The notes: generated by a model not told the origin, from the sequence alone. DNA of 64,000 bases from Pseudoalteromonas luteoviolacea (GCF_001750165.1 NZ_CP015412.1:1143588-1207587); one strand, 5' to 3'; shown: positions 1 through 64,000, numbered from the stretch's first letter. Numbers and translations are program-made.

Positions 1-1370
1 ATCGGTGCATACACGGCTGCAAGGGTTAAGGTCATCGCAATGACGGGCACAAGGAGCTGTCTTGAGCTGATCAGCGCCGCTTGCAATCTGGGCTTGCCTT
101 CTCGCATGTGGCGGGCAACATTTTCAACGACCACGATGGCATCATCGACGACCAAACCAACCGAGAGCACGATGGCCAAAATCGTGAGTAGATTTAACGA
201 GAATCCCATGACTGAGATCACGGCAATCGCACCTAAAATAGAGATTGGAATGGTGATAAGTGGCACCATGGCGGTTCTGAATGAGCCCATCATGGCAACG
301 ACAACGATACCGACCAGCAGTACAGTCTCAGCAAGGGTGGTAAAGATCTCCTTGATTGAATCACGCATGTAGAGTGTACCGTCGTAGCCAATCGAGATTT
401 TCATGCCATCAGGTAAAATCTGGTTGATTTCGGCCAACTTTGCATAGAGCGCATCACCGATATTTATCTCATTGGCACCAGGTAGCGCCCAAACTGCTAA
501 GAATACCGTATCGTGATAATCTAAACGGGCGGTCACCATACCGGGGGCTTCGCCAATTTCAATATCGGCAATGTCGCCCAGTTTTAACTGTGCAGTGTCT
601 GTCTCTTTTACAACCAGCTGCTCAAAGTCAGCAACGCTTTTTAGACTGGTGTTGGCCATTAAGTCGATGCGTTGACGATTATTTTCGGTGTAACCAATAG
701 TCGCAATGGTATTGTTTGCTTGCAGTGCAGCAAACACATCACTGGCGCTGAGGTTATAAATGGCCAGTTTATCTGTGTCTAGCCAAACACGCATTGCTGG
801 GTTTCTACCGCCCTCTAGAGTGACTTTTTGTACCCCAGGAATATCTGACATAGACGGCACGACATTTCTGACCAGATAATCACTGACTTCGTTTCTTGGT
901 AAGCCTTGCGATTCAACGTCGAGATAAAATACCGCGTAGGGGCTATCAGCTCGTACGATTTGAATGGCTGGGTCTTCCGCGCCAGTTGGCAGCTCAAACT
1001 TAATTTGGTTAAGTCGTGTAGTCAGCTCTGCAAGGGCATCGGTTGTACTGTGATTCAAATCAAGCCAAGCGGTTACTTTGCTCAGCCCTGATGTGGTGAC
1101 TGAGTCAACATAGTCGACGCCAGGTACCGTCGATGCCACACGTTCTATAGGCTCGGTAACATAGCCTTTGACAACATCGGCCGCTGCACCTGTGTAGACG
1201 GTATTGATGACGAGCGAGGCACTTTCAATTTTTGGATATTGCTGAACGGAGATCTGCCGAGCGGCATTCACACCCGCTAAAATAATCAATAAGGACAGCA
1301 CAATTGCCAACACCGGACGGTTGACAAAAATATCCATGATTGACGGTTTGTTTTCGTGTAATGAGCTCAT
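1..1370 (-). CDS. RND multidrug efflux permease (AcrB/HAE1 family), N-terminal ~456 aa only; gene continues past window start
   Basis: Minus-strand frame from ATG at 1368-1370 reads MSSLHENKPSIMDIFVNRPVLAIVLSLLIILAGV..., an AcrB-like N-terminus (TM1 then large periplasmic loop). Start overlaps stop of upstream MFP gene (TAATG). No stop codon before the window edge. The plus-strand ORFs listed in this region are out-of-frame artefacts. Confidence 0.85.
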   Translation of the reverse strand, partial: MSSLHENKPSIMDIFVNRPVLAIVLSLLIILAGVNAARQISVQQYPKIESASLVINTVYTGAAADVVKGYVTEPIERVASTVPGVDYVDSVTTSGLSKVTAWLDLNHSTTDALAELTTRLNQIKFELPTGAEDPAIQIVRADSPYAVFYLDVESQGLPRNEVSDYLVRNVVPSMSDIPGVQKVTLEGGRNPAMRVWLDTDKLAIYNLSASDVFAALQANNTIATIGYTENNRQRIDLMANTSLKSVADFEQLVVKETDTAQLKLGDIADIEIGEAPGMVTARLDYHDTVFLAVWALPGANEINIGDALYAKLAEINQILPDGMKISIGYDGTLYMRDSIKEIFTTLAETVLLVGIVVVAMMGSFRTAMVPLITIPISILGAIAVISVMGFSLNLLTILAIVLSVGLVVDDAIVVVENVARHMREGKPRLQAALISSRQLLVPVIAMTLTLAAVYAP

Positions 1371-2482
1371 TACTGCACTCCGTTTTCACTTTGCGTTGAC
1401 GCCGTTTGCTCGGTAAAAACCAATAAGTTTTCTCTGAGTTTAAATGCCCCTTCGCTGGCAATAAATTCACCGCCAGTGAGCCCTGATAAGACAATTTGAT
1501 TGTCTTGAACTTTGTCACCTAACGTCACTTTAATGGGAGTTGCACGCCAGTTTTGCTCATCGTCTTTTTCTAACTTGTATACAAACTCACCAAAGTGACT
1601 ACGTGTAATTGCATTGGTGGGGACCATCACGGCGTTCACGGTTGTTGAAGGAATTTTCACCATGGCCATTTGGTTGTGATTAAATAACTTGTCTTTATTG
1701 GAGAGCAATGCACGATAGCTTTGCTGGCGTGAGTTCAAATCGATACTTGGCTTCTTTGCGATGATCTGTGCTTTATAGTCGCTTTGAACATTTTGGCTGT
1801 TATTTGAAAATGAGATGCTGACTTCACTGCCAATACTTGGCTGAGACAAGGTTTGTGGCACATGAAAATCGACCCAAATAGCGTTATCGTTGCCTACCAT
1901 GGTGGTAATTTGGCTATTCACATCTAAAAATTGGCCAATTTGATATTGATCGAACCCCGTCTGTCCAGCGAAGGGTGCACGAATGGTTTTTTTAGCGATC
2001 AGGGCTTGTAGGTTTTGTACTTCTGCTTCACCAATGCTGACGTCTGCTTCTGCCTTATCAACCTCATCAGGGCTAATTCTTTTTTGTTGAAGTAATTTGA
2101 CCACACGAGCATAGGTCGATTTAGCCAGTTTAACACGTGCTTTTGCCGCTTTTAGATTGGCTTCATCGATACTGGTATCGAGCTTAAGTAGGATTTGGTC
2201 GGAGGTAACTGTGTCACCGGGATTAAACCCCACATAGGTGATCTGTCCAGAGTACTCATTACTAATGGTCATATTTTGGCGAGCCTGTAACTGACCGACC
2301 ACATTGATATATGTAGTATGTTCAACAGCTTGGGCATACGTACTTTTGACAGAGGCTGATGGTTCAGGGAAAGATTCACCGAACGCAATCATTGCCTGTA
2401 TTTGGCTAAATTTAATAAAACCTAGACTGGCTATCACAACAAGGACAATAAAAATAGCTGCGAGCCAACGTTTAATATTCAT
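1370..2482 (-). CDS. RND efflux periplasmic adaptor / membrane fusion protein (HlyD/AcrA family)
   Basis: 370 aa. N-terminal TM/signal anchor, lipoyl/beta-barrel-like segments and coiled-coil hairpin typical of MFPs. Translationally coupled to downstream RND pump. Confidence 0.85.
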   Translation of the reverse strand: MNIKRWLAAIFIVLVVIASLGFIKFSQIQAMIAFGESFPEPSASVKSTYAQAVEHTTYINVVGQLQARQNMTISNEYSGQITYVGFNPGDTVTSDQILLKLDTSIDEANLKAAKARVKLAKSTYARVVKLLQQKRISPDEVDKAEADVSIGEAEVQNLQALIAKKTIRAPFAGQTGFDQYQIGQFLDVNSQITTMVGNDNAIWVDFHVPQTLSQPSIGSEVSISFSNNSQNVQSDYKAQIIAKKPSIDLNSRQQSYRALLSNKDKLFNHNQMAMVKIPSTTVNAVMVPTNAITRSHFGEFVYKLEKDDEQNWRATPIKVTLGDKVQDNQIVLSGLTGGEFIASEGAFKLRENLLVFTEQTASTQSENGVQ

Positions 2483-2500
2483 AATAACTCCGATGTGTGA

Positions 2501-3226
2501 TTAGCGCAGGTTAAGCGCAATGAGTTGTTGCTCGATTTTTTTGAGCGACGCGTTATTCAGCGGTTGCTTCCATGGGTAACTATTAAGTAGACGCACTGAA
2601 CTTCTGATAATTGGGTGGTTAAGTGGTAATGGTGCAAGCAATGAATCAGTTCCTTCTATGATTTGTTTTGTTTGTTGTACACGCTGCACTTGCTCGTAGC
2701 CGACAGTAAGCGCCCAGCCACTGATAATGATCTCTTCTATAACCTCAGCCAAGTTTGGCACAGCTTCGAGCTCGCCTGCATTAATACCTTCGGCGAGTGC
2801 TACTTTAAAAGATGATTCGCATCTAGACTGCGCTTCAATGATTTTACTGGTCCAGTAATTAGACCCTTTTTTAATAACAGCTTCATTGGTGGCATAGGTT
2901 TGTAATGCGTAATCAAACTCGAATAGTTGAAGTTTTTCAGGTGAGATTAGGCTAATAGCGATGATTTTTTCAGGCGCAGTGAGTTCAAGGGTCAGCACTT
3001 GGTTAAATACATTGGAGAGGTGAATAAAAGACTCGTTGGCAAGGGCCAATACGATATCTTCTTTACTTTGTACGAATTTATAGACAGACCCCATCGAAAG
3101 TCCGGCAATACGCGCAATTTTTGCCATGGTGAAGTCAGTAATTGATGATTCGTTGATACATTGCTCGGCGGCTGAAAGGATCATCTTTTGCTGAGTTTGT
3201 TGGTCATATTTTGGCGCTGGTGCCAT
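2501..3226 (-). CDS. TetR/AcrR family transcriptional regulator
   Basis: 241 aa. N-terminal HTH with the TetR signature (FTMAKIARIAGLSMGSVYKF). Sits immediately upstream of the MFP-RND genes on the same strand. Confidence 0.85.
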   Translation of the reverse strand: MAPAPKYDQQTQQKMILSAAEQCINESSITDFTMAKIARIAGLSMGSVYKFVQSKEDIVLALANESFIHLSNVFNQVLTLELTAPEKIIAISLISPEKLQLFEFDYALQTYATNEAVIKKGSNYWTSKIIEAQSRCESSFKVALAEGINAGELEAVPNLAEVIEEIIISGWALTVGYEQVQRVQQTKQIIEGTDSLLAPLPLNHPIIRSSVRLLNSYPWKQPLNNASLKKIEQQLIALNLR

Positions 3227-3260
3227 ACAAGTACCTCTAGATTAGCAGTTTTGATTTTTA

Positions 3261-3277
3261 TTCGAATGACATTCGAA
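3261..3277. promoter_or_regulatory. 17-bp perfect palindrome TTCGAATG-A-CATTCGAA, candidate TetR operator
   Basis: 8-bp inverted arms with a 1-bp spacer, 35 bp upstream of the TetR start codon in an otherwise AT-rich promoter region. Confidence 0.45.
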
Positions 3278-3449
3278 TGTGGTTATTCTATGCTTATAAT
3301 CTACTTTGTCAATCTAGGTTTTTATAAATATTTTTATCTAACTGTTTTACTGGGAATAAAAAATCATAATTTTAAGCTATGTACTTGATGATCTTTTTGA
3401 GAACGTTTAGTTTGAGGATGGTTTTTATGAAATAAAGGAGAAATGCAAA

Positions 3450-3593
3450 ATGAACTTGAAGAAAAAAAACCTCAAACAGCTAAGTGAAGATACGCACTTA
3501 AACCTTAAGCTAGCCGACTTGGTTGCTGGTGGTGCTAAGCCGCCAATTCGGCTGATGTGTACGACAACTTTAGATACAGAAATGAAGCGTTAA
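3450..3593 (+). CDS. small ORF (47 aa) with double-glycine-type leader motif; candidate secreted peptide/RiPP-like precursor
   Basis: AAGGAG Shine-Dalgarno at 3435-3440, 9 nt before the ATG. Translation is MNLKKKNLKQLSEDTHLNLKLADLVAGG|AKPPIRLMCTTTLDTEMKR. The LSxD..L..L..LV.GG pattern resembles GG-leader peptides and leaves a 19-aa Cys/Thr-containing core. Below the length cutoff of the ORF track. Confidence 0.3.
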   Translation: MNLKKKNLKQLSEDTHLNLKLADLVAGGAKPPIRLMCTTTLDTEMKR

Positions 3594-3855
3594 TTGATGC
3601 TTTAAGTGCGGTATAAAATCGCCTTTATCAGACGGTTATGTCAGATAACGTTATTCCAAAGCATGCTTTTGAGCAAGTAACTTGGCTAAGTATGCTTTTA
3701 AGGCCTAACCGCTTTTTATCATCCTCTTCACCCAACAACATAATTCATACGTATTTGCCAGCCGTGCCTGGTGCCTTGAGCGACTTTATCACTACTTTGA
3801 TTAAATATTTCAAACTGCCAATCGTATTAATAACAAAGAACAAAAGAGTTTAGGT

Positions 3856-4650
3856 ATGGCTGTAGGTAATTATCGAAAAACACAGGTCTTAAAAAGCGAA
3901 TATTTAACACCAAATATGAAGCGCATTGTTGTAACAGGAGCGGATTTAGCCAGTTTTCCAGAGGGGTTTGAAGCTGGATATGTAAAATTACTTTTTACTA
4001 AACAAGGCAGAGTGTTACGCGAAGATGAAGCCTTTGCGCAATTGGCAAATAACAACATCATGATGCGAACTTATACAGTACGCGCATTTGATAAGCAGGC
4101 TCAGCAATTGACGATAGACTTTGCACTGCATGAAAAAGAAGGCGCAATTGCACCTGCCTCTGACTGGGCTAAGGCGGCTCAGTTTGGTGATGAGATTATT
4201 GTTGGCGGGCCCGGTAAAACAATAGGTGTTGATCACAGTGCTGACTGGTTTTTATTGGTAGGAGATATGACCGCTCTGCCAGCCATCAGCTGTTATTTAG
4301 AGGACTTACCTGAGTGTGCTCATGGGTATGCGGTTATTGAAGTGACAAGCCCAGAAGATATTCAAGATTTAAATAAGCCCAGTGGCATTGAGGTTATCTG
4401 GCAGGTTAATACCACACCAGGTAAAAATAGTTCGTTGTTCGATGCCGTTAAAGACATTGACTGGCAGCAAGGTGGTGTATATGTGTGGTGTGCATGTGAA
4501 TTCGACATGATGAAGACCCTTCGCCGTTGGTTTAAAAAGGAAAAAGGGCTTGAAAAAGAGCAAATGTACGTCAGCAGCTACTGGAAATTAGATTGCACTG
4601 AAGAAGAACATAAAGCCGAAAAATTATCTGATTCAAACCTGCCAAATTGA
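3856..4650 (+). CDS. siderophore-interacting protein (SIP/ViuB-like FAD-binding ferric-siderophore reductase)
   Basis: 264 aa. N-terminal FAD-binding_9-like region (TPNMKRIVVTG...GYVKLLF) followed by a SIP-type NAD-binding domain. Confidence 0.7.
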   Translation: MAVGNYRKTQVLKSEYLTPNMKRIVVTGADLASFPEGFEAGYVKLLFTKQGRVLREDEAFAQLANNNIMMRTYTVRAFDKQAQQLTIDFALHEKEGAIAPASDWAKAAQFGDEIIVGGPGKTIGVDHSADWFLLVGDMTALPAISCYLEDLPECAHGYAVIEVTSPEDIQDLNKPSGIEVIWQVNTTPGKNSSLFDAVKDIDWQQGGVYVWCACEFDMMKTLRRWFKKEKGLEKEQMYVSSYWKLDCTEEEHKAEKLSDSNLPN

Positions 4651-5556
4651 CCACAATATGCTTTATTTTTGCGGGTCCATCTTTGTCATTGCTGATTTTA
4701 AAATGCGTCATTGTTTGTATGGACCCAGTTGAGACTGTCTAAACAGTACTCACTAAACTTTGTTGATAAATTAAGTCCCATCAGAAAATTTCAATTTATT
4801 CAATTGCATAGATTCATGCAGCGCTTAGTAAACAGGTTGCATATGATGTTGATTCACTAAATCGCCAAGTTGTTAAGTAGGTTGATGGACAGAAAACCGT
4901 CAGCACCGTTTCATGACCGATCAACTTGATCCTCCAAGACTTGTTGTTCGTTCCGCCAGCGGCGAAATCGCACAGCAACTTTGTAGAGACACCTTTGGTT
5001 GTAAATTTGGCGAATGTTTTTTCAAGTGAGTTGTTGTTTAGTTGAGTTTAAAAACTAAAGTTGTATGGGCTTTCCACTATGATGGAACGTTTGTTTATTT
5101 AAAGCATATCTAATGTTATCAATAATATAGAATTAAGCCCGGCGAATTTAATATACTTGCTTAGCTGATTTTACCTCAAGGCCATCAAATTAGCTCAAAC
5201 AGGATTTTGAAAGTAAACCGTTTTTATATAGATTAATTTTTATGATTTAGGCTTTAGTATTAAAGTTGATGAACTAAAACGATGTAAGATTTTTTAGAAA
5301 AACTTGAAGGGTGATTGTAAAATATAAACTCAATATGGATAATGTAACATGCATGCGAATAGTATGAAGGTTTAACCTCTTTTGGGTGCTGTGTTTAGAT
5401 TATTGATTTTAACCTTTTGGCTCTCTTATCGGTCAATGCTGAGTGTTGCGTTTTATTTTTTAGCTAGGACTTGATATTTGTTCTATTGTTGAACGTTCTA
5501 CGCCATTGAAAAATAGGCTTTTGAATAATTCAGTGTGTGAATTTACTAATATTTTT

Positions 5557-5588
5557 ATAAATTCATAAATTCATAAATTCATAATTTC
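5557..5588. repeat. tandem 8-bp repeat (ATAAATTC)x3 plus a degenerate 4th copy
   Basis: ataaattcataaattcataaattcataatttc read directly. Lies inside the ~1 kb AT-rich intergenic region 4651-5658. Confidence 0.8.
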
Positions 5589-5658
5589 TAATTTTATTAT
5601 TCATTTAATCTGATGGTTTTTTGACTGGGTTTGTTTTTTTATATATGTTGGTCAATGA

Positions 5659-5985
5659 ATGTTTAAGAAGAAAGAGGTAAGGATGCGAGTAATAATTTTT
5701 CTATCATTGATTTCAGCTAGTTTCTTATCAAGTGCTAGTGATATTTATTTTCGAGGCAGTAAGTGTAAAGCAGATAATAATGTCAAAGATGTTTATTTTC
5801 GTGACACCACAATATTTGATCAAAAGTTCCCAAAACATGAGGCGCTTGCTAGTTTAAAGCAGACACTACTAACAAAAGCTTATGACCAAATTTCAAGTGG
5901 CAAAAGTTATGTGATTCAGTCACTCAGGTTTAAGCAAGATGAAGAAAAATTGAGAGTGGGAAAATCACTAGAAGTGCTCAATTAA
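5659..5985 (+). CDS. hypothetical secreted protein (signal peptide)
   Basis: 108 aa. Hydrophobic N-terminal signal-like segment. No recognisable domain. Confidence 0.45.
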   Translation: MFKKKEVRMRVIIFLSLISASFLSSASDIYFRGSKCKADNNVKDVYFRDTTIFDQKFPKHEALASLKQTLLTKAYDQISSGKSYVIQSLRFKQDEEKLRVGKSLEVLN

Positions 5986-5993
5986 CAGGTTTT

Positions 5994-6971
5994 TTGCATC
6001 TGTCTGCTGTTACAGATTGTGAACATGGTCAAGTGATTAACAAAAATGAATATAATAAGCTTGGATTTGTTTATAATTATTCAAACATAGCACTCGAAAA
6101 ACGACAAGTGAGTACGGCGGTCTTAGACCAGCAAATAATGTCTACTATGCTAAATGAAAATAGTATTTATGGACTTGGTCTAGGGGAGTCTTATGATAAT
6201 GCACTTAAAGTAATTGGTCGGTTTAGCTTCGATTGGCAAGTTAATGATATTTGGCGACTAGTAACCGTAGGGCGTAATACCGCCTTATTTTTCAAACAAG
6301 ACATTTTAGTTGGGGCTCAGTATCACAGGCAATTGCTACCGAAGGTATGGAGTAACCTGATAGAATTGGCTGCATCAAAACCGTCTCTCAAGGTTGATGG
6401 AAATAGTCTTAACATAGTGAATCAAGCTATTTCCGCTTCTCACTTAGCCGTTTTAGAGCAGCAGTATAGTATGCTTGACTATGACACCTATAGAATTTCT
6501 GAAGATGAATCGGAACTGAGGATAGCTGGGTTAGTCATAGGCAAACTACCGACACAAGCAGATCTTATTGCTTCTTTACCATGCTACGATGAATATACGC
6601 CAGTTCAAGACTTTATAAATGAGTACAGCGATGGTTTACCTAAGCTCTATGGGCAAACTGGTAAAACAGGGTTTTTAACTGGGTGTGGTCAAATTATTCA
6701 GGTTAGGAATGATAATCGTTTCATATCACTGGTTTTAACTGAACAAGCTAACTTTACAAATGCATATTTAATTCACTCTCATAAATTTTCAGATCTATTT
6801 TCAGGTTGGGCTTTTTATGGTGTTGGTTATTTAGAACAAGTTAAACCTAACAATGGTTTTAAAATAATTAACGCTAAAGACGGAATATATGAAGTTCAAG
6901 CTGGTAAGTGGTTTGGGCACTTTACTACTGATGAAGGGCTCGCATACGAAGGTACTTTTCATTTCCAATAA
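5994..6971 (+). CDS. hypothetical protein
   Basis: 325-aa ORF starting 9 bp after the previous gene (TTG start as called; an internal ATG is possible). No recognisable motif. Confidence 0.45.
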   Translation: MHLSAVTDCEHGQVINKNEYNKLGFVYNYSNIALEKRQVSTAVLDQQIMSTMLNENSIYGLGLGESYDNALKVIGRFSFDWQVNDIWRLVTVGRNTALFFKQDILVGAQYHRQLLPKVWSNLIELAASKPSLKVDGNSLNIVNQAISASHLAVLEQQYSMLDYDTYRISEDESELRIAGLVIGKLPTQADLIASLPCYDEYTPVQDFINEYSDGLPKLYGQTGKTGFLTGCGQIIQVRNDNRFISLVLTEQANFTNAYLIHSHKFSDLFSGWAFYGVGYLEQVKPNNGFKIINAKDGIYEVQAGKWFGHFTTDEGLAYEGTFHFQ

Positions 6972-7219
6972 TGGAAACAAAGGCATGTTAAATTAAACAT
7001 AAAAAATAAGTTGTATTCGATCTTGGTTATAGAACTATCTCTATTTATGACCTATATCGAATATGCTTATATGTAAAATAATAAATGCGGATCTATAAGC
7101 TGGTTGTGTTTGTTTTATAAATAATTGGCTTTATTTTTAATGCTTTTTATATTTAATTAGCTTTGGGTAGAGTAAGCGTTTTCTACAAATAGCTTGTAGT
7201 GTGATTGTAGAGGGGGTTT

Positions 7220-8074
7220 GTGAAGTATATTTCATTGTTTTTATTATGTCTTTCTTTTAATAGCTATGCAATTATTATTCGGCATGACGTTGATGAACAG
7301 CGCTATTTAACAAAGCCGTCTAAATTCCCAGCTTTGGTCACATTCTATATTGATGGCGCACATGGCACATTGATTAGGCCAAACTGGATTCTCACCGCGG
7401 CACATACGACCTTTTGTTTACAGGCTGGTACTAAAGTTAAAACCACTCGGGGCAGCGCGGTTGTTAAGCGTTTACATGTACACCCTTCACATACCCCAGG
7501 CGTGAGTCACGATATCGCATTAATTGAGCTTGCTGAGCCTATTTTGCATGTAATATCTGCAAAGTTATACAAAGAAAAGAATGAAGCAGGACAAACAATC
7601 TGGTTTATCGGCATTGGTGGAACGGGCAATGGCTTAACCGGGATCACGATTGATAACTATGAAAACAAAGGGGTATTGAGAAAAGCCCAGAACCGAGTTG
7701 AACATGCAGAAGGGCCAATTTTAAAATTCAAATTTGATAAAGGAGAAAAAGCATTGCCTTTAGAAGGGATCTCCGGCGGTGGTGACAGCGGTGGTCCTGC
7801 ATATTTAAAGCAGGGAAATGATTATTACGTCATTGGCTTAAGCTCGCGCTATGGCGGTGGGCCTTTCGAAAAATATAACAGTATAGAGGTCTATTCTCGT
7901 GTTTCTTATTTTCTGCCATGGATAAATGGGGTAATGACTGATCCTGAAAACTCAGTGAAATCAGGTAAGAGCCTCAATAAGTTGAGGTATCTTCCCGGTG
8001 GTTTAAAACCATCTGATTTACCGAGCCTGTGTAAAGACATACTTTTTAGTGAAAAAGAGTTACGAGCGATTTAA
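7220..8074 (+). CDS. trypsin-like serine protease (peptidase S1 family), secreted
   Basis: 284 aa. Signal peptide. Catalytic His motif WILTAAHT and catalytic Ser motif GDSGGP are present. Confidence 0.8.
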   Translation: MKYISLFLLCLSFNSYAIIIRHDVDEQRYLTKPSKFPALVTFYIDGAHGTLIRPNWILTAAHTTFCLQAGTKVKTTRGSAVVKRLHVHPSHTPGVSHDIALIELAEPILHVISAKLYKEKNEAGQTIWFIGIGGTGNGLTGITIDNYENKGVLRKAQNRVEHAEGPILKFKFDKGEKALPLEGISGGGDSGGPAYLKQGNDYYVIGLSSRYGGGPFEKYNSIEVYSRVSYFLPWINGVMTDPENSVKSGKSLNKLRYLPGGLKPSDLPSLCKDILFSEKELRAI

Positions 8075-8090
8075 CCTTGTACCAAGATGC

Positions 8091-8110
8091 TGGCCTGCAT
8101 TTGCAGGCCA
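8091..8110. terminator. GC-rich hairpin (8-bp stem, 4-nt loop) between convergent genes; weak bidirectional terminator
   Basis: tggcctgc-attt-gcaggcca lies between the protease gene (+) and the 152-aa ORF (-). No strong T-tract on either side. Confidence 0.3.
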
Positions 8111-8116
8111 ACACAA

Positions 8117-8575
8117 TTACATGAGTTTCTGCAGGTTCATTTGTGGATGATTTTGCATTACTTTGTTGAGCGTGTCTTGTTGGCTATCATCAATTTCAAC
8201 ATGTAAAACTAGCGGGTGGTGCTCCCCTTGTGTTGAATCCTTACACATCATGTAATATCTGATTAAATCTGTACCAATCATACCGCTCACCCAAAGACTG
8301 AACATCCCTAAGATAACCGTGCCTATTATCGCGGCTGTCGGTGGGATCAGCACCCATGTGACAGCACAATATGCCGTGGTGATGATAGTAAACAGAACCA
8401 CCAACTCTGATTTCATAAGTTGGACTAAATGATTTGTTAAGCAATCATGCAGAGGGTGGGATTTGTCGTCGCAAATTGCACTGACATCTTCATTATCAAC
8501 ATGCAGAGCTTCTAGCTCGTCTTGGGTATCACGAAATGCTTCGTAGTCGTGCCCTTTAATAACATAGTGGCTCAT
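8117..8575 (-). CDS. hypothetical membrane protein
   Basis: 152 aa. Acidic N-terminus followed by two predicted TM helices. Confidence 0.4.
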   Translation of the reverse strand: MSHYVIKGHDYEAFRDTQDELEALHVDNEDVSAICDDKSHPLHDCLTNHLVQLMKSELVVLFTIITTAYCAVTWVLIPPTAAIIGTVILGMFSLWVSGMIGTDLIRYYMMCKDSTQGEHHPLVLHVEIDDSQQDTLNKVMQNHPQMNLQKLM

Positions 8576-8824
8576 ACAACCTCCTATCTAGGTTTCTTGG
8601 TGATACGTGTGTATTACGAGATAGGTTTACTTTTGTATCATTATTAAGCGTTAGCTTTTGCTTTTTCGCTTTGCTTTGGATTTTTTGATACTGCAGGAGA
8701 ACTATATATGAATTTATAGATGAATATTTTTTTATGTAATGCTTAGAGATATGCATGGCATTAACGCCATGCTTATTATTTGATGTTAGGAGAGTGCGCA
8801 ATATCACTCCCTCGTCATTACATG

Positions 8825-9598
8825 TTAAGTAGATAGCTTAACTAACTTGGCTATTTCACTAAGTTGCGATATCAATGTCTCTTGGCTAACTATATTGCAT
8901 GTTCGCTTTAAGGTAATTAAATCGCCAACAACAAAAGCAGCTTTGGCCGCTTCTAACATTGCAATATCATTTTGATCATTCCCCATGCAGATAGTCTTGT
9001 TCATATCTAAACCCATCCGCAATAACGCATTGAGCTTATTGCTATTTTTTGGGACTACATCAAAGCTATTGTAGCCGTTATGATGGTAAACATCGAAATC
9101 ATCCAATACTGTCTTGAGAAACGCTTTGACCTCTTCATGTCGGTGTTCTTCAAGTACCAATAGTTTAACAATTGGTTGTAGTCTGAGAGCTTGGTTACAA
9201 GCAGGTTCTCGGCCTAATTTCTTAACTTCTTGGTGAAAGTGATGAGAGGTGTGTGAAATGGCGTACTCTTCAATGCCATCATAAAGGTAGGCAATTTCCT
9301 CCTTGTCTAGCCACTCCAGAACCTGAATAATTTGTGGCCTACTAAAGTGTAACGCATCAGTCACTGCTTTGTTTTTACTGATCATTGCACCATTACAACC
9401 AATGATGTTGTGGTCCCAAAAGTATTCAGCAAGGACAGGAAGCGTATCTCTGAGAGGCCGCGCTGTTGCGAAGTAAATTGTTGCGCCTTGTTGTTCAATC
9501 GTTTGAATTGCGTTTGATACTGCTTCTTGCATAGGTTGGCCTTGAAAAATTAATGTACCATCAAGGTCGAATACAACATTCATTACTTTACATCCCAT
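8825..9598 (-). CDS. HAD-superfamily hydrolase, Cof-type (subfamily IIB) phosphatase
   Basis: 257 aa. N-terminal motif I VVFDLDGTL and C-terminal GND(xN)D motif (MGNDQNDIAML). Confidence 0.75.
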   Translation of the reverse strand: MGCKVMNVVFDLDGTLIFQGQPMQEAVSNAIQTIEQQGATIYFATARPLRDTLPVLAEYFWDHNIIGCNGAMISKNKAVTDALHFSRPQIIQVLEWLDKEEIAYLYDGIEEYAISHTSHHFHQEVKKLGREPACNQALRLQPIVKLLVLEEHRHEEVKAFLKTVLDDFDVYHHNGYNSFDVVPKNSNKLNALLRMGLDMNKTICMGNDQNDIAMLEAAKAAFVVGDLITLKRTCNIVSQETLISQLSEIAKLVKLST

Positions 9599-9724
9599 TA
9601 TTTAAGTTGCGTTTACTTTGCCAAAAATGCACACTTCAGTTTTAGCTATTAGCTCAATTTTTTAAGGTTTAAGGTCATAAATAAAATAAAACCGGTTCCG
9701 ATTCGTTTCAGTGTCAATGAGTCT

Positions 9725-10534
9725 GTGAGCGTGAAGCATATTAAACAAAGCCCATTGTTGTTCGAGTGGCATCAGCATGATTGCTATGAGCTGATACTCA
9801 CTTTAGGCGCCACAGGCAAGCGGTTTATTGCTGATGACGTTCACGCTTTTGAAGATGTTGATCTCGCCTTGCTTCTGCCTGGTGAACCTCATACATGGGA
9901 TAACAAAGATCAGCAAGCACCGGTTGGTGATGTTGTAGTTGTGCTTTGGCCGAAAGCGTTATTCGCGGTAAATATTAATGAATTTGAAGCGCTCCAAACT
10001 TGGTTGGAAGGGCTTGAATATGGCTGTGTTTTTTCTCGAGAGAGTGCGTTAAAAGTGAAGGAATTACTGCTAGAGATGGGGGATGCCAACGCGCTTAAAA
10101 AACTGACATTGCTTAGTGAAGTATTGTCATTATTGATGCGAGCGCAAATTGAGAAAGAGATACCTTTTAATGCATCAAGCAGGCATGTGACCAGAGTTAC
10201 GACGGTTTTGGAAGTTTTGAACAAGGATGTAACTCGTTTTCCTAGTTTATCAGAAGCGGCCGTTCTGGCTAATTTAAGTATTTCGACACTTAAAAGAGTA
10301 TTCAAAGATAGCTTGGGGGTGAGCTATTCACAATATTGCGAGCAATTGCGACTAAAGCGAGCAAGGCATTTGCTTGCTACGACTTCACTGCCTATCAGTG
10401 TGGTCGCACAGCAATGTGGTTTTAACAGTAGTGCGTACTTTAATCAGTTTTACAAAAAGCATGAAAACATGACGCCAAGTCGCTTTCGCATGCAGTTTGC
10501 TTGGCGAAAGCGAGTTATGGGTGTAAAAAAATAA
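9725..10534 (+). CDS. AraC family transcriptional regulator
   Basis: 269 aa. C-terminal tandem HTH with AraC signature (NSSAYFNQFYKKHENMTPSRFR). GTG start as called. Confidence 0.8.
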   Translation: MSVKHIKQSPLLFEWHQHDCYELILTLGATGKRFIADDVHAFEDVDLALLLPGEPHTWDNKDQQAPVGDVVVVLWPKALFAVNINEFEALQTWLEGLEYGCVFSRESALKVKELLLEMGDANALKKLTLLSEVLSLLMRAQIEKEIPFNASSRHVTRVTTVLEVLNKDVTRFPSLSEAAVLANLSISTLKRVFKDSLGVSYSQYCEQLRLKRARHLLATTSLPISVVAQQCGFNSSAYFNQFYKKHENMTPSRFRMQFAWRKRVMGVKK

Positions 10535-10574
10535 GCTTAAATGCATATCACACAGAATATGCACTCGCAGGCGC

Positions 10575-12629
10575 TTAGAGTGTTTTTAAATACTCTATCA
10601 AGGCCATTTTTTCTTCATGGTTTAGTTTTTTACCTATTTTACCTAGCACTGTCGGATCGTCAGTAAACGCGTGACCAGTATTGAAATTTCCAGCTTGGCG
10701 AGTATCTAAAATGAAGTATCCGTTTTGATAATCATCTGTTTGGTTTGCAGGCTGTAAATCCGTACGCAGGTTAAGTGCATTCACATACTTTCCTTGAGAT
10801 ACACCGACGTTAATTGGATCAAATTCGAGTTGACCCAGCTCAACAAAAGTTGGCCTTTCGCGAGGTTCCGATAGCAGGCTGTATAGGCTTGGCACTGAAC
10901 CATTATGTAAGTATGGTGCTGTGGCCCAAATCCCGTTTAACGGACGCGCTTTATATGCAAAACTATGTTTGAGACAATTTGGTCTCCCCCCTTCAAGCTT
11001 ATGTTGTTGCTCTTCGGAAGTGTAGTTTTGTATAAACCATTGTTGATTAGTTTCCTCGACGACCGCGCCAAGTGCTAGCGCAAAGTTATTTGCTGCGTTG
11101 TCTTTTACCGTAACAAACTGCAACTCCTCTTTCATGTGTTTAGTTTTTTGTTCTTTATTGACGTGCACACACACGTCAGTATTGAGGCCTAGTTCTTTTG
11201 TATTGACGGTACGGTTCGGAAGTACTTCGGCTTGCGCAGGATCTGTACCTATGTATGCCAAGTTGATCAGATTGAGCTTTAGATATTTCAAATCAGTCTG
11301 TTTAACTTCCCCCTCTTCTTCATAGCGGATTTTCTGCCAGTGCTCTTGCCAAAATTGAGGGTTATCCATCGGAGGTAAATGGCAGCTTTGGCAATTTTTT
11401 ATGTAAAGTTCTTTACCTTTTGCAGCTAATTTTTCGTCAATTTTAGGCAGACTATCAGGCCACTTGGGGGCTCTTAGGCCGTTGATCTTGCCCAGCTCTC
11501 CTGGTTGGTAATCTCGAAGTGGATATTCACCTGCTAACCATTGTTCAATGTTGTAGAGTGACTTGATGGGGATAGAGCTTGCAAAGCTTGCTGGCTGTTG
11601 CAATGGGTTGGTCGGAATTTGCATATCAACATAGGCCGCAACGCCAAGCGCTTCGCCTGCATTGCGAATAAGTGGTTGCATAATTGAGCCGTCATATTGC
11701 ACCCAATCAAACCAAGATGTGGTCCATATATGTGGATAATTCACAGGTGCTTCGATGGGATTATAATTTTCAGGTCTATCCATATTGTCAGCAAATACTT
11801 TGTTACCAATACGATTGAGCGCATCTAGTCGGGTAAACCCTTCGGTAACATTGATGGTATCTTGGCTTTTAGCTAATTTTGCAACCGTAGCATTCAGCGC
11901 ATCTTTGAGTTTGGCTTTGCTGACAACATTGTAATTACTGCCAAGTACCTTTTTAGCAAATCGCTCGAAGCGACCATCGAAAGGCGCTAGTTTACTGGAC
12001 AATACCGTTTGACCAATGGCCGCGCCTAAAGATTTTGTCAACAATCCCAAATCTGTCATTGCTGGGCCGCCATCGACCACATATCGCGTGTTTTGATAGG
12101 TGAATTGCCCAGTGTGGCAAGCCGCGCATGTAAAACCAACTGCTGTGGCCTTTCGGTTCAGGCCAGCCATTGGGATACTGGTTGTTTTGGCAAGGCCTAA
12201 AGGAAGTTGTACTTCTACGCTGTCTTGTTGATCAGGGTCGTTTAAGTTTATAAAGCCTAGTCGATAAATGTACTCTGTCAGGAAGGTTTTCTCTTGGCCA
12301 AATAAAATAAACCAAGGTGTGTTTTTTGGAGCTTCAAGCGCAATTAACCACTCATAGGGGATGGGGAGCGTGGCTGTTCCTTGGGATGCATGGTAGGGCC
12401 ATTGGTGGTTGTAATCTTTCGTGCTAGGCCAACCATTTTGGTTGATAAAGTGAGTATCAAGTTGTTTATATTCTGGCAGTTTAGGTGGGGTTAGTGCATA
12501 TTTCAGTTCATTTAGGGCAGCAATGGTGCGTAACGAGACCAAAATAATGGCTAGGATAATGAGCGCAGATAGGATCCATGGCCATTTCTTTCGTAGCCAG
12601 CAAAGTAAAATCGGATGCTGATTGGACAT
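10575..12629 (-). CDS. large di-heme c-type cytochrome, membrane-anchored (cytochrome c peroxidase/MauG-like family, tentative)
   Basis: 684 aa. N-terminal TM helix. Two CXXCH heme-binding motifs (CAACH, CQSCH) about 250 aa apart. Confidence 0.5.
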   Translation of the reverse strand: MSNQHPILLCWLRKKWPWILSALIILAIILVSLRTIAALNELKYALTPPKLPEYKQLDTHFINQNGWPSTKDYNHQWPYHASQGTATLPIPYEWLIALEAPKNTPWFILFGQEKTFLTEYIYRLGFINLNDPDQQDSVEVQLPLGLAKTTSIPMAGLNRKATAVGFTCAACHTGQFTYQNTRYVVDGGPAMTDLGLLTKSLGAAIGQTVLSSKLAPFDGRFERFAKKVLGSNYNVVSKAKLKDALNATVAKLAKSQDTINVTEGFTRLDALNRIGNKVFADNMDRPENYNPIEAPVNYPHIWTTSWFDWVQYDGSIMQPLIRNAGEALGVAAYVDMQIPTNPLQQPASFASSIPIKSLYNIEQWLAGEYPLRDYQPGELGKINGLRAPKWPDSLPKIDEKLAAKGKELYIKNCQSCHLPPMDNPQFWQEHWQKIRYEEEGEVKQTDLKYLKLNLINLAYIGTDPAQAEVLPNRTVNTKELGLNTDVCVHVNKEQKTKHMKEELQFVTVKDNAANNFALALGAVVEETNQQWFIQNYTSEEQQHKLEGGRPNCLKHSFAYKARPLNGIWATAPYLHNGSVPSLYSLLSEPRERPTFVELGQLEFDPINVGVSQGKYVNALNLRTDLQPANQTDDYQNGYFILDTRQAGNFNTGHAFTDDPTVLGKIGKKLNHEEKMALIEYLKTL

Positions 12630-13030
12630 ATTTTTCTCAGACGGTAGTTGATGATTGTTAATATTTTTGCATGGATTTGTAACGCTAGAAATTACAGTGG
12701 ATTACACTGAAGACGGTAAAACGTTGTTTGTGTGATTTAAAAAATGAGGCGTGTTTGATACTTTTCTTTTTTAACTTACTGTTTTAAATGAGAGCAAGGT
12801 GAGTGATGATTTGAACTTAGCGCACTAAACTTGAAGAGCAGTAACATTTTCCCTTACCGCTGTTGTTGCTATAGACGAAAGTTTATGTGCTGAGTGCCCA
12901 CGTATTACACTGATTTGTATAGCTAGGTTTGTGAACAGCTCAGTTTATAGTCTCAAAGTAATAAATATTCATAATTAATTTCATTTTTTTAACTAAGCTT
13001 AGTTCTTTAGGTTTAATTAATGAGGTTTTT

Positions 13031-13864
13031 ATGGATACGTCTTCGATTGACCCACAGAAAGTGATTGACTTGATGGTTGAGCATGCTGTTAATTTTGCGC
13101 CTAAATTGGCTCTGGCGATTATTACGCTGATTGTTGGTTTATGGTTGATCTCACTCGTAGGCAAAGCGATTGATTACTTGCTTGAGAAGCGAGATTTCAA
13201 TATCTCTTTAAGAAAATGGCTAAGTAGTGTTGCGACGGTTTTACTTAAAGCTTGCTTATTCATATCGGTTATTTCAATTTTGGGTGTTAAAACAACATCT
13301 TTCATCGCGATATTGGGTGCCGCAGGCCTTGCAGTAGGGCTTGCATTACAAGGCAGTCTATCTAATTTTGCCGGTGGTGTGCTGATCCTTATCTTTAAGC
13401 CTTTCAAAGTTGGTGACTATATTGTTGCACAGGGAGAGGAAGGTGTGGTTGAAGCAATTGATGTATTTTGTACTTTTCTAACGACTTTAGATAATCGCCG
13501 AATTATTCTCCCTAATGGACCTTTGGCCAGTGAACAAGTCAATAATGTAACGCACGAGCCAATCCGAAGAGTCGACCTTAGTGTGGGGATCAGTTACAAC
13601 AATGGTGTGGATGAAGCAGAAAAAGCATTATTACAAATGGCTAAAAGTGATGAGCGTATTTTGCAAGATCCAGCTCCTTTTGTTGGTGTTGTTGGGTATG
13701 GCGATAACTCGATTGATTTAGCTGTATGGGTTTGGTGTAAAACAGACGATTATTGGGATGTGTATTTTGCGACAAATCGTGCAATAAAACCCGCCTTAGA
13801 TAGTGCGAACGTATCAATTCCTTTCCCACAAAGAGATGTACATATTATTGAAAATAAAAAGTGA
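13031..13864 (+). CDS. small-conductance mechanosensitive channel (MscS family)
   Basis: 277 aa. Three N-terminal TM helices then the MscS beta-domain signature (ILGAAGLAVGLALQGSLSNFAGGVLILIFKPFKVGDYI). Confidence 0.85.
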   Translation: MDTSSIDPQKVIDLMVEHAVNFAPKLALAIITLIVGLWLISLVGKAIDYLLEKRDFNISLRKWLSSVATVLLKACLFISVISILGVKTTSFIAILGAAGLAVGLALQGSLSNFAGGVLILIFKPFKVGDYIVAQGEEGVVEAIDVFCTFLTTLDNRRIILPNGPLASEQVNNVTHEPIRRVDLSVGISYNNGVDEAEKALLQMAKSDERILQDPAPFVGVVGYGDNSIDLAVWVWCKTDDYWDVYFATNRAIKPALDSANVSIPFPQRDVHIIENKK

Positions 13865-13884
13865 ACTATGTCTTGATGAAATAA

Positions 13885-13909
13885 GTGGGGCATAGGCCCC
13901 ACATATTTT
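13885..13909. terminator. bidirectional rho-independent terminator (gtggggc-atag-gccccac + T-tract)
   Basis: 7-bp GC stem with 4-nt loop followed by atatttta. Lies between convergent MscS (+) and the OMP gene (-). The A-rich upstream flank makes it usable on both strands. Confidence 0.5.
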
Positions 13910-13913
13910 AAAT

Positions 13914-14612
13914 TTAGAAGCGATATCTAAGAGTTACGAAATGGTTTTCGTACACATCAAAGTTCTCATAGCGCGCACTTAGGGCGACATTTTCAGTAAC
14001 TTGATACTGTAATTCGAACTTGATGACTAATTCATCTTTCTCAGCCGCATTTTTTATGTGCTGGTAACCAATACCTGTCATCGCAGTAAAGTTGCCATGT
14101 AGATTGATATGGTAATTGGCTTCAACGCCAAACACACTGCTGTGTCCTTGCACACTGTATTGAAGTAAATTACCAAGCATATCAGCATCATTTGTGCTAA
14201 AAACACGATCGTATTGAATGCCTGTCTGTTTGTAATCCAATCTGCCAATTGAGCCTTTAAACTCTAAAAGTGCATTTTCTTCTAAAGGAATGAGATAAGC
14301 TGCATTAACATTCCATTGGGTTGCATCACTGTCTTCATCGAGTATTTTCAGTGAAACCGTATTTTCAGATTCATCAACCGTGTTGTAGCTATGCTCATCT
14401 GATGTTTTTAAATATTGAGCAGAGACTACCCAGTTTTCGTCGACTTGCTTACTGCCTTCAACAGCATAGCCTTTAAGGCTGATGTCTGTGTCCACAGCTT
14501 CCATTTTAAACTTTGCATGACCTGCGCCAATGTAATCAAAGTTAAAGTTGTCGTTTGCATGGGCAGTTGCAGATAAAAGTGCACCAGAAAGCGCCAAAGA
14601 GATGAGTTTCAT
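13914..14612 (-). CDS. outer-membrane beta-barrel protein (OmpW/OmpA-like small barrel)
   Basis: 232 aa. Signal peptide ending AHA. Alternating amphipathic strands. C-terminal aromatic residue (RYRF) typical of OMP barrels. Confidence 0.55.
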   Translation of the reverse strand: MKLISLALSGALLSATAHANDNFNFDYIGAGHAKFKMEAVDTDISLKGYAVEGSKQVDENWVVSAQYLKTSDEHSYNTVDESENTVSLKILDEDSDATQWNVNAAYLIPLEENALLEFKGSIGRLDYKQTGIQYDRVFSTNDADMLGNLLQYSVQGHSSVFGVEANYHINLHGNFTAMTGIGYQHIKNAAEKDELVIKFELQYQVTENVALSARYENFDVYENHFVTLRYRF

Positions 14613-15100
14613 GATTTCCTTACTTGTTTTAGGTACTATTTTCAGCCGCGAATCATACCGATTGTTTACTTAATGTAAAGTATATTTTTGCAAAAAATGG
14701 TTTGATTTTTTATTTGGTATAATTAGGTTGTTTTTTACTTATTTTGTATTTTAAATGCACTGGTTGGTGTGTTTTATCTATTTTTATGGCTGTTTTTTGA
14801 GGCTTTTCAGTTGGTTGTTAAATTTAAATACAATGTTTTTATTGACTTTTTTGGAATTAAATTGGGTGTAAATTGTGCAATAATTGGGTTTTTTGAAACT
14901 TAATTTAACCTTTGTTTGAAAATGATACGATTTTTTTGGGCCAGTGTTTTAACTATACAAGCGAAGTATAGCCATTAAAGCTGAGTAATCGGGTGTTTGA
15001 GAATCAAATTCACTTTCTTATTTTTCTTACTGTCTTATTTATGAAAAGTCTGGCTTTTATAATTATGAACATGGTTTAAGTAGGCATTGAATTAAAACCT

Positions 15101-15877
15101 TTGGACAATAGTATGATTAATTTGTCTGGTAAAAAAGGCATGGTTATCGGTATTGCCAATGAACATAGTTTGGCTTATGCGTGTGCCAAACAATTAAATG
15201 ACTCGGGAGCGGAAGTTATCGCAACGTACGCAAGTGAGTCCGCGGCGAGATTTGTTCTGCCGTTGCAAAGCACCCTAGAAGGCGTGTTATTGGTGCCTTG
15301 TGATCTGCGTGATGATTCTTCTATTACTCGTTTATTCGCGTTGACAGAGTCTCATCTAGGCTCAATTGATTTTATAGTACATTCAATTGCATTTGCGCCG
15401 ATGTCTGACCTACAGGGCCGTTTAATCGATTGTAGCAAGGCTGGATTTCAAGATGCAATTGATGTGTCGTGCCTCTCTATGATCAGTTTAGTCAGTAAAT
15501 TTGAAAGGATACTAAACGCGCAGGCCAGCGTGGTGACAATGTCTTATTTAGGCTCAGAAAGAGCTGTTCAAAATTACAATGTGATGGGGCCTGTAAAATC
15601 AGCCTTAGACTCAAGTGTTCGATATTTGGCCATGGAATTGGGTGGTGTAGGCTGCAGGGTAAACGCGATTTCAGCAGGTCCAATAAAAACCAGAGCCGCA
15701 TCAGGGCTCAAAAACTTTGAACAACTAATCGAAAAAAGCCAAATAGGTTCTCCTTTGCAAAGGAGCCTGTCCAGCGAAGATGTGGCAAACACAGCAATAT
15801 ACTTAGTGAGTGATTTGTCACATGCAGTGACAGGTAGCACGATATATGTTGATAATGGCTATCATATGATGGGTTAA
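15101..15877 (+). CDS. fabI: enoyl-[acyl-carrier-protein] reductase (NADH), FabI family SDR
   Basis: 258 aa, alignable along its length to E. coli FabI. Y-x6-K catalytic motif (SYLGSERAVQNYNVMGPVK) and NAISAGPI motif. The ATG at 15113 may be the real start. Confidence 0.8.
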   Translation: MDNSMINLSGKKGMVIGIANEHSLAYACAKQLNDSGAEVIATYASESAARFVLPLQSTLEGVLLVPCDLRDDSSITRLFALTESHLGSIDFIVHSIAFAPMSDLQGRLIDCSKAGFQDAIDVSCLSMISLVSKFERILNAQASVVTMSYLGSERAVQNYNVMGPVKSALDSSVRYLAMELGGVGCRVNAISAGPIKTRAASGLKNFEQLIEKSQIGSPLQRSLSSEDVANTAIYLVSDLSHAVTGSTIYVDNGYHMMG

Positions 15878-16360
15878 ATGATGAAATTAAGAAATACGGT
15901 CTTTGAAGATATTGAAATAGGTCAATGTGCAGCGCTTGTTCGCCACGTTGAAATGAGTGATATTACAGGGTTTGCGGCATTGACTGGAGACTGCAACCCC
16001 ATTCATTTAAACCAAGATTACGCAGAACACACCCCATTTCACGGTATTGTTGCTCATGGCATGTGGAGTGCGGCGCAAATTTCGGCGGTGATAGGGACGA
16101 AGCTACCAGGTCCCGGTTCGGTCTATCTTTCGCAAGATCTCAAATTCGTTGCGCCGGTAAAAGTGGGGGATGTGATCACGACCAAAGTCACAGTGGTTGA
16201 TAAAGATTACAGCCATGGCTTTTTAACGATTGATTGTCAATGTACTAACCAAAGAAATGAAGAAGTAGTGTTTGGTATCGCAACCATACTTGCTCCTACT
16301 GAAAAGCTCTTTATTGATGTAGAGTCACCAGAAGTTAGATTGGTAGATAACTTATGCTAG
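15878..16360 (+). CDS. MaoC-like (R)-specific enoyl-CoA hydratase / hot-dog fold dehydratase
   Basis: 160 aa. Hot-dog fold motifs (GDCNPIHLNQDYA...HGM). Start overlaps the fabI stop (ATGATGA). Confidence 0.7.
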   Translation: MMKLRNTVFEDIEIGQCAALVRHVEMSDITGFAALTGDCNPIHLNQDYAEHTPFHGIVAHGMWSAAQISAVIGTKLPGPGSVYLSQDLKFVAPVKVGDVITTKVTVVDKDYSHGFLTIDCQCTNQRNEEVVFGIATILAPTEKLFIDVESPEVRLVDNLC

Positions 16361-16495
16361 GCATCCTCTGTCCAAAACAGAAAGTTAAAAACGACATTTG
16401 ATGAGTATTTAACAATAAAAGGCTGCAATACCGAATAGTTGTATTATATTTTTAGACATGTGTATAGCGGGTATGGATAGTACCGGAAGGTTGAT

Positions 16496-18331
16496 ATGTT
16501 TGCACAGCTAAAAATATCGAGTCGACTAGGTGTCGGATTTTGTGTGTTACTACTTTTGTTTAGTTGTGCTGTTTTGGTTTCTATTCAAGCGCTTAACACC
16601 GCGGCTGACGGTTTTAGTGATTACCGGTCACTGGCCAGAAATACTAATAATGCAGGGCGTGTGCAAGCAAATTTGCTGACCTTAAGGATAGCGGCACTGC
16701 ATTATATCAACACGGGTAGTCATATCGCATTGCAAGAAGAGCGAACAAGAATGGCAACCTTGAATGAGTTGCTAGCAAACGCCCACCAAGACGCAATCAG
16801 CAACGAACAGATACAGACTTTCATTGATGTTGAAAAACTTGCCAATCAATATGCCAATACCTTTCAAAAAGTTGAGGACAAAATAGCTCAGCGCAATGCG
16901 ATTGTTCATGAACAGCTCAATAAAATGGGTCCACTCATGGAACAAGATTTGTCGAGTATTTTACTCAGCGCACGCCAAGATAACGATATGGAGGAGGCTT
17001 TTTATGCCTCTTTGGCACTGCGAAACCTCTTATTGGTTAGACTTCATGTGATTAAATTCTTAGACAGTAATGACAGTGAAGATGTTGAAAAGGTAAATAA
17101 AGAATATGGAGCATTCATAGTTAATTTAAAAGCACTCGATGATCAATTGCAAGATGATACTAGAAGGCGTCATTTTACCAATGTCCGTCGACTGGCTCCC
17201 AGATATATGAATCAGTTTACAGAGCTAGTAAGCGTGATAAATTCTCGTAATAGATTGAAGCGGGAAAATCTAGATGTGATTGGTCAACAAGCCGCAAATA
17301 AAATAGAGTCATTGAAGTTATCTATCAAAGATAAACAAGACCTAATGGGACCAGTATTACAAAAAGATAATAAGGTTTCGCAACAGTTTGTGATATCCGT
17401 GAGTGTGTTGAGTTTAGTAATAGCGATTATACTCGCACTGCTGATTTCACGTTCAATTACGGTGCCTATTAATGAAGCTGTTGCAATCGCAAATGCATTA
17501 GCACAAGGCAATCTTCACCTTAAGAAAAAAGTAAAAGGCCACAGCGAAACGGCCAAATTGATGCAGGCTTTAAAAGACATGGCGGAGCAATTTAAAGCGG
17601 TTATTCATGAAGTGAAACAAAGTGCAGCCGCGCTTGAAAAATTTGCGTCATTGGTTATTCGCACTGCAAAAGAAATGGAGGTCACCGCGGCATCTCAAGA
17701 GCGCAGTGTCGCTGATACAAAACATGCGGTGATATCTATCAGTGACTCTATAAAATCTAACAGTGAATATGCTTTGGCTACTGAACAAGTCGCGATTAAT
17801 ACAGCTCAAGAAGCCAATGACGGTGGGCAAAAAGTGAAAACAACCATAGAGGCGATGAAGACCATAGCAGAACAAGTCAAAATCATCGATGAAATTGCCT
17901 ATCAAACTAATTTATTAGCATTAAATGCAACCATTGAAGCTTCCCGTGCGGGTGAGCATGGAAAGGGATTCACGGTTGTGGCAAGTGAAGTTCGTAAATT
18001 AGCTGAACGTTGCCAAAATGCATCAGAGCGCATAGGTACAAGCGCGTCAGAAAGTGTCAATTTGGCCGAAAATGCAGGAAGCCAGTTAGAAACGATTATT
18101 CCAGCAGCAAATAAAACGTCTAATCTAGTGCAAAATATTATGGAGATTTCTAAGCAGCAGGAAGCTGGTCTTAGTCAAATAAACCAAACAGTAGAGGCTG
18201 TTGATACTGCCTCTAAACGTTCTACAACGGCAAGTAATGACTTATCTAACTCGGTGAAAAGCGTTGTTGCATTGTCCGAAAGGTTACGTGCTTCTGCGTC
18301 CTTTTTTAAATTGTCTTCGAGAGATAATTAG
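16496..18331 (+). CDS. methyl-accepting chemotaxis protein
   Basis: 611 aa. N-terminal TM, periplasmic ligand-binding region, second TM, HAMP, then the MCP signalling domain (highly conserved [41 protein letters not shown]). Confidence 0.9.
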
Positions 18332-18460
18332 TTCCATTGCCTTTTGACGTTGGGCTCATGTCCAAAAATACTTCAGCAGTTCAGCGATGCACTGGGAATG
18401 ATCTTGTCCTTTGTCAATTAGGTGATGAAGCGGCAACAACAGTACCGCTACATCGTTGAG

Positions 18461-19894
18461 TTATTTAACTTCACTCAGAGCAACAACCTTACTTTGATTG
18501 CTCTGACGATCGTTGATTGTGATAAATAACTCCCCTGAAGGCGCAGTAACAACATCTCTGATCCGTCCAAGTCCTTTCAATATGATTTCGTCCTCAATAA
18601 CGCGGTTATTTTTAATTCTCAGACGGTGAAGTTGTTTTTTTGCTAAGCTACCTACAAATAGATCACCTTGCCAGTTTTTAAATTGCTTACCGGTATAAAA
18701 ATTCATGCCTGCAACGGCGATAGAAGGGGTCCACTGATGGACTGGGAGTTCCATACCCGGTAAGTCAGTATGTTGCGTGATTGGGGAACCATCATAATTC
18801 ATACCATATGTCACTTTTGGCCAACCGTAATTCACCCCTTTGGTAATGAGGTTTAGTTCATCCCCCCCCCTTGGCCCATGTTCTGTTGACCAAACTTGAC
18901 GTGTTTTAGGATGGATCACGAGGCCTTGAGGGTTCCGGTTACCATAAGTCCAGATAGTCTTGAGAGTGCCTTTTTGATTGTAAAAGGGGTTATCTTTGGG
19001 AATGCGCCCATCTTTGTAAATACGATGAACTTTGCCGTTTTGCGTTTCTAAATTTTGTGCATCATCCTGATGTCCTTCATCGCCATTAGTAAAGAAGAGA
19101 TATGGTCCATCAATTGCGAATCGAGAACCAAAATGCCAGCCTCTATTTTTGTGTGTTTGTTTTGGTGCTTCAAATAAAGTTTGTTGTTCTACCCACTTTC
19201 CATCTTTGATTTTTCCTCTCACGATAGCCGTTATACCAATATCTTTGTTCGAGGCATTTTTTCCTGTTTTTTTGCTATAAGACAGATATATCCAACCATT
19301 CTTGTCGTAATCAGGATCAGGGAGTACGTCAAGCAAGCCACCTTGGCCACGGTGCCAAACATCAGGTGTGTTGGCTACTTTTGTACGTATTCCTTTGGGG
19401 GATTGGAGCCAGAGTTCCCCATGCCTTAGAGTGTAGAGTAGGCTTCCATCAGGCAAGAAATCCATTGCCCAAATTATACCGCTCGTTGAAAGGACTTCTC
19501 GGGTGTTGACGTTATGGAGGTTTGTCTTAAATTGTTTACTTAAGGTTGGTGTTTGGATTTTAGCTATGTCGGCGTTGTAACTTGTCTCTCTTATATAAAC
19601 AACCAAAGTACGAATTGTTTCTTCAGACAATGCGTGCCCAAATGCAGGCATACCGCGGTCAACAATGCCGTTTGATATCGCTTTAGTCAGCGAGTCGTCT
19701 GATCCATCACTTATCCATTGGTTATCTAATAATGAGCTTGCCATTGCCCCTTGCAACTGCACACCATGGCATGAGGCACAATTGTTTTTAAAGACCTGCT
19801 CTACTTTTTCATTTGCTGCTACTGTAATAGTCATCACATTAGAGGCGATGAATATACTTGCTAAATAGTTTATCGTTTTCATTTTTATACGCAC
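18461..19894 (-). CDS. PQQ-dependent sugar dehydrogenase (soluble glucose/sorbosone dehydrogenase family) with N-terminal cytochrome c domain
   Basis: 477 aa. Signal peptide. CASCH heme motif near the N-terminus then a beta-propeller sGDH-like region. Confidence 0.7.
   Translation of the reverse strand: MRIKMKTINYLASIFIASNVMTITVAANEKVEQVFKNNCASCHGVQLQGAMASSLLDNQWISDGSDDSLTKAISNGIVDRGMPAFGHALSEETIRTLVVYIRETSYNADIAKIQTPTLSKQFKTNLHNVNTREVLSTSGIIWAMDFLPDGSLLYTLRHGELWLQSPKGIRTKVANTPDVWHRGQGGLLDVLPDPDYDKNGWIYLSYSKKTGKNASNKDIGITAIVRGKIKDGKWVEQQTLFEAPKQTHKNRGWHFGSRFAIDGPYLFFTNGDEGHQDDAQNLETQNGKVHRIYKDGRIPKDNPFYNQKGTLKTIWTYGNRNPQGLVIHPKTRQVWSTEHGPRGGDELNLITKGVNYGWPKVTYGMNYDGSPITQHTDLPGMELPVHQWTPSIAVAGMNFYTGKQFKNWQGDLFVGSLAKKQLHRLRIKNNRVIEDEIILKGLGRIRDVVTAPSGELFITINDRQSNQSKVVALSEVK
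18862..18870. repeat. C9 (coding-strand G9) homopolymer inside the PQQ dehydrogenase CDS
   Basis: tccccccccc read directly. Encodes P-R-G-G-D on the minus strand. The frame is currently intact. Confidence 0.9.
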
Positions 19895-20308
19895 GTATTT
19901 TACTCACATCATTGAGAGTATAATAGGTAAGGAGAAATAAAGAATGGTTTATACGGTGAGTGAATAGGTATTTTGTAACGCAAAGTAACACTACGCAATA
20001 TTGCTTGTTTTTAATATCGGGTAATTTTACCTTATGGATATAAGCAGGGCAGCAAAGCAGGCGAGTAGCGGGATGAATAATTCATAAACATACTTTTCGA
20101 TACTTAAATTAGACAAATAAGCTAATGACCCGAACATATCAAGAATAGCGAGTAATTGCTTGTATCATAAGACATTAATTGAGTTAGTAAAGCTCAGGTT
20201 GGTAGGTCAAGTGAATCTGTTACTCTATCGTTTCGAATAATAAAGGCGCCTAATTGACGCCTATATCGAGTTTTATCTCACTTGGCATTCAAGCTTAGGT
20301 GTTTTGTG

Positions 20309-21964
20309 TCAAAAGTCAGCTAAGCGCATGAAGGTATCACTAGATGCGTTAAATAACTCTGGCTGTCCATGTTTTATTTGTTTAAGTGACTCAATAGTTA
20401 GGGGCTGTGCACGGCCCTCATAGGCATCATCAGTGCCAAATAGTACCTTACTTTCAAATGTAGATAAGCTGAAATTGAGCCCGTCAAGGTGTGCAATGCA
20501 ATCTGTATTGGGTTGTTGCCATATATTATTCAAAAAGCTCTGCATTACATCAACACCGCAGTTGTTGCCCGTATCTGTATCTGCTGGGGACTCAAAAATA
20601 ACTGCATGTGCAGTTTGAGGAAACTCTACATAGCGTTGATTTGCATTAGTAGATGTGCGCATAAACTCATGTGCATAACTATGTGGGGTTTGTGGGTCTA
20701 AATCCCCGTTTAAAACAAGAGTGGGCATGTAATGGTGGATGTCTTGATATATAAATTGGTTACTATATTTGCTCCCCCATACATCTCTGTTAATTTGACG
20801 TGTGTATAACAAATCTGTTGGTATACATGATACCGCATCTTTACAGAACTCAAGGCGATCGGTAAGAGTTCGCTGCTCTTGGCTGATCTCGTTGTGCACA
20901 ATCAGGCTAGACAATACTTGAGAATAATTAAGTGGGTGTTTCGCTTTAATTTCCAGTAGTTCACGACCCACACCTTCAAATATAAATTGGTGCAAGTTAT
21001 TCAAAGCAATAACATCATCTTCATTACAGCGAGCTAGTCGGTAATATGCTGGCATGAGTGCGCCTTCTACTGAACGCATTAAAAGTAAAGTAGATAATGC
21101 TTGTAAGGTACCTTGTTTGAACTTGGTTGCGCTACAGTGAGACTGTGAGTAGACATTTTTTAATAATGCCTTAATGGTATTTTCAGAGTCACTGCCTAAC
21201 TTATTTTGACAAAGCGGATCTTGGTTGCAGTATTGAGTCAATTCATCAAAGATAGAGTTGAAGTTTTCGTCCCATAAGTCAAGGCTAAAGCCTTTGGACG
21301 GTACGATAGAATCGAGAATAAGTGCCTGTGCACCTTGGGGAGCGACTTGTGCAAATCGTTGTGCCCAAAGAGTGCCATAGGAAGCACCATAAACATAAGT
21401 TGGGATCCAATTCGTTGCCTTACTCTTATCAATTGAATAGGCTAAATCTTTGGCCGCGCCTGTTGTATTAAAATGAAAGAGGTCGTCTTGCCATGTTTGA
21501 TGTAGTGCTTCGTAACATGCTTGCTGATACTTTGCATAATCGCCTTCAAATTGATTGGGGCAAGCTAAATGTGTTGACCACCCGACTCCCCTGTGTTCAA
21601 GAATATATAGATCATAATCTTGTGTATATTGTGCAAGTGTTGTGTCGTAATGTTTTGTATAAAAGTCAGCTGAATAACCTGGCCCACCTTGTAAAAACCA
21701 AATTTGCCCTTTAGGTTGTGGGCGTTTTGCTGGGTATTTTGAAACTAAGATATCAATGAGTTTTTCATTAGGTTTATCCCAATTAATAGGTACTTTTGCG
21801 AATGAGCATTGGTTCCTGCCATCAGGGGTCTTAAAAGTTGAAGGGCATTCACCCCAATTAAAGTTGACGTAGCGATTGAACTCGGAGCTATTTGTGTGTG
21901 CATATACTTGAGTTGCACACCCAAGTAGTGATAAACCGATTAATATAGTTTTTACCTTATACAT
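20309..21964 (-). CDS. secreted alpha/beta hydrolase (peptidase S33 / tripeptidyl-aminopeptidase-like)
   Basis: 551 aa. Signal peptide. GxSxG nucleophile elbow (GASYG). HRGVGWS segment typical of prolyl aminopeptidase-like hydrolases. Confidence 0.55.
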   Translation of the reverse strand: MYKVKTILIGLSLLGCATQVYAHTNSSEFNRYVNFNWGECPSTFKTPDGRNQCSFAKVPINWDKPNEKLIDILVSKYPAKRPQPKGQIWFLQGGPGYSADFYTKHYDTTLAQYTQDYDLYILEHRGVGWSTHLACPNQFEGDYAKYQQACYEALHQTWQDDLFHFNTTGAAKDLAYSIDKSKATNWIPTYVYGASYGTLWAQRFAQVAPQGAQALILDSIVPSKGFSLDLWDENFNSIFDELTQYCNQDPLCQNKLGSDSENTIKALLKNVYSQSHCSATKFKQGTLQALSTLLLMRSVEGALMPAYYRLARCNEDDVIALNNLHQFIFEGVGRELLEIKAKHPLNYSQVLSSLIVHNEISQEQRTLTDRLEFCKDAVSCIPTDLLYTRQINRDVWGSKYSNQFIYQDIHHYMPTLVLNGDLDPQTPHSYAHEFMRTSTNANQRYVEFPQTAHAVIFESPADTDTGNNCGVDVMQSFLNNIWQQPNTDCIAHLDGLNFSLSTFESKVLFGTDDAYEGRAQPLTIESLKQIKHGQPELFNASSDTFMRLADF

Positions 21965-22135
21965 GAGAATCCTTTTATATATTTTGTAATATGGCGAGTC
22001 TGTTTTTTTAAACTCGCCTTAATATATAAATGTATATTTTTTGTAAAAATAACGTTTGATGCGTTTTATTTTTATACAGGTAGGTCGTTGTGTATGTATG
22101 ATGAGTATGGGGTGCATACTCAGGGCTGAGAGTCA

Positions 22136-22696
22136 TTAGTTATGATTCAGAAAGTCCAGTGCAAAGGTGTTTGGACCATCCGTAGTATGATAATGACCGG
22201 TTTTGAGGTTTTTTCCGCGGATAAAGAACTCGAAAATTGCAGATCGCAGAGATAAGTCTGTCAGCGGGTGGCCCGCTTCAATGTTATATCTAATGATAGC
22301 TTTACGCTTATTTGCTAAATTTACATCCGCTAAAATTCTGGGTTGTGTTGGCTGTCCCATATTTTCAGTTTCTTGGTTTACCAAAGATTGTGGCACAAAT
22401 ATGATATCCGCAAACTCCCAGTTCGGATCCTGCATCTCTAACTCTAATGTTAATACAGTGCTTATATTAGGTGTAGTTCTATCCTCAAAAGAAATAGTTG
22501 GATAAATTTGTAGGCTGTGTAAAAGCGCTTTCTCATGGCTACAAGGGTCTAGCTTTACTTGCCAGTATTTGTCATCAGGTTTAACAAGTTCTCGGTATTG
22601 TAAAAATGCCGTTTTGTTTTGCCACAATATGGCATCGTCTGATGCGTTAACTATAGGGTGTACACAGCGGTATATTGAATTTCGAATGTCACTCAT
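22136..22696 (-). CDS. hypothetical protein
   Basis: 186-aa ORF. No recognisable motif. Confidence 0.4.
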   Translation of the reverse strand: MSDIRNSIYRCVHPIVNASDDAILWQNKTAFLQYRELVKPDDKYWQVKLDPCSHEKALLHSLQIYPTISFEDRTTPNISTVLTLELEMQDPNWEFADIIFVPQSLVNQETENMGQPTQPRILADVNLANKRKAIIRYNIEAGHPLTDLSLRSAIFEFFIRGKNLKTGHYHTTDGPNTFALDFLNHN

Positions 22697-23175
22697 ATTT
22701 ATGTAATTTCTCTACTTTTTTAGGAGTGTAACAATTTTAAATTCAAAGTGGAGGTCAGTGGGTGTCCTTTAAGGTATGTACTTAAATAGTGAATTTTGTA
22801 TAAAAAAGTAACAAATTCTGGTGTGTAAATAAAAAAATTAATAATATTTTGTTTTATTAAATTTAATGGTGTTTTAACGTTGACACAACACACCATATAT
22901 ACCTAATATAGGTCCTCGTTGAGGCACAAGTTGAAGCCAAATTAGGGGAACCATAACAATAACTAAAACCCCGATTGACCAAGGTTTTTTTGCAAAAAGA
23001 AATTTTGGTATCCCATCAAATAATAATAAAAAGGGATGGTATTTCTTGGCCAGTATGGCAACTCCATTTTGGAGTTGCCATCGTTTTTCTTACATTTCCA
23101 ATGTACTTCTCTTGAGAAGCTATCTCATAAAACTGACACTTAAAAATGCATTAATAGCTCCAGACTCTTATCTTT

Positions 23176-23634
23176 TTGGAAGCAATTATGAATGTTCTAA
23201 ACTTAAAACCTGTCAGTATTTCACATTCAAATAAACTAAACAGTGCCTATGAATTGGTTGAAGACTTTCAATATGAGTATGATTGTAAAGTGTATTGGGT
23301 GCCCAAGTTTTTTCAATATGATGGTGCAAGCATTCCTAAAATGGCATATTACCTTGTAGGTACGCCGTTCAACCCCAGATATATGCAAGCCGCCTTGGTG
23401 CATGATTGGTTATATCATACCCATGAATTAGATAGAGTTTCTGCAGATGACCTATTTTATAGTATGTTGCTTCAGGCCGGAGTGAGGATGCCAACAGCTG
23501 TCATTATGAAGCGCGTGGTCGAACTATTTGGTAGTAGGTATTGGCATAATGACGACGCTGATATTGCTTACAAAACGGAGCTGGAAAAGCAGATATTGAA
23601 AGATGGTAGGAATCCAAGTGTTTATGGCTTATAA
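23176..23634 (+). CDS. DUF1353 domain protein
   Basis: 152 aa. Contains the DGASIP ... ALVHDWLY motif pair that I recognise as DUF1353, a domain often found in phage/defence-associated contexts. Confidence 0.55.
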   Translation: MEAIMNVLNLKPVSISHSNKLNSAYELVEDFQYEYDCKVYWVPKFFQYDGASIPKMAYYLVGTPFNPRYMQAALVHDWLYHTHELDRVSADDLFYSMLLQAGVRMPTAVIMKRVVELFGSRYWHNDDADIAYKTELEKQILKDGRNPSVYGL

Positions 23635-23697
23635 ACATACGCCATATGCGCTTAGCACCGACATAGAATTAAGCCGGTGCTGTGCACATGCTGGCTG

Positions 23698-24108
23698 CTA
23701 ATCTGTTTTTTGACGAACGTTTGATTGCTTTATGTTCAAAAATACTAAGCCAATGATCCCTGTCATTGCTAAGCCAGATAATAAGAATGGATCCATTGCG
23801 ATATGCTCATGAAACTTAAATTTGCCTGCCGATATGGATTTCCACCCCATAAAGTGTTGATTAGCCGCAACAACTGCACCAAAGAAACCTATTACAAGCG
23901 CTATGTATTTAGAAATCCAGTGTGATGCGCTTGGAAGAAGCAATAGTACGCCCAGTAATCCAATGACCGTGCGTTGTGTTCTGCAGTAAGGGCATACATA
24001 TACGACGCCAGCTAGCTCTACAGCCCATGCCGTAATACTAATAAGGATGGCTGCAACAGCAACAAATTTACTATATTTGATGTAAGTTTCTAATTGAAAT
24101 GGTGACAT
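23698..24108 (-). CDS. short DsbB-family disulfide oxidoreductase membrane protein (BdbC-like)
   Basis: 136 aa, four predicted TM helices. CPYCRTQR matches the DsbB/BdbC C-x-x-C-x-x-QR first-loop motif. Confidence 0.55.
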   Translation of the reverse strand: MSPFQLETYIKYSKFVAVAAILISITAWAVELAGVVYVCPYCRTQRTVIGLLGVLLLLPSASHWISKYIALVIGFFGAVVAANQHFMGWKSISAGKFKFHEHIAMDPFLLSGLAMTGIIGLVFLNIKQSNVRQKTD

Positions 24109-24347
24109 TTAAATACCTATAGGTTATGAAGCTAATACTGTCTTCATGGTTATTACTGTTACAGTATAACATTTTAACCAGTGCGATGGTAATTTTATTA
24201 CTCTAGGTAAATAAGGGTTTAAGAATATAAAATTCTTTGTTTTGTCGTTGCTGCTTCTTTGCTTAATTGAAAGGGGTTGTTGCTTTTTTGACTTTTTAGA
24301 ATTTAAAAGTAGGCCGAGATTAAACTGGCCTACTAGAGTAAGAATAC

Positions 24348-24662
24348 TTACTTGTTAAGATAACAAATAACAAGCTCATCCTTTGGATTATCTTGTGTGT
24401 CTTCTATCAAATATTTAGCTTGGATACTATTTTGGCATGTACACATATCATAGTAACTTGTGAGATAGGGCCTACCATTTTCATCTTTATCTGATTTTGA
24501 CACGCTGCATGTTGGTTCTCTCCAGCGTGCATCCCAACCGCTTTTGCCAAATGCGACTATTTTAATCTTATTAGAAAGCAACTTTGCGTTAATTTGGTCA
24601 GTGTTAGCTGATGCGTTCAAGGCGCAAAGTGCTAAGAGGCAGGTAATTAATTTTTTCATCAT
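24348..24662 (-). CDS. small secreted cysteine-containing protein, hypothetical
   Basis: 104 aa. Signal peptide ending ASA. Five Cys in the mature region. Confidence 0.4.
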   Translation of the reverse strand: MMKKLITCLLALCALNASANTDQINAKLLSNKIKIVAFGKSGWDARWREPTCSVSKSDKDENGRPYLTSYYDMCTCQNSIQAKYLIEDTQDNPKDELVICYLNK

Positions 24663-24912
24663 TCATCCTTAATAATTAACAGTATAGAGCTTTGGCTCTA
24701 TGTTGGGTTATTTTATTCCTGAAACTTAAAATGGCAAGTATTTTTATTTCCTTAAATTGCTCGGACCCAGTAATATTAAAATGAAAATCAGCTTTTATTT
24801 ACTAATAGAAAATATTGTGAGTAACAACAAATAACAAATTTAACTTGGATGTTTTATATACACTTGGCTATTGTAGTTAATTAGTTGCATTTTTAATTTA
24901 AGGATAAGTTTC

Positions 24913-26220
24913 ATGCGATATATAGCTTTTACTGGTATTTTATCAATTTTTTTGCTGGGTTGCGGTGGTTCTAGTGAGTCAGATACACCTAACTCATCAT
25001 ATCCTGCGCCTGTAAATTATGTGGTCTCAACATCATTTAACAAGGGTGGAGGAATATCTCCATTATCTTTCAAAATGGGAGCTTCAAACTCCAAAATATT
25101 CAAGATTGAGATGGAGCAAGGTTATGAGCTAGAAAACATTTCGGGGTGTGGTGGTGTTCTAAATGGGCACGACTTTAGTGTCAAGAATATAAATAAGGAT
25201 TGTACTATAGAGGCTAAATTTAAAGCTCATCAATATGCTGTCAATGTGGAAACATCAACAGGGGGATGGGTGGCTCAGCCTAATTATAAGGTAGCTCATG
25301 GCAATAAAGTTGAGTTTTTAGTTATACCAAATAGTGATCATTATATTGAGTCTGCAGTAGGCTGCGATGGTAGTTTGAATGATTTGCGCTATCAAACGGG
25401 AGCTGTCAAAGCTGACTGTACTGTTACAATTAAACTACAAAGCCATTTCCCACTCCCAGAGGAAGGGATCGAAAGGATCCGGTTACCTGTTGTTGTACAC
25501 GTGCTAGAAAATGAGTATGTTGAAATCAGTGATGAGCAAATTATTTCGCAAATTGAGGCGACAAATAAGCACTTTAGAGGGTTGAATCATAATGAGCTTG
25601 AATCAATTGATGATCAGTTTAAGCCATACATAGCGGACACTGGGATTCAGCTGTATTTAGCATCACATGATCCCAATGGTAACCCACATTCAGGCATAAA
25701 TCGTAAAGTTGCTAATTTGAGTGTAATTAGTGCTCAGCATTCTTACGCAAAGTCGGAAGAAGGAGGAATAGATGCTTGGCCAACTGATCAATATCTCAAT
25801 GTTTGGGTGGGTTATGCGAGGGATTTTAAGGGCGTTTTAGGCTTAGTTGGCAGGGCAAACATACCTGGCTTGGCTGATGATAGGGTAATTGGTGTGGTAG
25901 TAGCGGATACTGCATTTGGCATCATTCAGCCACGAGAGCCCAGATTTAATCAAGGCAAAACATTTACACATGAACTGGGGCATCTATTGGGTTTAATAGG
26001 GCATACGCATGGAATGCCAACCGATAAAAATACCCATAGCCATTTAACATGTGATGGTAAAGCGACCACAGCTTGCAAAAATAGTGACTTGTACATGAAC
26101 TTTATGAACTCGGAAGTAGACGACAGTGGTCAACTTATGTTTTCTGTAAGTCAGCGGCAAGTGATGGTGGAGTGGTTGACATCTGGACCATTGCAATCAT
26201 TGTATTTAAATACTCGGTAG
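24913..26220 (+). CDS. lipoprotein zinc metalloprotease, metzincin clan (M43 pappalysin/ulilysin-like)
   Basis: 435 aa. Lipobox LLGCGG. Extended zinc-binding motif HELGHLLGLIGHTHG (HExxHxxGxxH) in the C-terminal domain. Confidence 0.7.
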   Translation: MRYIAFTGILSIFLLGCGGSSESDTPNSSYPAPVNYVVSTSFNKGGGISPLSFKMGASNSKIFKIEMEQGYELENISGCGGVLNGHDFSVKNINKDCTIEAKFKAHQYAVNVETSTGGWVAQPNYKVAHGNKVEFLVIPNSDHYIESAVGCDGSLNDLRYQTGAVKADCTVTIKLQSHFPLPEEGIERIRLPVVVHVLENEYVEISDEQIISQIEATNKHFRGLNHNELESIDDQFKPYIADTGIQLYLASHDPNGNPHSGINRKVANLSVISAQHSYAKSEEGGIDAWPTDQYLNVWVGYARDFKGVLGLVGRANIPGLADDRVIGVVVADTAFGIIQPREPRFNQGKTFTHELGHLLGLIGHTHGMPTDKNTHSHLTCDGKATTACKNSDLYMNFMNSEVDDSGQLMFSVSQRQVMVEWLTSGPLQSLYLNTR

Positions 26221-26390
26221 TTAAGGGCTAGCTCAGCTTTTATCAACCCATCTCTAAGCAGTGGGTTTTTTGCATCACTTGAGAATGGTGACAAATTAAA
26301 CTTGATACTCGTGTAATACTTTGTAATAGTTGAGCTACAAGGACTTTTATATAGTTATTAATGTTGAATAACTTACAATAAAGACGTGCT

Positions 26391-26630
26391 ATGGATCAGA
26401 AATTTATAGAACAAATTAAGTATGAAGAGCGTGATTCTCAATCATGTGAATATGCTGAGTCAAATAAGCACTATATTAATGCCACATTGCTTCTGGATGA
26501 AAGCAACGCCTCAGATGAAGATAGAATTAAACTGTTGACACAGCTAAACTTGTACCGTCACTCTGCATCGATTGAAATAGAGGAAGTTGCAGATGGTGTA
26601 TTTAATATGCGCTTTGCCTTATTAAATTAA
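26391..26630 (+). CDS. hypothetical small protein
   Basis: 79-aa ORF, acidic. No motif. Confidence 0.3.
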   Translation: MDQKFIEQIKYEERDSQSCEYAESNKHYINATLLLDESNASDEDRIKLLTQLNLYRHSASIEIEEVADGVFNMRFALLN

Positions 26631-26863
26631 GTCGTACAGCAAGGCCTTGATTGTGTTTTATTGATTCTAGCCTCCCATTTCTTCACTTATAAACGAACGC
26701 TAACCTATAATGTAAATTTAATGTTTACATTATAGGTATTTAGCTTTAGATTAATATCTAAACAAAAAATAATAAAATGCATATCTGTTATGGATAAATT
26801 TCATTGCGACTTAATTTATACGCCGATTGATTAATTCGGCGTCGATGTTGTGGTGGAAGCTAG

Positions 26864-27646
26864 TTGCGGAGTTTAATAGCCTCAATAAAGAGGGGAGTCG
26901 TTATAATGCAGGATGGTCAATACAGTATTTCTTATAATAATCAGATAACTACTTCTCAAGATGATTGCAACAATGTTGTGGAAAGTAGCTATATTATCAG
27001 TGTTAAATCTTCTGAAAATGGTAGTTTGAACGTGTCGTTTATGCAAGGGTTTGACAGTTTCTTAGCTGCTTGCATTTGTCATGAAAATAATCGTGTTGGC
27101 ACTGAAATAAGTAAAGAAGATATATTCGATTTTATTATTTTTAATGACCCAGATTATGGTATGTATTTATCACAAGAAAGCATGCCTGATAATCGCCTAA
27201 TAATGGCATTAGACCGTGTTGCAGCATACGGAGAGCACACTTCGGAAGAGGTTTTTCAATTGCTTCAAACGCAGATGATTCGAGATATTTCAATCATCGC
27301 TTTAAAAGAATTAGACGAAATAAAGAACAACGCACAAATGACCCCGGTGGTAGGACAAAATAAAACAAGATTAGCTAAAAGTGAGCAAGGCGAAGCAGGG
27401 TGTAAGCTTTCAATATTAGAATTAAAGAAAATAATAGGAGAGCAACCTAAAGGAGATTATGAAGCACTGTTGAGCGATGCTTGGGAAGCCGTGCACAATC
27501 AAAAGTGCTATCAAAACACTGGCATACAGTATGTATGTTATGAGTTGGATAAGAGTGATTCCCTGGCTTATCATGAGTCCGTTTATCACTCATATACTCT
27601 CAAACAACATAAGCATATTATCAGAAGAATTGTCCGTATCGATTAA
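26864..27646 (+). CDS. hypothetical protein
   Basis: 260-aa ORF. No recognisable motif. Confidence 0.4.
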   Translation: MRSLIASIKRGVVIMQDGQYSISYNNQITTSQDDCNNVVESSYIISVKSSENGSLNVSFMQGFDSFLAACICHENNRVGTEISKEDIFDFIIFNDPDYGMYLSQESMPDNRLIMALDRVAAYGEHTSEEVFQLLQTQMIRDISIIALKELDEIKNNAQMTPVVGQNKTRLAKSEQGEAGCKLSILELKKIIGEQPKGDYEALLSDAWEAVHNQKCYQNTGIQYVCYELDKSDSLAYHESVYHSYTLKQHKHIIRRIVRID

Positions 27647-27732
27647 TCAAGGATGTTCACTATAAAAGTTACTGTTTCCGATTTTTATATCCTTTACAAT
27701 TGAACATAGTGTTCATTTAAAGGAATTTAAAT

Positions 27733-28317
27733 ATGTGGTTATCCAGCGGTACACTTGAAGGCAAGCTCGTCGTCTTGGAGCCTTTGTCAGTTACCCACTG
27801 TGATCTGTTAAAAGAGGCCGTAAGTGACGGTCAAAGTTGGCAACTTTGGTATGCAACTGTGCCTACTCCAGAGGGGATGCAAGCCTATGTTCAAAAAGCG
27901 CTTGAAGCTATGGAAAGTGGGGAAATGGCTTATGTTGTAAAAACCAAACATGACGGAAGAGTGGTTGGAACTACTCGTTTTTATGACGTAAAAGAAAAGC
28001 ACCGCCGAGCATCAATAGGCTACACCTGGTATTCAGACTCGGTGAAAAGAACCGGAGTAAATACTGAAAGCAAATACTTACTTATGTCTCACCTTTTTGA
28101 CACTAAAGGCGCGTTGTCTTTGGAGTTTAAAACGCATTTCTTTAATCAAACTTCTCGGGTGGCAATTGAAAAGCTAGGCGCAAAGTTGGATGGTGTGTTA
28201 CGAAGCCACCAAGTCATGCCTGACGGTTCAATTAGAGATACTGCTATCTATTCAATTTTGTCTCACGAATGGCCTGCGGTAAAAAATAATTTAAAAGCCA
28301 GATTACGAAGTAATTAA
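27733..28317 (+). CDS. GNAT family N-acetyltransferase (RimJ/RimL-like)
   Basis: 194 aa. GNAT fold motifs. Resembles ribosomal-protein-alanine acetyltransferase-like enzymes. Confidence 0.75.
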   Translation: MWLSSGTLEGKLVVLEPLSVTHCDLLKEAVSDGQSWQLWYATVPTPEGMQAYVQKALEAMESGEMAYVVKTKHDGRVVGTTRFYDVKEKHRRASIGYTWYSDSVKRTGVNTESKYLLMSHLFDTKGALSLEFKTHFFNQTSRVAIEKLGAKLDGVLRSHQVMPDGSIRDTAIYSILSHEWPAVKNNLKARLRSN

Positions 28318-28476
28318 TATTGTGTTGTCGGAGTGATGAGGACATTAACTCGTTACTCCAAAACGATCTACACCTCCAACTAACACACATCAATCTTAAA
28401 ATCATAAAGCCTGCTTATAATCGTTGTTGTACTCCATAACATGTTGTTATTCATATGAATATATTAATTTTACCTC

Positions 28477-28515
28477 GTTATAAATTGCTGTTATAAATTG
28501 CTGTTATAAATAGCG
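28477..28515. promoter_or_regulatory. three tandem 13-bp direct repeats GTTATAAAT(TGCT), each containing a -10-like TATAAAT
   Basis: gttataaattgct gttataaattgct gttataaatagcg read directly, 179 bp upstream of the first gene of the PspA-flotillin cluster. Confidence 0.4.
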
Positions 28516-28589
28516 GTGGTTAACTATGGCTCTTTGAGCTTTTGGCTTGAAGCGAGATAAGTAAACTTGCGTTTTTTTCAAAAATGTTA

Positions 28590-28609
28590 TTGACATATTA
28601 TGTCATGAC
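28590..28609 (+). promoter_or_regulatory. perfect -35 hexamer TTGACA followed by 8-bp palindrome GTCATGAC (candidate promoter/operator)
   Basis: TTGACA at 28590-28595. Palindrome gtcatgac at 28602-28609. About 85 bp upstream of the 28694 start codon. Confidence 0.3.
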
Positions 28610-28693
28610 GTGCAAATCTAAAGTCGTTAACTCATACAAACAGTTCGGCTTTTACTTACGGAAAAAGCCAATTAGATATAAGGAATCTGTTAT

Positions 28694-29104
28694 ATGGAAT
28701 TAAATGAGCTTTCCCTCAAACTCTCTCAGTATGAAACTGAAGGGGCCAGTTTTGAGTCCTTTTTTATCAACAATGTTGGACAAGAAGTTCTACAAGTTAT
28801 TGTTGATGGAAATGATGAACTTCCAATTTTTGTTACCCGAACAGAAGAGCAAATCTTGTGTATTTGTTATTTGTTCTCAGAGCAAGAAATAACTGCACAA
28901 AAGCAAGCTGAATTAAACGATACATTATTGCGCTTAAACGTACCTATGCCGTTGAGTGCATTTGCTAAGATTGACAATAAATACGCAATTTTTGGTGCGC
29001 TTTCTACAAATTCAACACTTGAGCAGCTTGGTCATGAGATTGTCACTTTATCTGCCAACTCGATAGATGCGTTAGATGCAATTAGTGATTATTTGACTGA
29101 ATAA
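28694..29104 (+). CDS. DUF2170 protein, YjfI-like
   Basis: 136 aa. Alignable by eye to E. coli YjfI (IFVTRTEEQILCICYLF / YAIFGALSTNSTLEQLGHEIVTLSANSIDALDAISDYL versus the YjfI segments recalled from memory). Confidence 0.65.
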   Translation: MELNELSLKLSQYETEGASFESFFINNVGQEVLQVIVDGNDELPIFVTRTEEQILCICYLFSEQEITAQKQAELNDTLLRLNVPMPLSAFAKIDNKYAIFGALSTNSTLEQLGHEIVTLSANSIDALDAISDYLTE

Positions 29105-29119
29105 TAAGGAGTATTAATC

Positions 29120-29812
29120 ATGAGTATTTTAAAGAAGTTATTTACTGCGGTTAAAGGTGGTGTGAATGAAGTGGGTGAAGGCATTGTTGACGCCAATGCA
29201 ATTCGTATTTTTGAGCAAGAAATTAGAGATGCCCAAGCCGCATTGAATGATGCCAAGCGCAGCCTAACAGAAGTGATGGCTAAGGAAATACAGACTACAC
29301 GCGCTATCAAAAGTCTCGATGAAGATATCGTTCAGCACGAAACTTATGCTGCGCAGGCACTTGATAAAGATGAAGAAACTTTGGCGCTTGAAATCGCTAG
29401 TAAAATAGCCGAGTTTGAGCAGGAAAAAGCAGAGCAGCAGCAAGTGCTCAATACGTTTGCGACTAATGTGAGCAAGCTTAAAGAGCAAATTAAGCAAGCT
29501 GAAAAAACCATTGTTGAGAATCAACGCCAACTAAGCATGGTTAAAACCACTGAAAGCGTACAAAAAGCAACCATGGCTGTGAATGATACTATGGCATCGG
29601 GTGACTCTGCGATGACATCTGCGAAACAGTCACTTGAGCGTATTAAACAGCGGCAAATGGACAGGCAAGATCAACTAGATGCAGCACAGCAATTAGCTGA
29701 TGAAAATAGTGATAAATCACTTAATGATAAAATGCGCGCAGCTGGTATCGGTGAAGAAGCAACAAAGGGCGCAGATGTATTGGCTCGGATCCGAGCAAAA
29801 CAAAATAAGTAA
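29120..29812 (+). CDS. PspA/IM30/Vipp1 family protein (YjfJ-like)
   Basis: 230 aa, all-helical coiled coil. N-terminus MSILKKLFTAVKGGVNEVGEGIVDANAIRIFEQEIRDAQAALNDAKRSL matches the PspA/IM30 family start. 16 bp after the yjfI-like gene. Confidence 0.85.
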   Translation: MSILKKLFTAVKGGVNEVGEGIVDANAIRIFEQEIRDAQAALNDAKRSLTEVMAKEIQTTRAIKSLDEDIVQHETYAAQALDKDEETLALEIASKIAEFEQEKAEQQQVLNTFATNVSKLKEQIKQAEKTIVENQRQLSMVKTTESVQKATMAVNDTMASGDSAMTSAKQSLERIKQRQMDRQDQLDAAQQLADENSDKSLNDKMRAAGIGEEATKGADVLARIRAKQNK

Positions 29813-29817
29813 CACGG

Positions 29818-30138
29818 ATGAGTGAAAATAAAAAAACTTGGCAAAAGCAAGAAAAGGCAGTTAGAGCTACACAGCTTGCTTTTGACTTAAGCTCCGAAGT
29901 GCAAAAATTTATTAAGAAAAACGCAATTGATGAGGAGCTCACCCCATCGGATATGATCCGACGGATCCTAGGATTAGAAATAAAATCAAAAAAAACGCGC
30001 CAAAGGCTTAGTTTTAATTTAAGCGATGAGGAAATTGGGCTGCTGGCGGAGCGTTTTGACATTGCTGATGGAGATAAGCGTATGGTAAAGCAAAAGGTTG
30101 CTGATTTGCTTATCCAGCATGTCAAAAACAGTAAGTAG
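29818..30138 (+). CDS. hypothetical small protein, possibly tandem ribbon-helix-helix-like
   Basis: 106 aa, starts 6 bp after the PspA stop. Segments KKTRQRLSFNLSDEEIGLLAERF resemble RHH beta-strand/helix starts. Weak call. Confidence 0.35.
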   Translation: MSENKKTWQKQEKAVRATQLAFDLSSEVQKFIKKNAIDEELTPSDMIRRILGLEIKSKKTRQRLSFNLSDEEIGLLAERFDIADGDKRMVKQKVADLLIQHVKNSK

Positions 30139-30199
30139 CGCTTTTAAAAAGAGTACATGTGGTTTGAATAGCCCCTAACTCATAGGAACACAAAAGATT

Positions 30200-30808
30200 A
30201 TGGACTTTCTCAATACTATTTTTACTTTTCCCACCGTGGTGTTTACCACTTTATTGCTTATCGTCATTATTTTTTGGCTGATTGCGCTGTTAGGTTTTGC
30301 TGATATCGATATGCTAGAAGGCGACGTTGAGCTTGAAGTTGAGGGGGGCAGCGATTCTTTCTTGCAAATGGGATTTGGTGGCGTACCGCTGACTATTTCA
30401 ATTAGTTTAGTGGTGCTGATCAGTTGGGTTGCAAGCTTTTACGCACATCAACTATTTGCTTATGCTTTAGGCGATGGGGTGATGTTTTATTTACTTGGCA
30501 GTTTGATGATGCTTGGCTGTTTTGTAGCTTCCATTCCTTTAACCGCTTTATTAGTTAAACCTTTGAGACGCTTTTTTGATAGTAAGGAAGCGGCGTCTAA
30601 AAACGACTTTATTGGTCTTGAATGTGTGATTGCAACAAGCAAAGTTAACAGCCAATTTGGCCAAGCAAAAGTCCAGTTTCAAGGTACAGAACAATTGATA
30701 GAAGTCAGAGCCGATGAAGAGGGGTTGTTTGGACTTGGCGATGTCGCGCTACTAATTGAACACGATATTCATAAAAACAGTTACTTAGTTGTTGAAAAGC
30801 CTTGGTAA
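30200..30808 (+). CDS. YqiJ/NfeD-like inner membrane protein (DUF1449, C-terminal OB-fold)
   Basis: 202 aa. Multiple TM helices then a soluble C-terminal beta domain (GQAKVQFQGTEQLIEVRADEEGLFGLGDVALLIEHD). Same layout as E. coli YqiJ, the partner of flotillin YqiK. Confidence 0.65.
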   Translation: MDFLNTIFTFPTVVFTTLLLIVIIFWLIALLGFADIDMLEGDVELEVEGGSDSFLQMGFGGVPLTISISLVVLISWVASFYAHQLFAYALGDGVMFYLLGSLMMLGCFVASIPLTALLVKPLRRFFDSKEAASKNDFIGLECVIATSKVNSQFGQAKVQFQGTEQLIEVRADEEGLFGLGDVALLIEHDIHKNSYLVVEKPW

Positions 30809-30950
30809 TAATAACGAATTAAGTCATCAATAATATTTAATCAACTTCTCCAATTTCTATCATGGTGATTGGGGAAAATATCCCATGGCAGCTCTACGTG
30901 AAAACAAACATAGCCATGGTTTGGAATAATTAAAACATTTAGGAATACAC

Positions 30951-33050
30951 ATGGAATTTTTAGATAATCTCGGACCAATTTTAACAATCGTTGGCGTGGT
31001 CATCGCCGTTATTTTTGCGATTATTTTAATCGTGGGGAAGTTTTATCGAAAAGTGGATCAAGGGCATGCGCTCATTATTAACAAAATGAAAAATGAGCCA
31101 GATGTCACAACTACGGGGGGCATTGTTTACCCTGTTATTCATAAAATGGAGGTGATGGATATCTCAACCAAACGCATGGTATTGGAGCGCAGAGAGAACA
31201 GCGGCTTGATCTGTAAAGATAACATCCGTGCAGATATTGCAATTACCTTTTATATTCGCGTTAATGAAAACAAGCAGGACATTTTACGTGTTGCCAAGCA
31301 AGTTGGCTGTGCACGCGCTTCTCAACCTGAGACTCTACAAGAGCTGTTTGAAGCTAAGTTTTCCGAAGCACTGAAAACAGTGGGTAAGCAAATGAACTTT
31401 GAGGAGTTGTTTACCCATCGTAACCAGTTTAGAGATGCGATTAAAGAGGTGATTGGTCAGGATCTATCTGGTTATACATTGGAAGATGTTGCGATTGATT
31501 ATCTAGAGCAAACCTCCATTCACAAACTTGATGAAAACAACATTTTGGATTCTGAAGGGATCCGTCGCATTACCGAAAAAACAGCGGAACAAAACGTTCA
31601 AACCAATCAACTGAAGTGTGATGAGCAAGCGCAAATTGAGATCCAAAACCAAGCGGCGTTAGAGAAGTCGTTGGAAATCGAGCGTCAAAAAGAAGATGCT
31701 AAAGCAAAGCAGCAGCGCGAGATTGAAACGGTCCGTGCAAGGGAGACGGCTGAAGCGGAACGTGTAAAGCAAGAAGAACGTTTGAAGTCAGAAGATGCAC
31801 GCTTAAAAGCAGATGAAGCAATTGAGATTGCCGAGCAAAACAAACAGCGTGAAATTGACATTGCTGAACAAAATCGCCTTCGTGTACTGGCCATTGAAGA
31901 AGAAAAAGTGGCGCGTTCTCGTGAAATCGAAGTTATTGAGCGTGAGAAAGAAACGGAAATCATGCGCATTAACAAAGAAAAAGCGCTTGAAGTGGAGCGT
32001 AAAGAAATTGCTGAAGTGTTACGTGACAGAGTAGCCGTTGAGAAAACGGTTGCAGAAGAACAAGAGCGTATTAAAGATGTGCAAACATTGGCAGCTGCAG
32101 AGCGGGAAAAAGAAGCAATTGTGATTAAAGCCAAAGCAGAAGCAGAAGAAGCACTGGTGAAAGATATTGAAGCAGCTAAAGCGCAAGAGCAAGCGTCAGA
32201 GTTCAAGGCGAGAGAGCTTGAAAAAATGGCTGAAGCTGAGCTGCGTATCGCAAATCAAACGGCTGAGTCGAAAAAAGTGTTGGCGGAAGCAGAGCGCGCA
32301 GAAAAAGCGGCAGCTGGTTTAGCTGAAGCCGAAGTTACTAAAGCGAAAGCAGAAGCAAACGCGCAGCAAGGTGAAACGGAAGCACAAGTATTGCAACAAA
32401 AACTGGCGGCAGAAGCACAAGGTAAACGTGACATCGGTTTTGCAGATGCTGAAGTGCAATCGGCAATGGCTGAGGCAATTGAGAAACAAGGTGAAGCGGA
32501 AGCTCAGACACTTGAACGTCGTATGTCAGCAGAAGCAAAAGGCCTTGAAGAGAAGCTACAAGCGTTAAATGCGATGGATCAGTCGGCGCGCGATTATGAA
32601 AGCTTTACGTTGCAGCTTAACCAGCAAAAAGAGTTAATGCTTGCTAAATTAGAAGCTGAAAAAGACATTGCAGCGCATCAATCTGAAGTGCTTAGTAAAA
32701 CACTGGGTAGTGCAGACATCAACATCATGGGTGGTGATGGTCAGTTCTTTAATCAGTTTATGAAGGCTATCACACTCGGTAAGTCAATTGATGGCTTAGT
32801 GGGTGAGAGTGATACAGTACAAACCTTATTTAAAGATCATTTAAATGGGGAAAGAAATATCATGGATGACCTAAAAGGTGTTTTAAGTGGTGCGAATGCG
32901 TCATCAGAGACGATGAAAAATGTGGCAATGAGTAAGTTTTTTAGTCAGTTAGGAAATAGCAGCGATGCTGAAAAGCAGCAGCTTTTAGCGCTACTTGGTA
33001 GTACGCTAAACGGCAATTCGAAGCAAGTTGAGTCAAACGAGCAGAGCTAA
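30951..33050 (+). CDS. flotillin family protein (SPFH/band-7 domain; YqiK/FloT-like)
   Basis: 699 aa. N-terminal TM anchor. SPFH domain (residues ~40-250). Very long E/A/K-rich coiled-coil flotillin region. C-terminal tail. Confidence 0.85.
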   Translation: MEFLDNLGPILTIVGVVIAVIFAIILIVGKFYRKVDQGHALIINKMKNEPDVTTTGGIVYPVIHKMEVMDISTKRMVLERRENSGLICKDNIRADIAITFYIRVNENKQDILRVAKQVGCARASQPETLQELFEAKFSEALKTVGKQMNFEELFTHRNQFRDAIKEVIGQDLSGYTLEDVAIDYLEQTSIHKLDENNILDSEGIRRITEKTAEQNVQTNQLKCDEQAQIEIQNQAALEKSLEIERQKEDAKAKQQREIETVRARETAEAERVKQEERLKSEDARLKADEAIEIAEQNKQREIDIAEQNRLRVLAIEEEKVARSREIEVIEREKETEIMRINKEKALEVERKEIAEVLRDRVAVEKTVAEEQERIKDVQTLAAAEREKEAIVIKAKAEAEEALVKDIEAAKAQEQASEFKARELEKMAEAELRIANQTAESKKVLAEAERAEKAAAGLAEAEVTKAKAEANAQQGETEAQVLQQKLAAEAQGKRDIGFADAEVQSAMAEAIEKQGEAEAQTLERRMSAEAKGLEEKLQALNAMDQSARDYESFTLQLNQQKELMLAKLEAEKDIAAHQSEVLSKTLGSADINIMGGDGQFFNQFMKAITLGKSIDGLVGESDTVQTLFKDHLNGERNIMDDLKGVLSGANASSETMKNVAMSKFFSQLGNSSDAEKQQLLALLGSTLNGNSKQVESNEQS

Positions 33051-33071
33051 GCATCGTTTGAAATGATGAAC

Positions 33072-33095
33072 AGAGCATGCGTTCTAGCATGCTCT
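33072..33095 (+). other. intra-operon RNA hairpin (9-bp stem agagcatgc/gcatgctct, 6-nt loop) between flotillin and giant ATPase genes
   Basis: Perfect inverted repeat read directly in the 87-bp gap, with no strong T-tract. Candidate attenuator or processing site. Confidence 0.35.
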
Positions 33096-33137
33096 CACCT
33101 TTCTAATTACCCTCCTTGTACAACAGGACAGTAGACT

Positions 33138-36100
33138 ATGACGGACTCTGCAAATAATGCCGCACTAGAACAGGGCTCTTATGATTTAATCAAGCGCCGT
33201 TTGAGTAACTCGGGTGCCCAATTGCGCACAGACATTGATTTACTCAACCAAAACCGTATAGATACCTTTGGCAGCACTGAAATCAAAGTAAAAGGGCGTG
33301 CTAGAGTAAGAACAGAACACAATTGTATACCACGAGATATCGTGCTCATTGGTGATAAACTCATCTTTGCTTACAACGTATTTTTAGGATTGAAAAAGAA
33401 TACTCAAGTAGGTGATGTGTTCAGTGTTCAAAAGCTAGTTCAGCAAGATGATCACTATGAGGTAGAAGCATATCCAAGTGAAACAAAGTTTCTCACAGAC
33501 AATCGATTTTTGAGAGATTTTGACGAGTTATATACCTATTACAAAGAAACCCGCTTACAGCATTTATTTCAGCAAAATGGCAAGCTTTACGCGCTATTTC
33601 AAATCGGTGACAAGCTCACCGATGTACGAGTCTTTCGTTGGGAGATAGCAGCAGATAACACCCTTGATTACATAGATAATCGCGGCGAACGGGATTTAAA
33701 TACGGGTCAGGACTATGACTTTGAATGGATAAAAACCGATAGAAGTAATCATGTAGAAGGTCGTCATCCGCATATTAATATTCTTGATACCGTGTTTGTT
33801 GAGACGGTTGGTGGCGATCTAACCATTAAAATCGAGAATAATACTGAAAGTGGTGAAGGGATCTATGCGGAGCCAGTTGAAGATAAAAACCAATCCCTCG
33901 CTGATTGTGATGTAGATTATGCGAAGCTTGGCGAAATCATCTTACTTAAAGTGCTACCTTATCGCGAAAAGGTTTGGCGCTATTATATTTTCAATTGTGT
34001 GACCGAAAAGGTCATCCGCCAAGATGCTATTTCAGATGCATGTGTACAACTTCCTGATGACCACGGCATAATTTTCCCAGGTGGTTACTATTTACAATCA
34101 GGGCAGACTCGTTCGTTTGAAGACCACATTGAAAACTTAGAATTTCATAAGCAGATAAAATCTCCTAATGGTGAGGATGTTTTATATGTTTTTTATGAGC
34201 CAAGCGAAGGGCGCTACGCATTATTTGCCTATAATCTGATCGAGAAAAACCTTCAAAACCCAATCTATTGTCATGGTTATGGTGTCTATGAAGATGGTTT
34301 AACCATCACCTTCAAGGCTGAAAAGGAAGAAGCTGAGCGCGTTCATCCAATTCAGATCTGGGATAGCCCATTTTGCTCTGTTGAGTTTGCTGCCAATGCG
34401 CCTACACCAAGCAGTATGCTGGGTAAGATTGGGAATCCAGATTTGGTGCGAGGTATTTCAGATCTATACAGTGTTTGCAAGGCTATCAGTGAGCAAAATC
34501 CCAATGTGTCTCACTATGAAAGTTTGATCTCGTTAACACGCAGTATCTTAGACAGATATCACTGGCTAACAGAGCCTGACTTTACACCTCTCAATACTCA
34601 ATTACATGAGATATTTGAAACCTCTGAGCAGGTTTTGGATGAGTTTGAGAAAGTCAGCCAAATACAAGAGACAGCCAAAAAAGCACTGGCTGATATTGAG
34701 CAAGAATATAAGGCGACCACTAAGGATATTCGCCCTGATAGCTTTAAACTGGCCACTGAATTTGTCACAGGCCTTGAAGCGCTTAAGCTGCTTAAAGGCA
34801 AAATTATTAGCTTGGAAGAGGTAAAATATATAGATGTTACCGCTTTGCAAGCGCTGCAAATACGCCTTGATGAGCTGACTTTAGAGTTGAGTAAAGCGAC
34901 GGCGCAATTTTTACAAAAAGAGGCTGCTTTAGCGCCTTATCATGACAAACTCGGTGAGCTCACCGGCTTGAGCGAGAAAAGTGAGAGTGTCACTGAGCTC
35001 AATGGATTTTTAGATGCGTTAGATACTCTGGGCGATGAGCTTGATTTACTCAATCATACCATGCTTGATTTAGAAATCGATGATAGTCGTGTTAGAACAC
35101 AGATCCTAGAGGATGTCAGTGGTGTTTATGGCTTGGTTAATCGAGCCAAAGCCAGTATTGAGATCCGCCGAAAAAGTCTTGGTAGTGTAGAGGCAAAAGC
35201 GGAATTTGCAGCGCGTTTTAAACTGTTTAGTCAAAGTATTACCAGCAGTTTGAACAACGCGCGTACGCCGGAGCAATGTGATGAGCAGCTCTCTCGCTTG
35301 TTAATTCAATTAGAAGAGCTGGAGTCTCAGTTTAGTGAATATGACGAGTATCTTGCTGAGATCATGGCCAAGCGCGATGATGTCTATGAAAGCTTTGAAG
35401 CACATAAGCAGCAGCTGATAGATGAAAGGCAGCGCAGAGCACTAAACTTAGCCAATGCCGCTGAGCGTATTTTGCAAGGGGTAACTAGACGCTCACAAAA
35501 CTTCACTGATATTGATGAAATAAACAGCTATTTTGCTTCTGATCCTATGATCAGCAAGTTACGCAGTTTGACGCAAGAGCTTAAAGATCTGGGTGATGAG
35601 ATTAAAGCGGATGATATTCAAGCTAAGCTAAAAGCGTCTAAAGATCAAGGGATCCGCTCTCTACGTGATAAGCAAGATATATACAGTGATGGTGGTAACT
35701 CGGTCAAAATTGGCAAGCACAATTTTGGAGTCAATAAGCAGCAACTAGACTTGACTTTATTGCCTCGTGATGAAGATTTGATGTTTCATCTTACTGGTAC
35801 TGAGTATTTTGAGCCTATAGGGGATAAGCGTATTCGCGAAACTTTGCTGGCTTATCGCCCATATTGGCAGCAGAACTTAGTCTCTGAAAATAACGACATA
35901 TATCGTGGTGAGTTTCTAGCCGCGCAAGTGCTGACAGCGGCGACAGATCCGACTCACGCACTGACGCTTGATGGGTTAAATGCTGCGATAGCTGATGATT
36001 CACTGCTCACGTTAGTGCAGAAATTTGCAGAGCCTAGATATCAAGAGGGTTATGAAAAGGGCATTCATGACCATGATGCAACCTTGATCTTGCAAAACTT

Positions 36101-39100
36101 GCTGGCACAAAAACAGGCGTTAGGATTATTGATATACCCTACATCAGCGCGTGTGGTAGCGCAGCTGTATGCAAGTCAATGTGATGACAAGCAATTAATC
36201 AAGTGGCGCGAGCAGTCTAAGCAGGCTGAGTTGATGGAGACCTTGTTAGGTGATGCGCGATTTAAAGTGCAGCTAGCCACTGAACTTGGCGAGGTGATCA
36301 CACAGTTTGCACAAACTGATCTAAACCGTTACCTGGGTTACACATCGGCCTTATCTGGACAGTTAAGTGCTGAATATTTAATCAAAGAGTTGGCGCACAG
36401 CAAAAAAGACCTTGTTTTTTCGACCTCCCATACGGTTAAAAAATTAGCCGAGCAATTTAACAGTGTTGCCAGAAGTAAAGGGTTTGCAGGTTCACTGCAA
36501 GATACGTTGCAGGCATTGGAACATATGCAAGATCAAGCCATTATGGCAACTAGCTGGCTTAACGCATATGGACAACAGCATGATACAGAAGTCAGTAGCG
36601 ATGATTTGATCGAGGCGGCTAATATGGTGCTATTACAGCATCTAAAAACGGCTAAGTTCAACGCGCAAGATGTGGCCGTCACTAATCAAGTTAATGGGCT
36701 GTTAGGTCAACATATTCGTATTGATGAGCAAGTATTAACGCTTGATTACTCGGAGTTTTTTGCGCGTACAGAGCTGTATTTGGCTGAACATGTACGTGGG
36801 TTTAGTCACTATCATGAAATTAAGTCTGATATTTTGGTAGAGCAAAAGGAGCGTTTACAGCTCGATGAATTCAAGCCAAGGCCATTGAGTTCATTTGTCC
36901 GTAACCAATTGATTGATAAAGTTTACTTCCCAATCATTGGTGACAACCTTGCGAAGCAAATTGGTGCGTCAGGTAATAACAAGCGTACCGATTTAATGGG
37001 GATGTTGTTACTTATTTCTCCACCGGGTTACGGTAAAACGACGCTGATTGAATATGTTGCCAATCGACTTGGTTTAACGTTTGTAAAAGTGAATTGCCCA
37101 TCAATAGGCCATGATCAGGTTTCACTCGACCCAGGCCAAGCGATCAATGCAACGGCCGCAAAAGAGATTGAAAAAATTAATCAGAGCTTTGAAATGGGCA
37201 ATAACGTCATGCTCTATTTGGATGATATTCAGCATACCAACCCTGAATTCTTACAAAAATTCATTTCACTTTGTGACGGCTCTAGGCGTATTGATGGCGT
37301 ATGGAATGGTCGCAGTAAAACCTATGACCTACGTGGTAAAAAGTTTGCAGTTGTGATGGCGGGTAATCCTTACACTGAATCTGGCGAGAGCTTTAAAATT
37401 CCAGATATGTTGGCTAACCGTGCCGATATCTACAATTTAGGTGACACTTTATCGGGTTGTGAGCAAGAGTTTGCAATGAGCTTCATTGAAAATGCACTCA
37501 CCTCAAACGCAGTGCTTGCGCCACTTGCCAACCGTAACATGCAGGATTTGTATAAATTAGTGCGTATTTCTGAAGGCGAAGACATCTCTCTAAACGAGCT
37601 GGAGCATAACTATTCGCAGGCGCAAGCAAATGAAATTGTATCTGTGTTACAAAAGCTTATTCAGATAAGAAATACCGTATTGAAGGTGAATGCCCAGTAT
37701 ATTGCCTCCGCAGCGCAAGACGATGATTATCGTATTGAGCCACCGTTTAAGCTGCAGGGCAGTTATCGAAACATGAATAAGATGGCTGAAAAAGTGGTGG
37801 CGGCAATGAATGATGAGGAATTAGAAAACCTTATTCAAGATCATTACCGCGGTGAGGCGCAAACGCTCAGCAAAGGCAGTGAGGAGAACCTCCTTAAACT
37901 CGCTGAGCTACGTGGTACGTTGGACGAGCAGGCAAGAGCACGTTGGCAGCAGATTTTAGATGATTACGCGCTACTTAACCGAGCCAATGATGCAGGCAGT
38001 CCAATACTACTTGCTGTCGAGCAACTTGGTGAACTGAATGAGTCACTCACCAGTATTGCAACAAAGTTGGATAAAGAGCAATTAAGCCATAATTACTCAG
38101 CCTTGTTTGAATCTCTGAATCAAGTGGTCAGTGCGCAAGACGCCAATGACAGCATACAGTCGGTAGCAAAAGTGATTGAACAAACTGCGCAGCAGTCGTC
38201 GCTTACGGCATCATTTGAGCAGCTTATAGGGCTTTTGGCTGAGCAGCATCAGCAAAGGCAGACACACAGTGAACATTTAGCGCATCAAGGCGTGAATACG
38301 ACTGAGACGCTGGTGGACAAGGTGAATGAAACATTGGCACAACTTACTGGCGCTTTAAATACTCAGTCAGAGCGTTATTCAGAGCAAGCACAGCTCGATG
38401 CGCAAAGAGCGGATAATAGACTTGCTTCACAGCAAGCTTTAACAGCGGCATTGTCTGAGCAGTTACAACAAGTCTCGGGTGCAATTGAGAGTCAGCGCGA
38501 CAGTCAGATTAGTAGTGCAGAGCAAAGTGCTTTAAAACATAGTGAAGGCATGGCAAGGCACGGCGCAGAACTTGCGAAGTTAGCTGATGAATTAACAAAA
38601 TTGCGAAGTACATTGAGTGCTCAAAACACGCTCAAAGAATCGCAGGTAGAGCAATCTAAAGGGCATCAGCAGGCTTTAGTAGAGTGTGTTTCCAGCAAAT
38701 TGGAGCATATGGCTAAGGTGTTGGAGGCGCAAAACTCAGTTGCACATCACTCGCGTCAGTCCGAGCTGTTAGCGCAACAAAGTGAAGCGTTAAAGGTGAT
38801 GGCTAAAAAGACTGATATCGGTGACGCTTTATCTGGGCTCAGCCGCGACTTTTTAAAAAGCCAAGATGTGCTAGGTCTCAAGTTAAAAGAGGTACTTGAG
38901 TCTAGTCAGCACCAAACGGCAGAACAACTTTCAAGTGTTTCAGGAGAGTTGCAAGAGCATCATGATGAACTGACTACACAGGTACAAGTGCATAGCTCTG
39001 TGTTGGAGCAACTAGTTGCTCAGCTGCGAGAGCAGGTGGCGAGTGCACAGCAAGCGACACCGAGTGATGAAGTGGCACTTGCATTGAGTGAGTTGGTCAA

Positions 39101-39266
39101 CACTGCGTTACCTTCGCTGGTGCAACAGGCAGAGCAATCAAGCACCCTAGACCCTGAGATTGGTCGCAAAGTGGATGTGATTTTAGAGCGCCTAGCACGT
39201 ATTGAGCGACAGCCTGCACCGAGTCAAGGTTCAAGTCAAAATAGCGATAACCCTTATATGCTTTAG
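33138..39266 (+). CDS. giant (2042 aa) coiled-coil protein with a single embedded MoxR/AAA_5-type AAA+ ATPase module
   Basis: Walker A ISPPGYGKTT (nt 37017-37043). Walker B LYLDDIQH (nt 37212-37235). MoxR/AAA_5-like sensor segment VVMAGNPYTESGESFKIPDMLANRADIYNL. Beta-rich N-terminal ~420 aa. About 850 aa of helical/coiled-coil region before the ATPase. Q/A/L/S-rich low-complexity coiled coil over the last ~500 aa. Confidence 0.7.
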   Translation: MTDSANNAALEQGSYDLIKRRLSNSGAQLRTDIDLLNQNRIDTFGSTEIKVKGRARVRTEHNCIPRDIVLIGDKLIFAYNVFLGLKKNTQVGDVFSVQKLVQQDDHYEVEAYPSETKFLTDNRFLRDFDELYTYYKETRLQHLFQQNGKLYALFQIGDKLTDVRVFRWEIAADNTLDYIDNRGERDLNTGQDYDFEWIKTDRSNHVEGRHPHINILDTVFVETVGGDLTIKIENNTESGEGIYAEPVEDKNQSLADCDVDYAKLGEIILLKVLPYREKVWRYYIFNCVTEKVIRQDAISDACVQLPDDHGIIFPGGYYLQSGQTRSFEDHIENLEFHKQIKSPNGEDVLYVFYEPSEGRYALFAYNLIEKNLQNPIYCHGYGVYEDGLTITFKAEKEEAERVHPIQIWDSPFCSVEFAANAPTPSSMLGKIGNPDLVRGISDLYSVCKAISEQNPNVSHYESLISLTRSILDRYHWLTEPDFTPLNTQLHEIFETSEQVLDEFEKVSQIQETAKKALADIEQEYKATTKDIRPDSFKLATEFVTGLEALKLLKGKIISLEEVKYIDVTALQALQIRLDELTLELSKATAQFLQKEAALAPYHDKLGELTGLSEKSESVTELNGFLDALDTLGDELDLLNHTMLDLEIDDSRVRTQILEDVSGVYGLVNRAKASIEIRRKSLGSVEAKAEFAARFKLFSQSITSSLNNARTPEQCDEQLSRLLIQLEELESQFSEYDEYLAEIMAKRDDVYESFEAHKQQLIDERQRRALNLANAAERILQGVTRRSQNFTDIDEINSYFASDPMISKLRSLTQELKDLGDEIKADDIQAKLKASKDQGIRSLRDKQDIYSDGGNSVKIGKHNFGVNKQQLDLTLLPRDEDLMFHLTGTEYFEPIGDKRIRETLLAYRPYWQQNLVSENNDIYRGEFLAAQVLTAATDPTHALTLDGLNAAIADDSLLTLVQKFAEPRYQEGYEKGIHDHDATLILQNLLAQKQALGLLIYPTSARVVAQLYASQCDDKQLIKWREQSKQAELMETLLGDARFKVQLATELGEVITQFAQTDLNRYLGYTSALSGQLSAEYLIKELAHSKKDLVFSTSHTVKKLAEQFNSVARSKGFAGSLQDTLQALEHMQDQAIMATSWLNAYGQQHDTEVSSDDLIEAANMVLLQHLKTAKFNAQDVAVTNQVNGLLGQHIRIDEQVLTLDYSEFFARTELYLAEHVRGFSHYHEIKSDILVEQKERLQLDEFKPRPLSSFVRNQLIDKVYFPIIGDNLAKQIGASGNNKRTDLMGMLLLISPPGYGKTTLIEYVANRLGLTFVKVNCPSIGHDQVSLDPGQAINATAAKEIEKINQSFEMGNNVMLYLDDIQHTNPEFLQKFISLCDGSRRIDGVWNGRSKTYDLRGKKFAVVMAGNPYTESGESFKIPDMLANRADIYNLGDTLSGCEQEFAMSFIENALTSNAVLAPLANRNMQDLYKLVRISEGEDISLNELEHNYSQAQANEIVSVLQKLIQIRNTVLKVNAQYIASAAQDDDYRIEPPFKLQGSYRNMNKMAEKVVAAMNDEELENLIQDHYRGEAQTLSKGSEENLLKLAELRGTLDEQARARWQQILDDYALLNRANDAGSPILLAVEQLGELNESLTSIATKLDKEQLSHNYSALFESLNQVVSAQDANDSIQSVAKVIEQTAQQSSLTASFEQLIGLLAEQHQQRQTHSEHLAHQGVNTTETLVDKVNETLAQLTGALNTQSERYSEQAQLDAQRADNRLASQQALTAALSEQLQQVSGAIESQRDSQISSAEQSALKHSEGMARHGAELAKLADELTKLRSTLSAQNTLKESQVEQSKGHQQALVECVSSKLEHMAKVLEAQNSVAHHSRQSELLAQQSEALKVMAKKTDIGDALSGLSRDFLKSQDVLGLKLKEVLESSQHQTAEQLSSVSGELQEHHDELTTQVQVHSSVLEQLVAQLREQVASAQQATPSDEVALALSELVNTALPSLVQQAEQSSTLDPEIGRKVDVILERLARIERQPAPSQGSSQNSDNPYML

Positions 39267-39279
39267 CATATGAACAATG

Positions 39280-39319
39280 AAAAAGTCGATGAGCTATGCC
39301 GTCGGCTTTTTCTATTTTA
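39280..39319 (+). terminator. rho-independent terminator after the giant gene
   Basis: aaaaagucga ... ucggcuuuuu forms a 10-bp stem (one G-U) around a 12-nt loop, followed by tttttctatttt. 14 bp after the stop codon. Confidence 0.45.
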
Positions 39320-39345
39320 AACCATCACTAAATGCATCGTAGAAT

Positions 39346-39573
39346 ATGAGTAATATGGTAACTATACGACCTTTCTTTAGGTTACTTGCAGGTGTTACAG
39401 CACTGCTACTTTGGGGGTTTTCGTTTTTTGAATTATTGGGGATAATAGGTACAAACTCTACAGAGTTACTTAATTGGTTTCATTGTATTAGTAGTTTTGG
39501 CGTCGCGCTTGGTTTTTCTTATATTGCGGTCTCAGGGCGTTTACTAAGAGTCCTTTTTGATGTTTTTTTTTAG
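39346..39573 (+). CDS. small two-TM membrane protein, hypothetical
   Basis: 75 aa. Two hydrophobic helices. Sits after the terminator, so it is probably its own transcript. Confidence 0.35.
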   Translation: MSNMVTIRPFFRLLAGVTALLLWGFSFFELLGIIGTNSTELLNWFHCISSFGVALGFSYIAVSGRLLRVLFDVFF

Positions 39574-39870
39574 GTAGTTAGTTATCTTACATAGCCACTT
39601 TTTCAGTGCGTCTAAAGAGCATTTAGTATCCATACACCTATTGGAGAATAGTCTTTAACTTAATTTTTTGTATTGTTTTTATTTGCTTTTTTATTCGGGA
39701 AATGGGTAAAAAAGAGAATAATGTATAAGTTTTGATTAAAAGGAGATAGGGATATCATGACGCTTAGAGTAAGAGTGCCGATTTTATCATCAAACAATGA
39801 ACAGGCCCACATTAGTAACGTGTTCGTAGAAGCAATAAATAGCCATGGCTTTATTTTTATCTTAGCCATA

Positions 39871-40839
39871 TTATTTGGCCTGAAACCACCTAACTATATT
39901 ATTTAGCGTTCTTTGGAAAAAGTTCATCGGCTTAATGATAAAGCTATCGAATATCAGCTCAGTGGGTGATTCATTTGCTTTTAATACGCTATTGAGAGCG
40001 TGAAGTTTCTCTACACTTAAATCCAGCGATGCCTCATTGGGCTGGTACGTTGAGCCAATAGGGTAATATTGTTTTGGTACATTTTTCATTTCTATATGGG
40101 CACCTAGTATAGCGCTCACAGCGTTATCTTTTGCGAATTGACTCAGCTTATTGATGCTGTATTTGTATGCGTTCCAGTCTTTTACATAGATATATCCGGG
40201 GTAAAGTGTGTCGCCTGTTAATAGCCATTTATTTTGCGGATCATAAATACTTAGACTTTCTTCTTGGTGACCTGGTGTGGGCAGAATTGTTAAGGTTCGT
40301 CCACCAAGGTCGATTAGCGCCTGTTCATCAGGCCATCTTTTAAATTTAAAGTAGGCTTGTAACGCGGCCTTTGAAGGTCGGATAAGTGTGGTATTTGGTT
40401 GGCTGTCGAAAGCCCAATCACCTTGGTAGTGATCACTGTGTCCATGCGAGTGTATGATCAGCAGTTCTTTTTTTGAGAGCTGCTTTTTACCTAACAACTT
40501 CTCCAATGTTTGATACAAATTATACGAAGTGCGCTCTCCCAAAGCGCCCATGTCTAAAATCAAAATAGCTTGCTGGCCAACCAAGACATATATAAAAGGC
40601 GCTTCATATGTTAAGCATTTGCTTTGTCTAATAATATAAGTGCTTGCATCATGATGATAAATATCATGGGCAGTCGCTTGTGATGCCTCACAATTTTGAG
40701 CTCCGTGGTGCCATTTAAGTTTTGCGAGTGCGGTGTTTGGCGGGGATACCTCGTTCATTGAGTGCGTGTTTATGGTGTGTTTTGTGTGAATTGAACAACC
40801 ACTTAGAAGTAAAAGCAATAATGAAATACACGCTTTCAT
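39871..40839 (-). CDS. MBL-fold metallo-hydrolase lipoprotein
   Basis: 322 aa. Lipobox LLSGCS. HxHxDH zinc motif (HSHGHSDH). Confidence 0.75.
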   Translation of the reverse strand: MKACISLLLLLLSGCSIHTKHTINTHSMNEVSPPNTALAKLKWHHGAQNCEASQATAHDIYHHDASTYIIRQSKCLTYEAPFIYVLVGQQAILILDMGALGERTSYNLYQTLEKLLGKKQLSKKELLIIHSHGHSDHYQGDWAFDSQPNTTLIRPSKAALQAYFKFKRWPDEQALIDLGGRTLTILPTPGHQEESLSIYDPQNKWLLTGDTLYPGYIYVKDWNAYKYSINKLSQFAKDNAVSAILGAHIEMKNVPKQYYPIGSTYQPNEASLDLSVEKLHALNSVLKANESPTELIFDSFIIKPMNFFQRTLNNIVRWFQAK

Positions 40840-40870
40840 GTCGCCACCCTTGATATAGTTCGATTTTGGT

Positions 40871-41368
40871 TTACCGCTGCTTATTTAACATTTCGAAGCG
40901 TTGGATAAGCGGCGTTTCGATGAGTACTTTTTCAGCTTCTCGCACTTTTTGCAGCAAATCACATTCGATTTGTTGAATGAGATCTGTGAATACCTCTGTC
41001 ATTTTCGACGTCAAAGGTTTTAACTGCATCACTTCTTGTTTACCAAGGTCGGTTAAATGCAGTGTTTTTGCGCGCTTGTCCTTTGGGTTAGGTTTTCGGC
41101 AAACTAAGTTGAGCTTGATCAGAATATGTATTCTTTGTGTTGCCATCTGATGTGTGACACAAAGCGCTGCGGCTAACTCAGCAACGGTGACGCCATTATT
41201 TTGCTCAAGATAATACATGCTTGATATAGCTGTGCTTGGGGCTGTGATGCCATAACGTTGAAGCACTGTCGTGCCTTGTTCACTGATCAAATCAGACAAA
41301 CGACGACAAAAGTGGGCAAGAAATGCTTGGTCTAAAGTGTTTAGGTATTCGCTCATGGTGCATCGCAT
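40871..41368 (-). CDS. MarR family transcriptional regulator
   Basis: 165 aa. Winged-helix MarR core (LTDLGKQ wing). Divergent from the DoxX-like gene. Confidence 0.8.
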   Translation of the reverse strand: MRCTMSEYLNTLDQAFLAHFCRRLSDLISEQGTTVLQRYGITAPSTAISSMYYLEQNNGVTVAELAAALCVTHQMATQRIHILIKLNLVCRKPNPKDKRAKTLHLTDLGKQEVMQLKPLTSKMTEVFTDLIQQIECDLLQKVREAEKVLIETPLIQRFEMLNKQR

Positions 41369-41373
41369 AAGTA

Positions 41374-41423
41374 TACAAGTACTTGTACATTAGCATGCGA
41401 TTGAATTTATACAAGTACTTGTA
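41374..41423. promoter_or_regulatory. two copies of 14-bp perfect palindrome TACAAGTACTTGTA spaced 36 bp; candidate MarR operators
   Basis: Copies at 41374-41387 and 41410-41423 in the MarR/DoxX divergent intergenic region. The first copy starts 6 bp upstream of the MarR start codon. Confidence 0.55.
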
Positions 41424-41641
41424 CAATTTTAAAGGTATACATAGATACAAATTGATGACAATAAAATTTAGTTTTTTGTGAGGGTGTAAGGGACAATTTT
41501 TACAAAGTAGTGATTGAAAAAGGCACAGTATTCATTTTAAATATCTTGGTTTTACAAGTATGGTGCATGGATGCAAAAAAGCTTGGTTTGTTTTCCATAC
41601 AGTGCCAATCATCATCAAGCACAACGAAAGAAGAGTATGCC

Positions 41642-42133
41642 ATGGTTACGCCCATCGTTATTTTGTTCTTACTAATAAGTCCGCTTGTTATTCATTATGT
41701 TATTTCACACTTAAAAAGCACGTCCCCTAATGTTCAAAAATTTGCTTGTTGGGGGTTGGGACTAGCATATTTATTCTTTTTTATTGGTCATTTTGTTAAA
41801 ACGCAAGGTATGGTGGAGATGTTACCTGCTTGGATCCCATACCGATTAGCTTTGGTGTATTTAACGGGTATACTTGAATTGGTTGTGGGTATTGCGCTGT
41901 TTATTCCTAAATATCAAGTGCGGGCAGCGAAAGCGGCGATTGCGATGTTTGTACTTTTCTTTCCTGCAAATGTGTATGCTGCGATCAATAGTATAGGCCT
42001 CGGTGGTCATCAGTGGGGACCTATCTATTTGCTTATTAGAGGGCCGTTACAGCTAATTTTAATTTCTTGGGCATACTTTTTGTGTATAAGGCAGCACACA
42101 GGAAAGAGCAAACATGATGCATCATTGGCTTAA
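41642..42133 (+). CDS. DoxX-family membrane protein
   Basis: ORF called from 41510, but the ATG at 41642 (MVTPIVILF...) gives a typical 4-TM DoxX-like protein. GILELVVGIALFIP matches the DoxX E-L-x-x-G-x-x-L-x-x-P motif. Confidence 0.5.
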   Translation: MVTPIVILFLLISPLVIHYVISHLKSTSPNVQKFACWGLGLAYLFFFIGHFVKTQGMVEMLPAWIPYRLALVYLTGILELVVGIALFIPKYQVRAAKAAIAMFVLFFPANVYAAINSIGLGGHQWGPIYLLIRGPLQLILISWAYFLCIRQHTGKSKHDASLA

Positions 42134-42388
42134 TTAACGGTGATTAAAGTCGTGGCTGTCGCATAGCTTGGCTGCTTTGATAGTGTTTCACTGACTTTTT
42201 ATAAAGTGAATATCTCAACACAAACCATTATAGATGATACGACTGACCATTTGTTCCACTATTCGTTTTATTACATAGTTTATATGGATAAAGTCAATGT
42301 GGATGCGTTGAGGTACGGTGAACAATTTTCAAGTTTTTCGAGCGTTCCCGTTTGATATTATCTTTATTAATTACAGCTAGTTAATTTT

Positions 42389-42700
42389 ATGGAGTATCAA
42401 TTGAAACCGAAGTTAATAGTGCTAAAAATGCCATTTGAAGACGGGCCTGGAAAGACGTGGATTTGTGCTCACTGTGCATTAATTGAAGGTGCTCTGTCTG
42501 TAAATAAACACTGGGAAGCTGATATTGAAGTGCATCGAATTGATTTTCCAAAACCACGTAAAATGTTGGTGGATTTATTAGGCGAAGATAAACAATGGTT
42601 ACCAGTTTTAATACAATCTGATAAAAGCCCCATTACGGATCCTATTGAGATAGTTAATACGCTTGCTGAACAATTTGGTGGCGCATCAGTGCACCCATAG
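42389..42700 (+). CDS. small DUF3088-like protein (tentative)
   Basis: 103 aa. FEDGPG...C..C..EG pattern recalled from DUF3088. Confidence 0.4.
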   Translation: MEYQLKPKLIVLKMPFEDGPGKTWICAHCALIEGALSVNKHWEADIEVHRIDFPKPRKMLVDLLGEDKQWLPVLIQSDKSPITDPIEIVNTLAEQFGGASVHP

Positions 42701-42742
42701 ATGCGCTCAGATTTGCTGAGTAAAGTGTCGACTAGGTTCCCT

Positions 42743-44023
42743 TTATACTGTTTTACTCAGCCATCGATTCATTAACAAGCATGCTGTCAGATCCCCTGTG
42801 ACATTTAAGGTTGTCCTGCACATATCTAAAATTCTATCCACGCCTAAGATAAGCGCAATACCAGAGGGCGGAATACCAAAACTGGTCAAAACCGAAGCGA
42901 GTATCACAATGCCCACCCCTGGCGTACTTGGGGAGCCAATTGATGCCCCAACCGTCGTTAGCATTAATAGTATGATTTGACTTTGCGATAACTCTACACC
43001 AAATACTTGAGCGAGAAATAAAGCTGCAATAACTTGGTATAGCGCAGTTCCATCCATGTTGATGGTCGCTCCAAGCGGGATAATAAATTGCGCAATCGGT
43101 TTGTTTACCTTCAACTTTTGCTCTGCAATTTTCATGGATAGTGGCATGACAGCTGCTGAGCTTGATGTAGAAAACGCGAGAAGCTGAGCATCTTTGATTG
43201 TGCTTATAAATTGCCATGGAGGGACCTTTCCAACCAGATAAACCAGCAGCAGATAGGCACATAACAGTATCAACAAGCCTAGTATAACGGTGATTACATA
43301 TGCAGAAACACCGATCAACGCTTCGACACCAATTCGTATTGTGATATCACATAGCAAACCAAACACAGCAAAAGGCGCCAAGTTCATCGCCCAATTTACG
43401 ACCTTAAGTGATAGCGATTGCACGGATTCAGTGATATCTAGCAGTAATCTTTTTTGCTTAGCGATGAGAGTGGCCATGGCCACACCAATAAACCCAGAAT
43501 ATAAAACAACAGCGAGCATATCTTTATCTAGCGCAGACTGAGTGAAATTGGCAGGGATCATTGCAGCTACTTTTTCGGGGATACTTGATTGAGTTGCATC
43601 GTTAGTCGCTATTGGTACCATGCCCACGCCAAGATCTTTTAATAGCTGACCATCGACAAAGTCTCCGGGTGTTACGACTGAAGCAACCATAACGCCGATG
43701 CTCACTGAAACAATGGTTGTTGCGACGAAATAGGGAAAGATCCTAAGGCCAACTTTTTTTAAAAACTCAGTATCTTGATTTCCAGCAATACCTAAAATAA
43801 TAGAAGACATAACGAGTGGAATGACGACCATTTGGATCAAGGCCAAAAACAATTTACCTGGCAAGGCAACCCACTGAGCTACTTGATGTGCACTTTGTTC
43901 GTTTAGAGCTCCTAGGCCTTTAGGAGAGAGTATTAACCCAATAATTAATCCTAAAATTAAAGCGAATACTATTTTCTGCCAAAGTGCTTGTTTACTTATT
44001 ATTCGTTGGATAAGTTGAATCAT
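42743..44023 (-). CDS. dicarboxylate/amino acid:cation symporter (DAACS family, GltP/SstT-like)
   Basis: 426 aa, polytopic. Conserved DAACS segments (IPLGATINMDGTALYQ, GVGIVILASVL). Confidence 0.85.
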   Translation of the reverse strand: MIQLIQRIISKQALWQKIVFALILGLIIGLILSPKGLGALNEQSAHQVAQWVALPGKLFLALIQMVVIPLVMSSIILGIAGNQDTEFLKKVGLRIFPYFVATTIVSVSIGVMVASVVTPGDFVDGQLLKDLGVGMVPIATNDATQSSIPEKVAAMIPANFTQSALDKDMLAVVLYSGFIGVAMATLIAKQKRLLLDITESVQSLSLKVVNWAMNLAPFAVFGLLCDITIRIGVEALIGVSAYVITVILGLLILLCAYLLLVYLVGKVPPWQFISTIKDAQLLAFSTSSSAAVMPLSMKIAEQKLKVNKPIAQFIIPLGATINMDGTALYQVIAALFLAQVFGVELSQSQIILLMLTTVGASIGSPSTPGVGIVILASVLTSFGIPPSGIALILGVDRILDMCRTTLNVTGDLTACLLMNRWLSKTV

Positions 44024-44220
44024 TTAAATTTCCAAACTCCGTTTGTTAGTCGAATTTATCAACTTCTGAACTGTAATAATTTGATTATCATCAATGGCAG
44101 AGATTGTTTAAATTTATTTGACATAATTCATAGCTTCCATTTTAGGTAAATTACCCAAATATTATATTTTTTAAATATTTGTATTACATTTGTTTTGTTT
44201 CTTTATGAGGTAATTAACAA

Positions 44221-44934
44221 ATGGAATATAATAGTCCTTTAGGGAAAATAAAAGCACAGTATTTAATTTCAAAATTGCAGTTGCCGCCATCCTCACATGT
44301 GTTAGAGGTAGGGTGTGGAAATGGCAAGTTTTTACACCAAGTCTTGGAAGCCTATGATGCTCATGTTTTAGGGGTGGGTATTGATGATGTTCTCATTGAA
44401 CAAGCACAGGACTATGCCAAGAGTCACTTTGAGCCAAATCGTTTTGAGTTTATAAGTCAATCGATTAACGATGTAGAGCTGCCTTTAAATCATTTTGATT
44501 TAATTATTTGCAATGGCGCAACGCATGCATATGAACAAGGCCCTAATGCATTATTAAGCACATTGTCGGAAACGATTAAGTTATTAAAACCAAACGGTAA
44601 GCTTCTGCTAGGGGAGTGCTACTGGAAACAGCCGCCTAAGGAAGGTTATCTGAATGTATTGGGAGTCACAGAGGATATATATCACTCGCATCATGGCAAT
44701 ATAAAGCTGGCACGTAAAGTCGGTTTTACCGCTTTATATGCGACTACTAGCAGTGATGAGGATTGGGACAACTTTGAATGGGGGCGTGTGATGTACGCGC
44801 ACATGTTGTTGGAAGAGTCCCCTTACAACGACGCACTAAAATCAAAGACTCAGCAATTAGATTCGTGGATGGATATTTATCTTGAGTCGGGAAGAAATAC
44901 ACTGGGCTATGGCTTTTATTTATTTAAAAAATAG
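44221..44934 (+). CDS. class I SAM-dependent methyltransferase
   Basis: 237 aa. Motif I VLEVGCGNGKF and a Rossmann-fold layout. Confidence 0.75.
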   Translation: MEYNSPLGKIKAQYLISKLQLPPSSHVLEVGCGNGKFLHQVLEAYDAHVLGVGIDDVLIEQAQDYAKSHFEPNRFEFISQSINDVELPLNHFDLIICNGATHAYEQGPNALLSTLSETIKLLKPNGKLLLGECYWKQPPKEGYLNVLGVTEDIYHSHHGNIKLARKVGFTALYATTSSDEDWDNFEWGRVMYAHMLLEESPYNDALKSKTQQLDSWMDIYLESGRNTLGYGFYLFKK

Positions 44935-44973
44935 CTTATGCAATAACTTTTAACTTAAATTAAAGGAAATAAT

Positions 44974-45396
44974 ATGAAGATAATCACAATAGGATTAATA
45001 GCGGCACTTTCAACTGGTTGTGCATCACAGCAGGGGATTGATGGCACAAAAGAAAAGCCGATTCTTGATTTAACTTCTTCTAAAAAGGATGTCGAGCTGT
45101 ATTGGTATAATACTAAGCATGTAGCACCTGTTTATCCGTCTAGTGCCGCAATGAAAGGGATAAGTGGCTGTGTAGAGTTTGAGTTCGTGATTTCAAGTGA
45201 AGGAAAAGCAACAGATATTGAGACAATTAAGTCAATCCCTGGTACACGATTCATTTCCGCAGCTAAAAAGGCACTTAGACAGTTTAAATGGCAACCCGCT
45301 GAGAGCAATAAATTCGCCCAACCAGTCAGAACAACAGCGGAAATAGGGTTCTCTACAGATCTTTCTAAGTCAGTTGAAAATTGTGATCGAGTATAA
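44974..45396 (+). CDS. lipoprotein with TonB C-terminal-like domain
   Basis: 140 aa. Lipobox LSTGCA. C-terminal region resembles the TonB_C fold (YPSSAAMKGISGCVEFEFVISSEGK). Confidence 0.5.
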   Translation: MKIITIGLIAALSTGCASQQGIDGTKEKPILDLTSSKKDVELYWYNTKHVAPVYPSSAAMKGISGCVEFEFVISSEGKATDIETIKSIPGTRFISAAKKALRQFKWQPAESNKFAQPVRTTAEIGFSTDLSKSVENCDRV

Positions 45397-45698
45397 TTAT
45401 TAAATGAGATTGATCTGAGTTCATGCAAGGCTTTTTCTAGCTTTGCATTTTTTCTTGTATTTAAATAAGTCTCTTAAAATAAATCAATCCTGATAACGTG
45501 AGCCAAGCCCCTATTAACTCTTTTAGATATTGAAATCACATCTAAATTTACACAGTGGTGATTAGAAGTGGTTATGGCTATCGTTTTTGCTTTTAAAGTT
45601 GCTTCACTCTATAGCTTAGCCCTAAACATGATGGGTTTCGCACTTCATCGAATTAAAATTCACTTACATTATTTATTTTACTAATATAATCTGCATAA

Positions 45699-47066
45699 AT
45701 GCAGTATGTTTGCTATAAAGGACAAGCTTTGAAAGTCGGTTTAGTATACAAAAAATTGTTGGCAAGCTCAGTTTTAGCCACCACCTTACTCTTAGTGACT
45801 ATAAGTAGTGCACAAGTATATGCTAACAATGCTATAGAGTCTGTGCGGCTCTGGTCTGCTCCAACAAGCACAAGAGTGGTTTTTGATTTAAAAGACAAAC
45901 CTGATTATTCTTTTTTTAGTCTGCGTTCTCCTAATCGTCTAGTGATTGATTTTAACGATAGTGGCTCTCAAGTTAGTTTTAAAAATTTGACCAAAAGCGA
46001 CCACCGAGTTAAAAAAGTGCGTACCAGTACACCCAAAAATAAAGCATCAAAACGTGTTGTATTAGAGTTGGGGGATACATATAAATTGGTTGTTTTTCCT
46101 TTGGCTCCGACAGGACAATATGGTCACAGATTGGTAGTTGAGTTGCATGATACAGTGCAGGCGAAACAAGCGATTAAAAGTAAGACAGTTGATGATAACC
46201 GAGACGTTGTCGTTGCAATTGTTGCAGGGCATGGCGGTGATGATCCTGGTTCTATTGGTTATGCAGGCAGTTACGAAAAGCATGTTACGCTGGCAATTGC
46301 CAAAAAGTTGGCTGCTCAACTTAATGCGAAATCTGGCTTTAAGGCTGTGTTGATCAGAACTGGTGACTATTTTGTCAGGCATGAGCGAAAGCCACGTATG
46401 GCGCGAGAAAACAGAGCTGATTTATTAATATCAATTCATGCGGATGCCTTTACGTCTTCTAAACCTAATGGTGCGTCCGTTTTGGTTCAATCTGCGCGAA
46501 GAGCGAATTCGGAATTCACGAAAGTGATAGCAAATCGTGAAAGAGAGTCTCAGTTGCTCGGAGGTGCTGGGGAAATAATTAAAAATACGCAAGACGACAA
46601 TTTGGCCGTGATCCTGGCTGATATGACTAAAGAGTTTACGACTCAAAGTAGTTATGTATTTGCCTCGGAAGCTTTAAGCGAGTTAAAAAAAGTCACCAAG
46701 TTACATAAGACAAAGCCTGTTGGGTTGAGTTTAGCTGTATTGACGGCACAAGATATTCCGTCGGTACTTATTGAAACGGGTTTTATTTCCAACCCTAAAG
46801 ATGAAAAAAACTTAAATAGCCCAACTCACCAGAAAAAGTTGGCGGTGGCTATAACTAATGCAATTTTAAATTATTTTAACCAATACCCTCCGAAAGGCAC
46901 ACTAATTTCAGCAACCAGCTCTTTAACTCATCGTGTAAAGCGAGGTGAGTCACTTTCAATTATTGCGCAAAAGTACCGTGTGACTATAAAAAGCATCAAG
47001 CAAGCCAATAATTTGAGGACCAATGCTATTAAAATAGGTCAGGTTCTGACAATACCAAAGAGATAA
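45699..47066 (+). CDS. N-acetylmuramoyl-L-alanine amidase (AmiC/AmiB-like) with N-terminal AMIN and C-terminal LysM domains
   Basis: 455 aa. AMIN-like segment (VRLWSAPTSTRVVFDL). Amidase_3 motif (VVAIVAGHGGDDPG). C-terminal LysM (HRVKRGESLSIIAQKYRVTIKSIKQANNL). Confidence 0.85.
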   Translation: MQYVCYKGQALKVGLVYKKLLASSVLATTLLLVTISSAQVYANNAIESVRLWSAPTSTRVVFDLKDKPDYSFFSLRSPNRLVIDFNDSGSQVSFKNLTKSDHRVKKVRTSTPKNKASKRVVLELGDTYKLVVFPLAPTGQYGHRLVVELHDTVQAKQAIKSKTVDDNRDVVVAIVAGHGGDDPGSIGYAGSYEKHVTLAIAKKLAAQLNAKSGFKAVLIRTGDYFVRHERKPRMARENRADLLISIHADAFTSSKPNGASVLVQSARRANSEFTKVIANRERESQLLGGAGEIIKNTQDDNLAVILADMTKEFTTQSSYVFASEALSELKKVTKLHKTKPVGLSLAVLTAQDIPSVLIETGFISNPKDEKNLNSPTHQKKLAVAITNAILNYFNQYPPKGTLISATSSLTHRVKRGESLSIIAQKYRVTIKSIKQANNLRTNAIKIGQVLTIPKR

Positions 47067-47323
47067 CCAAAGAGTAATAGTCGCTTTTATTTATATATTT
47101 GAGTGCTAAGTAAGTCATTCTATTTTTGCACGCGATGTGGTGTATAGTATTACCGTTAAGATAAAGTTTATCTTCCCTTTTCTCAAAAATTTAATGTATT
47201 AAATATTAATTTATTAATTAAAGTTAGGATTCAATTGTTTTTTTAAAGAACTTTTGATTTTGTTGTTTTAATTTGATTTTTCTTATTTAGAATACTTCTT
47301 TTTATTATGAGTAAAAGGACATT

Positions 47324-48949
47324 ATGAAACACATATTAATGGTTGGGGCCGCTCTATCTACCATGTCGTTAAGTGCAAATGAAGGCAATAGTGTGGCAGT
47401 ACCACATGAGTTTTTTGCAAATACGCCTGCAAAAGCAGCTGAAGTGAATGAAAATTTTTCTTTCTTATCAGGGCATATCAGTGAAAACCAGACAAAGCTT
47501 GCAGAGTTAAACACGTCATTGACTTCAGTTGTATCTGGATTGAACAGTCAGCTAACCAATGCTAATGATAAAATTGAAAATAACACCACCTCTATATCTA
47601 CCCTACAGCAGGCTGTTAGTGGAAATGAAAATGCATTGAATAACTTTATTGGTTCATCTTTAGTGAGTATTCAATCGCTACAAACAGACAAACAATTAAA
47701 AACCACACAAATTACGCAGATAAATACAAGCTTAGGTAGTATTCGTGCAGAGATGGCAGATCAGGCACAAACGATTACTGCATTGAATACAGCTTCAACT
47801 CAAAATGGCGCTGCATTAGAGGTAATGAATACGAGTTTGCAAGTACAGACACAAGCCGTTAGCCTTGCGAATACGCGAATTCAGGCCAACGAGAGCAGCC
47901 TAAGTGCGCTTCAGCAGAAAGTTACGCAACAGGAGGCTGTTGATACAAATATTGAGAATCGAGTAACGCAATTGAATACGGGGATATCTTCAGTAAATAC
48001 CCAGCTTACTGCTATTTCTACTCGATCTCAGGCTAACGAGAGTAGTTTGAATGCGTTACAGGAGAGAGTAGCTCAACAGGAGGCTGTTGATACAAATATT
48101 GAGAATCGAGTAACGCAATTGAGTAATGGGGTATCATCAGTAAATACCCAGCTCTCTGCTATTTCAACGCGTTCTCAGAATAATGAAAATTCAATCACAA
48201 CACTGAGTTCGTCGCAAACAACATTGAATACAGATTTAACCAATTTAGATGCGGCTGTCTCTAATTTGAGTGCTACAGTCAATACGCAATCTTCTACAAT
48301 TTCAACCATACAGTCATCTGTGCAGGGACATGGTGGTAGATTGGATGCGCTAGAGGCTGCACGTCAGCCAATACAGACGTACGATCCAATCATTAATCCG
48401 CATGAAGATATTTTGGACGCACCAATTAATTACTCTTATATTGCCACAGCACCCGGCGATGTATTTTCTTTACATGGTGAAAATTTTAGAATGTACCGTT
48501 TCCCGGTGATGGATTTTGAAACAAACCAAAGGTATGCCGTCGATATCCCCCTAAGTGAAGGAAATACTTACGAGTCGATTGGTGTAAGTACCATGTGTAG
48601 TACTTTTCATTTATCTCCTTCACAACCCATAGGTGATAATGCTAAAGCGATATTTTCTGTAAGTGGGTTTATGCAAAGACAGTACAAAATGGGAAGTGAT
48701 AAAATTGAGAGTTCTTATTCACTTCAAAGGCTCAGGCCTCAAATACAAGTAAAGATAGGTCGTTACACCTGTTTTAGCCTTACTTTAGGTAAATGGTCTG
48801 GCGGTATGGAGGTTGATGGGCAAGGTGCACTTGCTAGCGGCCAGTATGATCTGACAAACGGGTTTAACTGGCCGGCCAAAGCAGATCGAATTGATGAGGT
48901 GGTTGATTTTAGCCGTTTAGCAAACTACATCCGTGTAACGGCACTTTGA
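47324..48949 (+). CDS. secreted coiled-coil repeat protein with non-repetitive C-terminal globular domain, hypothetical (adhesin/fibre-like)
   Basis: 541 aa. Signal peptide. About 330 aa of S/T/N/Q-rich heptad-like repeats including two near-identical 49-aa units. About 190-aa C-terminal domain without recognisable motifs. Confidence 0.5.
   Translation: MKHILMVGAALSTMSLSANEGNSVAVPHEFFANTPAKAAEVNENFSFLSGHISENQTKLAELNTSLTSVVSGLNSQLTNANDKIENNTTSISTLQQAVSGNENALNNFIGSSLVSIQSLQTDKQLKTTQITQINTSLGSIRAEMADQAQTITALNTASTQNGAALEVMNTSLQVQTQAVSLANTRIQANESSLSALQQKVTQQEAVDTNIENRVTQLNTGISSVNTQLTAISTRSQANESSLNALQERVAQQEAVDTNIENRVTQLSNGVSSVNTQLSAISTRSQNNENSITTLSSSQTTLNTDLTNLDAAVSNLSATVNTQSSTISTIQSSVQGHGGRLDALEAARQPIQTYDPIINPHEDILDAPINYSYIATAPGDVFSLHGENFRMYRFPVMDFETNQRYAVDIPLSEGNTYESIGVSTMCSTFHLSPSQPIGDNAKAIFSVSGFMQRQYKMGSDKIESSYSLQRLRPQIQVKIGRYTCFSLTLGKWSGGMEVDGQGALASGQYDLTNGFNWPAKADRIDEVVDFSRLANYIRVTAL
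47882..48175 (+). repeat. 2 x 147-bp in-frame tandem duplication (49-aa units QANESSL.ALQ..V.QQEAVDTNIENRVTQL..G.SSVNTQL.AISTRS)
   Basis: Units at 47882-48028 and 48029-48175 share a 46-bp identical core (caggaggctgttgatacaaatattgagaatcgagtaacgcaattga). A degenerate third unit follows. Confidence 0.8.
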
Positions 48950-48959
48950 TGAGGCGGGT

Positions 48960-49463
48960 ATGAACTTATTGCAAATCATTTTCGTCGTATTTTTGGTTAT
49001 GCTTCTCAGTGCTTGCGGTGGCGGAGGTGATGGTGCTTCAACAGCCAATAATAAGCAATCATCTAGTGCGTCGAACGTAAATAATAACCAAGGTGACAGT
49101 GACCAAGGTGACAGTGACAGTGACCAAGGTGACAGTGACCAAGGTGACAGTGACCAAGGTGACAGTGACCAAGGTGACAGTGACCAAGGTGACAGTGACC
49201 AAGGTGACAGTGACCAAGGTGACAGTGACCAAGGCGGCGGCGACCAAGGTGGTGGCGACCAAGGCGGCGGCGACCAAGGTGGCGGCGACGAAGGTGGTGG
49301 TGGCCAAGGCGGCGGCGACCAAGGTGGTGGCGACCAAGGCGGCGGCGACCAAGGTGGCGGCGACCAAGGTGGTGGCGACCAAGGTGGCGGTGATACTGGT
49401 ACTTTACCAGCTACAAAAACAAGCTGGACTAAAGCAACTTGGGATGACTTGAAATGGCAATAG
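48960..49463 (+). CDS. lipoprotein with acidic pentapeptide tandem repeats (QGDSD)n-(QGGGD)n
   Basis: 167 aa. Lipobox LLSACGGG. Starts 11 bp after the previous gene. Central region is about 20 pentapeptide repeats. Confidence 0.55.
   Translation: MNLLQIIFVVFLVMLLSACGGGGDGASTANNKQSSSASNVNNNQGDSDQGDSDSDQGDSDQGDSDQGDSDQGDSDQGDSDQGDSDQGDSDQGGGDQGGGDQGGGDQGGGDEGGGGQGGGDQGGGDQGGGDQGGGDQGGGDQGGGDTGTLPATKTSWTKATWDDLKWQ
49088..49390 (+). repeat. tandem 15-bp coding repeats (gaccaaggtgacagt x ~9, then gaccaaggYggYggc x ~10)
   Basis: Read directly. Both-strand ORFs in this region (49059..49382 minus, 49093..49452 plus) are repeat artefacts. Confidence 0.85.
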
Positions 49464-49485
49464 TGTCAGTTTAGGTTTATATCGT

Positions 49486-49532
49486 GCGTACCAATATAGT
49501 CTTTACATATATTGGTACGCTGCTTTATTACT
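49486..49532 (+). terminator. rho-independent terminator after the repeat-lipoprotein gene
   Basis: 12-bp perfect stem gcgtaccaatat/atattggtacgc around an 11-nt loop, followed by tgctttattact. Confidence 0.5.
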
Positions 49533-49618
49533 ACCCACTGGTGTTAACCTCAGAAGTTGAATCTAATTTAGTTGCCATTCAACAAGCGTTTAATATTTGT
49601 TACAAAGTCCTTTGGCTT

Positions 49619-49647
49619 TTGACGCGATTTTTTCGTACTGTATAAAT
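49619..49647 (+). promoter_or_regulatory. sigma70-like promoter TTGACG-16 bp-TATAAAT
   Basis: Read directly, about 27 bp upstream of the small ORF at 49674. Confidence 0.4.
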
Positions 49648-49673
49648 GACCGAGTTAGACAGTTGGAACAAAT

Positions 49674-49850
49674 ATGAAAACATTATTTCGGATCTTGATT
49701 ATCTTGGCACTGTTAATTGCTGCGCTGAGTGCATACAGCTACGGTAGTGCCCATAGTGCCTTTGTTTTTGTAGTGTTAGGGGTTGCGTTGGAAACCGCAT
49801 TTTGGCTACGCTTATTCCCTCGAAAAACCAAAAAGCGTCTTGTGAATTAA
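49674..49850 (+). CDS. small two-TM membrane protein (58 aa), hypothetical
   Basis: MKTLFRILIILALLIAALSAYSYGSAHSAFVFVVLGVALETAFWLRLFPRKTKKRLVN. Below the ORF-track cutoff. Convergent with the ECF sigma gene. Confidence 0.35.
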   Translation: MKTLFRILIILALLIAALSAYSYGSAHSAFVFVVLGVALETAFWLRLFPRKTKKRLVN

Positions 49851-49853
49851 GTA

Positions 49854-50474
49854 TTAATCCTTTGCGTTTTTGAGTATCAACTTCAAATCATTACATGGTC
49901 GTTTGTGTACTTGTTGTTTTAAATCTGACTTTAACCCACGAGAATCAAAGTCTGACTTAGGATGGTATTCAATGAGATTGCCATATTTGTCCAATTCATA
50001 TTCACAGCAAGCGTGAAACACATCATTGAGTTCCGTTCGGGCTTTTTGTACCTGCGACTTTAAAGTTGAGTAACTTATAGATAATTCTTGGGCAAGTCGT
50101 TTTTGAGTTTTGCCCTCAAGTTCAACCTCCTGTAATAAAGAGGCACTGTAGTCAGGCAGTGTTTGAATAAAAGGCTTGATGCACTGCGCCAGTTCAATTT
50201 TTATATTTCTTTGTTGAGACTCATACCATAATTGCTGAGATTGAATGTGTTTTTCTTGCCCGTTTTTTCGGTAATAGTCAATCACTGTATGGTGCGCAAT
50301 CTGAAAGAGCCACGCTTTGACACTGCTTTTTTGATTTAAACTATGCATGGCGAGGTGTGTTTTAAGCAATACATCTTGAAGTAAGTCTTCAACATCATCT
50401 GGATTAGAGACTTTGCTATGTAAAAAAGCTTTTAAGCTATTCCTATATTTTTTCCAGATTTCTTCTATCGTCAT
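49854..50474 (-). CDS. ECF-type RNA polymerase sigma-70 factor with Cys/His-containing C-terminal extension
   Basis: 206 aa. Sigma-2 region (LLQDVLLKTHLAMHSLNQKSSVKAWLFQIAHHTVIDYYRK). Sigma-4 HTH (QKRLAQELSISYSTLKSQVQKAR). About 40 extra C-terminal residues with HACC...H. Confidence 0.8.
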   Translation of the reverse strand: MTIEEIWKKYRNSLKAFLHSKVSNPDDVEDLLQDVLLKTHLAMHSLNQKSSVKAWLFQIAHHTVIDYYRKNGQEKHIQSQQLWYESQQRNIKIELAQCIKPFIQTLPDYSASLLQEVELEGKTQKRLAQELSISYSTLKSQVQKARTELNDVFHACCEYELDKYGNLIEYHPKSDFDSRGLKSDLKQQVHKRPCNDLKLILKNAKD

Positions 50475-50522
50475 TTTCTACTCTCAAAGGAGCGATAGCT
50501 AGTTTGCTATCGCTCCTTTATC

Positions 50523-51290
50523 TTAGCAGCAAGATACTTGCTTGTTTTCATTGAATGGTGCTTTTTGCTCTAGGATATCTGCCATCGCAGCGGATATTTG
50601 TGTTTGTGGCTTAGCTTGGGTTTTTCGTTCACTGTACCTATCGACTAAAAAGTCTTTATTGTCTCGGGTTAAGTAAGTAAAGCGCATCAGTTCTTCCATC
50701 ACATCGACGACTCTATCTCGATAACTGCTTGCTTTCATGGAACCATCATCATTAAATTCATTAAATGCCCTCGCTACCGATGACTGATTAGGTATGGTTA
50801 GCATACGCATCCAACGCCCTAAAATTCGCATATTATTTACCGCATTGAAGCTTTGCGAACCACCATTGACTTGCATGACAGCGAGGACTTTGCCTTGTGT
50901 AGGCCTTACAGCACCAATAGACAATGGGATCCAGTCGATTTGGTTTTTAAGTGCGGCAGACATATTGCCATGCAGTTCTGGTGAGCTCCATACTTGTGCT
51001 TCTGACCAAGTGACTAAATCTCGAAGCTCTATGACTTTGGGATGTTCGGCACTCTCACCATGATCAAATACAGGTAGACCTTGGGGGTTAAAATATCGGA
51101 CTTCTGCGCCCATGTAGGTCAGTATATTGCCCGCTTCAAAGGCTGCCTTTTTACTTATGGAGTTTGCTCTTAGCGAGCCATATAGAACCAGCACTTTTGG
51201 TTTGTGCGCGCTGGTTGTTTTTATTGGAAATTGTAAGTCGAATGTTTGAGTTTTTAGGTACTGCATTTTCACCTCCGAAATTATTAACAC
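50523..51290 (-). CDS. arsH: arsenical-resistance protein ArsH (NADPH-dependent FMN reductase family)
   Basis: 255 aa. Matches ArsH segments recalled from memory along almost the whole length ([63 protein letters not shown]). The true start may be the internal MQYLK. Confidence 0.85.
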
Positions 51291-51444
51291 ATATAAGACG
51301 GGGGAGTTTTAGAAAAGACGAAAATATTAGTTCTAATCAGGAAAATATCAGTATATACATTTTGTTTTCTTTTGATTCTTATTTTGATAGCATTTTTGCG
51401 TAATTTTAAATCACGAAAATTATTAAAATAAGGAAAGACAAATA

Positions 51445-51654
51445 ATGATTAAAACAACACTGGTAGCATTAGCAGCCATCGTGACACTTTCACTACCTAC
51501 TTTTTCTACAGCTCAAGAAGCCACTTATGTTGTATGCTATAAAAATGGTTCATTCTTGTGGTATGAGGAGGCATATAGTGATGGCTCTATCAATAGCGCA
51601 TACTTTCGTTGTACTAATGAAGGTGGCACTCCACGTGTTTTCGGTGGTAGATAA
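51445..51654 (+). CDS. small secreted protein, hypothetical
   Basis: 69 aa. Signal peptide. Two Cys in the mature part. Confidence 0.35.
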   Translation: MIKTTLVALAAIVTLSLPTFSTAQEATYVVCYKNGSFLWYEEAYSDGSINSAYFRCTNEGGTPRVFGGR

Positions 51655-51875
51655 TAAGGGCGAAATAGTTAACTACTATTAAACTTACTTATGAAAAATA
51701 GGGCCATCCAATTGTGGCTCTTTTTACTTTAAAATCCTCATACGTTTGTTGATGCTTCACATAGGCTAATTTCTTGTAATCTAGTTTAATATCCACCCTT
51801 ACTGCGTTATGGTGTATTTGCAAGCACGGTACTGATCGTATTTTTTTGTCTGTACGTATCGGGTAATAAACATGA

Positions 51876-52271
51876 GTGAGAAACATGACTAAATTAACGA
51901 TATTTTATGATGGTACTTGCCCACTTTGCGTAAAAGAGATGATGGCGTTGACCAAACGTGATAAGTCAGCACAAATTAAAACAGTCGACATTCACAATGA
52001 TGAATTTATCAACTATCCACATATAGACCCCAATCAAGCCAACTTGATTTTACATGCGCTTGACGAGCAAGACGGCTTGTTGCTGGGCTTAGATGTCACA
52101 CACCGAGCATGGCAACTGGTAGGTATGGGGTGGCTGTATGCACCACTTCGTTGGCCTTTAATTAAACCAATGGCGGATAAGCTTTATTTATTGTTTGCAA
52201 AAAATCGTTATCGAATCTCGTACTTACTGACAGGCAAGGCGCGTTGTGAAAGTGGTGCGTGCCGTCGTTAA
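51876..52271 (+). CDS. thiol-disulfide oxidoreductase DCC family protein (DUF393)
   Basis: 131 aa. N-terminal IFYDGTCPLC motif typical of DUF393. Confidence 0.7.
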   Translation: MRNMTKLTIFYDGTCPLCVKEMMALTKRDKSAQIKTVDIHNDEFINYPHIDPNQANLILHALDEQDGLLLGLDVTHRAWQLVGMGWLYAPLRWPLIKPMADKLYLLFAKNRYRISYLLTGKARCESGACRR

Positions 52272-52769
52272 GAGACTTCAATCAAGGAAGGTTAAGGCAT
52301 AATAAATCATTCAGGCTCGTTTTCAAAATGTGATTGATAGCGTATACAAAGTAGCTTGTTTCAGTTTGTTATCTTGGGCTTTTATATTGTAGTGTTTGAT
52401 GTGCGTGTAAATCAGGAACAAATATATGTAGCCTTCGCGTTCGTTGTTTTATTATCTCGATTCCTCCTATTTGGTGACGTATATTTAACACGGTTCAAAG
52501 TAAAGTAGCTGAACACCGAGTCAAACTGAGTAATTACAGTTTGATTTGCTCCGATTAGGTGAGGTATACACATTATATTGCCCTGAAATTATTGAATTTA
52601 AAGTGAAATATGGCTTGCTTGGGAAATATTTTAGTACCACAGATAAGTCAAAAAGTAACACTTGTTTTGGTTACTATGTTTTCAACACTCAGCAAAAATA
52701 GTACATCACTGCTTATATACAGGGTACAGTGCAAACTTAAAAGCCTAATTTATATAGATAAGTTTTAAG

Positions 52770-53906
52770 GTGAGGAAAAAATCACAGGTATTATCAGTCG
52801 AGTATGCTTTACTTTTCAGACCAAAATTATCATTGCCTCAATCTATGAACGAAAAGTACTATTCATTTTTACTCGCATCTATTTGCTTGGTTATACTGCA
52901 AGCTTGTTCGGTGAATGCAACGCAAGGCGCAGCTTCTGAGCCAAAAAATATCCATTGGCAACCGCAGACAAAGTTACCCACACCACTTCAAGAAGTATAC
53001 CCAGCTGTTTTTGATGAAAAAATATATGTGGCTGGCGCTTTTGAACAAAGCGCGCATGAGCACGCAGTACTTGCTCATTTGGCGGCCTCAAAGAGTACCT
53101 ATGTGTATCATGAGCAGTCGAAAAAGTGGACGCGTGGTCCTGTATTACCGGAATCTCGACACCATTTAGGGCTGATAGCCAGCGACAATGTGCTCTATGC
53201 AATAGGCGGGTTTAATGCAACATCACAGAATGCATGGCAAGTAAAGCGAACTGTTTTTACATTGCAAAAAGGCCGTGGTACATGGGGAGTTGGCCCACAT
53301 TTACCGATACCTATGGGGGAATCTGTTTATGGTGTGATCAATGGCTATGTGCATGTTGCTGGTGGTCGCACTTTGATAAACGGTAAATTGAGTGACACAA
53401 ATGCGCATTGGGTACTCAAAGCAGGCCGGTGGCAGCAAGCTGCACCTTTACCGATAGCAAGTAATTCAGCGACATCAGTGGTGATTAACGATCAATGGTA
53501 TGTGATGGGTGGCCGTGTTAATGCACTCGATTTTAAAAATCTCGATAATTTATGGCGATATGACGTCAAGCAAGATAGCTGGGAGCGCCTTGCAAACATG
53601 CCTCAGGCCAGTGCAGGGCTCGCTAGTGCAGTTTTTAATGGCCAAATCTATGTATTTGGTGGTGAAGAGTATACATACACCATGAACATTCAGGGAGAAC
53701 GAGAAATGAAAACACGTACCTTTGATGGTATTTGGCGTTACGATCCGGATTCCAACCTCTGGCACACTGAACCTTCTAAAATGACATCGACGCGTCATGG
53801 GCTTGGTGCGGTAAGTACAAATAATCATATCTACTTGCTCGGCGGAGCAAAACAAGCGGGGGCAACGGGCACCTCCGCCACATTTGAGCGCATGTCGTTA
53901 CAATAG
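52770..53906 (+). CDS. Kelch-repeat beta-propeller protein (NanM/galactose-oxidase-like), secreted
   Basis: 378 aa. Repeated blades (YAIGGFN, YVAGGRT, YVMGGRV, YVFGGEE, YLLGGAK). Signal peptide is evident from the internal start MNEKYYSF... Confidence 0.65.
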   Translation: MRKKSQVLSVEYALLFRPKLSLPQSMNEKYYSFLLASICLVILQACSVNATQGAASEPKNIHWQPQTKLPTPLQEVYPAVFDEKIYVAGAFEQSAHEHAVLAHLAASKSTYVYHEQSKKWTRGPVLPESRHHLGLIASDNVLYAIGGFNATSQNAWQVKRTVFTLQKGRGTWGVGPHLPIPMGESVYGVINGYVHVAGGRTLINGKLSDTNAHWVLKAGRWQQAAPLPIASNSATSVVINDQWYVMGGRVNALDFKNLDNLWRYDVKQDSWERLANMPQASAGLASAVFNGQIYVFGGEEYTYTMNIQGEREMKTRTFDGIWRYDPDSNLWHTEPSKMTSTRHGLGAVSTNNHIYLLGGAKQAGATGTSATFERMSLQ

Positions 53907-53926
53907 AAAACAGAGCATGGATTGCG

Positions 53927-54325
53927 CTATTGTCTAATATTCGCTATCAGATCTTTTAATAATGCTGCCCGATCGCTTTGTGCACGCTCGACTAGCTGCG
54001 TTGGTATATTTAGATTTGAAGCGTGTTTCGCGCTCCAAAGTATCATTTCTAACAGAGTCGGCATTAAATCGATGCCAGGCTCTGTGAGCTGATATACCTT
54101 TTTTCGCTTATCTTTCTCATCAGGTAGTTTTTTGATGAGCCCTTGCTTTTCTAACTTCTCTAAGCGACTGGATAGAATGTTGGTAGCCATCTTTTCTTCA
54201 GAGTTTTGTAGTTCAGAGTAAGAATGTTTAGCAAAAAACATCAGATCTCTGATGATCAGTAAACTCCATTTATCCCCAACAATATCAAGCAAATTAGAGA
54301 TAGGGCAGTCAGAACGTTTGGTCAT
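53927..54325 (-). CDS. HxlR family winged-helix transcriptional regulator
   Basis: 132 aa. CPISNLLDIVGDKWSLLIIRDLMF and YSELQ match the HxlR signature. Divergent from the NTF2-like gene. Confidence 0.8.
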   Translation of the reverse strand: MTKRSDCPISNLLDIVGDKWSLLIIRDLMFFAKHSYSELQNSEEKMATNILSSRLEKLEKQGLIKKLPDEKDKRKKVYQLTEPGIDLMPTLLEMILWSAKHASNLNIPTQLVERAQSDRAALLKDLIANIRQ

Positions 54326-54458
54326 AATACGTCTCTTTGTTCGATATGCTTACATGATAATTCACTTGCATTTTGCAATCAAATAATTTAACTTGCATTT
54401 TAAAAGTGAAATTCAAGGCTTTGATAGCCTTAGTTGAATCAAGTTTTAAGGGCAAACA

Positions 54459-54938
54459 ATGAGTACACCACAGATCAATTTACAAGCACTAACTCAATCT
54501 CACTGGCAAGCAGAAGAACTGGGTAATGCCCAAGCTGTAGCTGAATTTGTGCAGTTACTGATGAACGATCACAACTTTGACGAAGTAATCGCACGCTTTG
54601 GAAATGACCAATACAAGCAGCACAACCGTACCATGGCGGATGGTATCGCTGGTGTGGTAAAAACGCTTAAAGACTTTGTGAAATTAGCGCCTGAATTTAG
54701 TTATGACGTCAAACGTATGTTTGTTGATGGTGAACAAGTGATCATTCATTCTCATGCGACATTAAAAGAAAAGCATCGTGGTGATGATACGAAAGGCATG
54801 AACATTATAGATACATGGACTGTGCGAGATGGTAGGTTGGTAGAGCACTGGGATGCGATACAGCCATTAGATATGTCAATGCGACTGTATAACTTGTTTA
54901 TGGGCGGTAAAGTTAACAATGCGAATGGGGTCTTTTAA
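54459..54938 (+). CDS. NTF2-like/SnoaL-like protein (putative ester cyclase family)
   Basis: 159 aa. Alpha+beta cone-like fold inferred from pattern. Typical partner of HxlR regulators. Confidence 0.45.
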   Translation: MSTPQINLQALTQSHWQAEELGNAQAVAEFVQLLMNDHNFDEVIARFGNDQYKQHNRTMADGIAGVVKTLKDFVKLAPEFSYDVKRMFVDGEQVIIHSHATLKEKHRGDDTKGMNIIDTWTVRDGRLVEHWDAIQPLDMSMRLYNLFMGGKVNNANGVF

Positions 54939-55010
54939 CTTCTGTTTAAGCGGATCAATAAGCCCACTTTTATTCGCTAAAGTGGGCAAGAGCTGTCGTC
55001 TTTCGTAGAG

Positions 55011-55544
55011 TTAGCTCGGTTTATGTACTGCCTGATTTATCTCAATTTTATGGCAGGTTTTGCCATAGCCTAGCGCATATTTGAGCGTTGGAAATACGCG
55101 ATAGGTGCTGATACTAAAGCTTAGTGTGATTAGCCCTTGTTGGCCCCAAAGCAAAACTATTTGTGCCTTGAGGTCATCAGCATCAGGGTCATGGGCAAGC
55201 ACCAGCTCGGTAAAGCGCATTGTAAGCGCCACTTCTTTAGGTACTTTGTTTTGTTGGTTTTTTATAATACGTTCAATCAGTGCCGCATCTAATCCAGCTT
55301 CTAATGCCATATTGACAGCAAGCTGTATACAGGGCCCGCAATCTTCCTTGATAAGTGTACGTATGCGTGCAGCAAATAATGGGGCAATGGGTACCTGTGC
55401 GCTATGGGATGACATACTGGTAAAACCCCAATATTTGAAAAAAGCGGCCAAATTAGATTGCAAAATATCTTCCATATATTGCACATCATAATCGTACCTC
55501 GACTTCATATCTTGTATCTGTTTATTAAGCAAAAACCTGATCAT
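55011..55544 (-). CDS. hypothetical protein (possible AhpD/carboxymuconolactone-decarboxylase-like fold)
   Basis: 177 aa. Contains CGPC. Assignment weak. Confidence 0.3.
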   Translation of the reverse strand: MIRFLLNKQIQDMKSRYDYDVQYMEDILQSNLAAFFKYWGFTSMSSHSAQVPIAPLFAARIRTLIKEDCGPCIQLAVNMALEAGLDAALIERIIKNQQNKVPKEVALTMRFTELVLAHDPDADDLKAQIVLLWGQQGLITLSFSISTYRVFPTLKYALGYGKTCHKIEINQAVHKPS

Positions 55545-55558
55545 GATACTTCCTTTTA

Positions 55559-56761
55559 TTACTTAGCTTGTGTGGCAAGAGTGGGAGTAGATTGCCTCTT
55601 TGCAGGAGGCGCTGTTTTGAGCGGCATATATAAAATGACTGCACAAAGCGCAAATAACGACGCACAGACCGTGAGCATCAGGCTATAGTCACTTGGTTTT
55701 ATTAAAAATGCGGCTAGCATAGGCCCTGATGCCATCGCAATAGAGGATACGAGTGAACTTATAGTAGATAGTCGTCCACTGAGGCTGATATCGGCAATCG
55801 CCGCAAATAAAAAGGATTGCACTGTGGGCCAGGCGAAGAAGAACAAAGCCAGTGCGACAATATAGGCAGTTATGGATATGGTTGGTTGGAGTAATATGAG
55901 CACTGCAACGAGACATAATGAAATGCTGATTATGGTCAGTGGTCGTCTTTTAATCAATGGCACTTGTATCATGGGAATGATAGCGCCGAGCAAACCTAAT
56001 AAGCCTGTAAAGGCGATATATGTACTCACTTGCGTTTCATTTAGGTTCGCTCTCATACCAATTAAACCAACATAAGCATAAAGAGCGCTGGCTGCGGTTA
56101 AAAAAATAAAGATACCTAACATGATCGTCATTGATAGGCTAAGGGAGCCTATCTTTGTATGGCTTTGTTGTGACTGTGTGTAAGTTGGAAATCGCCCAGA
56201 AGGAATATTTATCGCCATAAAAATACTCATGATTGCTATTGCTGCCATGACATAAAATACAGCATATGAACCAAAGGTAGCTTCTAGCAAGGGCAGTGCG
56301 TACATGACCAATGCGCCGATAATAAATTGAATAAATAACAAAAAGCCAAAAGCCCGATTCGTATTATGCATTTTTGCAAGTACAGAAAATGACACACCAA
56401 CGGCCAGCCCGCCTGCAAAGCCTGCGGCAAATCTCAGCACTAACATGGTATCAAAGCTAATCATGGCGGGAGTGGTCAACTCAAAAATCAGCAGTACAGA
56501 CATGGCACTGATAATCGACGGTTTCCAATGTATATATTTCACGCTAAAGATGGCCAGCGCAGTGCCAAATAAAGCGCCATACCCATTGAGTGCAGCAATT
56601 TGGCCTGCTTGGCTTTCTGTATATCCTAAGCCATTTACTAGGACATTTATTAATCCCGGTAGAAAATTAATATAAGAGAGCCCTGACATCGCAATAAAAG
56701 CCACTGCAAAATATAGCAGCATCGGTTGTTTGTCAGGTGTATTCTCGTTGAGTTGTCGCAA
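55559..56761 (-). CDS. MFS transporter
   Basis: 400 aa, about 12 TM helices with an MFS 6+6 layout. Confidence 0.8.
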   Translation of the reverse strand: MRQLNENTPDKQPMLLYFAVAFIAMSGLSYINFLPGLINVLVNGLGYTESQAGQIAALNGYGALFGTALAIFSVKYIHWKPSIISAMSVLLIFELTTPAMISFDTMLVLRFAAGFAGGLAVGVSFSVLAKMHNTNRAFGFLLFIQFIIGALVMYALPLLEATFGSYAVFYVMAAIAIMSIFMAINIPSGRFPTYTQSQQSHTKIGSLSLSMTIMLGIFIFLTAASALYAYVGLIGMRANLNETQVSTYIAFTGLLGLLGAIIPMIQVPLIKRRPLTIISISLCLVAVLILLQPTISITAYIVALALFFFAWPTVQSFLFAAIADISLSGRLSTISSLVSSIAMASGPMLAAFLIKPSDYSLMLTVCASLFALCAVILYMPLKTAPPAKRQSTPTLATQAK

Positions 56762-56913
56762 AACTTAGCCTCCAAAATAGTACTTAAAAATGGTTAGCTC
56801 AGTGTATGAAGACACCACTTACGGAAAAATAGTAAAAATTACAGTTCAGCCATGAATATAATTCACGGATTAAACTGGTATATTTGAGTGAAAAATAATA
56901 AAGGAAATATCAA

Positions 56914-57864
56914 ATGGATAAGCTAAGAGCAATGGAGCTATTTATTGCGACTTGTGAAGCTGGGAGTTTTGCTGCGGCTTCTGCATCCTGTAATACAGAC
57001 CCATCTGCAGTGAGTAAAGCAATTAGTCGTTTGGAGACTCAGCTTCAAGTGACTTTGATCCAGCGTTCGACCAGGCAGTTGAGTGTCACCGATGCAGGTA
57101 AGCAATATTTGTCTACTGCTCGAAAGTTGTTACAGGAACTCTCTGCATGTGAAGGTGAGATTAAACATCTCAATGACTCGCCAAGCGGGGTGTTAAAGAT
57201 CAATGCCGCAGTGTGTTATGGCCATTTGTATTTACGGCCTATATTGGCTGCGTTTTGTGCGCGTTATCCCGATATTAAACTCGACTTGCAACTTAATGAT
57301 TTGCACACAGATGTCATTGATAATGGGGTAGATATTGCCATTCGAACTGGGTATGTGAAAGACAGTCGGTTGGTAGCTAAGAGACTCAGCCCGATGGACT
57401 TTTTCGTCTGTGCATCACCGGAATATTTAGCGAAAAATGGCACGCCTGTGCTGCGAGATAATTTCAAAGTACATCGGTGGATTGGGTTTCGTATAAAAGA
57501 AACCCAGCAACTGCAGCCAGTTTATTTACCTGATGAGCAAGGTGAGTATACACTGTACGACCTTGAAGCTAGTCACATTACGGATGATGGTGAAATGATG
57601 GTGGCAATGTGTGAGGATGGGGTAGGGTTTGCGCAACTCCCACACTTTTTAGCAAAAGCAGGCTTAGAGTCAGGTAAGCTTATCTCTGTTTACCCTTACT
57701 TTAGGCCACCACAAATAGAAAATGGGGTATTTGCAATTTACCCCAAACGGACCTATTTACCGGCAAAAGTGCGCGTCTTTCTTTCATTCTTAACGGATGA
57801 ACTTGAAAAGCATAAAGAAAGTGCTTATCAGACATGGGCTGAGCAAGTCGTCTGTGTACGATGA
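56914..57864 (+). CDS. LysR family transcriptional regulator
   Basis: 316 aa. N-terminal LysR HTH (MDKLRAMELFIATCEAGSFAAASA) and a substrate-binding domain. Divergent from the MFS gene. Confidence 0.85.
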   Translation: MDKLRAMELFIATCEAGSFAAASASCNTDPSAVSKAISRLETQLQVTLIQRSTRQLSVTDAGKQYLSTARKLLQELSACEGEIKHLNDSPSGVLKINAAVCYGHLYLRPILAAFCARYPDIKLDLQLNDLHTDVIDNGVDIAIRTGYVKDSRLVAKRLSPMDFFVCASPEYLAKNGTPVLRDNFKVHRWIGFRIKETQQLQPVYLPDEQGEYTLYDLEASHITDDGEMMVAMCEDGVGFAQLPHFLAKAGLESGKLISVYPYFRPPQIENGVFAIYPKRTYLPAKVRVFLSFLTDELEKHKESAYQTWAEQVVCVR

Positions 57865-57880
57865 CGAACACCTCTGTTAT

Positions 57881-58597
57881 TTACTCTACTTCTAAATCAA
57901 ACACGGCATTGACTGACACAGAGAATGTAATGGTTGCTTGTAAATAGCGCCCAGTGGATAAATAGGCGCTGTCAATCTGCGAGCCAGTTACTTCTATGCG
58001 CTCAATACCGTATTGGTATCTAGAACCATGTGCGCTGGGATCGATGCTATAGATTTGGCCAAGTTTCGCGCCAAAAGCCTCAGCATACATATTTGCTTTA
58101 TTTCTTGCGTTACGAACCGCTCGCATGGTTGCTTTTTGTCGGTATTGGGACGATTTTGATGATCTGAATTTGATGTCTTCTATTGTGTCTATTTTAACAC
58201 TCAAGGCAAAATTGAGAAAATCATTGAGTTTATCTATGTCTGTGAGCGTGATAATGATTGAACGAGTGGCGATATAACCTGACTCTATTGGGTTGTCCTC
58301 ATCATCATAAATAATATGAGGCTCAGTCAATAAACTAGACGCTGAGACATGTTCATCTTGAATATCAAATGTATTTAACCCTTCTAATAAAGCATTGACC
58401 CGTTTATCTAGTTCTTGTTTTGCCGCCAAAGTGGTGCTTTTCATGACTTCAACTTCAAAAGAGATGTCAGCTAAGTCGGGCTTTGCTTCAACTGTTGCAC
58501 TGCCTTGTATACTTACATGCCTATTGTCGGGCAGAGGAGAGTTGGCATACACCGACATAGTGCAAAGATAGATAAGTGAAAAGTAAATGGGTTTCAT
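57881..58597 (-). CDS. SIMPL domain protein (DUF541/BP26-like periplasmic protein)
   Basis: 238 aa. Signal peptide. SIMPL-type segments (SIQGSATVEAKPDLADISFEV). Confidence 0.65.
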   Translation of the reverse strand: MKPIYFSLIYLCTMSVYANSPLPDNRHVSIQGSATVEAKPDLADISFEVEVMKSTTLAAKQELDKRVNALLEGLNTFDIQDEHVSASSLLTEPHIIYDDEDNPIESGYIATRSIIITLTDIDKLNDFLNFALSVKIDTIEDIKFRSSKSSQYRQKATMRAVRNARNKANMYAEAFGAKLGQIYSIDPSAHGSRYQYGIERIEVTGSQIDSAYLSTGRYLQATITFSVSVNAVFDLEVE

Positions 58598-58702
58598 TGT
58601 CGTTCCATTATTATTATTTTGCTATCAAATTAGCATGGTTTAAAAACAAAGGTAATGAAATTAATGTACTTTTTTGACCAGTCACTCTTGATTAATAACC
58701 TG

Positions 58703-59940
58703 TTATAAAATGGATTTATATAACCCTTTAATTAAGTTCTGTTGTCGTTTACCGCAGAGGCTTTTGTCGTGTTTATTTGGGGTATGAAAAGACTCGGTCA
58801 CATATGCAAAAGCAAGTTTTGATTCGGGATCGGCAAACCCGATTGAACCGCCCATATCCATATGACCAAATACCGCTAAGTTGGGCCCCAATGGGCAAAA
58901 ATCTGGGGAGTTGAGCATCATACCGGCGCCCATACGCCATTGTTTTTGAGTTGCCATTTCTTTCCCTGCAAAACTCAGTTGCATCATTGTTTTAATCTGA
59001 GGCTGCGGCAGGAGTGTTTGGCCTTGTAAAGTACCGCAACTGGCTAAAAAGCATACATTTTTGCAAGCCCCAAAGCTGATGCATGACCAGTCACCGCAGG
59101 AATCTCACTGTTGTGCCAAGCCAATGAATTTGGGTGATAGTGTTCGCTACAGGTTCTAAAATACTGGTTTTTCCAAAAAGGAATATAAGGCAGCCAGCGA
59201 GACATCAATGTTAGTCCAAAACGAGAAAAGGCTGGGCTTGGTTTTATATCTCGATGCGGATGGTTTGCCTGTCTTGTTAGTGCGCAATCAATATCAAATG
59301 GCTGTGCAATTTCCTGCTCAAAGTAAGTGCTTGGCATACGACCGTCCACACGGCGTAATACTTCACCTAAAATATGAGCGTAAGTAAGGGCATGATATAC
59401 GAGCTTTTGTCCTGCGGGAAAAATAGGCTTGGCTGATTCCAGGTTGCTAATCGATGCTTGCCAATCAAAGATATCATGGGGTTTTCCCGTTGAGTGGCAA
59501 GGTAGTCCTGCGCTGTGGTTGAGCACAGCAGCAATGGTGATATGTGCTTTGTTGTGTTTTGCAAACCAGGGCCAGTAACGACAAATTGGGGCATCTAACT
59601 CGATTTGCCGATTGGCAGCTAATTTGTGGATACAGATAGCCAGCATTGCTTTTGAGCAAGACATTACACTGACTCTGTGATTTGCTTGCCAAGGTGAAGT
59701 GAGTGCGTTGTTGCTATATAAGTTAACCACTAATTGTCCGTTGTGATAAACACAGATCTCAGCGCCAGTTTCGTGATGTTGTGTGAAGTTATGTACAAAA
59801 GCATTTTTGAGCGGCTTAAATCGCTTTAAAACCGTACCTTTAATTTCTGGTGTTTTGCTGTCGTCATTGTTATTAACTGGAGTAAAGTTGTTCATCATTT
59901 GTGGTTTGTATTGAGAGTACGTGTTGTATTGAACACACAT
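58703..59940 (-). pseudogene. beta-lactamase-family serine hydrolase (class C/esterase-like) split by a frameshift at an A5 run (59046-59050)
   Basis: The upstream ORF (59940..59044) carries the S-x-x-K active site (MSCSKAM) and ends ...GLAKMYAF*. The downstream ORF (58987..58703) is in another frame and carries the family C-terminus (GGSIGFADPESKLAFAYV). Adding one T/A in the homopolymer restores a continuous ~410-aa reading frame. Confidence 0.6.
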
Positions 59941-60010
59941 TTTTACTTATATCTCAGAGCAAGCAGAGCACGACAAGGAGTTATTTTGTCACTGAATGGA
60001 GTATTGAATA

Positions 60011-60997
60011 GTGCATACTGAACAAGCAGGGAATACCGCGTTTTCAGCAAGCAAACAGGTATTGCAATCAGAAAAAGTATTAGACTGTAGGAGTAGGTGG
60101 TCACAAGATTCGGATTATTGTATTTCTTTGCCTGAGAAGCTTGGTAAGGGAGTGAGTTTTGGATTTAATTATAATGACGATAGTGCGTTGCAAATCAATG
60201 AACTGAACTTTGACCAAAAGACAAAATTCACGGCTGATAGTGGTAAACTCTGTGGCGCATTTTTTGTTTTAGAGGGGCGAGTGAGCATTACAACCCCTGT
60301 CACAGGCACTGTAATGATCCCAAAAGATCATCTGTGTTTATTTTTTATTGAGCAAGCGGCTTGTACATTTGAATATAGTGCAGGCGAAAATAAAGTGATG
60401 AGCTTCACTTTGAGTCACGCGCTGATGTCATCGTTGATAGCACAATATCAATCAGCGAACTCTGTATCATCTTTAATCGAAAAACACTTCATTTGTTTTC
60501 CAATTAAATTGGCAATAAAAAATATGCTAAATCAAGTTTATGATTGCCAATTATCTGCTAAAAGCATGAAACTATTAGTGCAGGCCAAAATGATGGAACT
60601 GATGACTGAATTACTTGAGTACAATCAAACCTATCACAATAGTCTGGCCACCATTAAAGAAACTGACTTAAAAGCGCTTTATCAAGCTGCAAAATACTTG
60701 GAAACCAATATGCAGTCTCCTCCGAGTATTGTGGAGCTGGCTAAAATCGTGGGTGAGAATGACTATAAGCTTAAGCAGCAATTTAAAACGGTGTTTGGCC
60801 GCGCGCCATTTGCGTATTTGACAGAGCTGCGCCTTAATCGTGCCGCTAGCTTATTGGCGCGCACTGAACTTCCTGTTATGCAAGTTGCTCAAGAGGTTGG
60901 CTATAAGCACGCAGGGAATTTTGCGAAAAACTTTAAATTAAAGTTAGGACGCACACCAAAGGCTTACAAAACTTGGAGTAGCTCAAAAAATACATGA
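60011..60997 (+). CDS. AraC family transcriptional regulator
   Basis: 328 aa. C-terminal AraC double HTH (ELAKIVGENDYKLKQQFKTVFGRAPFAYLTELRLNRAASLL). Confidence 0.8.
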   Translation: MHTEQAGNTAFSASKQVLQSEKVLDCRSRWSQDSDYCISLPEKLGKGVSFGFNYNDDSALQINELNFDQKTKFTADSGKLCGAFFVLEGRVSITTPVTGTVMIPKDHLCLFFIEQAACTFEYSAGENKVMSFTLSHALMSSLIAQYQSANSVSSLIEKHFICFPIKLAIKNMLNQVYDCQLSAKSMKLLVQAKMMELMTELLEYNQTYHNSLATIKETDLKALYQAAKYLETNMQSPPSIVELAKIVGENDYKLKQQFKTVFGRAPFAYLTELRLNRAASLLARTELPVMQVAQEVGYKHAGNFAKNFKLKLGRTPKAYKTWSSSKNT

Positions 60998-61082
60998 TAC
61001 GGCTTGGTTTTTGTTTGTTGTTTGGGCGGTTAGAAAAATTATTAAATTTTTTTGATCCAACTTAATAGCTGCTGCGTTTATA

Positions 61083-61176
61083 CATGTGAAGGGTTTCTGA
61101 TGTGTAACACATCCTTGGAGTCGCCCCTTCACCATGTCATGATAACGCGCACTTCGGTGCGCGTTAGTCTTTTTAG
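61083..61176 (+). ncRNA. candidate small structured RNA ending in an intrinsic terminator
   Basis: Nested hairpins: acatgtgaaggg...cccttcaccatgt enclosing gatgtgt-aac-acatc. Then the terminator aacgcgcac-UUCG-gtgcgcgtt + agtcttttt. Weak TTGATC-18-GTTTAT promoter-like element at 61052-61081. No ORF. Confidence 0.25.
61144..61175 (+). terminator. rho-independent terminator with UUCG tetraloop
   Basis: 9-bp perfect GC-rich stem aacgcgcac/gtgcgcgtt with loop ttcg, followed by agtcttttt. Confidence 0.6.
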
Positions 61177-61284
61177 AGTAACGCTATTAGCATATTCATA
61201 ATCGGCCATGTCGCTGTTGCGTCGCTGATATAAAATCTTGTATAAACACACACCTTATCAGCGTTATTAAATTAAGATTAAACA

Positions 61285-61722
61285 ATGTGTACAAGCATAT
61301 CGTTATTACTCGCGGAATCTAAAGAGTTGCAACAAGTTGCAAATTGGTATTATAAGCAATGGGATAGTAAGCAATTAAATACCAGCGTGTCAGATGTCAC
61401 CACAAAACTCTCCAGTACTGAGCAGCGAGTTGGGTTTGTTGTACACTTTAATGAGCAGCTTGCAGGCGCTGCGGAGATTAAATTTAATAATGGACGCTGT
61501 TGGTTAGATGGTGTCTATGTGGATGATGGCTTTCGCGGCAAAGGCTTGGCAGAGGTATTGGTCAATTTTGCCAAGCAGAGAGCAATAGAGCTTGGTTGGT
61601 CATTTTTAAATTTAAAATGTGAGCCTCACCTCGTAGCCTTATATCAAAAATATAACTTTGAGATTGTTGAGACCCACAACGATAAGTTGATTATGTCCTG
61701 CAAATTAACAGCCGATGTCTAG
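61285..61722 (+). CDS. GNAT family N-acetyltransferase
   Basis: 145 aa. GNAT motif A-like segment (VYVDDGFRGKGLAEVLVNFAKQRA). Confidence 0.7.
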   Translation: MCTSISLLLAESKELQQVANWYYKQWDSKQLNTSVSDVTTKLSSTEQRVGFVVHFNEQLAGAAEIKFNNGRCWLDGVYVDDGFRGKGLAEVLVNFAKQRAIELGWSFLNLKCEPHLVALYQKYNFEIVETHNDKLIMSCKLTADV

Positions 61723-61728
61723 CTTGCT

Positions 61729-62184
61729 TTAACTTAACTCTTGCAGTGCATCTTGTAAGTGCTCTGTATTGTGCTCTGCATCAGCGTGACATGCTTGATC
61801 TCTGAGGTTCTTTTGGACCGCAACAGCTGCATACAAGCTCATAATATAGGCGATACCATAAAACCCTTTTTCACTGAGTAGCAAATCCGCGTTATACAAA
61901 CCAATGAGGAGAAATAAGATAGCACTGCCTGTCGAAACTAAACTCAATATATGATAAATCCTAGACGTGTTTAAATTTTCTTGTTTATCTCGAATACTTT
62001 TTTGTAATGAAACGGCTGAAAACAGTCCATATAAGAGGATCACCAAATAATACCCTTTTTCATTAAGTTGCATAGAAGCATTAAATAGACCAATGCAGTA
62101 GGTTGCTACACCAATTGCTAAAACCAGCAGAGAGGCCAAGTTAAAAGCTTTGTTAGATGGTTGTGTTGAAGTCTGTTTTTCCAT
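61729..62184 (-). CDS. YiaA/YiaB family inner membrane protein
   Basis: 151 aa. Two tandem YiaAB two-helix units (NEKGYYLVILLYGLFSAVSLQKSIRDKQE and SEKGFYGIAYIMSLYAAVAVQKNLRD). Confidence 0.65.
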   Translation of the reverse strand: MEKQTSTQPSNKAFNLASLLVLAIGVATYCIGLFNASMQLNEKGYYLVILLYGLFSAVSLQKSIRDKQENLNTSRIYHILSLVSTGSAILFLLIGLYNADLLLSEKGFYGIAYIMSLYAAVAVQKNLRDQACHADAEHNTEHLQDALQELS

Positions 62185-62186
62185 CG

Positions 62187-62999
62187 TTATTTTTCCTTCA
62201 AGGTGTTTATGGGTGTATCTGGCGTAAGTACCGCCGAATGTGCTAGCAAATTATATTGTTTGAGGTAATTACGAATACTGGTAAAGGTTGCTATGCGCAC
62301 ATCACCACTGTGATCTTTTTTATAGATGTCATCTTTAAATATAGAACCGAAGAACAATTTAAATCGGCTAATTGATAAAGGCTGTGCCTGAAAATAGGCC
62401 TTTGTGTTTGCTTTTATCTGTTTCATATCCGTTGTTTTGTAAAGAGCGGCATTAATGACATTGAGCGTATGCTCTGTACAGTTTTGTCTTTTGTTATTGT
62501 AAGGGTTAGCAATCAGTGAATATTTAGGGTTATGAACTTGCTTCGCCACTCCATTATTGATTGCTTCCAGTATCTGTTTTTGAACATTTATTGTGGGTAT
62601 TGCAATCCCAGCTTTAAGGTCTTGCACAGACCAAAAAAAATCTGTTGGATAATCAATGATTAATTCACTAATTTCTGGGTTATCTGCTTGTTGGTAAAGG
62701 TTATGTATAGCATACCCTAGTTTTGTCTCGCCATTTTGCATTGTTATCTGTGAATACACAGCTAAGGCTACATGCGTAAACTCTACGCCTTTAGGTAGTG
62801 TGTTACTCGGTTGCCCGACTCTTGCAATGATAAACACATGGGCTTGATGCGCTGCGCTGTATCGTTCCACTTTTTTAGCAAACTGCGCTATTTCTTTTGG
62901 TGAATAGTGGTGCTCCCCTGATTGTTCACTGCCTGCGGTAGCATGCATGCTTTGCATAGTCAGCACTAGATAAGCGACGCGCCTTAATATACCCATGTC
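62187..62999 (-). CDS. hypothetical secreted protein
   Basis: ORF called to 63110. The ATG at 62997-62999 (MGILRRVAYLVLTMQSMHATA..., signal-peptide-like) is preceded by AAGGAGA at 7-nt spacing. It sits directly after the stop of the upstream 112-aa gene, so this is the likely true start. Confidence 0.4.
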   Translation of the reverse strand, partial: DMGILRRVAYLVLTMQSMHATAGSEQSGEHHYSPKEIAQFAKKVERYSAAHQAHVFIIARVGQPSNTLPKGVEFTHVALAVYSQITMQNGETKLGYAIHNLYQQADNPEISELIIDYPTDFFWSVQDLKAGIAIPTINVQKQILEAINNGVAKQVHNPKYSLIANPYNNKRQNCTEHTLNVINAALYKTTDMKQIKANTKAYFQAQPLSISRFKLFFGSIFKDDIYKKDHSGDVRIATFTSIRNYLKQYNLLAHSAVLTPDTPINTLKEK

Positions 63000-63006
63000 T
63001 TTCTCC

Positions 63007-63345
63007 TTATAATGTATTTGAGGGAGGTGGGCCTGCGATAATGACATCATCACTAATTGGTAGTGGTTGTGCCTTTTTTGATTTAAATGCGTTGTCTGCA
63101 ATTGCCACACTTGCAGCGCCGCCGCTCAGTAACACAGCACCAGATATCATGACAGGTACGGCAACAATTGCCGTAGAAATCGCAGCTGTTGTTGCCAAGC
63201 TATCGGTTGCTGCTAGTGCACTATATTTGATTGCATGACTGCCGTGTGTGCTGGCATTTGACGCGTTGTCAGATGCCAAGCTCGGCTGTGTTAAAAACAG
63301 TGCAGTACTCAGTAAAGCTGCTTGTTTTAGATGTTGAATAATCAT
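63007..63345 (-). CDS. small secreted Ala/Ser/Thr-rich protein, hypothetical
   Basis: 112 aa. Signal peptide (LTQPSLAS). Probably co-transcribed with the downstream 62187..62999 gene. Confidence 0.4.
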   Translation of the reverse strand: MIIQHLKQAALLSTALFLTQPSLASDNASNASTHGSHAIKYSALAATDSLATTAAISTAIVAVPVMISGAVLLSGGAASVAIADNAFKSKKAQPLPISDDVIIAGPPPSNTL

Positions 63346-63460
63346 GTGAAAACTCCATATTTCGTTGTGTTGCTTCTTAAACTAGCAAACTGGACGGAGT
63401 TGTAAATTTATTAATACCATGTATAAGTATTAGATACTTTAAGTATCATATTTTAATACC

Positions 63461-64000
63461 ATGAGTCAGATCCCATTAGTTTCCAATACAATTAAGACAC
63501 TTCTTAAGCAGAAAAAACTCACTTATAAGGATGTCGCTGAACACCTTGAACAAAGTGAGGCAACAATAAAGCGAATGTTCTCTAATGACTTATTCTCGTT
63601 ACAAAAACTTGAGAGTATTTGTGAGCTTCTGGAGCTAACGTTGTGCGATCTGTTTTCATTGACTCAATCACAGCAATCACGGATCAGCCAATTAAGCGTC
63701 AGGCAAGAGCAAGAACTTATGGATAACCCAAAGCTTTTTTTAGTGGCGGTCTGTGTGAGAGATGGCTGGGAGTTTGAAGACATCGTGTCTAGATATCAGA
63801 TTGAAGCTTTGGAGTGTGTTCGACTTTTAGCACAGCTAGATAGATTGAAAATGATTCAGTTATTACCTAATAACCGATATAAACTATTAATCGCACAAGA
63901 CTTTAGCTGGATCCCTGGGGGACCGTTGGAGTCATATATCGAGCAGCAGGTGTTAGGTAAGTTTTTACAGGGTGAATTTAATCAAGAAGATAGTTATCGT
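63461..64000 (+). CDS. XRE/Cro-C1-type HTH transcriptional regulator, N-terminal part; continues beyond window end
   Basis: Starts MSQIPLVSNTIKTLLKQKKLTYKDVAEHLEQSEATIKRMFSNDLFSLQKLESICELLELTLCDLF (HTH_XRE-like). No stop before the window edge. Confidence 0.55.
   Translation, partial: MSQIPLVSNTIKTLLKQKKLTYKDVAEHLEQSEATIKRMFSNDLFSLQKLESICELLELTLCDLFSLTQSQQSRISQLSVRQEQELMDNPKLFLVAVCVRDGWEFEDIVSRYQIEALECVRLLAQLDRLKMIQLLPNNRYKLLIAQDFSWIPGGPLESYIEQQVLGKFLQGEFNQEDSYR

What the first reader, a model, noticed from the sequence alone, without database searches (positions are those of the whole stretch)
3450..3593. Unannotated 47-aa ORF with strong Shine-Dalgarno and a double-glycine leader-like motif next to the TetR-RND locus
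A textbook AAGGAG sits 9 nt upstream of ATG 3450.

The product MNLKKKNLKQLSEDTHLNLKLADLVAGG-AKPPIRLMCTTTLDTEMKR has an N-terminal segment (LSED..L.L.LADLVAGG) resembling the GG-leader of class II bacteriocins, ComC-type pheromones and NHLP/Nif11 RiPP precursors. That leaves a 19-aa core with one Cys and four Thr.

No peptidase-domain ABC exporter (PCAT) or RiPP modification enzyme is in the window. If real, the processing and export genes are elsewhere. Alternatively the peptide is a signal for the adjacent TetR-controlled efflux pump.
Basis: seen in the sequence. Interest (0 to 1): 0.5.

Follow-up and report, generated by a model that had tools for sequence, protein, structure and literature searches.

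The report
Orphan lanthipeptide-type precursor peptide gene
The 47-codon ORF is a real, conserved small gene of Pseudoalteromonas luteoviolacea: a stand-alone, shortened member of a family of leader-plus-core peptides that elsewhere sits beside lanthipeptide-making enzymes. It is an ordinary kind of gene, in an uncurated family and an unusual truncated form.

Summary
The organism is Pseudoalteromonas luteoviolacea, and NCBI already lists the identical peptide as "hypothetical protein".

- **Real gene.** It is intact, with the same length and stop codon, in six species-level genomes. pN/pS is 0.29 in frame against about 1.0 in the other two frames.
- **Leader family.** The 28-aa leader ending in GG belongs to a family with no Pfam or NCBIfam model (consensus MKLKLNKKKLKNLSKDNKALPxxMTPQVAGG). 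I found about 40 members in Pseudoalteromonas, Thalassomonas and marine metagenomes, with hypervariable Cys/Thr-rich cores.
- **Link to lanthipeptides.** One member lies between LanC–LanB genes and a bacteriocin-exporter-type ABC gene. Across the family, 112 of 116 core Cys have a Ser/Thr within 8 residues upstream (0 of 2000 shuffles reach this). The other ~18 loci with enough flank to judge are orphans with no partner genes nearby.
- **Odd core here.** In sister lineages the same slot holds a 68–75-aa, six-Cys version. The window's 19-aa core is truncated, and its single Cys has no upstream Ser/Thr donor.
- **No link to the pump.** The TetR–RND module is conserved in genera that lack the peptide.

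Whether this peptide is expressed, modified or exported was not tested.

The parts
3384..3434 (+). Conserved upstream block. It holds a weak sigma-70-like candidate: TTGATG at 3385-3390, a 17-nt spacer, and TAGTTT at 3408-3413. This is a putative promoter of the small gene.
   Evidence: The block is nearly invariant in six genomes. The hexamers were read by eye and fall below the threshold of the consensus scan, so the promoter assignment is inference only.
3435..3440 (+). Shine-Dalgarno sequence AAGGAG, 9 nt upstream of the ATG.
   Evidence: invariant in six genomes. Nearly every family member examined has AAGGA, TAAGGA or AAAGG 6-9 nt before its start codon.
3450..3593 (+). 47-codon gene including the stop codon: an orphan lanthipeptide-type (LanA-like) precursor.
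   Evidence: It is intact with the same stop in six genomes, with pN/pS 0.29 in frame against 1.04 and 0.94 in the other frames. Substitution events are 13 synonymous and 17 non-synonymous, binomial P 0.01-0.08.
3450..3533 (+). Leader peptide, 28 aa: MNLKKKNLKQLSEDTHLNLKLADLVAGG. The predicted cleavage site is after Gly28.
   Evidence: A leader HMM built only from Thalassomonas and metagenome members finds this as the sole significant hit among 1822 six-frame segments of the window. The hit has E=1.4e-4 and aligns end to end up to the GG. The leader has the same length and syntenic position as in the long-core orthologues.
3534..3590 (+). Core peptide, 19 aa: AKPPIRLMCTTTLDTEMKR (1 Cys, 4 Thr).
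   Evidence: Codons for Cys37, Thr38-40 and Thr43 vary only synonymously across six genomes. The Cys aligns with the first Cys of the long cores, CTTT against CTAT, at the same distance from the GG. No Ser/Thr lies N-terminal to the Cys.
3656..3703 (+). Conserved hairpin: CCAAAGCATGC, a loop, then GTATGCTTTTAAGG. It ends in a T-run, with a second T-run at 3713-3717. This is a putative, weak intrinsic terminator that separates the small gene from the SIP gene.
   Evidence: The pairs are kept in all six genomes, and two helix pairs show a compensatory change in one genome. The stem is AT-rich and the loop is long, so the terminator scan did not report it. The function is inferred.

Best explanation
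The ORF is a genuine small protein-coding gene. It encodes an orphan, core-truncated member of a precursor-peptide family that has a conserved ~28-31-aa basic leader ending in Gly-Gly. The family occurs in marine Alteromonadales (Pseudoalteromonas, Thalassomonas) and in seawater metagenomes, and it fits the class I lanthipeptide (LanA) pattern.

**Proposed mechanism**
- The 47-aa prepeptide is translated from its own small transcription unit.
- Its leader is recognised in trans by a LanB dehydratase and LanC cyclase encoded elsewhere in the genome, which dehydrate Thr in the core.
- A peptidase-domain ABC exporter cuts after Gly28 and exports the 19-mer.
- The single Cys has no Ser/Thr on its N-terminal side. 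The product therefore cannot carry a canonical N-to-C (methyl)lanthionine ring. It would be linear and dehydrated, or carry a reversed Cys9-to-Dhb10-12/15 ring.

**Shown**
- The ORF exists, is conserved and is under purifying selection.
- The leader is homologous to the family.
- One family member is adjacent to LanB, LanC and an ABC exporter gene.
- The family's cores carry a lanthipeptide-like Ser/Thr-before-Cys signature.
- The syntenic orthologues have long cores.

**Inferred**
- Expression, recognition in trans, dehydration, cleavage at GG, export, and any activity.
For: **Coding**
- The gene is intact in six GTDB species-level genomes, with no indels inside the ORF and indels just downstream of it.
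- pN/pS is 0.29 in frame against ~1.0 in the other frames.
- Synonymous changes are in excess, and the Cys/Thr codons change only synonymously.
- Syntenic long-core orthologues have pN/pS 0.11-0.14 at pS ~0.55-0.63.

**Family**
- An iterated search gave 32 proteins sharing the leader MKLKLNKKKLKNLSKDNKALPxxMTPQV[AG]GG with unrelated cores.
- Further members turned up in fetched loci.
- The non-circular HMM test gives E=1.4e-4.

**Link to lanthipeptides**
- In L046 the member at 3051-3248 lies between LanC (PF05147, 3e-37) plus LanB-N (PF04738, 1e-81) and an ABC nucleotide-binding domain.
- That domain is best matched by NHLP/HlyB-type bacteriocin exporters.
- In 32 non-redundant cores, 112 of 116 Cys have a Ser/Thr within 8 residues upstream (shuffles 85.6 +/- 5.0; 0 of 2000 reach it). 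106 of 116 have one within 5 residues.
- Sixteen of 40 cores have an odd number of Cys, which argues against a purely disulfide design.

**Literature**
- Class I lanthipeptides with double-glycine leaders are known from Thalassomonas and Pseudoalteromonas (PMC9680876, PMC11270710, PMC11433236).
- A P. viridis class I cluster carries peptidase_C39 and an ABC transporter (PMC11015633).
- All 13 P. luteoviolacea strains studied carry a 'lantipeptide' cluster (PMC5069768).
Against: - Only 1 of about 19 distinct family loci with enough flank to judge has LanBC beside it (three further contigs of ~2 kb are too short). The link to lanthipeptide enzymes therefore rests on one 4-kb metagenome contig plus the Ser/Thr-Cys statistics.
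- I could not obtain the published TlnA, VdsA or PsfA leader sequences to compare directly.
- I could not scan this strain's genome for LanB, LanC or a C39 exporter.
- The window core is one of only 4 exceptions to the Ser/Thr-before-Cys rule. It is far shorter than its syntenic orthologues, so it may be a decaying remnant.
- The selection signal is modest (P 0.01-0.08; six related sequences).
- No curated lanthipeptide-leader model matches. The best is NF038158 at E=0.38, and for another family member.
- The leader has Pro at -6 and -11 in most members and lacks hydrophobic residues at -7 and -15. It is not a textbook substrate for a peptidase-domain exporter.
Confidence: 0.55

Rival explanations
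1. It is a relic: an intact but functionally dead remnant of the long six-Cys precursor that occupied this slot. The remnant lost most of its core and the downstream lipoprotein gene. It persists only because the lineage is young and the upstream DNA is constrained by the TetR promoter.
For: - Sister lineages have a 68-75-aa orthologue plus a 229-248-aa lipoprotein gene in the same slot. One lineage (L012) has a frameshifted copy. Others have replaced the gene altogether.
- The core lacks a ring donor upstream of its Cys.
- Nucleotide diversity in the ORF (0.078) is about the same as in the upstream intergenic DNA (0.074).
Against: - The same start, stop and length are kept in six species-level genomes.
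- pN/pS is 0.29 against ~1 in the other frames.
- Five of five changes in the Cys and Thr codons are synonymous.
- The Shine-Dalgarno sequence is invariant, and indels occur only outside the ORF.
Confidence: 0.25
2. It is an unmodified GG-leader peptide, a class II microcin, bacteriocin or pheromone type. A peptidase-domain ABC transporter exports and cleaves it to a linear cationic 19-mer, with no lanthionine chemistry.
For: - The GG site and a hydrophobic residue at -4 and -12 are conserved across the family.
- The core cannot form a canonical ring.
- One Thalassomonas family member sits beside DsbA, DsbD and thioredoxin genes, which hints that some members may be disulfide peptides.
Against: - No hit to curated class II bacteriocin or ComC leader models.
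- There is no adjacent immunity, exporter or two-component sensor gene.
- The family-wide Ser/Thr-before-Cys pattern and the frequent odd Cys counts point to thioether chemistry rather than disulfide or linear designs.
- The Thr codons are specifically preserved.
Confidence: 0.13
3. It is a regulatory element rather than a peptide product. It could be a leader ORF or signal tied to the divergent TetR-RND operon or to the downstream siderophore-interacting reductase gene. Alternatively it is not translated at all.
For: - It sits in the 629-bp region between TetR and SIP.
- A conserved hairpin followed by T-runs lies between it and SIP.
Against: - TetR-adaptor-RND is conserved without the peptide in other Pseudoalteromonas, Alteromonas and Thalassotalea. 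SIP is absent from those loci.
- Homologous peptides occur in about 20 unrelated genomic contexts.
- Selection is specific to the reading frame.
- No Rfam family matches.
Confidence: 0.05

Closest known systems
Class I lanthipeptide precursors of marine Gammaproteobacteria: viridisins VdsA1-3 (Thalassomonas viridans), thalassomonasins TlnA1/2 (T. actiniarum), pseudorosins (P. flavipulchra), PciA (P. citrea)
   Same: - The genera are the same.
- The leader is short, ~29 aa, and ends in a double glycine.
- The cores are variable and rich in Cys, Ser and Thr.
- There are multiple precursors per genome.
- Modification is by separate LanB and LanC enzymes (PMC9680876, PMC11433236, PMC11270710).
- One member of the present family lies beside LanC-LanB and an ABC exporter gene.
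   Different: - The published precursors lie inside their gene clusters. The window gene and nearly all family members found here are orphans far from any LanBC.
- The window core is only 19 aa, with one Cys that has no upstream Ser/Thr.
- I could not compare sequences directly, because the published leaders are only in figures that are not held.
Prochlorosins (ProcA precursors with a single ProcM enzyme; class II lanthipeptides of Prochlorococcus and Synechococcus)
   Same: It works alike in outline (from my own knowledge): a strongly conserved leader ending in GG, hypervariable cores, and many precursor genes scattered around the genome away from the single modifying enzyme.
   Different: - Prochlorosins use a ~60-80-aa Nif11-type leader and a fused LanM enzyme.
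- Here the leader is 28-31 aa and unrelated to Nif11 or NHLP models.
- The associated enzymes seen here are split LanB and LanC.
Double-glycine leader peptides cut by peptidase-domain (C39) ABC exporters: class II bacteriocins, class II microcins and ComC pheromones
   Same: - G-G or G-A at -2/-1 and a hydrophobic residue at -4 and -12.
- No Sec-type hydrophobic signal region.
- An exporter gene of the bacteriocin/HlyB type lies beside one member.
   Different: - The leader is longer and very basic at its N-terminus (MKLKLNKKKLKNL).
- It has Pro at -6 and -11 in most members and lacks hydrophobic residues at -7 and -15.
- There is no match to curated models.
- No exporter, immunity or sensor gene is nearby.
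Mersacidin ring A (Cys1-Abu2)
   Same: It is a precedent for a (methyl)lanthionine in which the Cys lies N-terminal to, and next to, the dehydrated Thr. PMC9680876 mentions such neighbouring-residue rings. The window core has C-T-T-T.
   Different: Mersacidin is a class II product of a Gram-positive bacterium. No such ring has been shown for this family. This is a lead recalled from knowledge, not a test.

Membership tests
Class I lanthipeptide precursor (LanA) | Leader homologous to leaders of precursors encoded beside LanB and LanC | tested here: met
   A leader HMM built without any P. luteoviolacea sequence, and including the LanBC-adjacent L046 peptide, hits the window ORF with E=1.4e-4. 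It is the sole significant hit among 1822 segments. The L046 context is shown. This rests on a single LanBC-adjacent example.
Class I lanthipeptide precursor (LanA) | LanB dehydratase and LanC cyclase genes in the same locus | tested here: not met
   Neither domain was found among the 37 window ORFs scanned, which include every ORF of 284 aa or more that was not nested inside a larger ORF.
Class I lanthipeptide precursor (LanA) | LanB, LanC and a leader protease or exporter somewhere in the same genome | not testable with these tools
The literature reports a lantipeptide cluster in all 13 P. luteoviolacea strains studied (PMC5069768). It also reports a class I cluster with peptidase_C39 in P. 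viridis (PMC11015633).
Class I lanthipeptide precursor (LanA) | Core contains both Cys and Ser/Thr | tested here: met
   The core has 1 Cys and 4 Thr. Their codons change only synonymously in six genomes.
Class I lanthipeptide precursor (LanA) | Each Cys has a Ser/Thr donor a few residues N-terminal to it (canonical ring direction) | tested here: not met
   The window core scores 0 of 1. The family as a whole scores 112 of 116, against 85.6 +/- 5.0 in shuffles.
Class I lanthipeptide precursor (LanA) | Dehydration and thioether rings shown chemically | not testable with these tools
   This needs co-expression and mass spectrometry.
Double-glycine leader substrate of a C39 peptidase ABC exporter | Gly-Gly, Gly-Ala or Gly-Ser at -2/-1 | tested here: met
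   GG is at residues 27-28. G[GA] is present at the equivalent position in every family member collected.
Double-glycine leader substrate of a C39 peptidase ABC exporter | Hydrophobic residues at -4, -7, -12 and -15 | tested here: inconclusive
   The sequence has Val at -4, Ala at -7, Leu at -12 and Asp at -15. Only -4 and -12 are conserved across the family.
Double-glycine leader substrate of a C39 peptidase ABC exporter | Match to curated GG-leader models in NCBIfam or Pfam (bacteriocin-type signal, ComC, class IIb, Bacteroidetes GG) | tested here: not met
   The window peptide and 13 other family members scanned gave no family at E<=1-10. The one exception is NF038158 at E=0.38 for P0016.
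Double-glycine leader substrate of a C39 peptidase ABC exporter | Cognate peptidase-domain ABC exporter | tested here: inconclusive
   There is none in the window. In L046 the adjacent ABC gene matches the NHLP and HlyB exporter families, but the contig end cuts off its N-terminal part, where a C39 domain would lie.
NHLP / Nif11 leader RiPP precursors | Match to the TIGR03793 or TIGR03798 leader domain, with a leader of ~60-80 aa | tested here: not met
   There is no NCBIfam hit, and the leader is 28 aa.
ComC-type competence or quorum pheromone | Adjacent ComAB-like exporter and ComDE-like two-component sensor | tested here: not met
   The neighbours are TetR, an RND adaptor, a SIP reductase and proteins of unknown function.

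The most novel reading that the evidence does not exclude
Pigmented Pseudoalteromonas and Thalassomonas may run a prochlorosin-like 'one enzyme set, many substrates' system built on class I (LanB/LanC) chemistry. In this reading, several precursor genes with one conserved leader and hypervariable cores are scattered around each genome and matured in trans. The window's short single-Cys peptide would then be a retained product with a non-canonical structure, either linear and dehydrated or carrying a reversed Cys-to-Dhb ring. It might act as a signal rather than an antibiotic.
Probability: 0.25. Interest if true: 0.65.

Novelty: new member of a known kind. Interest (0 to 1): 0.42.

Why it matters
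Databases call these small genes "hypothetical protein", and cluster-based genome-mining tools miss them because they lie far from any biosynthetic enzyme.

- **Hidden substrates.** Recognising the shared leader shows that marine Pseudoalteromonas and Thalassomonas carry several scattered lanthipeptide-type precursors per genome. The real substrate pool of their cryptic class I lanthipeptide clusters may therefore be larger than the two or three peptides inside each cluster.
- **Practical use.** The leader gives a simple handle, an HMM, for finding more cores to express with known LanBC pairs.
- **The window gene itself.** It is a minor, possibly degenerating member. Its value is mostly as the entry point to the family.
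- **A negative result.** The neighbouring efflux pump has nothing to do with it.

Tried and rejected
- **Curated models.** Pfam and NCBIfam scans of the peptide and 13 relatives found nothing usable. Rfam found nothing in the intergenic region.
- **Full HMMER search.** A search of 1.84 billion representatives with the two short-type sequences gave only P0002 and two tandem-repeat proteins, P0003 and P0004. Their scores come from six repeated chance matches, so I rejected them as artefacts.
- **Conserved partner gene.** I compared the neighbours of orphan members and found no shared gene. The ~440-aa neighbours in L031 and L032 are unrelated.
- **Plasmid collection.** I searched it for a family member and for the L046 LanC. 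The first search found nothing and the second found only Streptomyces hits.
- **Literature.** Searching for leader strings (KLKNLSK and similar) gave no paper. The published VdsA, TlnA and PciA sequences are only in figures or absent from the held supplements. One paper was not held.
- **Shared upstream operator.** I found none by eye among family members, only a good Shine-Dalgarno sequence.
- **TetR/RND coupling.** Rejected on phylogenetic distribution.
- **Shine-Dalgarno plus ATG as evidence.** The motif alone is not above chance.
- **Remnant of the long core downstream of the stop codon.** None was detectable in any of the three forward-strand frames downstream of the stop.

Full report
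**Observation.** The ORF at 3450..3593 (+) translates to MNLKKKNLKQLSEDTHLNLKLADLVAGGAKPPIRLMCTTTLDTEMKR. AAGGAG lies at 3435-3440, 9 nt before the ATG. It sits in a 629-bp gap between a divergent TetR gene (2501-3226, -) and a siderophore-interacting FAD reductase gene (3856-4650, +). The TetR gene is followed by an RND adaptor gene (1370-2482, -). The identical peptide is already in NCBI/UniRef as a hypothetical protein of Pseudoalteromonas luteoviolacea, and an 87% variant exists. So it is unrecognised rather than unannotated. AAGGAG-N5-10-ATG occurs 5 times in the window against 3.25 expected. The translation signal alone therefore proves nothing.

**Is it a gene?** I fetched 29 loci through the TetR orthologue, one genome per GTDB species, plus one locus through the 87% variant.
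- Five further loci (four GTDB species representatives plus L001, fetched through the 87% variant) have the ORF at the same place, with the same length and stop codon.
- There are no indels inside the ORF, while indels start just downstream of it.
- Summed pairwise pN/pS is 0.29 in frame, against 1.04 and 0.94 in the two other frames. Variable columns by codon position number 7, 7 and 16.
- Counted as events, 13 of 30 changes are synonymous where 23-30% is expected (binomial P 0.01-0.08, depending on transition bias).
- The codons for Cys37, Thr38, Thr39, Thr40 and Thr43 change only synonymously.
- The signal is modest because only six related sequences are available, but it is specific to the reading frame.

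**The same slot in sister lineages.** In four more distant P. luteoviolacea-group genomes (TetR ~81-83% identical), the syntenic gene encodes 68-75 aa.
- The leader has exactly the same length: MKLNKKHLKKLTHENALSKQQTPNIAGG.
- The core has five or six Cys, for example VGKFTYGGCTATAGDCAPNTYNDGTCPSHSPELTGCACPTTSPIICF.
- A lipoprotein-like gene follows it.
- These orthologues are under strong purifying selection. pN/pS is 0.11 in the leader and 0.14 in the C-terminal core at pS ~0.55-0.63, while the other frames give about 1-3.
- A GC-rich hairpin follows their stop codon.
- In L012 the gene is frameshifted. In L004 the slot holds an NRPS (C-A domains). In L006 and L007 it holds a GNAT and an AraC gene. 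In P. phenolica, Alteromonas and Thalassotalea, TetR-adaptor-RND is present without any such peptide and without SIP.
- The slot is therefore a variable region, and the peptide is not functionally tied to the pump.
- The window's Cys aligns with the first Cys of the long cores (CTTT against CTAT), eight residues after GG, and the DNA aligns there. The 19-aa core therefore looks like a truncated derivative. No remnant of the lost part is detectable after the stop codon.

**The wider family.**
- A search with the short type alone found nothing beyond the species, apart from two repeat-protein artefacts.
- Iterating with an alignment of the syntenic and paralogous forms gave 32 proteins. Fetched loci added more.
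- In all there are about 40 members, from P. luteoviolacea, P. rubra, P. umbrosa, other Pseudoalteromonas, three Thalassomonas species, and seawater metagenomes including Tara samples.
- They share the leader MKLKLNKKKLKNLSKDNKALPxxMTPQV[AG]G[GA], followed by unrelated cores of 15-59 aa.
- No Pfam or NCBIfam model covers them. The nearest is a class I lanthipeptide leader model, NF038158, at E=0.38 for one member.
- A leader HMM built only from Thalassomonas and metagenome members picks the window ORF as the single significant hit among 1822 six-frame segments of the window. The hit has E=1.4e-4 and aligns through to the GG.
- Nearly every member examined has a good Shine-Dalgarno sequence.

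**What the family is.** I examined the genomic context of about 20 loci.
- Nearly all are orphans. They occur singly, in tandem pairs, or a few kb apart, among unrelated housekeeping genes with no shared neighbour.
- The exception is L046, a 4.1-kb seawater contig. There the member at 3051-3248 lies between LanC (PF05147, 3e-37) with the N-terminal domain of LanB (PF04738, 1e-81) on one side and an ABC gene on the other.
- The visible C-terminal part of that ABC gene best matches NHLP and HlyB-type bacteriocin exporters.
- Independently, the cores carry a lanthipeptide-like signature. In 32 non-redundant cores, 112 of 116 Cys have a Ser/Thr within 8 residues upstream (shuffles 85.6 +/- 5.0; 0 of 2000 reach it).
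- 106 of 116 Cys have a Ser/Thr within 5 residues (shuffles 69.7 +/- 5.2).
- Sixteen of 40 cores have an odd number of Cys, which a disulfide design would not favour.
- The literature agrees on the setting. Class I lanthipeptides with double-glycine leaders and several precursors per cluster are known from T. viridans, T. actiniarum, P. flavipulchra and P. citrea (PMC9680876, PMC11270710, PMC11433236, PMC9993889).
- A P. viridis class I cluster includes peptidase_C39 and an ABC transporter (PMC11015633).
- A 'lantipeptide' cluster is reported in all 13 P. luteoviolacea strains examined (PMC5069768).
- I could not retrieve the published precursor sequences, so identity of the leader type with those peptides is inferred, not shown.

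**How the window gene most likely works.**
- It has its own conserved upstream block and Shine-Dalgarno sequence. A conserved hairpin with T-runs at 3656-3703 lies before the SIP promoter region.
- The 47-mer would be recognised through its leader by LanB and LanC encoded elsewhere. Its Thr residues would be dehydrated, and a peptidase-domain exporter would cut and export it after Gly28.
- None of this chemistry has been shown.
- The core is also atypical. It is one of only four exceptions to the Ser/Thr-before-Cys rule, so a canonical ring is impossible.
- The core would be linear, or would carry a reversed Cys9-to-Dhb ring of the kind known for adjacent residues in mersacidin (mentioned in PMC9680876).
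- The preserved C-T-T-T-x-D-T codons argue that the peptide still matters. The truncation, and the loss or decay of the gene in sister lineages, argue that it may be on its way out.
- I put the functional orphan precursor at about 0.55, an intact relic at 0.25, an unmodified GG-leader peptide at 0.13, and a cis-regulatory or non-coding role at 0.05.

**Verdict.** A GG-leader RiPP precursor with enzymes elsewhere fits, but the class is lanthipeptide-type rather than class II bacteriocin, ComC or NHLP, and the efflux-pump idea fails. This is a new, uncurated member of a known kind of system. The scattered-orphan organisation resembles prochlorosins but with class I enzymes. That is the most interesting reading left open, and it needs whole-genome scans and co-expression experiments to test.

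Noticed in passing
window 3260-3279: A direct repeat, ATTCGAATG-AC-ATTCGAATG, lies just upstream of the TetR start. Each copy contains the palindrome TTCGAA. The ATTCGAAT core of the first copy and the TTCGAATG core of the second are identical in all six related genomes, with the few differences falling between and beside them. It is probably the TetR operator.
   Followed up: partly
window 30951-39266: A 699-aa SPFH/Band-7 protein is followed directly by a 2042-aa protein with DUF3686 ('ATPase involved in DNA repair'), DUF7902 and AAA domains. This large two-gene module has unknown role and may be a defence system.
   Followed up: no
L001 10094-10240; L005 874-722: A second family member lies ~4 kb downstream of the first in two sister genomes: MKLKIQKNKLKNLSKDKKTLDVKRTAQVVGG-WFEPETDNCQSHPVFCN. 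It is absent from the window. P. rubra has longer six-Cys versions of the same type, P0010 and P0011, so this paralogue is also truncated in the window's clade.
   Followed up: partly
L012 2439-2144: This is a frameshifted pseudogene of the long-core peptide in P. luteoviolacea NCIMB 1942. The leader and the core are readable in two different frames.
   Followed up: yes
L004 2-2836; L006 1741-3519: The TetR-SIP slot holds quite different cargo in close relatives. L004 has an NRPS module (condensation plus adenylation domains). L006 and L007 have a GNAT acetyltransferase and an AraC regulator. This looks like a local hotspot for gene turnover.
   Followed up: partly
L043 7082-10189: The Thalassomonas viridans family member P0017 has a four-Cys core. 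It lies divergently beside genes for DsbA, DsbD-TM, a thioredoxin/AhpC-like protein and a sigma-70 region-4 protein. This is a hint that some members may be disulfide-bonded rather than, or as well as, thioether-bridged.
   Followed up: no
family cores (alignment A7): A motif recurs inside the otherwise hypervariable cores: Cys, 0-2 residues, [N/D]-T-[N/D/T], 2-4 residues, Cys. Examples are CQNTNDYWC, CDNTNGRIC, CGGNTDNFGC, CAPNTYNDGTC and CNDTDPNFC. The window core keeps only C-TTT-L-D. The meaning is unknown.
   Followed up: no
L055-L060: Family member P0019 occurs with an identical protein sequence on seven contigs from different marine metagenomes, including Tara Oceans samples. On the four contigs long enough to show it, it lies beside the same LysR, SnoaL and ABM genes. 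Its carrier is a widespread planktonic bacterium.
   Followed up: no
L037 148-1374: A stand-alone LanC-like gene (408 aa) lies 9 kb from family member P0021 on a 118-kb metagenome contig. No LanB is visible in the fetched stretch, so the relation is unclear.
   Followed up: no

Follow-up and report, generated by a model that had tools for sequence, protein, structure and literature searches.

Operons that combine a DUF2170 (CesT/Tir-like) protein with PspA, a YqiJ/NfeD protein, a flotillin and a DUF3686 AAA+ ATPase have been defined as a class by comparative genomics, which also noted shortened forms that lack PspA and keep only flotillin-YqiJ(-ATPase) (Ravi et al. 2024, mSystems, PMC11237479). 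In Pseudomonas aeruginosa, such genes form the 'biofilm-associated cluster' bacABCDEF (PA3732-PA3727 / PA14_16140-16200; PMC2587700, PMC10948618), in whose literature a short NfeD protein (PA14_16160), an SPFH protein (PA14_16180) and an 'ATPase' (PA3728) are described. RT-PCR gave a product across every junction of this operon, corresponding to one transcript (PMC10948618), and a bacA mutant shows a joint rise of all bac operon products, while deletion of the flotillin gene paFlo3 has only a marginal biofilm phenotype. In E. coli K-12, yjfIJ (4.41 Mb) and yqiJK (3.19 Mb) lie 1.2 Mb apart, confirming the separate loci given in a preliminary description of the DNA studied here, which had been made from the sequence alone. 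Elsewhere, AAA+ partners accompany the SPFH scaffold HflK/C (FtsH) and ESCRT-III (Vps4).

A probable six-gene operon of a described class

The window analysed here is a 64,000-nt stretch of Pseudoalteromonas luteoviolacea DNA (NZ_CP015412.1:1143588-1207587). Judged by homology and gene order, its six-gene cluster represents, for the P. luteoviolacea group, a widespread operon class of envelope maintenance / membrane stress that has been described before and includes P. aeruginosa bacABCDEF. Even though the preliminary description could name no characterized system, the cluster matches both the group 1 CesT/Tir-PspA operons (PMC11237479) and the bac cluster PA3732-PA3727, and five of its six proteins fit the published class (DUF2170, PspA, YqiJ-like, TM + band-7 + flotillin, and AAA+ with N-terminal DUF3686). 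What is new here is a likely repressor gene within the operon, together with a DNA site that is probably bound by its product. The features are as follows.

28477-28515, + strand: 13-nt direct repeat in three tandem copies GTTATAAATTGCT, genome-specific
28590-28595, + strand: perfect -35 hexamer TTGACA, overlapped by the palindrome
28592-28604, + strand: 13-bp palindrome GACATNNNATGTC / GACATATTATGTC, candidate operator of the ORF3 (O3) regulator
28611-28619, + strand: candidate extended -10, TGcAAATCT, 18 nt past the -35 box, weak consensus match
28694-29104, + strand: O1, DUF2170 / YjfI / BacA family, 136 aa, cytoplasmic, CesT/Tir-like chaperone fold
29120-29812, + strand: O2, PspA/IM30 (YjfJ / BacB-type), 230 aa, ESCRT-III-superfamily membrane-binding polymer
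29818-30138, + strand: O3, 106 aa, probable tandem ribbon-helix-helix (RHH) DNA-binding regulator, putative autorepressor
30200-30808, + strand: O4, YqiJ/YuaF-type 'short NfeD' inner-membrane protein, 202 aa
30951-33050, + strand: O5, flotillin (YqiK / BacD / PaFlo3 type), 699 aa
33072-33095, + strand: hairpin AGAGCATGC-N6-GCATGCTCT in the flotillin-ATPase spacer, without T-run
33138-39266, + strand: O6, 2042-aa cytoplasmic AAA+ protein, PA3728 homologue
39279-39312, + strand: intrinsic terminator (13-pair stem, 8-nt loop, T-run), closing the transcription unit

All six co-oriented ORFs were found exactly where first reported, each with an ATG start; the spacers measure 15, 5, 61, 142 and 87 nt, and ribosome-binding sites are present. 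The short spacing given earlier stands, but each of its values (16, 6, 62, 143 and 88 bp) is 1 too high because they were computed as coordinate differences. The hairpin reported 3' of the cluster was borne out by its stem and T-run (-18.4 kcal/mol, z = -5.2). O1-O6 are most likely one transcription unit, running from a putative sigma-70-type promoter to this terminator; the earlier single-operon reading is likely because 82 loci show this arrangement again, closely spaced (median intergenic gaps, 9-90 nt), and because RT-PCR found the Pseudomonas homologue to be one transcript (PMC10948618).

Homologues in the same order make up the bac cluster, namely DUF2170 (BacA), PspA (BacB), the short NfeD/YqiJ-type protein (BacC), flotillin (BacD/PaFlo3) and the giant ATPase (PA3728). 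The order is also that of the Pseudomonas / Aquipseudomonas loci L007 and L008, whose first gene scores 345 and 348 bits on the NCBIfam BacA model (equivalog cut-off, 300 bits), whereas O1 reaches only 59.7 bits. The Pseudoalteromonas version differs further in that identity to the bac proteins is only 30-50% and an RHH gene lies between those for PspA and YqiJ, while in the Pseudomonas-group loci the ATPase gene is preceded by a 79-aa TerB-like gene and followed by rhomboid-like and HKD/PLD-like genes. Compared with E. coli, O1, O2, O4 and O5 are homologues of YjfI, YjfJ, YqiJ and YqiK; there, however, no DUF3686 ATPase gene is found beside yqiJK, and yjfIJ(KLMC) joins yjfIJ to polyamine-related genes.

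The encoded proteins

Five of the six domain assignments in the preliminary description hold by Pfam, profile and pairwise comparison, the 106-aa ORF having been left unassigned. O1 matched Pfam DUF2170 (E = 7e-36) and the 'DUF2170 family protein' of PDB 8q8o (E = 1.8e-9), with 30% identity to E. coli YjfI. O2 matched PspA_IM30 (E = 9e-41) and E. coli YjfJ (33% identity, E = 2e-33), and weakly Synechocystis sll0617 (PDB 7o3w). Among the six proteins, TM segments were predicted in O4 and O5 only. O4 has TM-like windows at residues 13-31, 62-86 and 101-119, followed by a soluble C-terminal domain; the Pfam search returned no match for it, but a 36-sequence profile aligned with E. coli YqiJ (hhalign probability 90%, E = 1.6e-6), so that its YqiJ/NfeD-like assignment stands. 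O5 comprises an N-terminal membrane anchor (a single TM-like window, residues 10-28), an SPFH domain (Band_7, E = 2e-7, 31.6 bits vs a 23.6 cut-off) and a long E/A/K-rich helical region, and shares 29% identity with E. coli YqiK over 455 aa (E = 2e-42).

In O6, Pfam identified DUF3686 (residues 29-475, E = 1.5e-193), DUF7902 (597-680, within a helical middle region), AAA and AAA_5. Its one AAA+ module (~1277-1440) carries the Walker A motif SPPGYGKT and the Walker B motif LDDIQH, the latter with DD and not the usual DE, and these motifs are invariant in a 23-sequence alignment with identity down to 31%. A conserved helical region extends from the module to ~1620, and a variable L/S/Q/A-rich tail from 1620 to 2042. 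No TM-like segment was predicted in O6, and neither a protease nor an MIT domain was found in it. Relatives fall into 902 clusters at 50% identity (E < 1e-10), and among solved structures none was related beyond the P-loop. An AF2 model of residues 1170-1650 was poor (pLDDT 62), with MoxR-class NorQ and CbbQ as best matches (TM-score ~0.2). Of the MoxR/AAA_5-type module proposed earlier, AAA_5 is thus confirmed by Pfam, and the MoxR affinity is weakly supported by these low-confidence matches.

Public databases suggest quite another function. Homologues of O6 are named 'DNA repair ATPase' in NCBI and UniRef, the Pfam text on DUF3686 reads 'ATPase involved in DNA repair', and weak P-loop matches to RuvB occur, as if the giant protein were a repair enzyme without a membrane role. 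We consider this extremely improbable, given that the RuvB match spans only ~35-50 residues around Walker A, that neither a DNA-binding nor a nuclease domain was detected in O6, that a literature search for DUF3686 returned no paper, and that in every complete locus the ATPase gene has genes for a YqiJ-type membrane protein and a flotillin as neighbours. Very unlikely, too, is an anti-phage or abortive-infection system built on the giant ATPase, even though the PspA family first came to light through phage shock, defence systems often contain giant NTPases, and the preliminary description had suggested a response to damage by phage or pore-forming agents. Indeed, no PADLOC model matched the six proteins beyond coiled-coil noise, and neither a nuclease nor another effector domain was detected in the cluster. 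Furthermore, the cluster is surrounded by ordinary chromosomal genes at a locus that is syntenic between species, and the family is broad and stably distributed with fixed membrane partners.

A probable regulator and its candidate operator

The preliminary description had listed O3 simply as a small protein and thereby overlooked a probable RHH regulator, as indicated by an internal repeat, sub-threshold RHH matches and co-occurrence with a palindrome. The two-fold repeat (QLAFDLSSE / RLSFNLSDE) shows an RHH-like hydrophobic-polar strand pattern, and 5 of 14 O3 homologues gave sub-threshold matches to RHH_1, RHH_9, RHH_10 or NikA. Some UniRef names of its relatives read 'Ribbon-helix-helix CopG', and the gene that closes the polyamine-type (group 2) operon was independently called an RHH transcription factor (PMC11237479). 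The best Foldseek matches of the O3 AF2 model (pLDDT 67) include AvtR and single-chain Arc, both single-chain two-RHH proteins, at non-significant E-values. Alternatively, O3 could be a small adaptor made of helices, perhaps one that binds the C-terminus of PspA much as an MIT domain would; another factor would then bind the palindrome. In keeping with this, no Pfam RHH model exceeded its gathering score for O3 or its homologues, the medium-confidence model consists of helices with no beta-strand or beta-ribbon called, and the homologue profile matched the MIT domain of Vps4, though not significantly (E = 0.16). The repeat, the sub-threshold and structural matches and the published naming nevertheless speak against an adaptor, as does the tight link between the presence of the O3 gene and that of the palindrome, and we regard it as improbable; O3 is probably a tandem RHH regulator.

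The three direct repeats exist, in line with the repeat-rich promoter described before, but they are not conserved in the two closest genomes (one copy is alignable in the P. umbrosa-like locus L001, none in L003) and probably lie outside the conserved control region. The conserved element is the palindrome at 28592-28604, which was kept together with the -35 box in both L001 and L003. The putative -10 was not called by a consensus promoter scan of the region; its TGCAAaTCT / TGCGAATCT block also occurs 3' of the operator in L001 and in two other Pseudoalteromonas loci, L084 and L085. A sigma-54 site like that proposed for P. aeruginosa is absent here, and regulation therefore differs from P. 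aeruginosa. Sites with at most one mismatch to the palindrome numbered 17 in 1.96 Mb, all within ~310 bp upstream of O1 or O4, where 0.08 would be expected by chance in these upstream windows. Such a site was present in 11 of 12 sources with O3 (window included) vs 1 of 73 without it (Fisher p = 6.7e-12), the one site without O3 being in L004, a stand-alone YqiJ-flotillin-ATPase triad in P. ardens. In L084 and L085, the regulator gene belongs to a separate operon. The giant proteins most similar to that of L004 come from P. rubra, where the regulator is present.

Distribution and origin of the gene order

Across 82 related loci from several phyla, the O4-O5-O6 triad was found in 75, with O4 adjoining the flotillin gene, and the other seven were mostly short or cut contigs. 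The triad ranges over Proteobacteria, Myxococcota, Actinobacteria and Clostridia. DUF2170-PspA (O1-O2) is added in front of this core in 31 of the 82 loci, all from Gamma- or Betaproteobacteria, whereas 43 have the triad without PspA nearby, matching the abbreviated operons of Ravi et al. As in the present locus, the flotillin-type operon comes with an RHH gene in Thiodiazotropha, Massilia, Ideonella, Aquabacterium and Marinobacter, while Ravi et al. report the factor only in the polyamine-type operon and describe no operator (PMC11237479). Accessory genes in other lineages encode a rhomboid-like protease and an HKD/PLD-like hydrolase.

The triad in the polyamine-type operons of other Pseudoalteromonas shares 64-72% identity with O1-O3 of the window, but the figure is only 30-48% for O1-O3 in six-gene loci elsewhere. 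For O4 and O5, the nearest counterparts are those of the stand-alone triads L004 and L005. By these comparisons, the six-gene order in this Pseudoalteromonas lineage is a fusion of modules that occupy separate loci in other Pseudoalteromonas. The joined yjfIJ-like and yqiJK-like modules extended by a giant AAA+ protein, as first described, were thus confirmed. The objection foreseen in the preliminary description, adjacency peculiar to one lineage with the giant gene elsewhere in unrelated contexts, applies in part: the giant gene always stays with YqiJ and flotillin, but PspA is missing in those 43 loci and the exact order within the genus is a lineage-specific fusion.

The same identities, and the frequency of triads without PspA, would also fit two functionally independent modules, a Psp-like DUF2170-PspA-RHH unit and a YqiJ-flotillin-ATPase microdomain system, brought together by chance in a recent rearrangement. 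However, the two modules lie side by side in 31 loci from numerous genera of Gamma- and Betaproteobacteria, in a single order and closely spaced, and the P. aeruginosa version is co-transcribed, with products that rise together in the bacA mutant. Moreover, the P. ardens stand-alone triad shares the promoter-operator of the PspA module, which implies co-regulation even of unlinked modules. Independence is therefore rather unlikely, although a direct relationship between the ATPase and PspA is the weakest link, because the ATPase occurs without PspA in most lineages.

Proposed mechanism

As a whole, the observed gene content, homologies, synteny and operator-regulator link are probably best explained by an envelope-maintenance operon of known class that acts as one unit under RHH control and drives scaffold remodelling with ATP. 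The membrane-stress or remodelling role proposed earlier agrees with the published inference for the class. The conserved core is a three-protein membrane module in which a 3-TM protein of YqiJ/NfeD type and the giant AAA+ ATPase are joined by a flotillin, the SPFH scaffold, with its anchor at the cytoplasmic side of the inner membrane. In Gamma- and Betaproteobacteria this core is often preceded by the DUF2170 chaperone-like protein and the PspA/ESCRT-III-type polymer. The RHH protein may bind the GACATATTATGTC palindrome over the -35 box and repress its own operon until a membrane signal arrives. Flotillin-YqiJ assemblies might then mark or enclose membrane patches, and PspA, restrained by its DUF2170 chaperone, would polymerise on damaged membrane, while the ATPase could spend ATP to assemble, remodel or recycle the flotillin/PspA scaffolds.

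Which proteins touch, what the ATPase acts on and which signal induces the operon are proposals, and the action sketched above draws on analogies. In HflK/C-FtsH and ESCRT-III-Vps4, too, an SPFH scaffold or ESCRT-III polymer is genetically coupled to an AAA+ ATPase, a coupling that suggests ATP-driven membrane-scaffold remodelling. O6 differs from these ATPases in that it has no protease or MIT domain; it is soluble, ~2,000 aa long and has a single late AAA+ module, and the weak model matches place this module nearer the MoxR class than classical Vps4 or FtsH. Finally, the 87-nt flotillin-ATPase spacer folds stably (-25.1 kcal/mol, z = -3.9), and its stem at 33072-33095 is retained in L001, while L003 has a different complementary arm pair instead; the hairpin may act in RNA stability or attenuation and so set the flotillin:ATPase stoichiometry.

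A member of a published operon class with a probable variant regulator

The six co-oriented ORFs of the preliminary description were found at exactly the coordinates proposed, each with an ATG start, and in all but one case with a purine-rich ribosome-binding site ahead of it:

28694-29104, + strand, O1, DUF2170 protein
29120-29812, + strand, O2, PspA/IM30 protein
29818-30138, + strand, O3, 106-aa protein
30200-30808, + strand, O4, YqiJ/NfeD-like protein
30951-33050, + strand, O5, flotillin
33138-39266, + strand, O6, giant AAA+ ATPase

The spacers are indeed short, but the lengths originally given were coordinate differences and hence each one too high, the true values being 15, 5, 61, 142 and 87 nt.

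At the protein level, O1 is a DUF2170 protein (Pfam, E = 7e-36) that matches the sole solved DUF2170 structure, 8q8o (E = 1.8e-9), and shares 30% identity with Escherichia coli YjfI. O2, which starts 15 nt after O1, belongs to the PspA/IM30 family (Pfam, E = 9e-41) and is 33% identical to E. coli YjfJ. For O4 no Pfam match was obtained, even at permissive thresholds and with 36 homologues; a profile built from these 36 sequences matched E. coli YqiJ (hhalign probability 90%, E = 1.6e-6). Together with the layout of the protein, in which three TM-like segments are followed by a soluble C-terminal part, this match upholds the label 'YqiJ/NfeD-like'. O5 carries a Band_7/SPFH domain above the Pfam gathering score and a single N-terminal hydrophobic anchor, and is 29% identical to the E. 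coli flotillin YqiK over 455 residues (E = 2e-42). O6 (2042 aa) bears a DUF3686 domain at residues 29-475 (Pfam, E = 1.5e-193). Sequence identity places the source in the luteoviolacea group of Pseudoalteromonas: O3 agrees fully (100%) with a protein of P. luteoviolacea, and O6 shares 93% with one of P. umbrosa.

These assignments place the cluster in an operon class defined by Ravi et al. (mSystems 2024), whose abbreviated, PspA-less versions are more widespread (PMC11237479); the cluster also matches the P. aeruginosa 'biofilm-associated cluster', bac (PMC10948618). The preliminary description, which could name no matching system, was therefore largely sound in its interpretation but mistaken about novelty: the window cluster belongs to this class, with a variant regulator, and the class is no discovery, as it has been published and its mutant phenotypes are known in P. 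aeruginosa. The name bac was given in 2008 to PA3732-PA3729. Hyperosmotic stress induces the PspA-like member PA3731, whose mutant is defective in biofilm formation, swarming, rhamnolipid production and virulence (PMC2587700). In 2024 the cluster was extended to six genes, bacABCDEF, with an RT-PCR product at every junction; all downstream products rose 6- to 13-fold in a bacA mutant, BacA being ascribed a negative effect on how much of the other Bac proteins is present. The same study determined the structure of BacA by crystallography and proposed that the operon has a sigma-54 promoter (PMC10948618). A 2026 paper assigns PA14_16160 to the short NfeD proteins and equates PA14_16180 with PaFlo3, an SPFH protein, and PA3728 is listed as an 'ATPase' with recurrent mutations in cystic-fibrosis isolates. 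An eLife 2022 paper on the Arc pathway contains PA3729 as mere background in a pull-down table, which is irrelevant here.

Two Pseudomonas-group loci in our survey, L007 and L008, show the bac-like order DUF2170-PspA-YqiJ-flotillin-(79-aa ORF)-giant ATPase, and their first genes score 345 and 348 bits against the BacA equivalog model (NCBIfam NF050185; threshold 300). In contrast, O1 of the window reaches only 59.7 bits against this model and is thus a member of the BacA family (same Pfam family) rather than an equivalog. The cluster also differs from the classical Psp regulon, as no PspB, PspC or PspF domain was found in the six proteins and eight neighbouring ORFs. Comparison with PADLOC-DB 2.0 lent no support to a role in anti-phage defence, which is unlikely: O2 gave only low-scoring coiled-coil matches to the SMC-like JetC and LmuB and the other five proteins gave none.

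Flotillin and YqiJ are the obligate genomic partners of the ATPase

Scanning a single genome for each species confirmed at least 587 relatives of O6, with 80 loci returned among the matches listed. For synteny counts, ORFs were called in all 82 loci and searched with profiles built iteratively from the six window proteins. The loci listed span Gamma-, Beta- and Zetaproteobacteria, Myxococcota and Actinobacteria as well as a Clostridia MAG and a Thermoanaerobaculia MAG. Among them, O4, O5 and O6 occur together in 75 of 82, and 74 of these have them in this order on a single strand (L028 has overlapping calls for O4 and O5); the seven loci lacking the full triad are mostly short or cut contigs. 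O1-O2 lie ahead of the triad in 31 of the 82 loci listed, all of them from Gamma- or Betaproteobacteria; O3 was found in 10 of these loci. The DUF3686-AAA+ ATPase by which the published class is recognised sits in the same adjacency in 78 of the 82, and median gaps across the loci listed are 9 nt (O1-O2), 5 nt (O2-O3), 30 nt (O3-O4), 37 nt (O4-O5) and 90 nt (O5-O6).

The invariant unit is thus YqiJ-flotillin-ATPase, to which PspA and its chaperone are a proteobacterial add-on, so that the ATPase has its obligate genomic partners in the SPFH/NfeD pair, and its association with DUF2170-PspA is facultative. The expectation of a widely conserved neighbourhood was accordingly borne out for the ATPase and flotillin genes but only in part for PspA, given the 75 and 31 loci listed.

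Several lineages carry further genes in or next to the triad:

L007 9610-9849, L008 9596-9838, L020 9561-9821 and L060 9628-9867, TerB-like ORF of 79-86 aa between the flotillin and ATPase genes
L047 9384-9917, L059 9370-9918, L064 8448-9014 and L060 9188-9559, Zn_ribbon_TFIIB protein between the flotillin and ATPase genes
L002 6269-6820, - strand, Zn_ribbon_TFIIB protein in Thalassomonas, divergent, upstream on the flotillin gene side
L007 15220-19193 and L008 15211-16452, rhomboid-like membrane protein (GASGW) and HKD/PLD-like protein (HxKx4D...GSxN), 3' of the ATPase gene, recognised by eye and clustering

The 79-86-aa ORF, carried by three Pseudomonas-group loci and a Lysobacter MAG, gives a near-threshold TerB match (E = 6e-5, 23.8 versus 24.4 bits) and weaker EF-hand matches. 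The Zn_ribbon_TFIIB proteins in the flotillin-ATPase interval belong to Betaproteobacteria and one Pseudomonas MAG; such proteins may represent another lineage-specific accessory or regulator. L007 also encodes, 3' of the ATPase, a 914-aa P-loop (GPPGTGKS) protein that is helicase-like by eye. The flotillin-ATPase junction is split by a foreign insertion in Lampropedia (L033 7629-9962), which by eye contains a 512-aa ORF and a pair resembling a nucleotidyltransferase/HEPN toxin-antitoxin. At the same junction of a Zetaproteobacteria MAG, an insertion (L037 8015-9915) holds two near-identical copies of an ORF of ~306-311 aa, again by eye.

The giant ATPase forms a large and misnamed family

Beyond DUF3686, O6 contains DUF7902 at residues 597-680 and one AAA+ module at about residues 1277-1440 (Pfam; AAA_5 33.6 bits and AAA 35.8 bits, both exceeding their cut-offs), and no TM-like segments were found in it. 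Its Walker A motif (SPPGYGKT, with K1300) and its unusual Walker B motif (LDDIQH, with DD at D1362/D1363) do not vary in an alignment whose most distant members share 31% identity. Conservation stops near residue 1620; the last ~420 residues form an L/S/Q/A-rich tail of variable length among homologues. The N-terminus of the ATPase has been described as a 'beta-propeller' fold in the published class. Our comparisons of O6 with the PDB, using the single sequence and a 23-sequence profile, matched nothing beyond the P-loop.

An AF2 model of residues 1170-1650, of low-to-moderate confidence owing to a shallow alignment (pLDDT 62), retrieved the MoxR-class proteins NorQ and CbbQ first in Foldseek (E ~1e-4), with TM-scores of only ~0.2 and with Lon, RuvB, MCM and dynein close behind. 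Because of these low scores and close competitors, 'MoxR-type' is no more than a plausible description of the modelled AAA+ module. No VWA-domain family appeared among the Pfam matches of the six proteins and eight flanking ORFs.

The O6 family comprises at least 6,400 matches and, counted separately, at least 902 clusters at 50% identity (both at E < 1e-10). In public databases its members are called 'DNA repair ATPase', and one JGI homologue is named 'biotin-(acetyl-CoA carboxylase) ligase'. We rejected both names, which are without support in sequence or gene context; the similarity to RuvB is confined to the Walker A region. Our literature search found no mention of DUF3686.

The 106-aa protein is a candidate repressor with a conserved putative operator

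A direct search with O3 returned only 165 homologues, which come almost entirely from Pseudoalteromonas and its close relatives, and iterated profiles extended the family by full-length alignment to loci of Thiodiazotropha, Massilia, Ideonella, Aquabacterium, Marinobacter and Methylomonas. Its sequence contains a strand-helix-helix unit twice, as an internal repeat (QLAFDLSSEVQKFIKK...TPSDMIRRIL, followed by RLSFNLSDEEIGLLAERF...VKQKVADLLI). Searched against Pfam, also at permissive thresholds, the window protein matched no model at gathering score. Of 14 homologues, five gave sub-threshold matches to RHH-type families, the best being RHH_1 (E = 7.6e-4, 19.8 versus 20.5 bits); RHH_9, RHH_10 and a NikA-like family were also seen below threshold, and some relatives are named CopG-family RHH proteins in UniRef. 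An AF2 model of moderate confidence (pLDDT 67, shallow alignment) folds into two helix-helix units; among the best matches to this model in the PDB are the single-chain two-RHH protein AvtR, the top Foldseek match (probability 0.84, E = 0.32), and single-chain Arc, at E-values that are non-significant. In the polyamine-type DUF2170-PspA operon, the last gene encodes an RHH transcription factor (PMC11237479), and in two other Pseudoalteromonas (L084 and L085) an O3 homologue occupies exactly this last position in a separate operon of that type. O3 is therefore probably a tandem RHH protein. The homologue profile also matched the Vps4 MIT domain at a non-significant E = 0.16, which is curious beside an ESCRT-III-type PspA and most probably due to chance. 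In Methylomonas the RHH gene follows the ATPase gene rather than PspA.

The region upstream of O1 contains the following elements:

28477-28515, three tandem 13-nt repeats of GTTATAAATTGCT, perfect or near-perfect, upstream of the proposed promoter
28590-28595, TTGACA, -35 element of the proposed promoter
28592-28604, palindrome overlapping the -35 element, candidate operator of O3

When upstream regions were aligned with those of the two closest related loci (L001, from a P. umbrosa-like genome, and L003), the repeats, considered as a possible control element, proved unconserved and may thus have expanded locally in recent times or form a binding array specific to the strain. The block conserved in all three is TTGACATAWTATGTC. 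Its palindrome GACATANTATGTC occurs exactly 10 times in 1.96 Mb (0.12 expected) and 17 times with at most one mismatch. Each of these 17 sites is found upstream of O1 or O4, at a distance of no more than ~310 bp; 0.08 would be expected in these stretches. Most of them directly follow TT, which creates a perfect -35 box, TTGACA. Multiple sites are present in L084 and L085 (two each) and in L047 (three), and Marinobacter L069 has two in its divergent O1|O4 spacer. A larger composite palindrome, CCCATAATATGTC-TTGACATGTTATGGG, was found in the operator region of Methylomonas (L015 5765-5795).

The site accompanies O3 closely, being present in 11 of 12 O3-encoding sources versus one of 73 without O3 (Fisher p = 6.7e-12). 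This exception is the stand-alone triad of P. ardens (L004), in which a TTGACA-palindrome promoter faces O4; among the matches listed, the giant proteins most similar to that of L004 come from P. rubra, a species carrying an O3 homologue. From this co-occurrence we infer that O3 would act as an autorepressor binding GACAT-N3-ATGTC and that it would bring the PspA module under common control with the flotillin/ATPase module, as a single regulon, also where the two are unlinked.

A sigma-54 promoter, as proposed for P. aeruginosa, was considered as an alternative mode of control. No TGGCAC-N5-TTGC site with two or fewer mismatches was present in 28318-28693, so that sigma-54 regulation was rejected at the window locus and control differs from the P. 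aeruginosa proposal. The consensus sigma-70 scan did not call the promoter proposed here.

The six-gene order in this lineage points to a local fusion

O1, O2 and O3 of the window share 64-72% identity with the DUF2170-PspA-RHH genes of polyamine-type operons in other Pseudoalteromonas, an operon type marked by DUF350, spermine synthase-like and DUF4178 genes; against six-gene loci of other genera the figure is only 30-48%. The stand-alone triad of P. ardens shares 64% identity with O4 and 87% with O5. These identities are best explained if, in the luteoviolacea/umbrosa lineage, two modules that already existed and were already co-regulated became fused locally; the fused order converges on an arrangement that exists independently elsewhere. 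Adjacency in one lineage only had been named in advance as evidence against a functional unit; the local fusion partly corresponds to that case, but the same juxtaposition recurs in 31 loci, which argues that the coupling is selected.

A possible membrane-remodelling pathway

How these proteins might work together can be sketched by analogy with HflK/C-FtsH and ESCRT-III-Vps4. Flotillin-YqiJ scaffolds at the inner face of the membrane would recruit the soluble ATPase, which would spend ATP to assemble, remodel or recycle them. Where present, PspA polymers freed from the DUF2170 chaperone could also be targets of the ATPase, direct action on PspA being the weakest step of this mechanism. In its most extended form, which we offer tentatively and consider rather unlikely as a whole, the triad (with PspA/DUF2170 where present) would constitute a complete bacterial membrane-remodelling pathway, in which a Vps4- or FtsH-like giant AAA+ protein assembles or recycles SPFH cages and PspA polymers and a tandem-RHH repressor at GACATNNNATGTC operators joins the modules in one regulon, even at separate loci.

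The operon is a natural candidate for energising the turnover of PspA/ESCRT-III polymers and SPFH cages in bacteria. What this analysis adds to the published class is its quantified core/add-on structure, the predicted RHH-operator pair with its regulon, the fusion history in the luteoviolacea/umbrosa lineage and the flagging of the 'DNA repair' misnomer. For annotation, that label can be corrected and the obligate flotillin/YqiJ partners of the DUF3686 family named. The predicted regulator-operator pair offers an experimental handle, namely derepression by removal of the 106-aa gene, and the shared operator would link the PspA and flotillin modules where these are unlinked.

Transcript structure and flanking genes

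A terminator hairpin after the cluster, as previously described, is confirmed at 39279-39312 by a 13-pair stem followed by a T-run, with a much more stable fold than shuffled sequences show (z = -5.2). The short gaps, the one terminator, the conserved order and the RT-PCR results from P. aeruginosa make co-transcription of the six window genes likely. The spacer between O5 and O6 has a structure of its own:

33052-33095, two stem-loops lacking a T-run (folding z = -3.9)

The second stem is kept in L001, and in L003 both of its arms are changed to a different complementary pair. A well-folded hairpin that is kept despite changes on both arms suggests control of relative expression, and the element may act in RNA stability or attenuation. 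No Rfam families were found in 27500-40500 on either strand.

The cluster is flanked by ordinary chromosomal genes, encoding an M43-like metallopeptidase and a GNAT acetyltransferase upstream (24913-28317) and, on the opposite strand downstream (39871-41368), a metallo-beta-lactamase-fold protein and a MarR regulator. A 75-aa hydrophobic ORF with a weak DUF6796 match follows the terminator (39346-39573). At the corresponding place, L001 has two Biotin_lipoyl-domain genes (16390-18448), so close relatives differ in what follows the cluster; a few kb beyond, L001 carries a TauD gene and an NRPS cluster (21390-26129).

Follow-up and report, generated by a model that had tools for sequence, protein, structure and literature searches.

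Why should an operon that encodes a flotillin and PspA also encode a giant protein with a single AAA+ module? This question is raised by a locus of Pseudoalteromonas luteoviolacea, lying within the 64,000-nt stretch of NZ_CP015412.1 (1143588-1207587) that was analyzed here as a whole and is called the window. An ATPase conserved in flotillin operons would be an obvious handle on what bacterial flotillins do and on how their assemblies are turned over. In the literature searched, we found no ATPase that has been tied experimentally to bacterial flotillins. Hundreds of species have the ATPase gene considered here in their flotillin operons, at times along with PspA, and the window offers a six-gene operon in full from a genus that can be cultured. 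The practical gains of the analysis are modest.

The gene and its operon

The gene for the 2042-aa protein is a single unbroken ORF (33138..39266, + strand), which starts with ATG and is preceded by AGGA ~9 nt upstream. Recounting the translation reproduced exactly the ORF extent and motif positions of the first-pass annotation. At a GC content of 42%, a reading frame that stays open for 2042 codons cannot be a product of chance. The N-terminus aligns without gaps with those of 120 homologues, and the GC content is level along the gene (0.42-0.43). The ORF is also not an assembly chimera, a possibility left standing earlier: the same architecture is found in at least 600 species genomes from several phyla, and the closest relative, a protein of Pseudoalteromonas umbrosa, is 93% identical over its full length. 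This is a real gene of an already known kind, not a new one. No TM segment was detected in the product by Kyte-Doolittle analysis (maximum 19-residue mean, 1.47).

The gene is the last of a six-gene operon, in which all genes are on the same strand with short gaps. The operon begins with a DUF2170/YjfI-like gene (28694..29104; Pfam DUF2170, E 7.4e-36); YjfI-like proteins are regarded as CesT/Tir-type chaperones (PMC11237479). This is followed by a gene for a PspA/IM30 protein of the YjfJ type, a member of the ESCRT-III superfamily (29120..29812; Pfam PspA_IM30, E 9.3e-41, full profile covered), and by a gene for a 106-aa protein (29818..30138) that has no family match in Pfam or NCBIfam. The fourth gene (30200..30808) encodes a 202-aa YqiJ/YuaF (short NfeD-like) membrane protein, which has hydrophobic segments at its N-terminus and ends in a soluble domain rich in beta structure. 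Direct tests of this assignment were weak (YqiJ_N, E 0.02, in one relative only) and there was no match in the PDB; the family assignment is taken from PMC11237479. The fifth gene (30951..33050) encodes a 699-aa flotillin-like SPFH protein (Pfam Band_7, E 2.1e-07), with an N-terminal TM segment and a long E/A/K-rich coiled coil. Flotillin and PspA, already recorded as neighbors, are thus both encoded upstream in the same operon. Downstream of the 2042-aa gene, a strong intrinsic-terminator-like hairpin (39279..39312, + strand; 13-pair stem, then a T-run) closes the operon. The next gene beyond it is convergent, on the - strand, and encodes a metallo-beta-lactamase-fold protein, and the other neighbors in the window are of the housekeeping type (GNAT, MarR, symporter, methyltransferase).

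Domain organization of the 2042-aa protein

Pfam assigns DUF3686, DUF7902 and AAA to the protein, and the NCBI family name is "DNA repair ATPase". Domain limits were drawn from Pfam, homologue conservation and AlphaFold models. DUF3686 (PF12458) extends over aa 29-475 (33222..34562), matching profile positions 2-448 of 448 with E 1.5e-193. In the model of this domain (pLDDT ~80-88), an N-terminal helix (aa 14-44) is followed by a beta-propeller-like domain of ~28 strands (aa 50-410), in agreement with the beta-rich N-domain first described. Structure prediction had been suggested as a means of telling a propeller from a PH or other fold, and the best Foldseek matches in the PDB were to beta-propeller proteins (IFT-A, clathrin heavy chain, tricorn and prolyl oligopeptidase, among others), with probabilities of 0.9-1.0 and E values of 1e-7 to 1e-3 and with low TM-scores. 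Propeller-like domains are a typical partner-binding fold.

The middle of the protein had been described as helical and coiled-coil throughout. Long helices do form an arm in the AlphaFold model (aa 415-846), within which lies DUF7902 (PF25472; 34926..35177, aa 597-680; E 6.9e-21). The remainder (35703..36647, aa 856-1170), which had no family match in profile searches, consists of a small beta subdomain (aa 856-893) and a compact helical domain (aa 897-1170). Because the latter is modelled with pLDDT ~90 (aa 930-1170), and has a conserved block at aa 951-1000, the middle is not all coiled coil.

After the AAA+ core comes a conserved helical lid or C-domain (37488..38057, aa 1451-1640; pLDDT 84-94). 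It carries the motif RxEPxFxLQGSYRNM, which occupies invariant columns in an alignment of 38 sequences from several phyla. The last part of the protein (38058..39263, aa 1641-2042) is a lineage-variable helical tail, enriched in L, Q, S and A as originally noted and modelled as long helices at low confidence. This tail is unconserved, with identity to homologues of at most 0.12 and gaps of 37-90%. Past QGSYRNM, family members have between 104 and 574 aa, with a median of ~225-235 aa, compared with 503 aa here. By contrast, QGSYRNM itself lies at a fixed distance from the N-terminus (1526-1567 aa in 119 homologues), and the family core measures ~1600-1900 aa. Altogether, long helices make up over half of the modelled protein.

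The AAA+ module is AAA_5-like and is not MoxR

The first-pass annotation placed a single AAA+ module at this point in the domain order, which is supported, and assigned it to the MoxR/AAA_5 clade, which holds in part. The alpha/beta core (36885..37487, aa 1250-1450) is the best-conserved part of the protein, with identity of ~90% among homologues and 62-90% across phyla; in full-length relatives the module begins at about residue 1200-1290. It contains Walker A SPPGYGKTT (nt 37017-37043, aa 1294-1302; key residue K1300), Walker B LYLDDIQH (nt 37212-37235, aa 1359-1366; D1362-D1363) and the segment VVMAGNPYTE...ANRAD (aa 1405-1430), with sensor-1 N1410 and, 18 residues later, R1428, the single arginine after sensor 1 and candidate arginine finger. 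All of these key residues are invariant in the 38 sequences, in every one of which Walker B reads DD and never DE. From the sequence, this may reflect slow, switch-like hydrolysis rather than the action of a processive unfoldase.

Both AAA and AAA_5 match the full protein at aa 1290-1415. A top match to AAA_5 or AAA_3 had been anticipated; for the isolated AAA segment the top match was instead PF00004 AAA (38.6 bits), covering only profile positions 1-72 of 131. AAA_5 (PF07728) scored 33.1-33.6 bits against a cut-off of 22, over profile positions 2-127 of 139, and AAA_3, the MoxR model, fell below its gathering score in the isolated segment (14.9 bits, E 0.025, cut-off 27). Against PDB sequences, the family profile matched only NVL, Rix7 and p97 of the classical clade, ending after strand 2, and RuvB, in each case in the Walker A half. 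Other features may point toward the AAA_5/helix-2-insert clade (MoxR, RavA, CbbQ, midasin, dynein). A beta-hairpin resembling the pre-sensor-1 hairpin precedes sensor 1 in the model (nt 37287-37328, aa 1384-1397; core pLDDT 50-80), the best AAA+ fold matches, all weak, are midasin, dynein and CbbQ, and the sensor-1 NP motif and the arginine are similarly spaced.

Two assignments were rejected. The classical AAA clade (Vps4, p97, FtsH) does not fit, the PF00004 match being partial and the two-arginine second region of homology being absent; the earlier exclusion of a Vps4/FtsH type is correct for the second half of the module, whereas in its Walker A half the module more closely resembles classical AAA. 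MoxR proper was set aside on the AAA_3 score, on size (2042 aa, compared with ~300-350 aa for stand-alone MoxR proteins) and on partners. As noted before, no VWA gene was seen: the six operon proteins gave no VWA/MIDAS match, and none was present among the identified neighbor clusters of 80 loci, a set that takes in a minority of the minor clusters. Unlike MoxR-type proteins, the family also has a DD Walker B, and it has one AAA+ module in a very long chain rather than a ~300-aa protein or a six-module ring. Because AAA_5 passes, AAA_3 fails and the clade evidence points both ways, we conclude that the module represents a distinct AAA_5-like family that is not of the Vps4/FtsH type in its second half and not a MoxR family member.

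Distribution and conserved gene order

A single AAA module in a coiled-coil scaffold beside flotillin and PspA had been called unusual. This does not hold, as the protein belongs to a Pfam-defined family spread over several phyla, and in 2024 a comparative-genomics study had already reported operons of this type, their large protein being given as "beta-propeller + coiled-coil + AAA-ATPase" (PMC11237479). Neither a mention of DUF3686/PF12458 nor an experimental study of any family member was found in the literature searched. Homologues in a plasmid collection, from Deinococcus, Streptomyces, Nonomuraea, Hymenobacter, Proteus and Vibrio, are 39-49% identical over aa 1-1640.

Synteny was sampled in 80 related loci from many phyla, ~70 of which had upstream sequence. 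In 67-68 of these ~70, a flotillin gene was found upstream on the same strand (median gap, 81 nt); two Labilithrix/Myxococcales loci (L058 and L069) had no adjacent flotillin gene. A YqiJ-like gene was directly upstream of flotillin in 64 of the 80 loci, and the gene order of the window (YqiJ-like, flotillin, DUF3686-AAA+) recurred in 64-68 of the 80. PspA was less frequent (24-29 of 80; missing from about two thirds of the operons), as was an adjoining YjfI-like relative (22-29 of 80), and homologues of the 106-aa protein adjoined the PspA dyad in 9-10 loci. Some copies of the DUF3686-AAA+ gene are on megaplasmids or plasmids (pQBR103, Deinococcus, Streptomyces, Hymenobacter), and on pQBR103 the flotillin-ATPase module is joined to a PspA-YjfKLMC array. 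In some lineages, the DUF3686-AAA+ gene is followed by a TelA or PLD-like gene (the latter in 6 loci).

Possible function and alternatives

Our preferred reading, to which we give roughly an even chance (about 50%), is that a conserved flotillin module has this protein as its ATPase subunit, which acts as an ATP-driven remodeller of flotillin/PspA membrane assemblies. The module would comprise the YqiJ/YuaF-type membrane protein, the flotillin-like SPFH scaffold and the DUF3686-AAA+ protein, extended here by the YjfI(CesT-like)-PspA(YjfJ) pair. The flotillin/YqiJ assembly would bring the soluble 2042-aa protein to the inner membrane, on its cytoplasmic side, probably by contacts with the N-terminal beta-propeller and helical arms, and the single AAA+ module would oligomerize, probably as a hexamer. 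By binding and hydrolyzing ATP, the module would then build up, open or take apart the flotillin cage, PspA (ESCRT-III-type) polymers or both, as part of membrane maintenance or an envelope-stress response, with the variable Q-rich tail acting as a spacer. The domain architecture, the operon structure, the linkage to flotillin across phyla and the intact, invariant nucleotide-binding motifs are the observations from which we infer this recruitment, oligomerization, substrate and direction of remodelling.

In well-established examples, SPFH cages house or regulate AAA+ machines, as for FtsH with HflK/C, and the AAA+ protein Vps4 recycles ESCRT-III polymers. Comparative genomics independently arrived at the same reading, a chaperone-like assembly at the membrane (PMC11237479), and in Bacillus subtilis the placement of PspA on the membrane needs an SPFH protein (PMC8581546). 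Since about two thirds of the operons lack PspA, it cannot be the substrate in all of them; Pfam found no MIT or other known ESCRT-III-binding domain in the 2042-aa protein. More tentatively, bacterial flotillin (SPFH) cages might have in this family their first dedicated machine for ATP-driven assembly and disassembly, one that would do for flotillin what Vps4 does for ESCRT-III and, where PspA is present, would couple flotillin domains to PspA-mediated membrane repair. In such a machine, a front end of propeller and helical arms, in the domain order of clathrin and IFT-A, would be fused to an AAA_5-like motor.

Among the alternatives, the least improbable, though still unlikely, is a static scaffold or tether. 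Its arms and tail would join flotillin domains either to one another or to some other structure, with the AAA+ module serving as a slow, nucleotide-gated oligomerization switch instead of a remodelling motor. The predominance of long helices would suit this, as would the free variation in tail length, which is expected of a spacer, and the invariant DD of Walker B, since switch ATPases of the DnaA type carry a similar DDIQ motif. However, it is the ATPase and lid that are under the strongest purifying selection, the sensor-1 and arginine-finger positions among them, a pattern which suggests that inter-subunit hydrolysis matters, and the fixed distance from the N-terminus to QGSYRNM is unlike that of a mere spacer. 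We consider it less probable again that the protein is a strict MoxR-type chaperone that matures or inserts a specific client complex, like RavA, CbbQ or MoxR, its giant N-terminal region replacing the VWA partner. The AAA_5 match over the whole domain, the modelled hairpin, the CbbQ, midasin and dynein fold matches and an NP...G...IP..LxNR spacing that by inspection resembles the MoxR motif all favor this, and the failure of AAA_3 and the DD Walker B set the family apart from MoxR.

A conflict or anti-phage system of the abortive-infection kind, with the large NTPase sensing infection and the membrane proteins as effectors, appears improbable. Defence systems often include large coiled-coil NTPases, and the plasmid-borne copies and the PLD-like genes would be in keeping with one. 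Yet the ATPase, the flotillin and the YqiJ-like protein had no match among PADLOC models, and PspA had only weak coiled-coil matches (LmuB, JetC and PbeC models, E 7e-05 or weaker). Moreover, the neighbors in the window are housekeeping-type genes, GC is even, and from phylum to phylum both synteny and sequence show strong conservation, unlike those of fast-evolving defence islands. Very improbable is the function in the database name, a DNA repair ATPase of the SMC/Rad50/SbcC kind. Apart from the Pfam and NCBI labels, all that favors it is a weak similarity to RuvB that is confined to the P-loop and scores far below cut-offs (E 2e-4 to 1e-3). Against it, one AAA+ domain holds both Walker A and Walker B, with 60 aa between them, rather than the two lying at opposite ends of the protein and split by a coiled coil, neither Pfam nor NCBIfam found an SMC, Rad50, nuclease or DNA-binding domain, and the gene lies among membrane-protein genes in nearly every genome; the early statement that this is not an ABC/SMC ATPase stands. 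The label is unsupported here and should not be propagated.

Relation to known systems

The remodelling ATPase that we favor has functional analogues in FtsH with its HflK/C cage (AAA+ with SPFH) and in QmcA-YbbJ (SPFH + NfeD); here an AAA+ protein is coupled genetically to an inner-membrane SPFH scaffold with a partner of the NfeD type. Unlike FtsH, the 2042-aa protein has no TM anchor and no protease domain, its SPFH partner is of the flotillin type, and the second half of its AAA+ module is not classical. The proximity of an AAA+ gene to a gene of the ESCRT-III superfamily also recalls Vps4/CdvC-ESCRT-III, and PspF and other AAA+ proteins found with PspA. In contrast to these, there is no MIT domain, second region of homology or sigma-54 activator motif, and PspA is missing from most of the family operons.

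The closest counterparts are the CesT/Tir-PspA-YqiJ/YuaF-Band-7/flotillin operons of PMC11237479, which have the same domain order, Pfam families, operon partners and partner order. The 2042-aa protein differs from that family only by its unusually long Q-rich tail, and in this Pseudoalteromonas subgroup the 106-aa gene is an addition, lying after pspA and before the YqiJ-like gene. By eye, the 106-aa product, a possible regulator, resembles a pair of ribbon-helix-helix-like repeats. In addition, the gap between the flotillin gene and the 2042-aa gene contains a hairpin (GAGCATGC, 6 nt, GCATGCTC; 33073..33098, + strand), which is not followed by a T-run.

Domain architecture and family

The giant ATPase is encoded by an uninterrupted ORF of 2042 aa on the + strand (33138..39266), with an ATG start, AGGA ~9 nt upstream and an even GC content (0.42–0.43) across the gene. 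The first-pass annotation had described it as a MoxR/AAA_5-like ATPase within a giant coiled-coil scaffold, and on re-reading the translation its ORF and motif positions matched exactly: Walker A SPPGYGKTT at aa 1294–1302 (nt 37017–37043, +), Walker B LYLDDIQH at aa 1359–1366 (nt 37212–37235, +) and a VVMAGNPYTE...ANRAD segment at aa 1405–1430. Pfam identifies DUF3686, which carries the text "ATPase involved in DNA repair" (aa 29–475; E 1.5e-193), DUF7902 (aa 597–680; E 6.9e-21) and weak matches to AAA, AAA_5 and AAA_22 at aa 1288–1415. Hydrophobicity along the whole protein was nowhere high enough for a TM helix. In the AlphaFold model of aa 1–1200 (mean pLDDT 79.9), a helix at aa 14–44 is followed by ~28 predicted strands (aa 50–410), long helices (aa 415–846), a small beta unit (aa 856–893) and a compact helical domain (aa 897–1170; pLDDT ~90). 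In the model of aa 1151–2042 (mean pLDDT 70.5), confidence is moderate for the AAA+ core, good for the lid (aa 1450–1620) and low for the tail, which is predicted as long helices.

Conservation across 120 homologues is highest in the AAA+ core (~90% identity at aa 1250–1450), intermediate over aa 1–1000 (44–75%), lower at aa 1001–1250 (26–47%) and nearly nil after aa 1650. Across homologues, the QGSYRNM motif keeps a fixed distance of 1526–1567 aa from the N-terminus, and the tail beyond it varies from 104 to 574 aa in the family (503 aa here). Among 38 sequences from several phyla, K1300, the D1362–D1363 pair (DD, not DE), N1410, R1428 and the lid motif RxEPxFxLQGSYRNM are invariant.

A search of 5.8 billion proteins returned 6454 relatives at E ≤1e-3. 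The closest is a Pseudoalteromonas umbrosa protein with 93% identity at 100% coverage; the best 120 of the 6454 all contain PF12458, PF25472 and AAA, and most also AAA_5. When species-representative genomes were scanned for the peptides LYLDDIQH and MAGNPYTE, at least 600 matched, among them complete Stenotrophomonas, Corallococcus, Sorangium and Cystobacter genomes with the same end-to-end architecture. Homologues 39–49% identical over aa 1–1640 were also present on records of a plasmid collection, several of these records being chromosome-sized; the sources were Proteus, Pseudomonas fluorescens (pQBR103), Deinococcus, Streptomyces, Nonomuraea, Hymenobacter, Vibrio, Photobacterium and Halomonas. 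Full-length relatives with identical architecture in complete genomes, together with the plasmid-collection homologues, therefore rule out an assembly chimera or misjoin, which the first-pass annotation had raised. With the AAA module alone as phmmer query against 1.84 billion cluster representatives, 877, 644 and 359 proteins were found at E 1e-3, 1e-10 and 1e-30, respectively. No outgroup was seen in this search, the best 150 of the 877 all being apparently family members or fragments, and by sequence the family looks isolated.

Placement of the AAA+ module

The first-pass annotation had assigned the core to the MoxR/AAA_5 clade and proposed a top match to AAA_5 or AAA_3 as confirmation. On the isolated AAA segment, the top match was instead PF00004 AAA (38.6 bits), which aligned at profile positions 1–72 only. 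AAA_5 scored 33.1 bits against a cut-off of 22, over positions 2–127 of 139, and AAA_3, the MoxR model, fell short of its cut-off of 27 with 14.9 bits. The outcome is mixed, and the first-pass interpretation is supported in part. PDB sequence searches, with the single protein and with a profile of the 38 sequences, matched through the Walker A half alone. The best matches of the profile were NVL, Rix7, p97/Cdc48 and RuvB, with no MoxR or dynein protein among the best 60, and NCBIfam gave only sub-threshold RuvB P-loop matches. Among the related loci, no MoxR or other AAA+ gene was usable as a reference in a profile-profile comparison.

The structural evidence points away from this classical-like result. 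In the AlphaFold model, a two-strand hairpin (aa 1384–1397) directly precedes strand 4, the predicted position of a pre-sensor-1 insert, whereas the classical clade has no such insert. Sensor-1 N1410 and R1428, the single conserved arginine, are 18 residues apart, a spacing that we take to fit the MoxR/AAA_5 pattern NP...G...LP...R. In our reading, the module represents an AAA_5-like family of its own, classical in appearance over its first half, and is no member of MoxR.

Operon organization

In the window, the giant ATPase gene is the last of six same-strand genes (28694 to 39266) and is followed by a convergent gene; a 13-pair hairpin with a T-run lies 13 nt past its stop codon. The DUF2170/YjfI-like gene (28694–29104) comes first. 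Its product matches the NCBIfam model for the Pseudomonas "biofilm formation regulator BacA" below threshold (59.7 bits; cut-off 300), a possible connection of YjfI-like proteins with a named biofilm phenotype. Next are the PspA/IM30 (YjfJ-like) gene (29120..29812) and a 106-aa ORF (29818–30138) that had no family match and whose product can be read as two ribbon-helix-helix-like repeats (TQLAFDLS... and RLSFNLS...). The 202-aa membrane protein (30200..30808) is assigned to the YqiJ/NfeD type from the literature and its sequence pattern; in Pfam, YqiJ_N was matched by one relative only (E 0.02), and a profile search of the PDB gave no match. The 699-aa flotillin-like protein (30951..33050) combines Band_7 with a long coiled coil.

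We compared 80 related loci, ~70 of which include upstream sequence. A flotillin homologue lies upstream on the same strand in 67–68 of the 80 (median gap 81 nt), a linkage that crosses phyla, and the 202-aa protein has a homologue in 64. PspA and the DUF2170/CesT-like gene are found in 22–29 loci, and the 106-aa gene in 9–10, accompanying the PspA dyad. From these counts, the conserved core is the YqiJ-like gene, flotillin and the ATPase, and PspA is accessory. In some of these loci (e.g. L013, L037 and L059), the 106-aa homologue and PspA dyad lie on the opposite strand and form a divergent PspA unit. Two loci (L058 and L069, Labilithrix/Myxococcales) lack a flotillin homologue in the 6 kb upstream of the ATPase. 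In Lampropedia (L043) and Sorangium (L060), 3–4 kb separate flotillin from the ATPase, so other genes sit between the two. Just downstream of the ATPase are lineage-specific genes for TelA in 13 loci (e.g. Stenotrophomonas L012, 12582–13730; Pfam E 9e-69), a PLD-like protein in six (e.g. L005, 12387–13106; PLDc_2, E 8e-33) and a zinc-ribbon protein in six (e.g. L009, 4945–5574); none of these is in the Pseudoalteromonas window.

The window's exact arrangement is described in PMC11237479 (mSystems 2024; bioRxiv 2020), where the operon core is the CesT/Tir-PspA dyad (yjfI-yjfJ), a PLD hydrolase is sometimes present as well and shortened flotillin-YqiJ(-ATPase) operons are more widespread. That survey treats the polyamine type (YjfK, YjfL, YjfM, YjfC) and the flotillin/ATPase type as separate PspA operons, whereas they are fused on pQBR103, the P. 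fluorescens SBW25 megaplasmid (NC_009444.1, 85437–104524). There, PspA-rhomboid-YjfK-YjfL-YjfM-YjfC leads directly into the flotillin/ATPase module in a single same-strand array, PspA being followed by a rhomboid protease gene and the ATPase by an MvaT/MvaU gene.

Possible function

The giant ATPase, a 93% orthologue, is a member of a known, bioinformatically described family. [quoted passage not shown] Our literature search found no paper on DUF3686, PF12458 or "DNA repair ATPase" with flotillin, and no experiment on any DUF3686-AAA+ family member. A P. aeruginosa SPFH survey and a 2009 paper on SPFH evolution do not mention the giant ATPase. SPFH proteins form closed cages, and in B. subtilis the placement of PspA on the membrane is reported to require the SPFH protein YdjI (PMC8581546).

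The reading we prefer, at a probability of about 0.5, is that the flotillin/YqiJ assembly recruits the soluble ATPase, presumably through the propeller and helical arms. The AAA+ module would then oligomerise, probably as a ring, and use ATP to build, open or take apart flotillin cages, and PspA polymers may be a further substrate where PspA is present. The analysis establishes the architecture, the invariant catalytic residues, the operon and a flotillin linkage that spans phyla; recruitment, ring formation, substrate and direction of action are inferred. Alternatively, the protein could be a slow switch or scaffold rather than a remodeller. We consider this rather unlikely; it stays alive because the Walker B DD is invariant, the protein has no known ESCRT-III-binding domain and most of the operons lack PspA. 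The other alternatives rank below it. A strict MoxR chaperone is improbable. A role in defence is more doubtful still: the synteny is stable, and the ATPase, flotillin and YqiJ-like protein have no PADLOC match, PspA giving weak coiled-coil matches only (E 7e-05 or weaker). The database name "DNA repair ATPase" has no evidence behind it, and we give it very little credence; our guess is that it was inherited from coiled-coil likeness to SMC/SbcC-type entries. The family is a good, testable entry to the control of bacterial flotillin assemblies.

Other features of the locus

Upstream of the operon, between genes for an M43-like metallopeptidase and a GNAT acetyltransferase, is a TTG-initiated ORF of 260 aa (26864–27646) that has no Pfam match. 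The 376-nt gap before the first operon gene contains ~2.5 copies of a tandem direct repeat, gttataaattgct (28479–28510), with TTGACA just after it at ~28590; the repeat might serve as an operator through which a regulator acts on the operon. Between the flotillin stop and the start of the giant ATPase gene is a perfect 8-bp hairpin without a T-run (33073–33098; GAGCATGC, 6 nt, GCATGCTC), which might set the flotillin:ATPase expression ratio.
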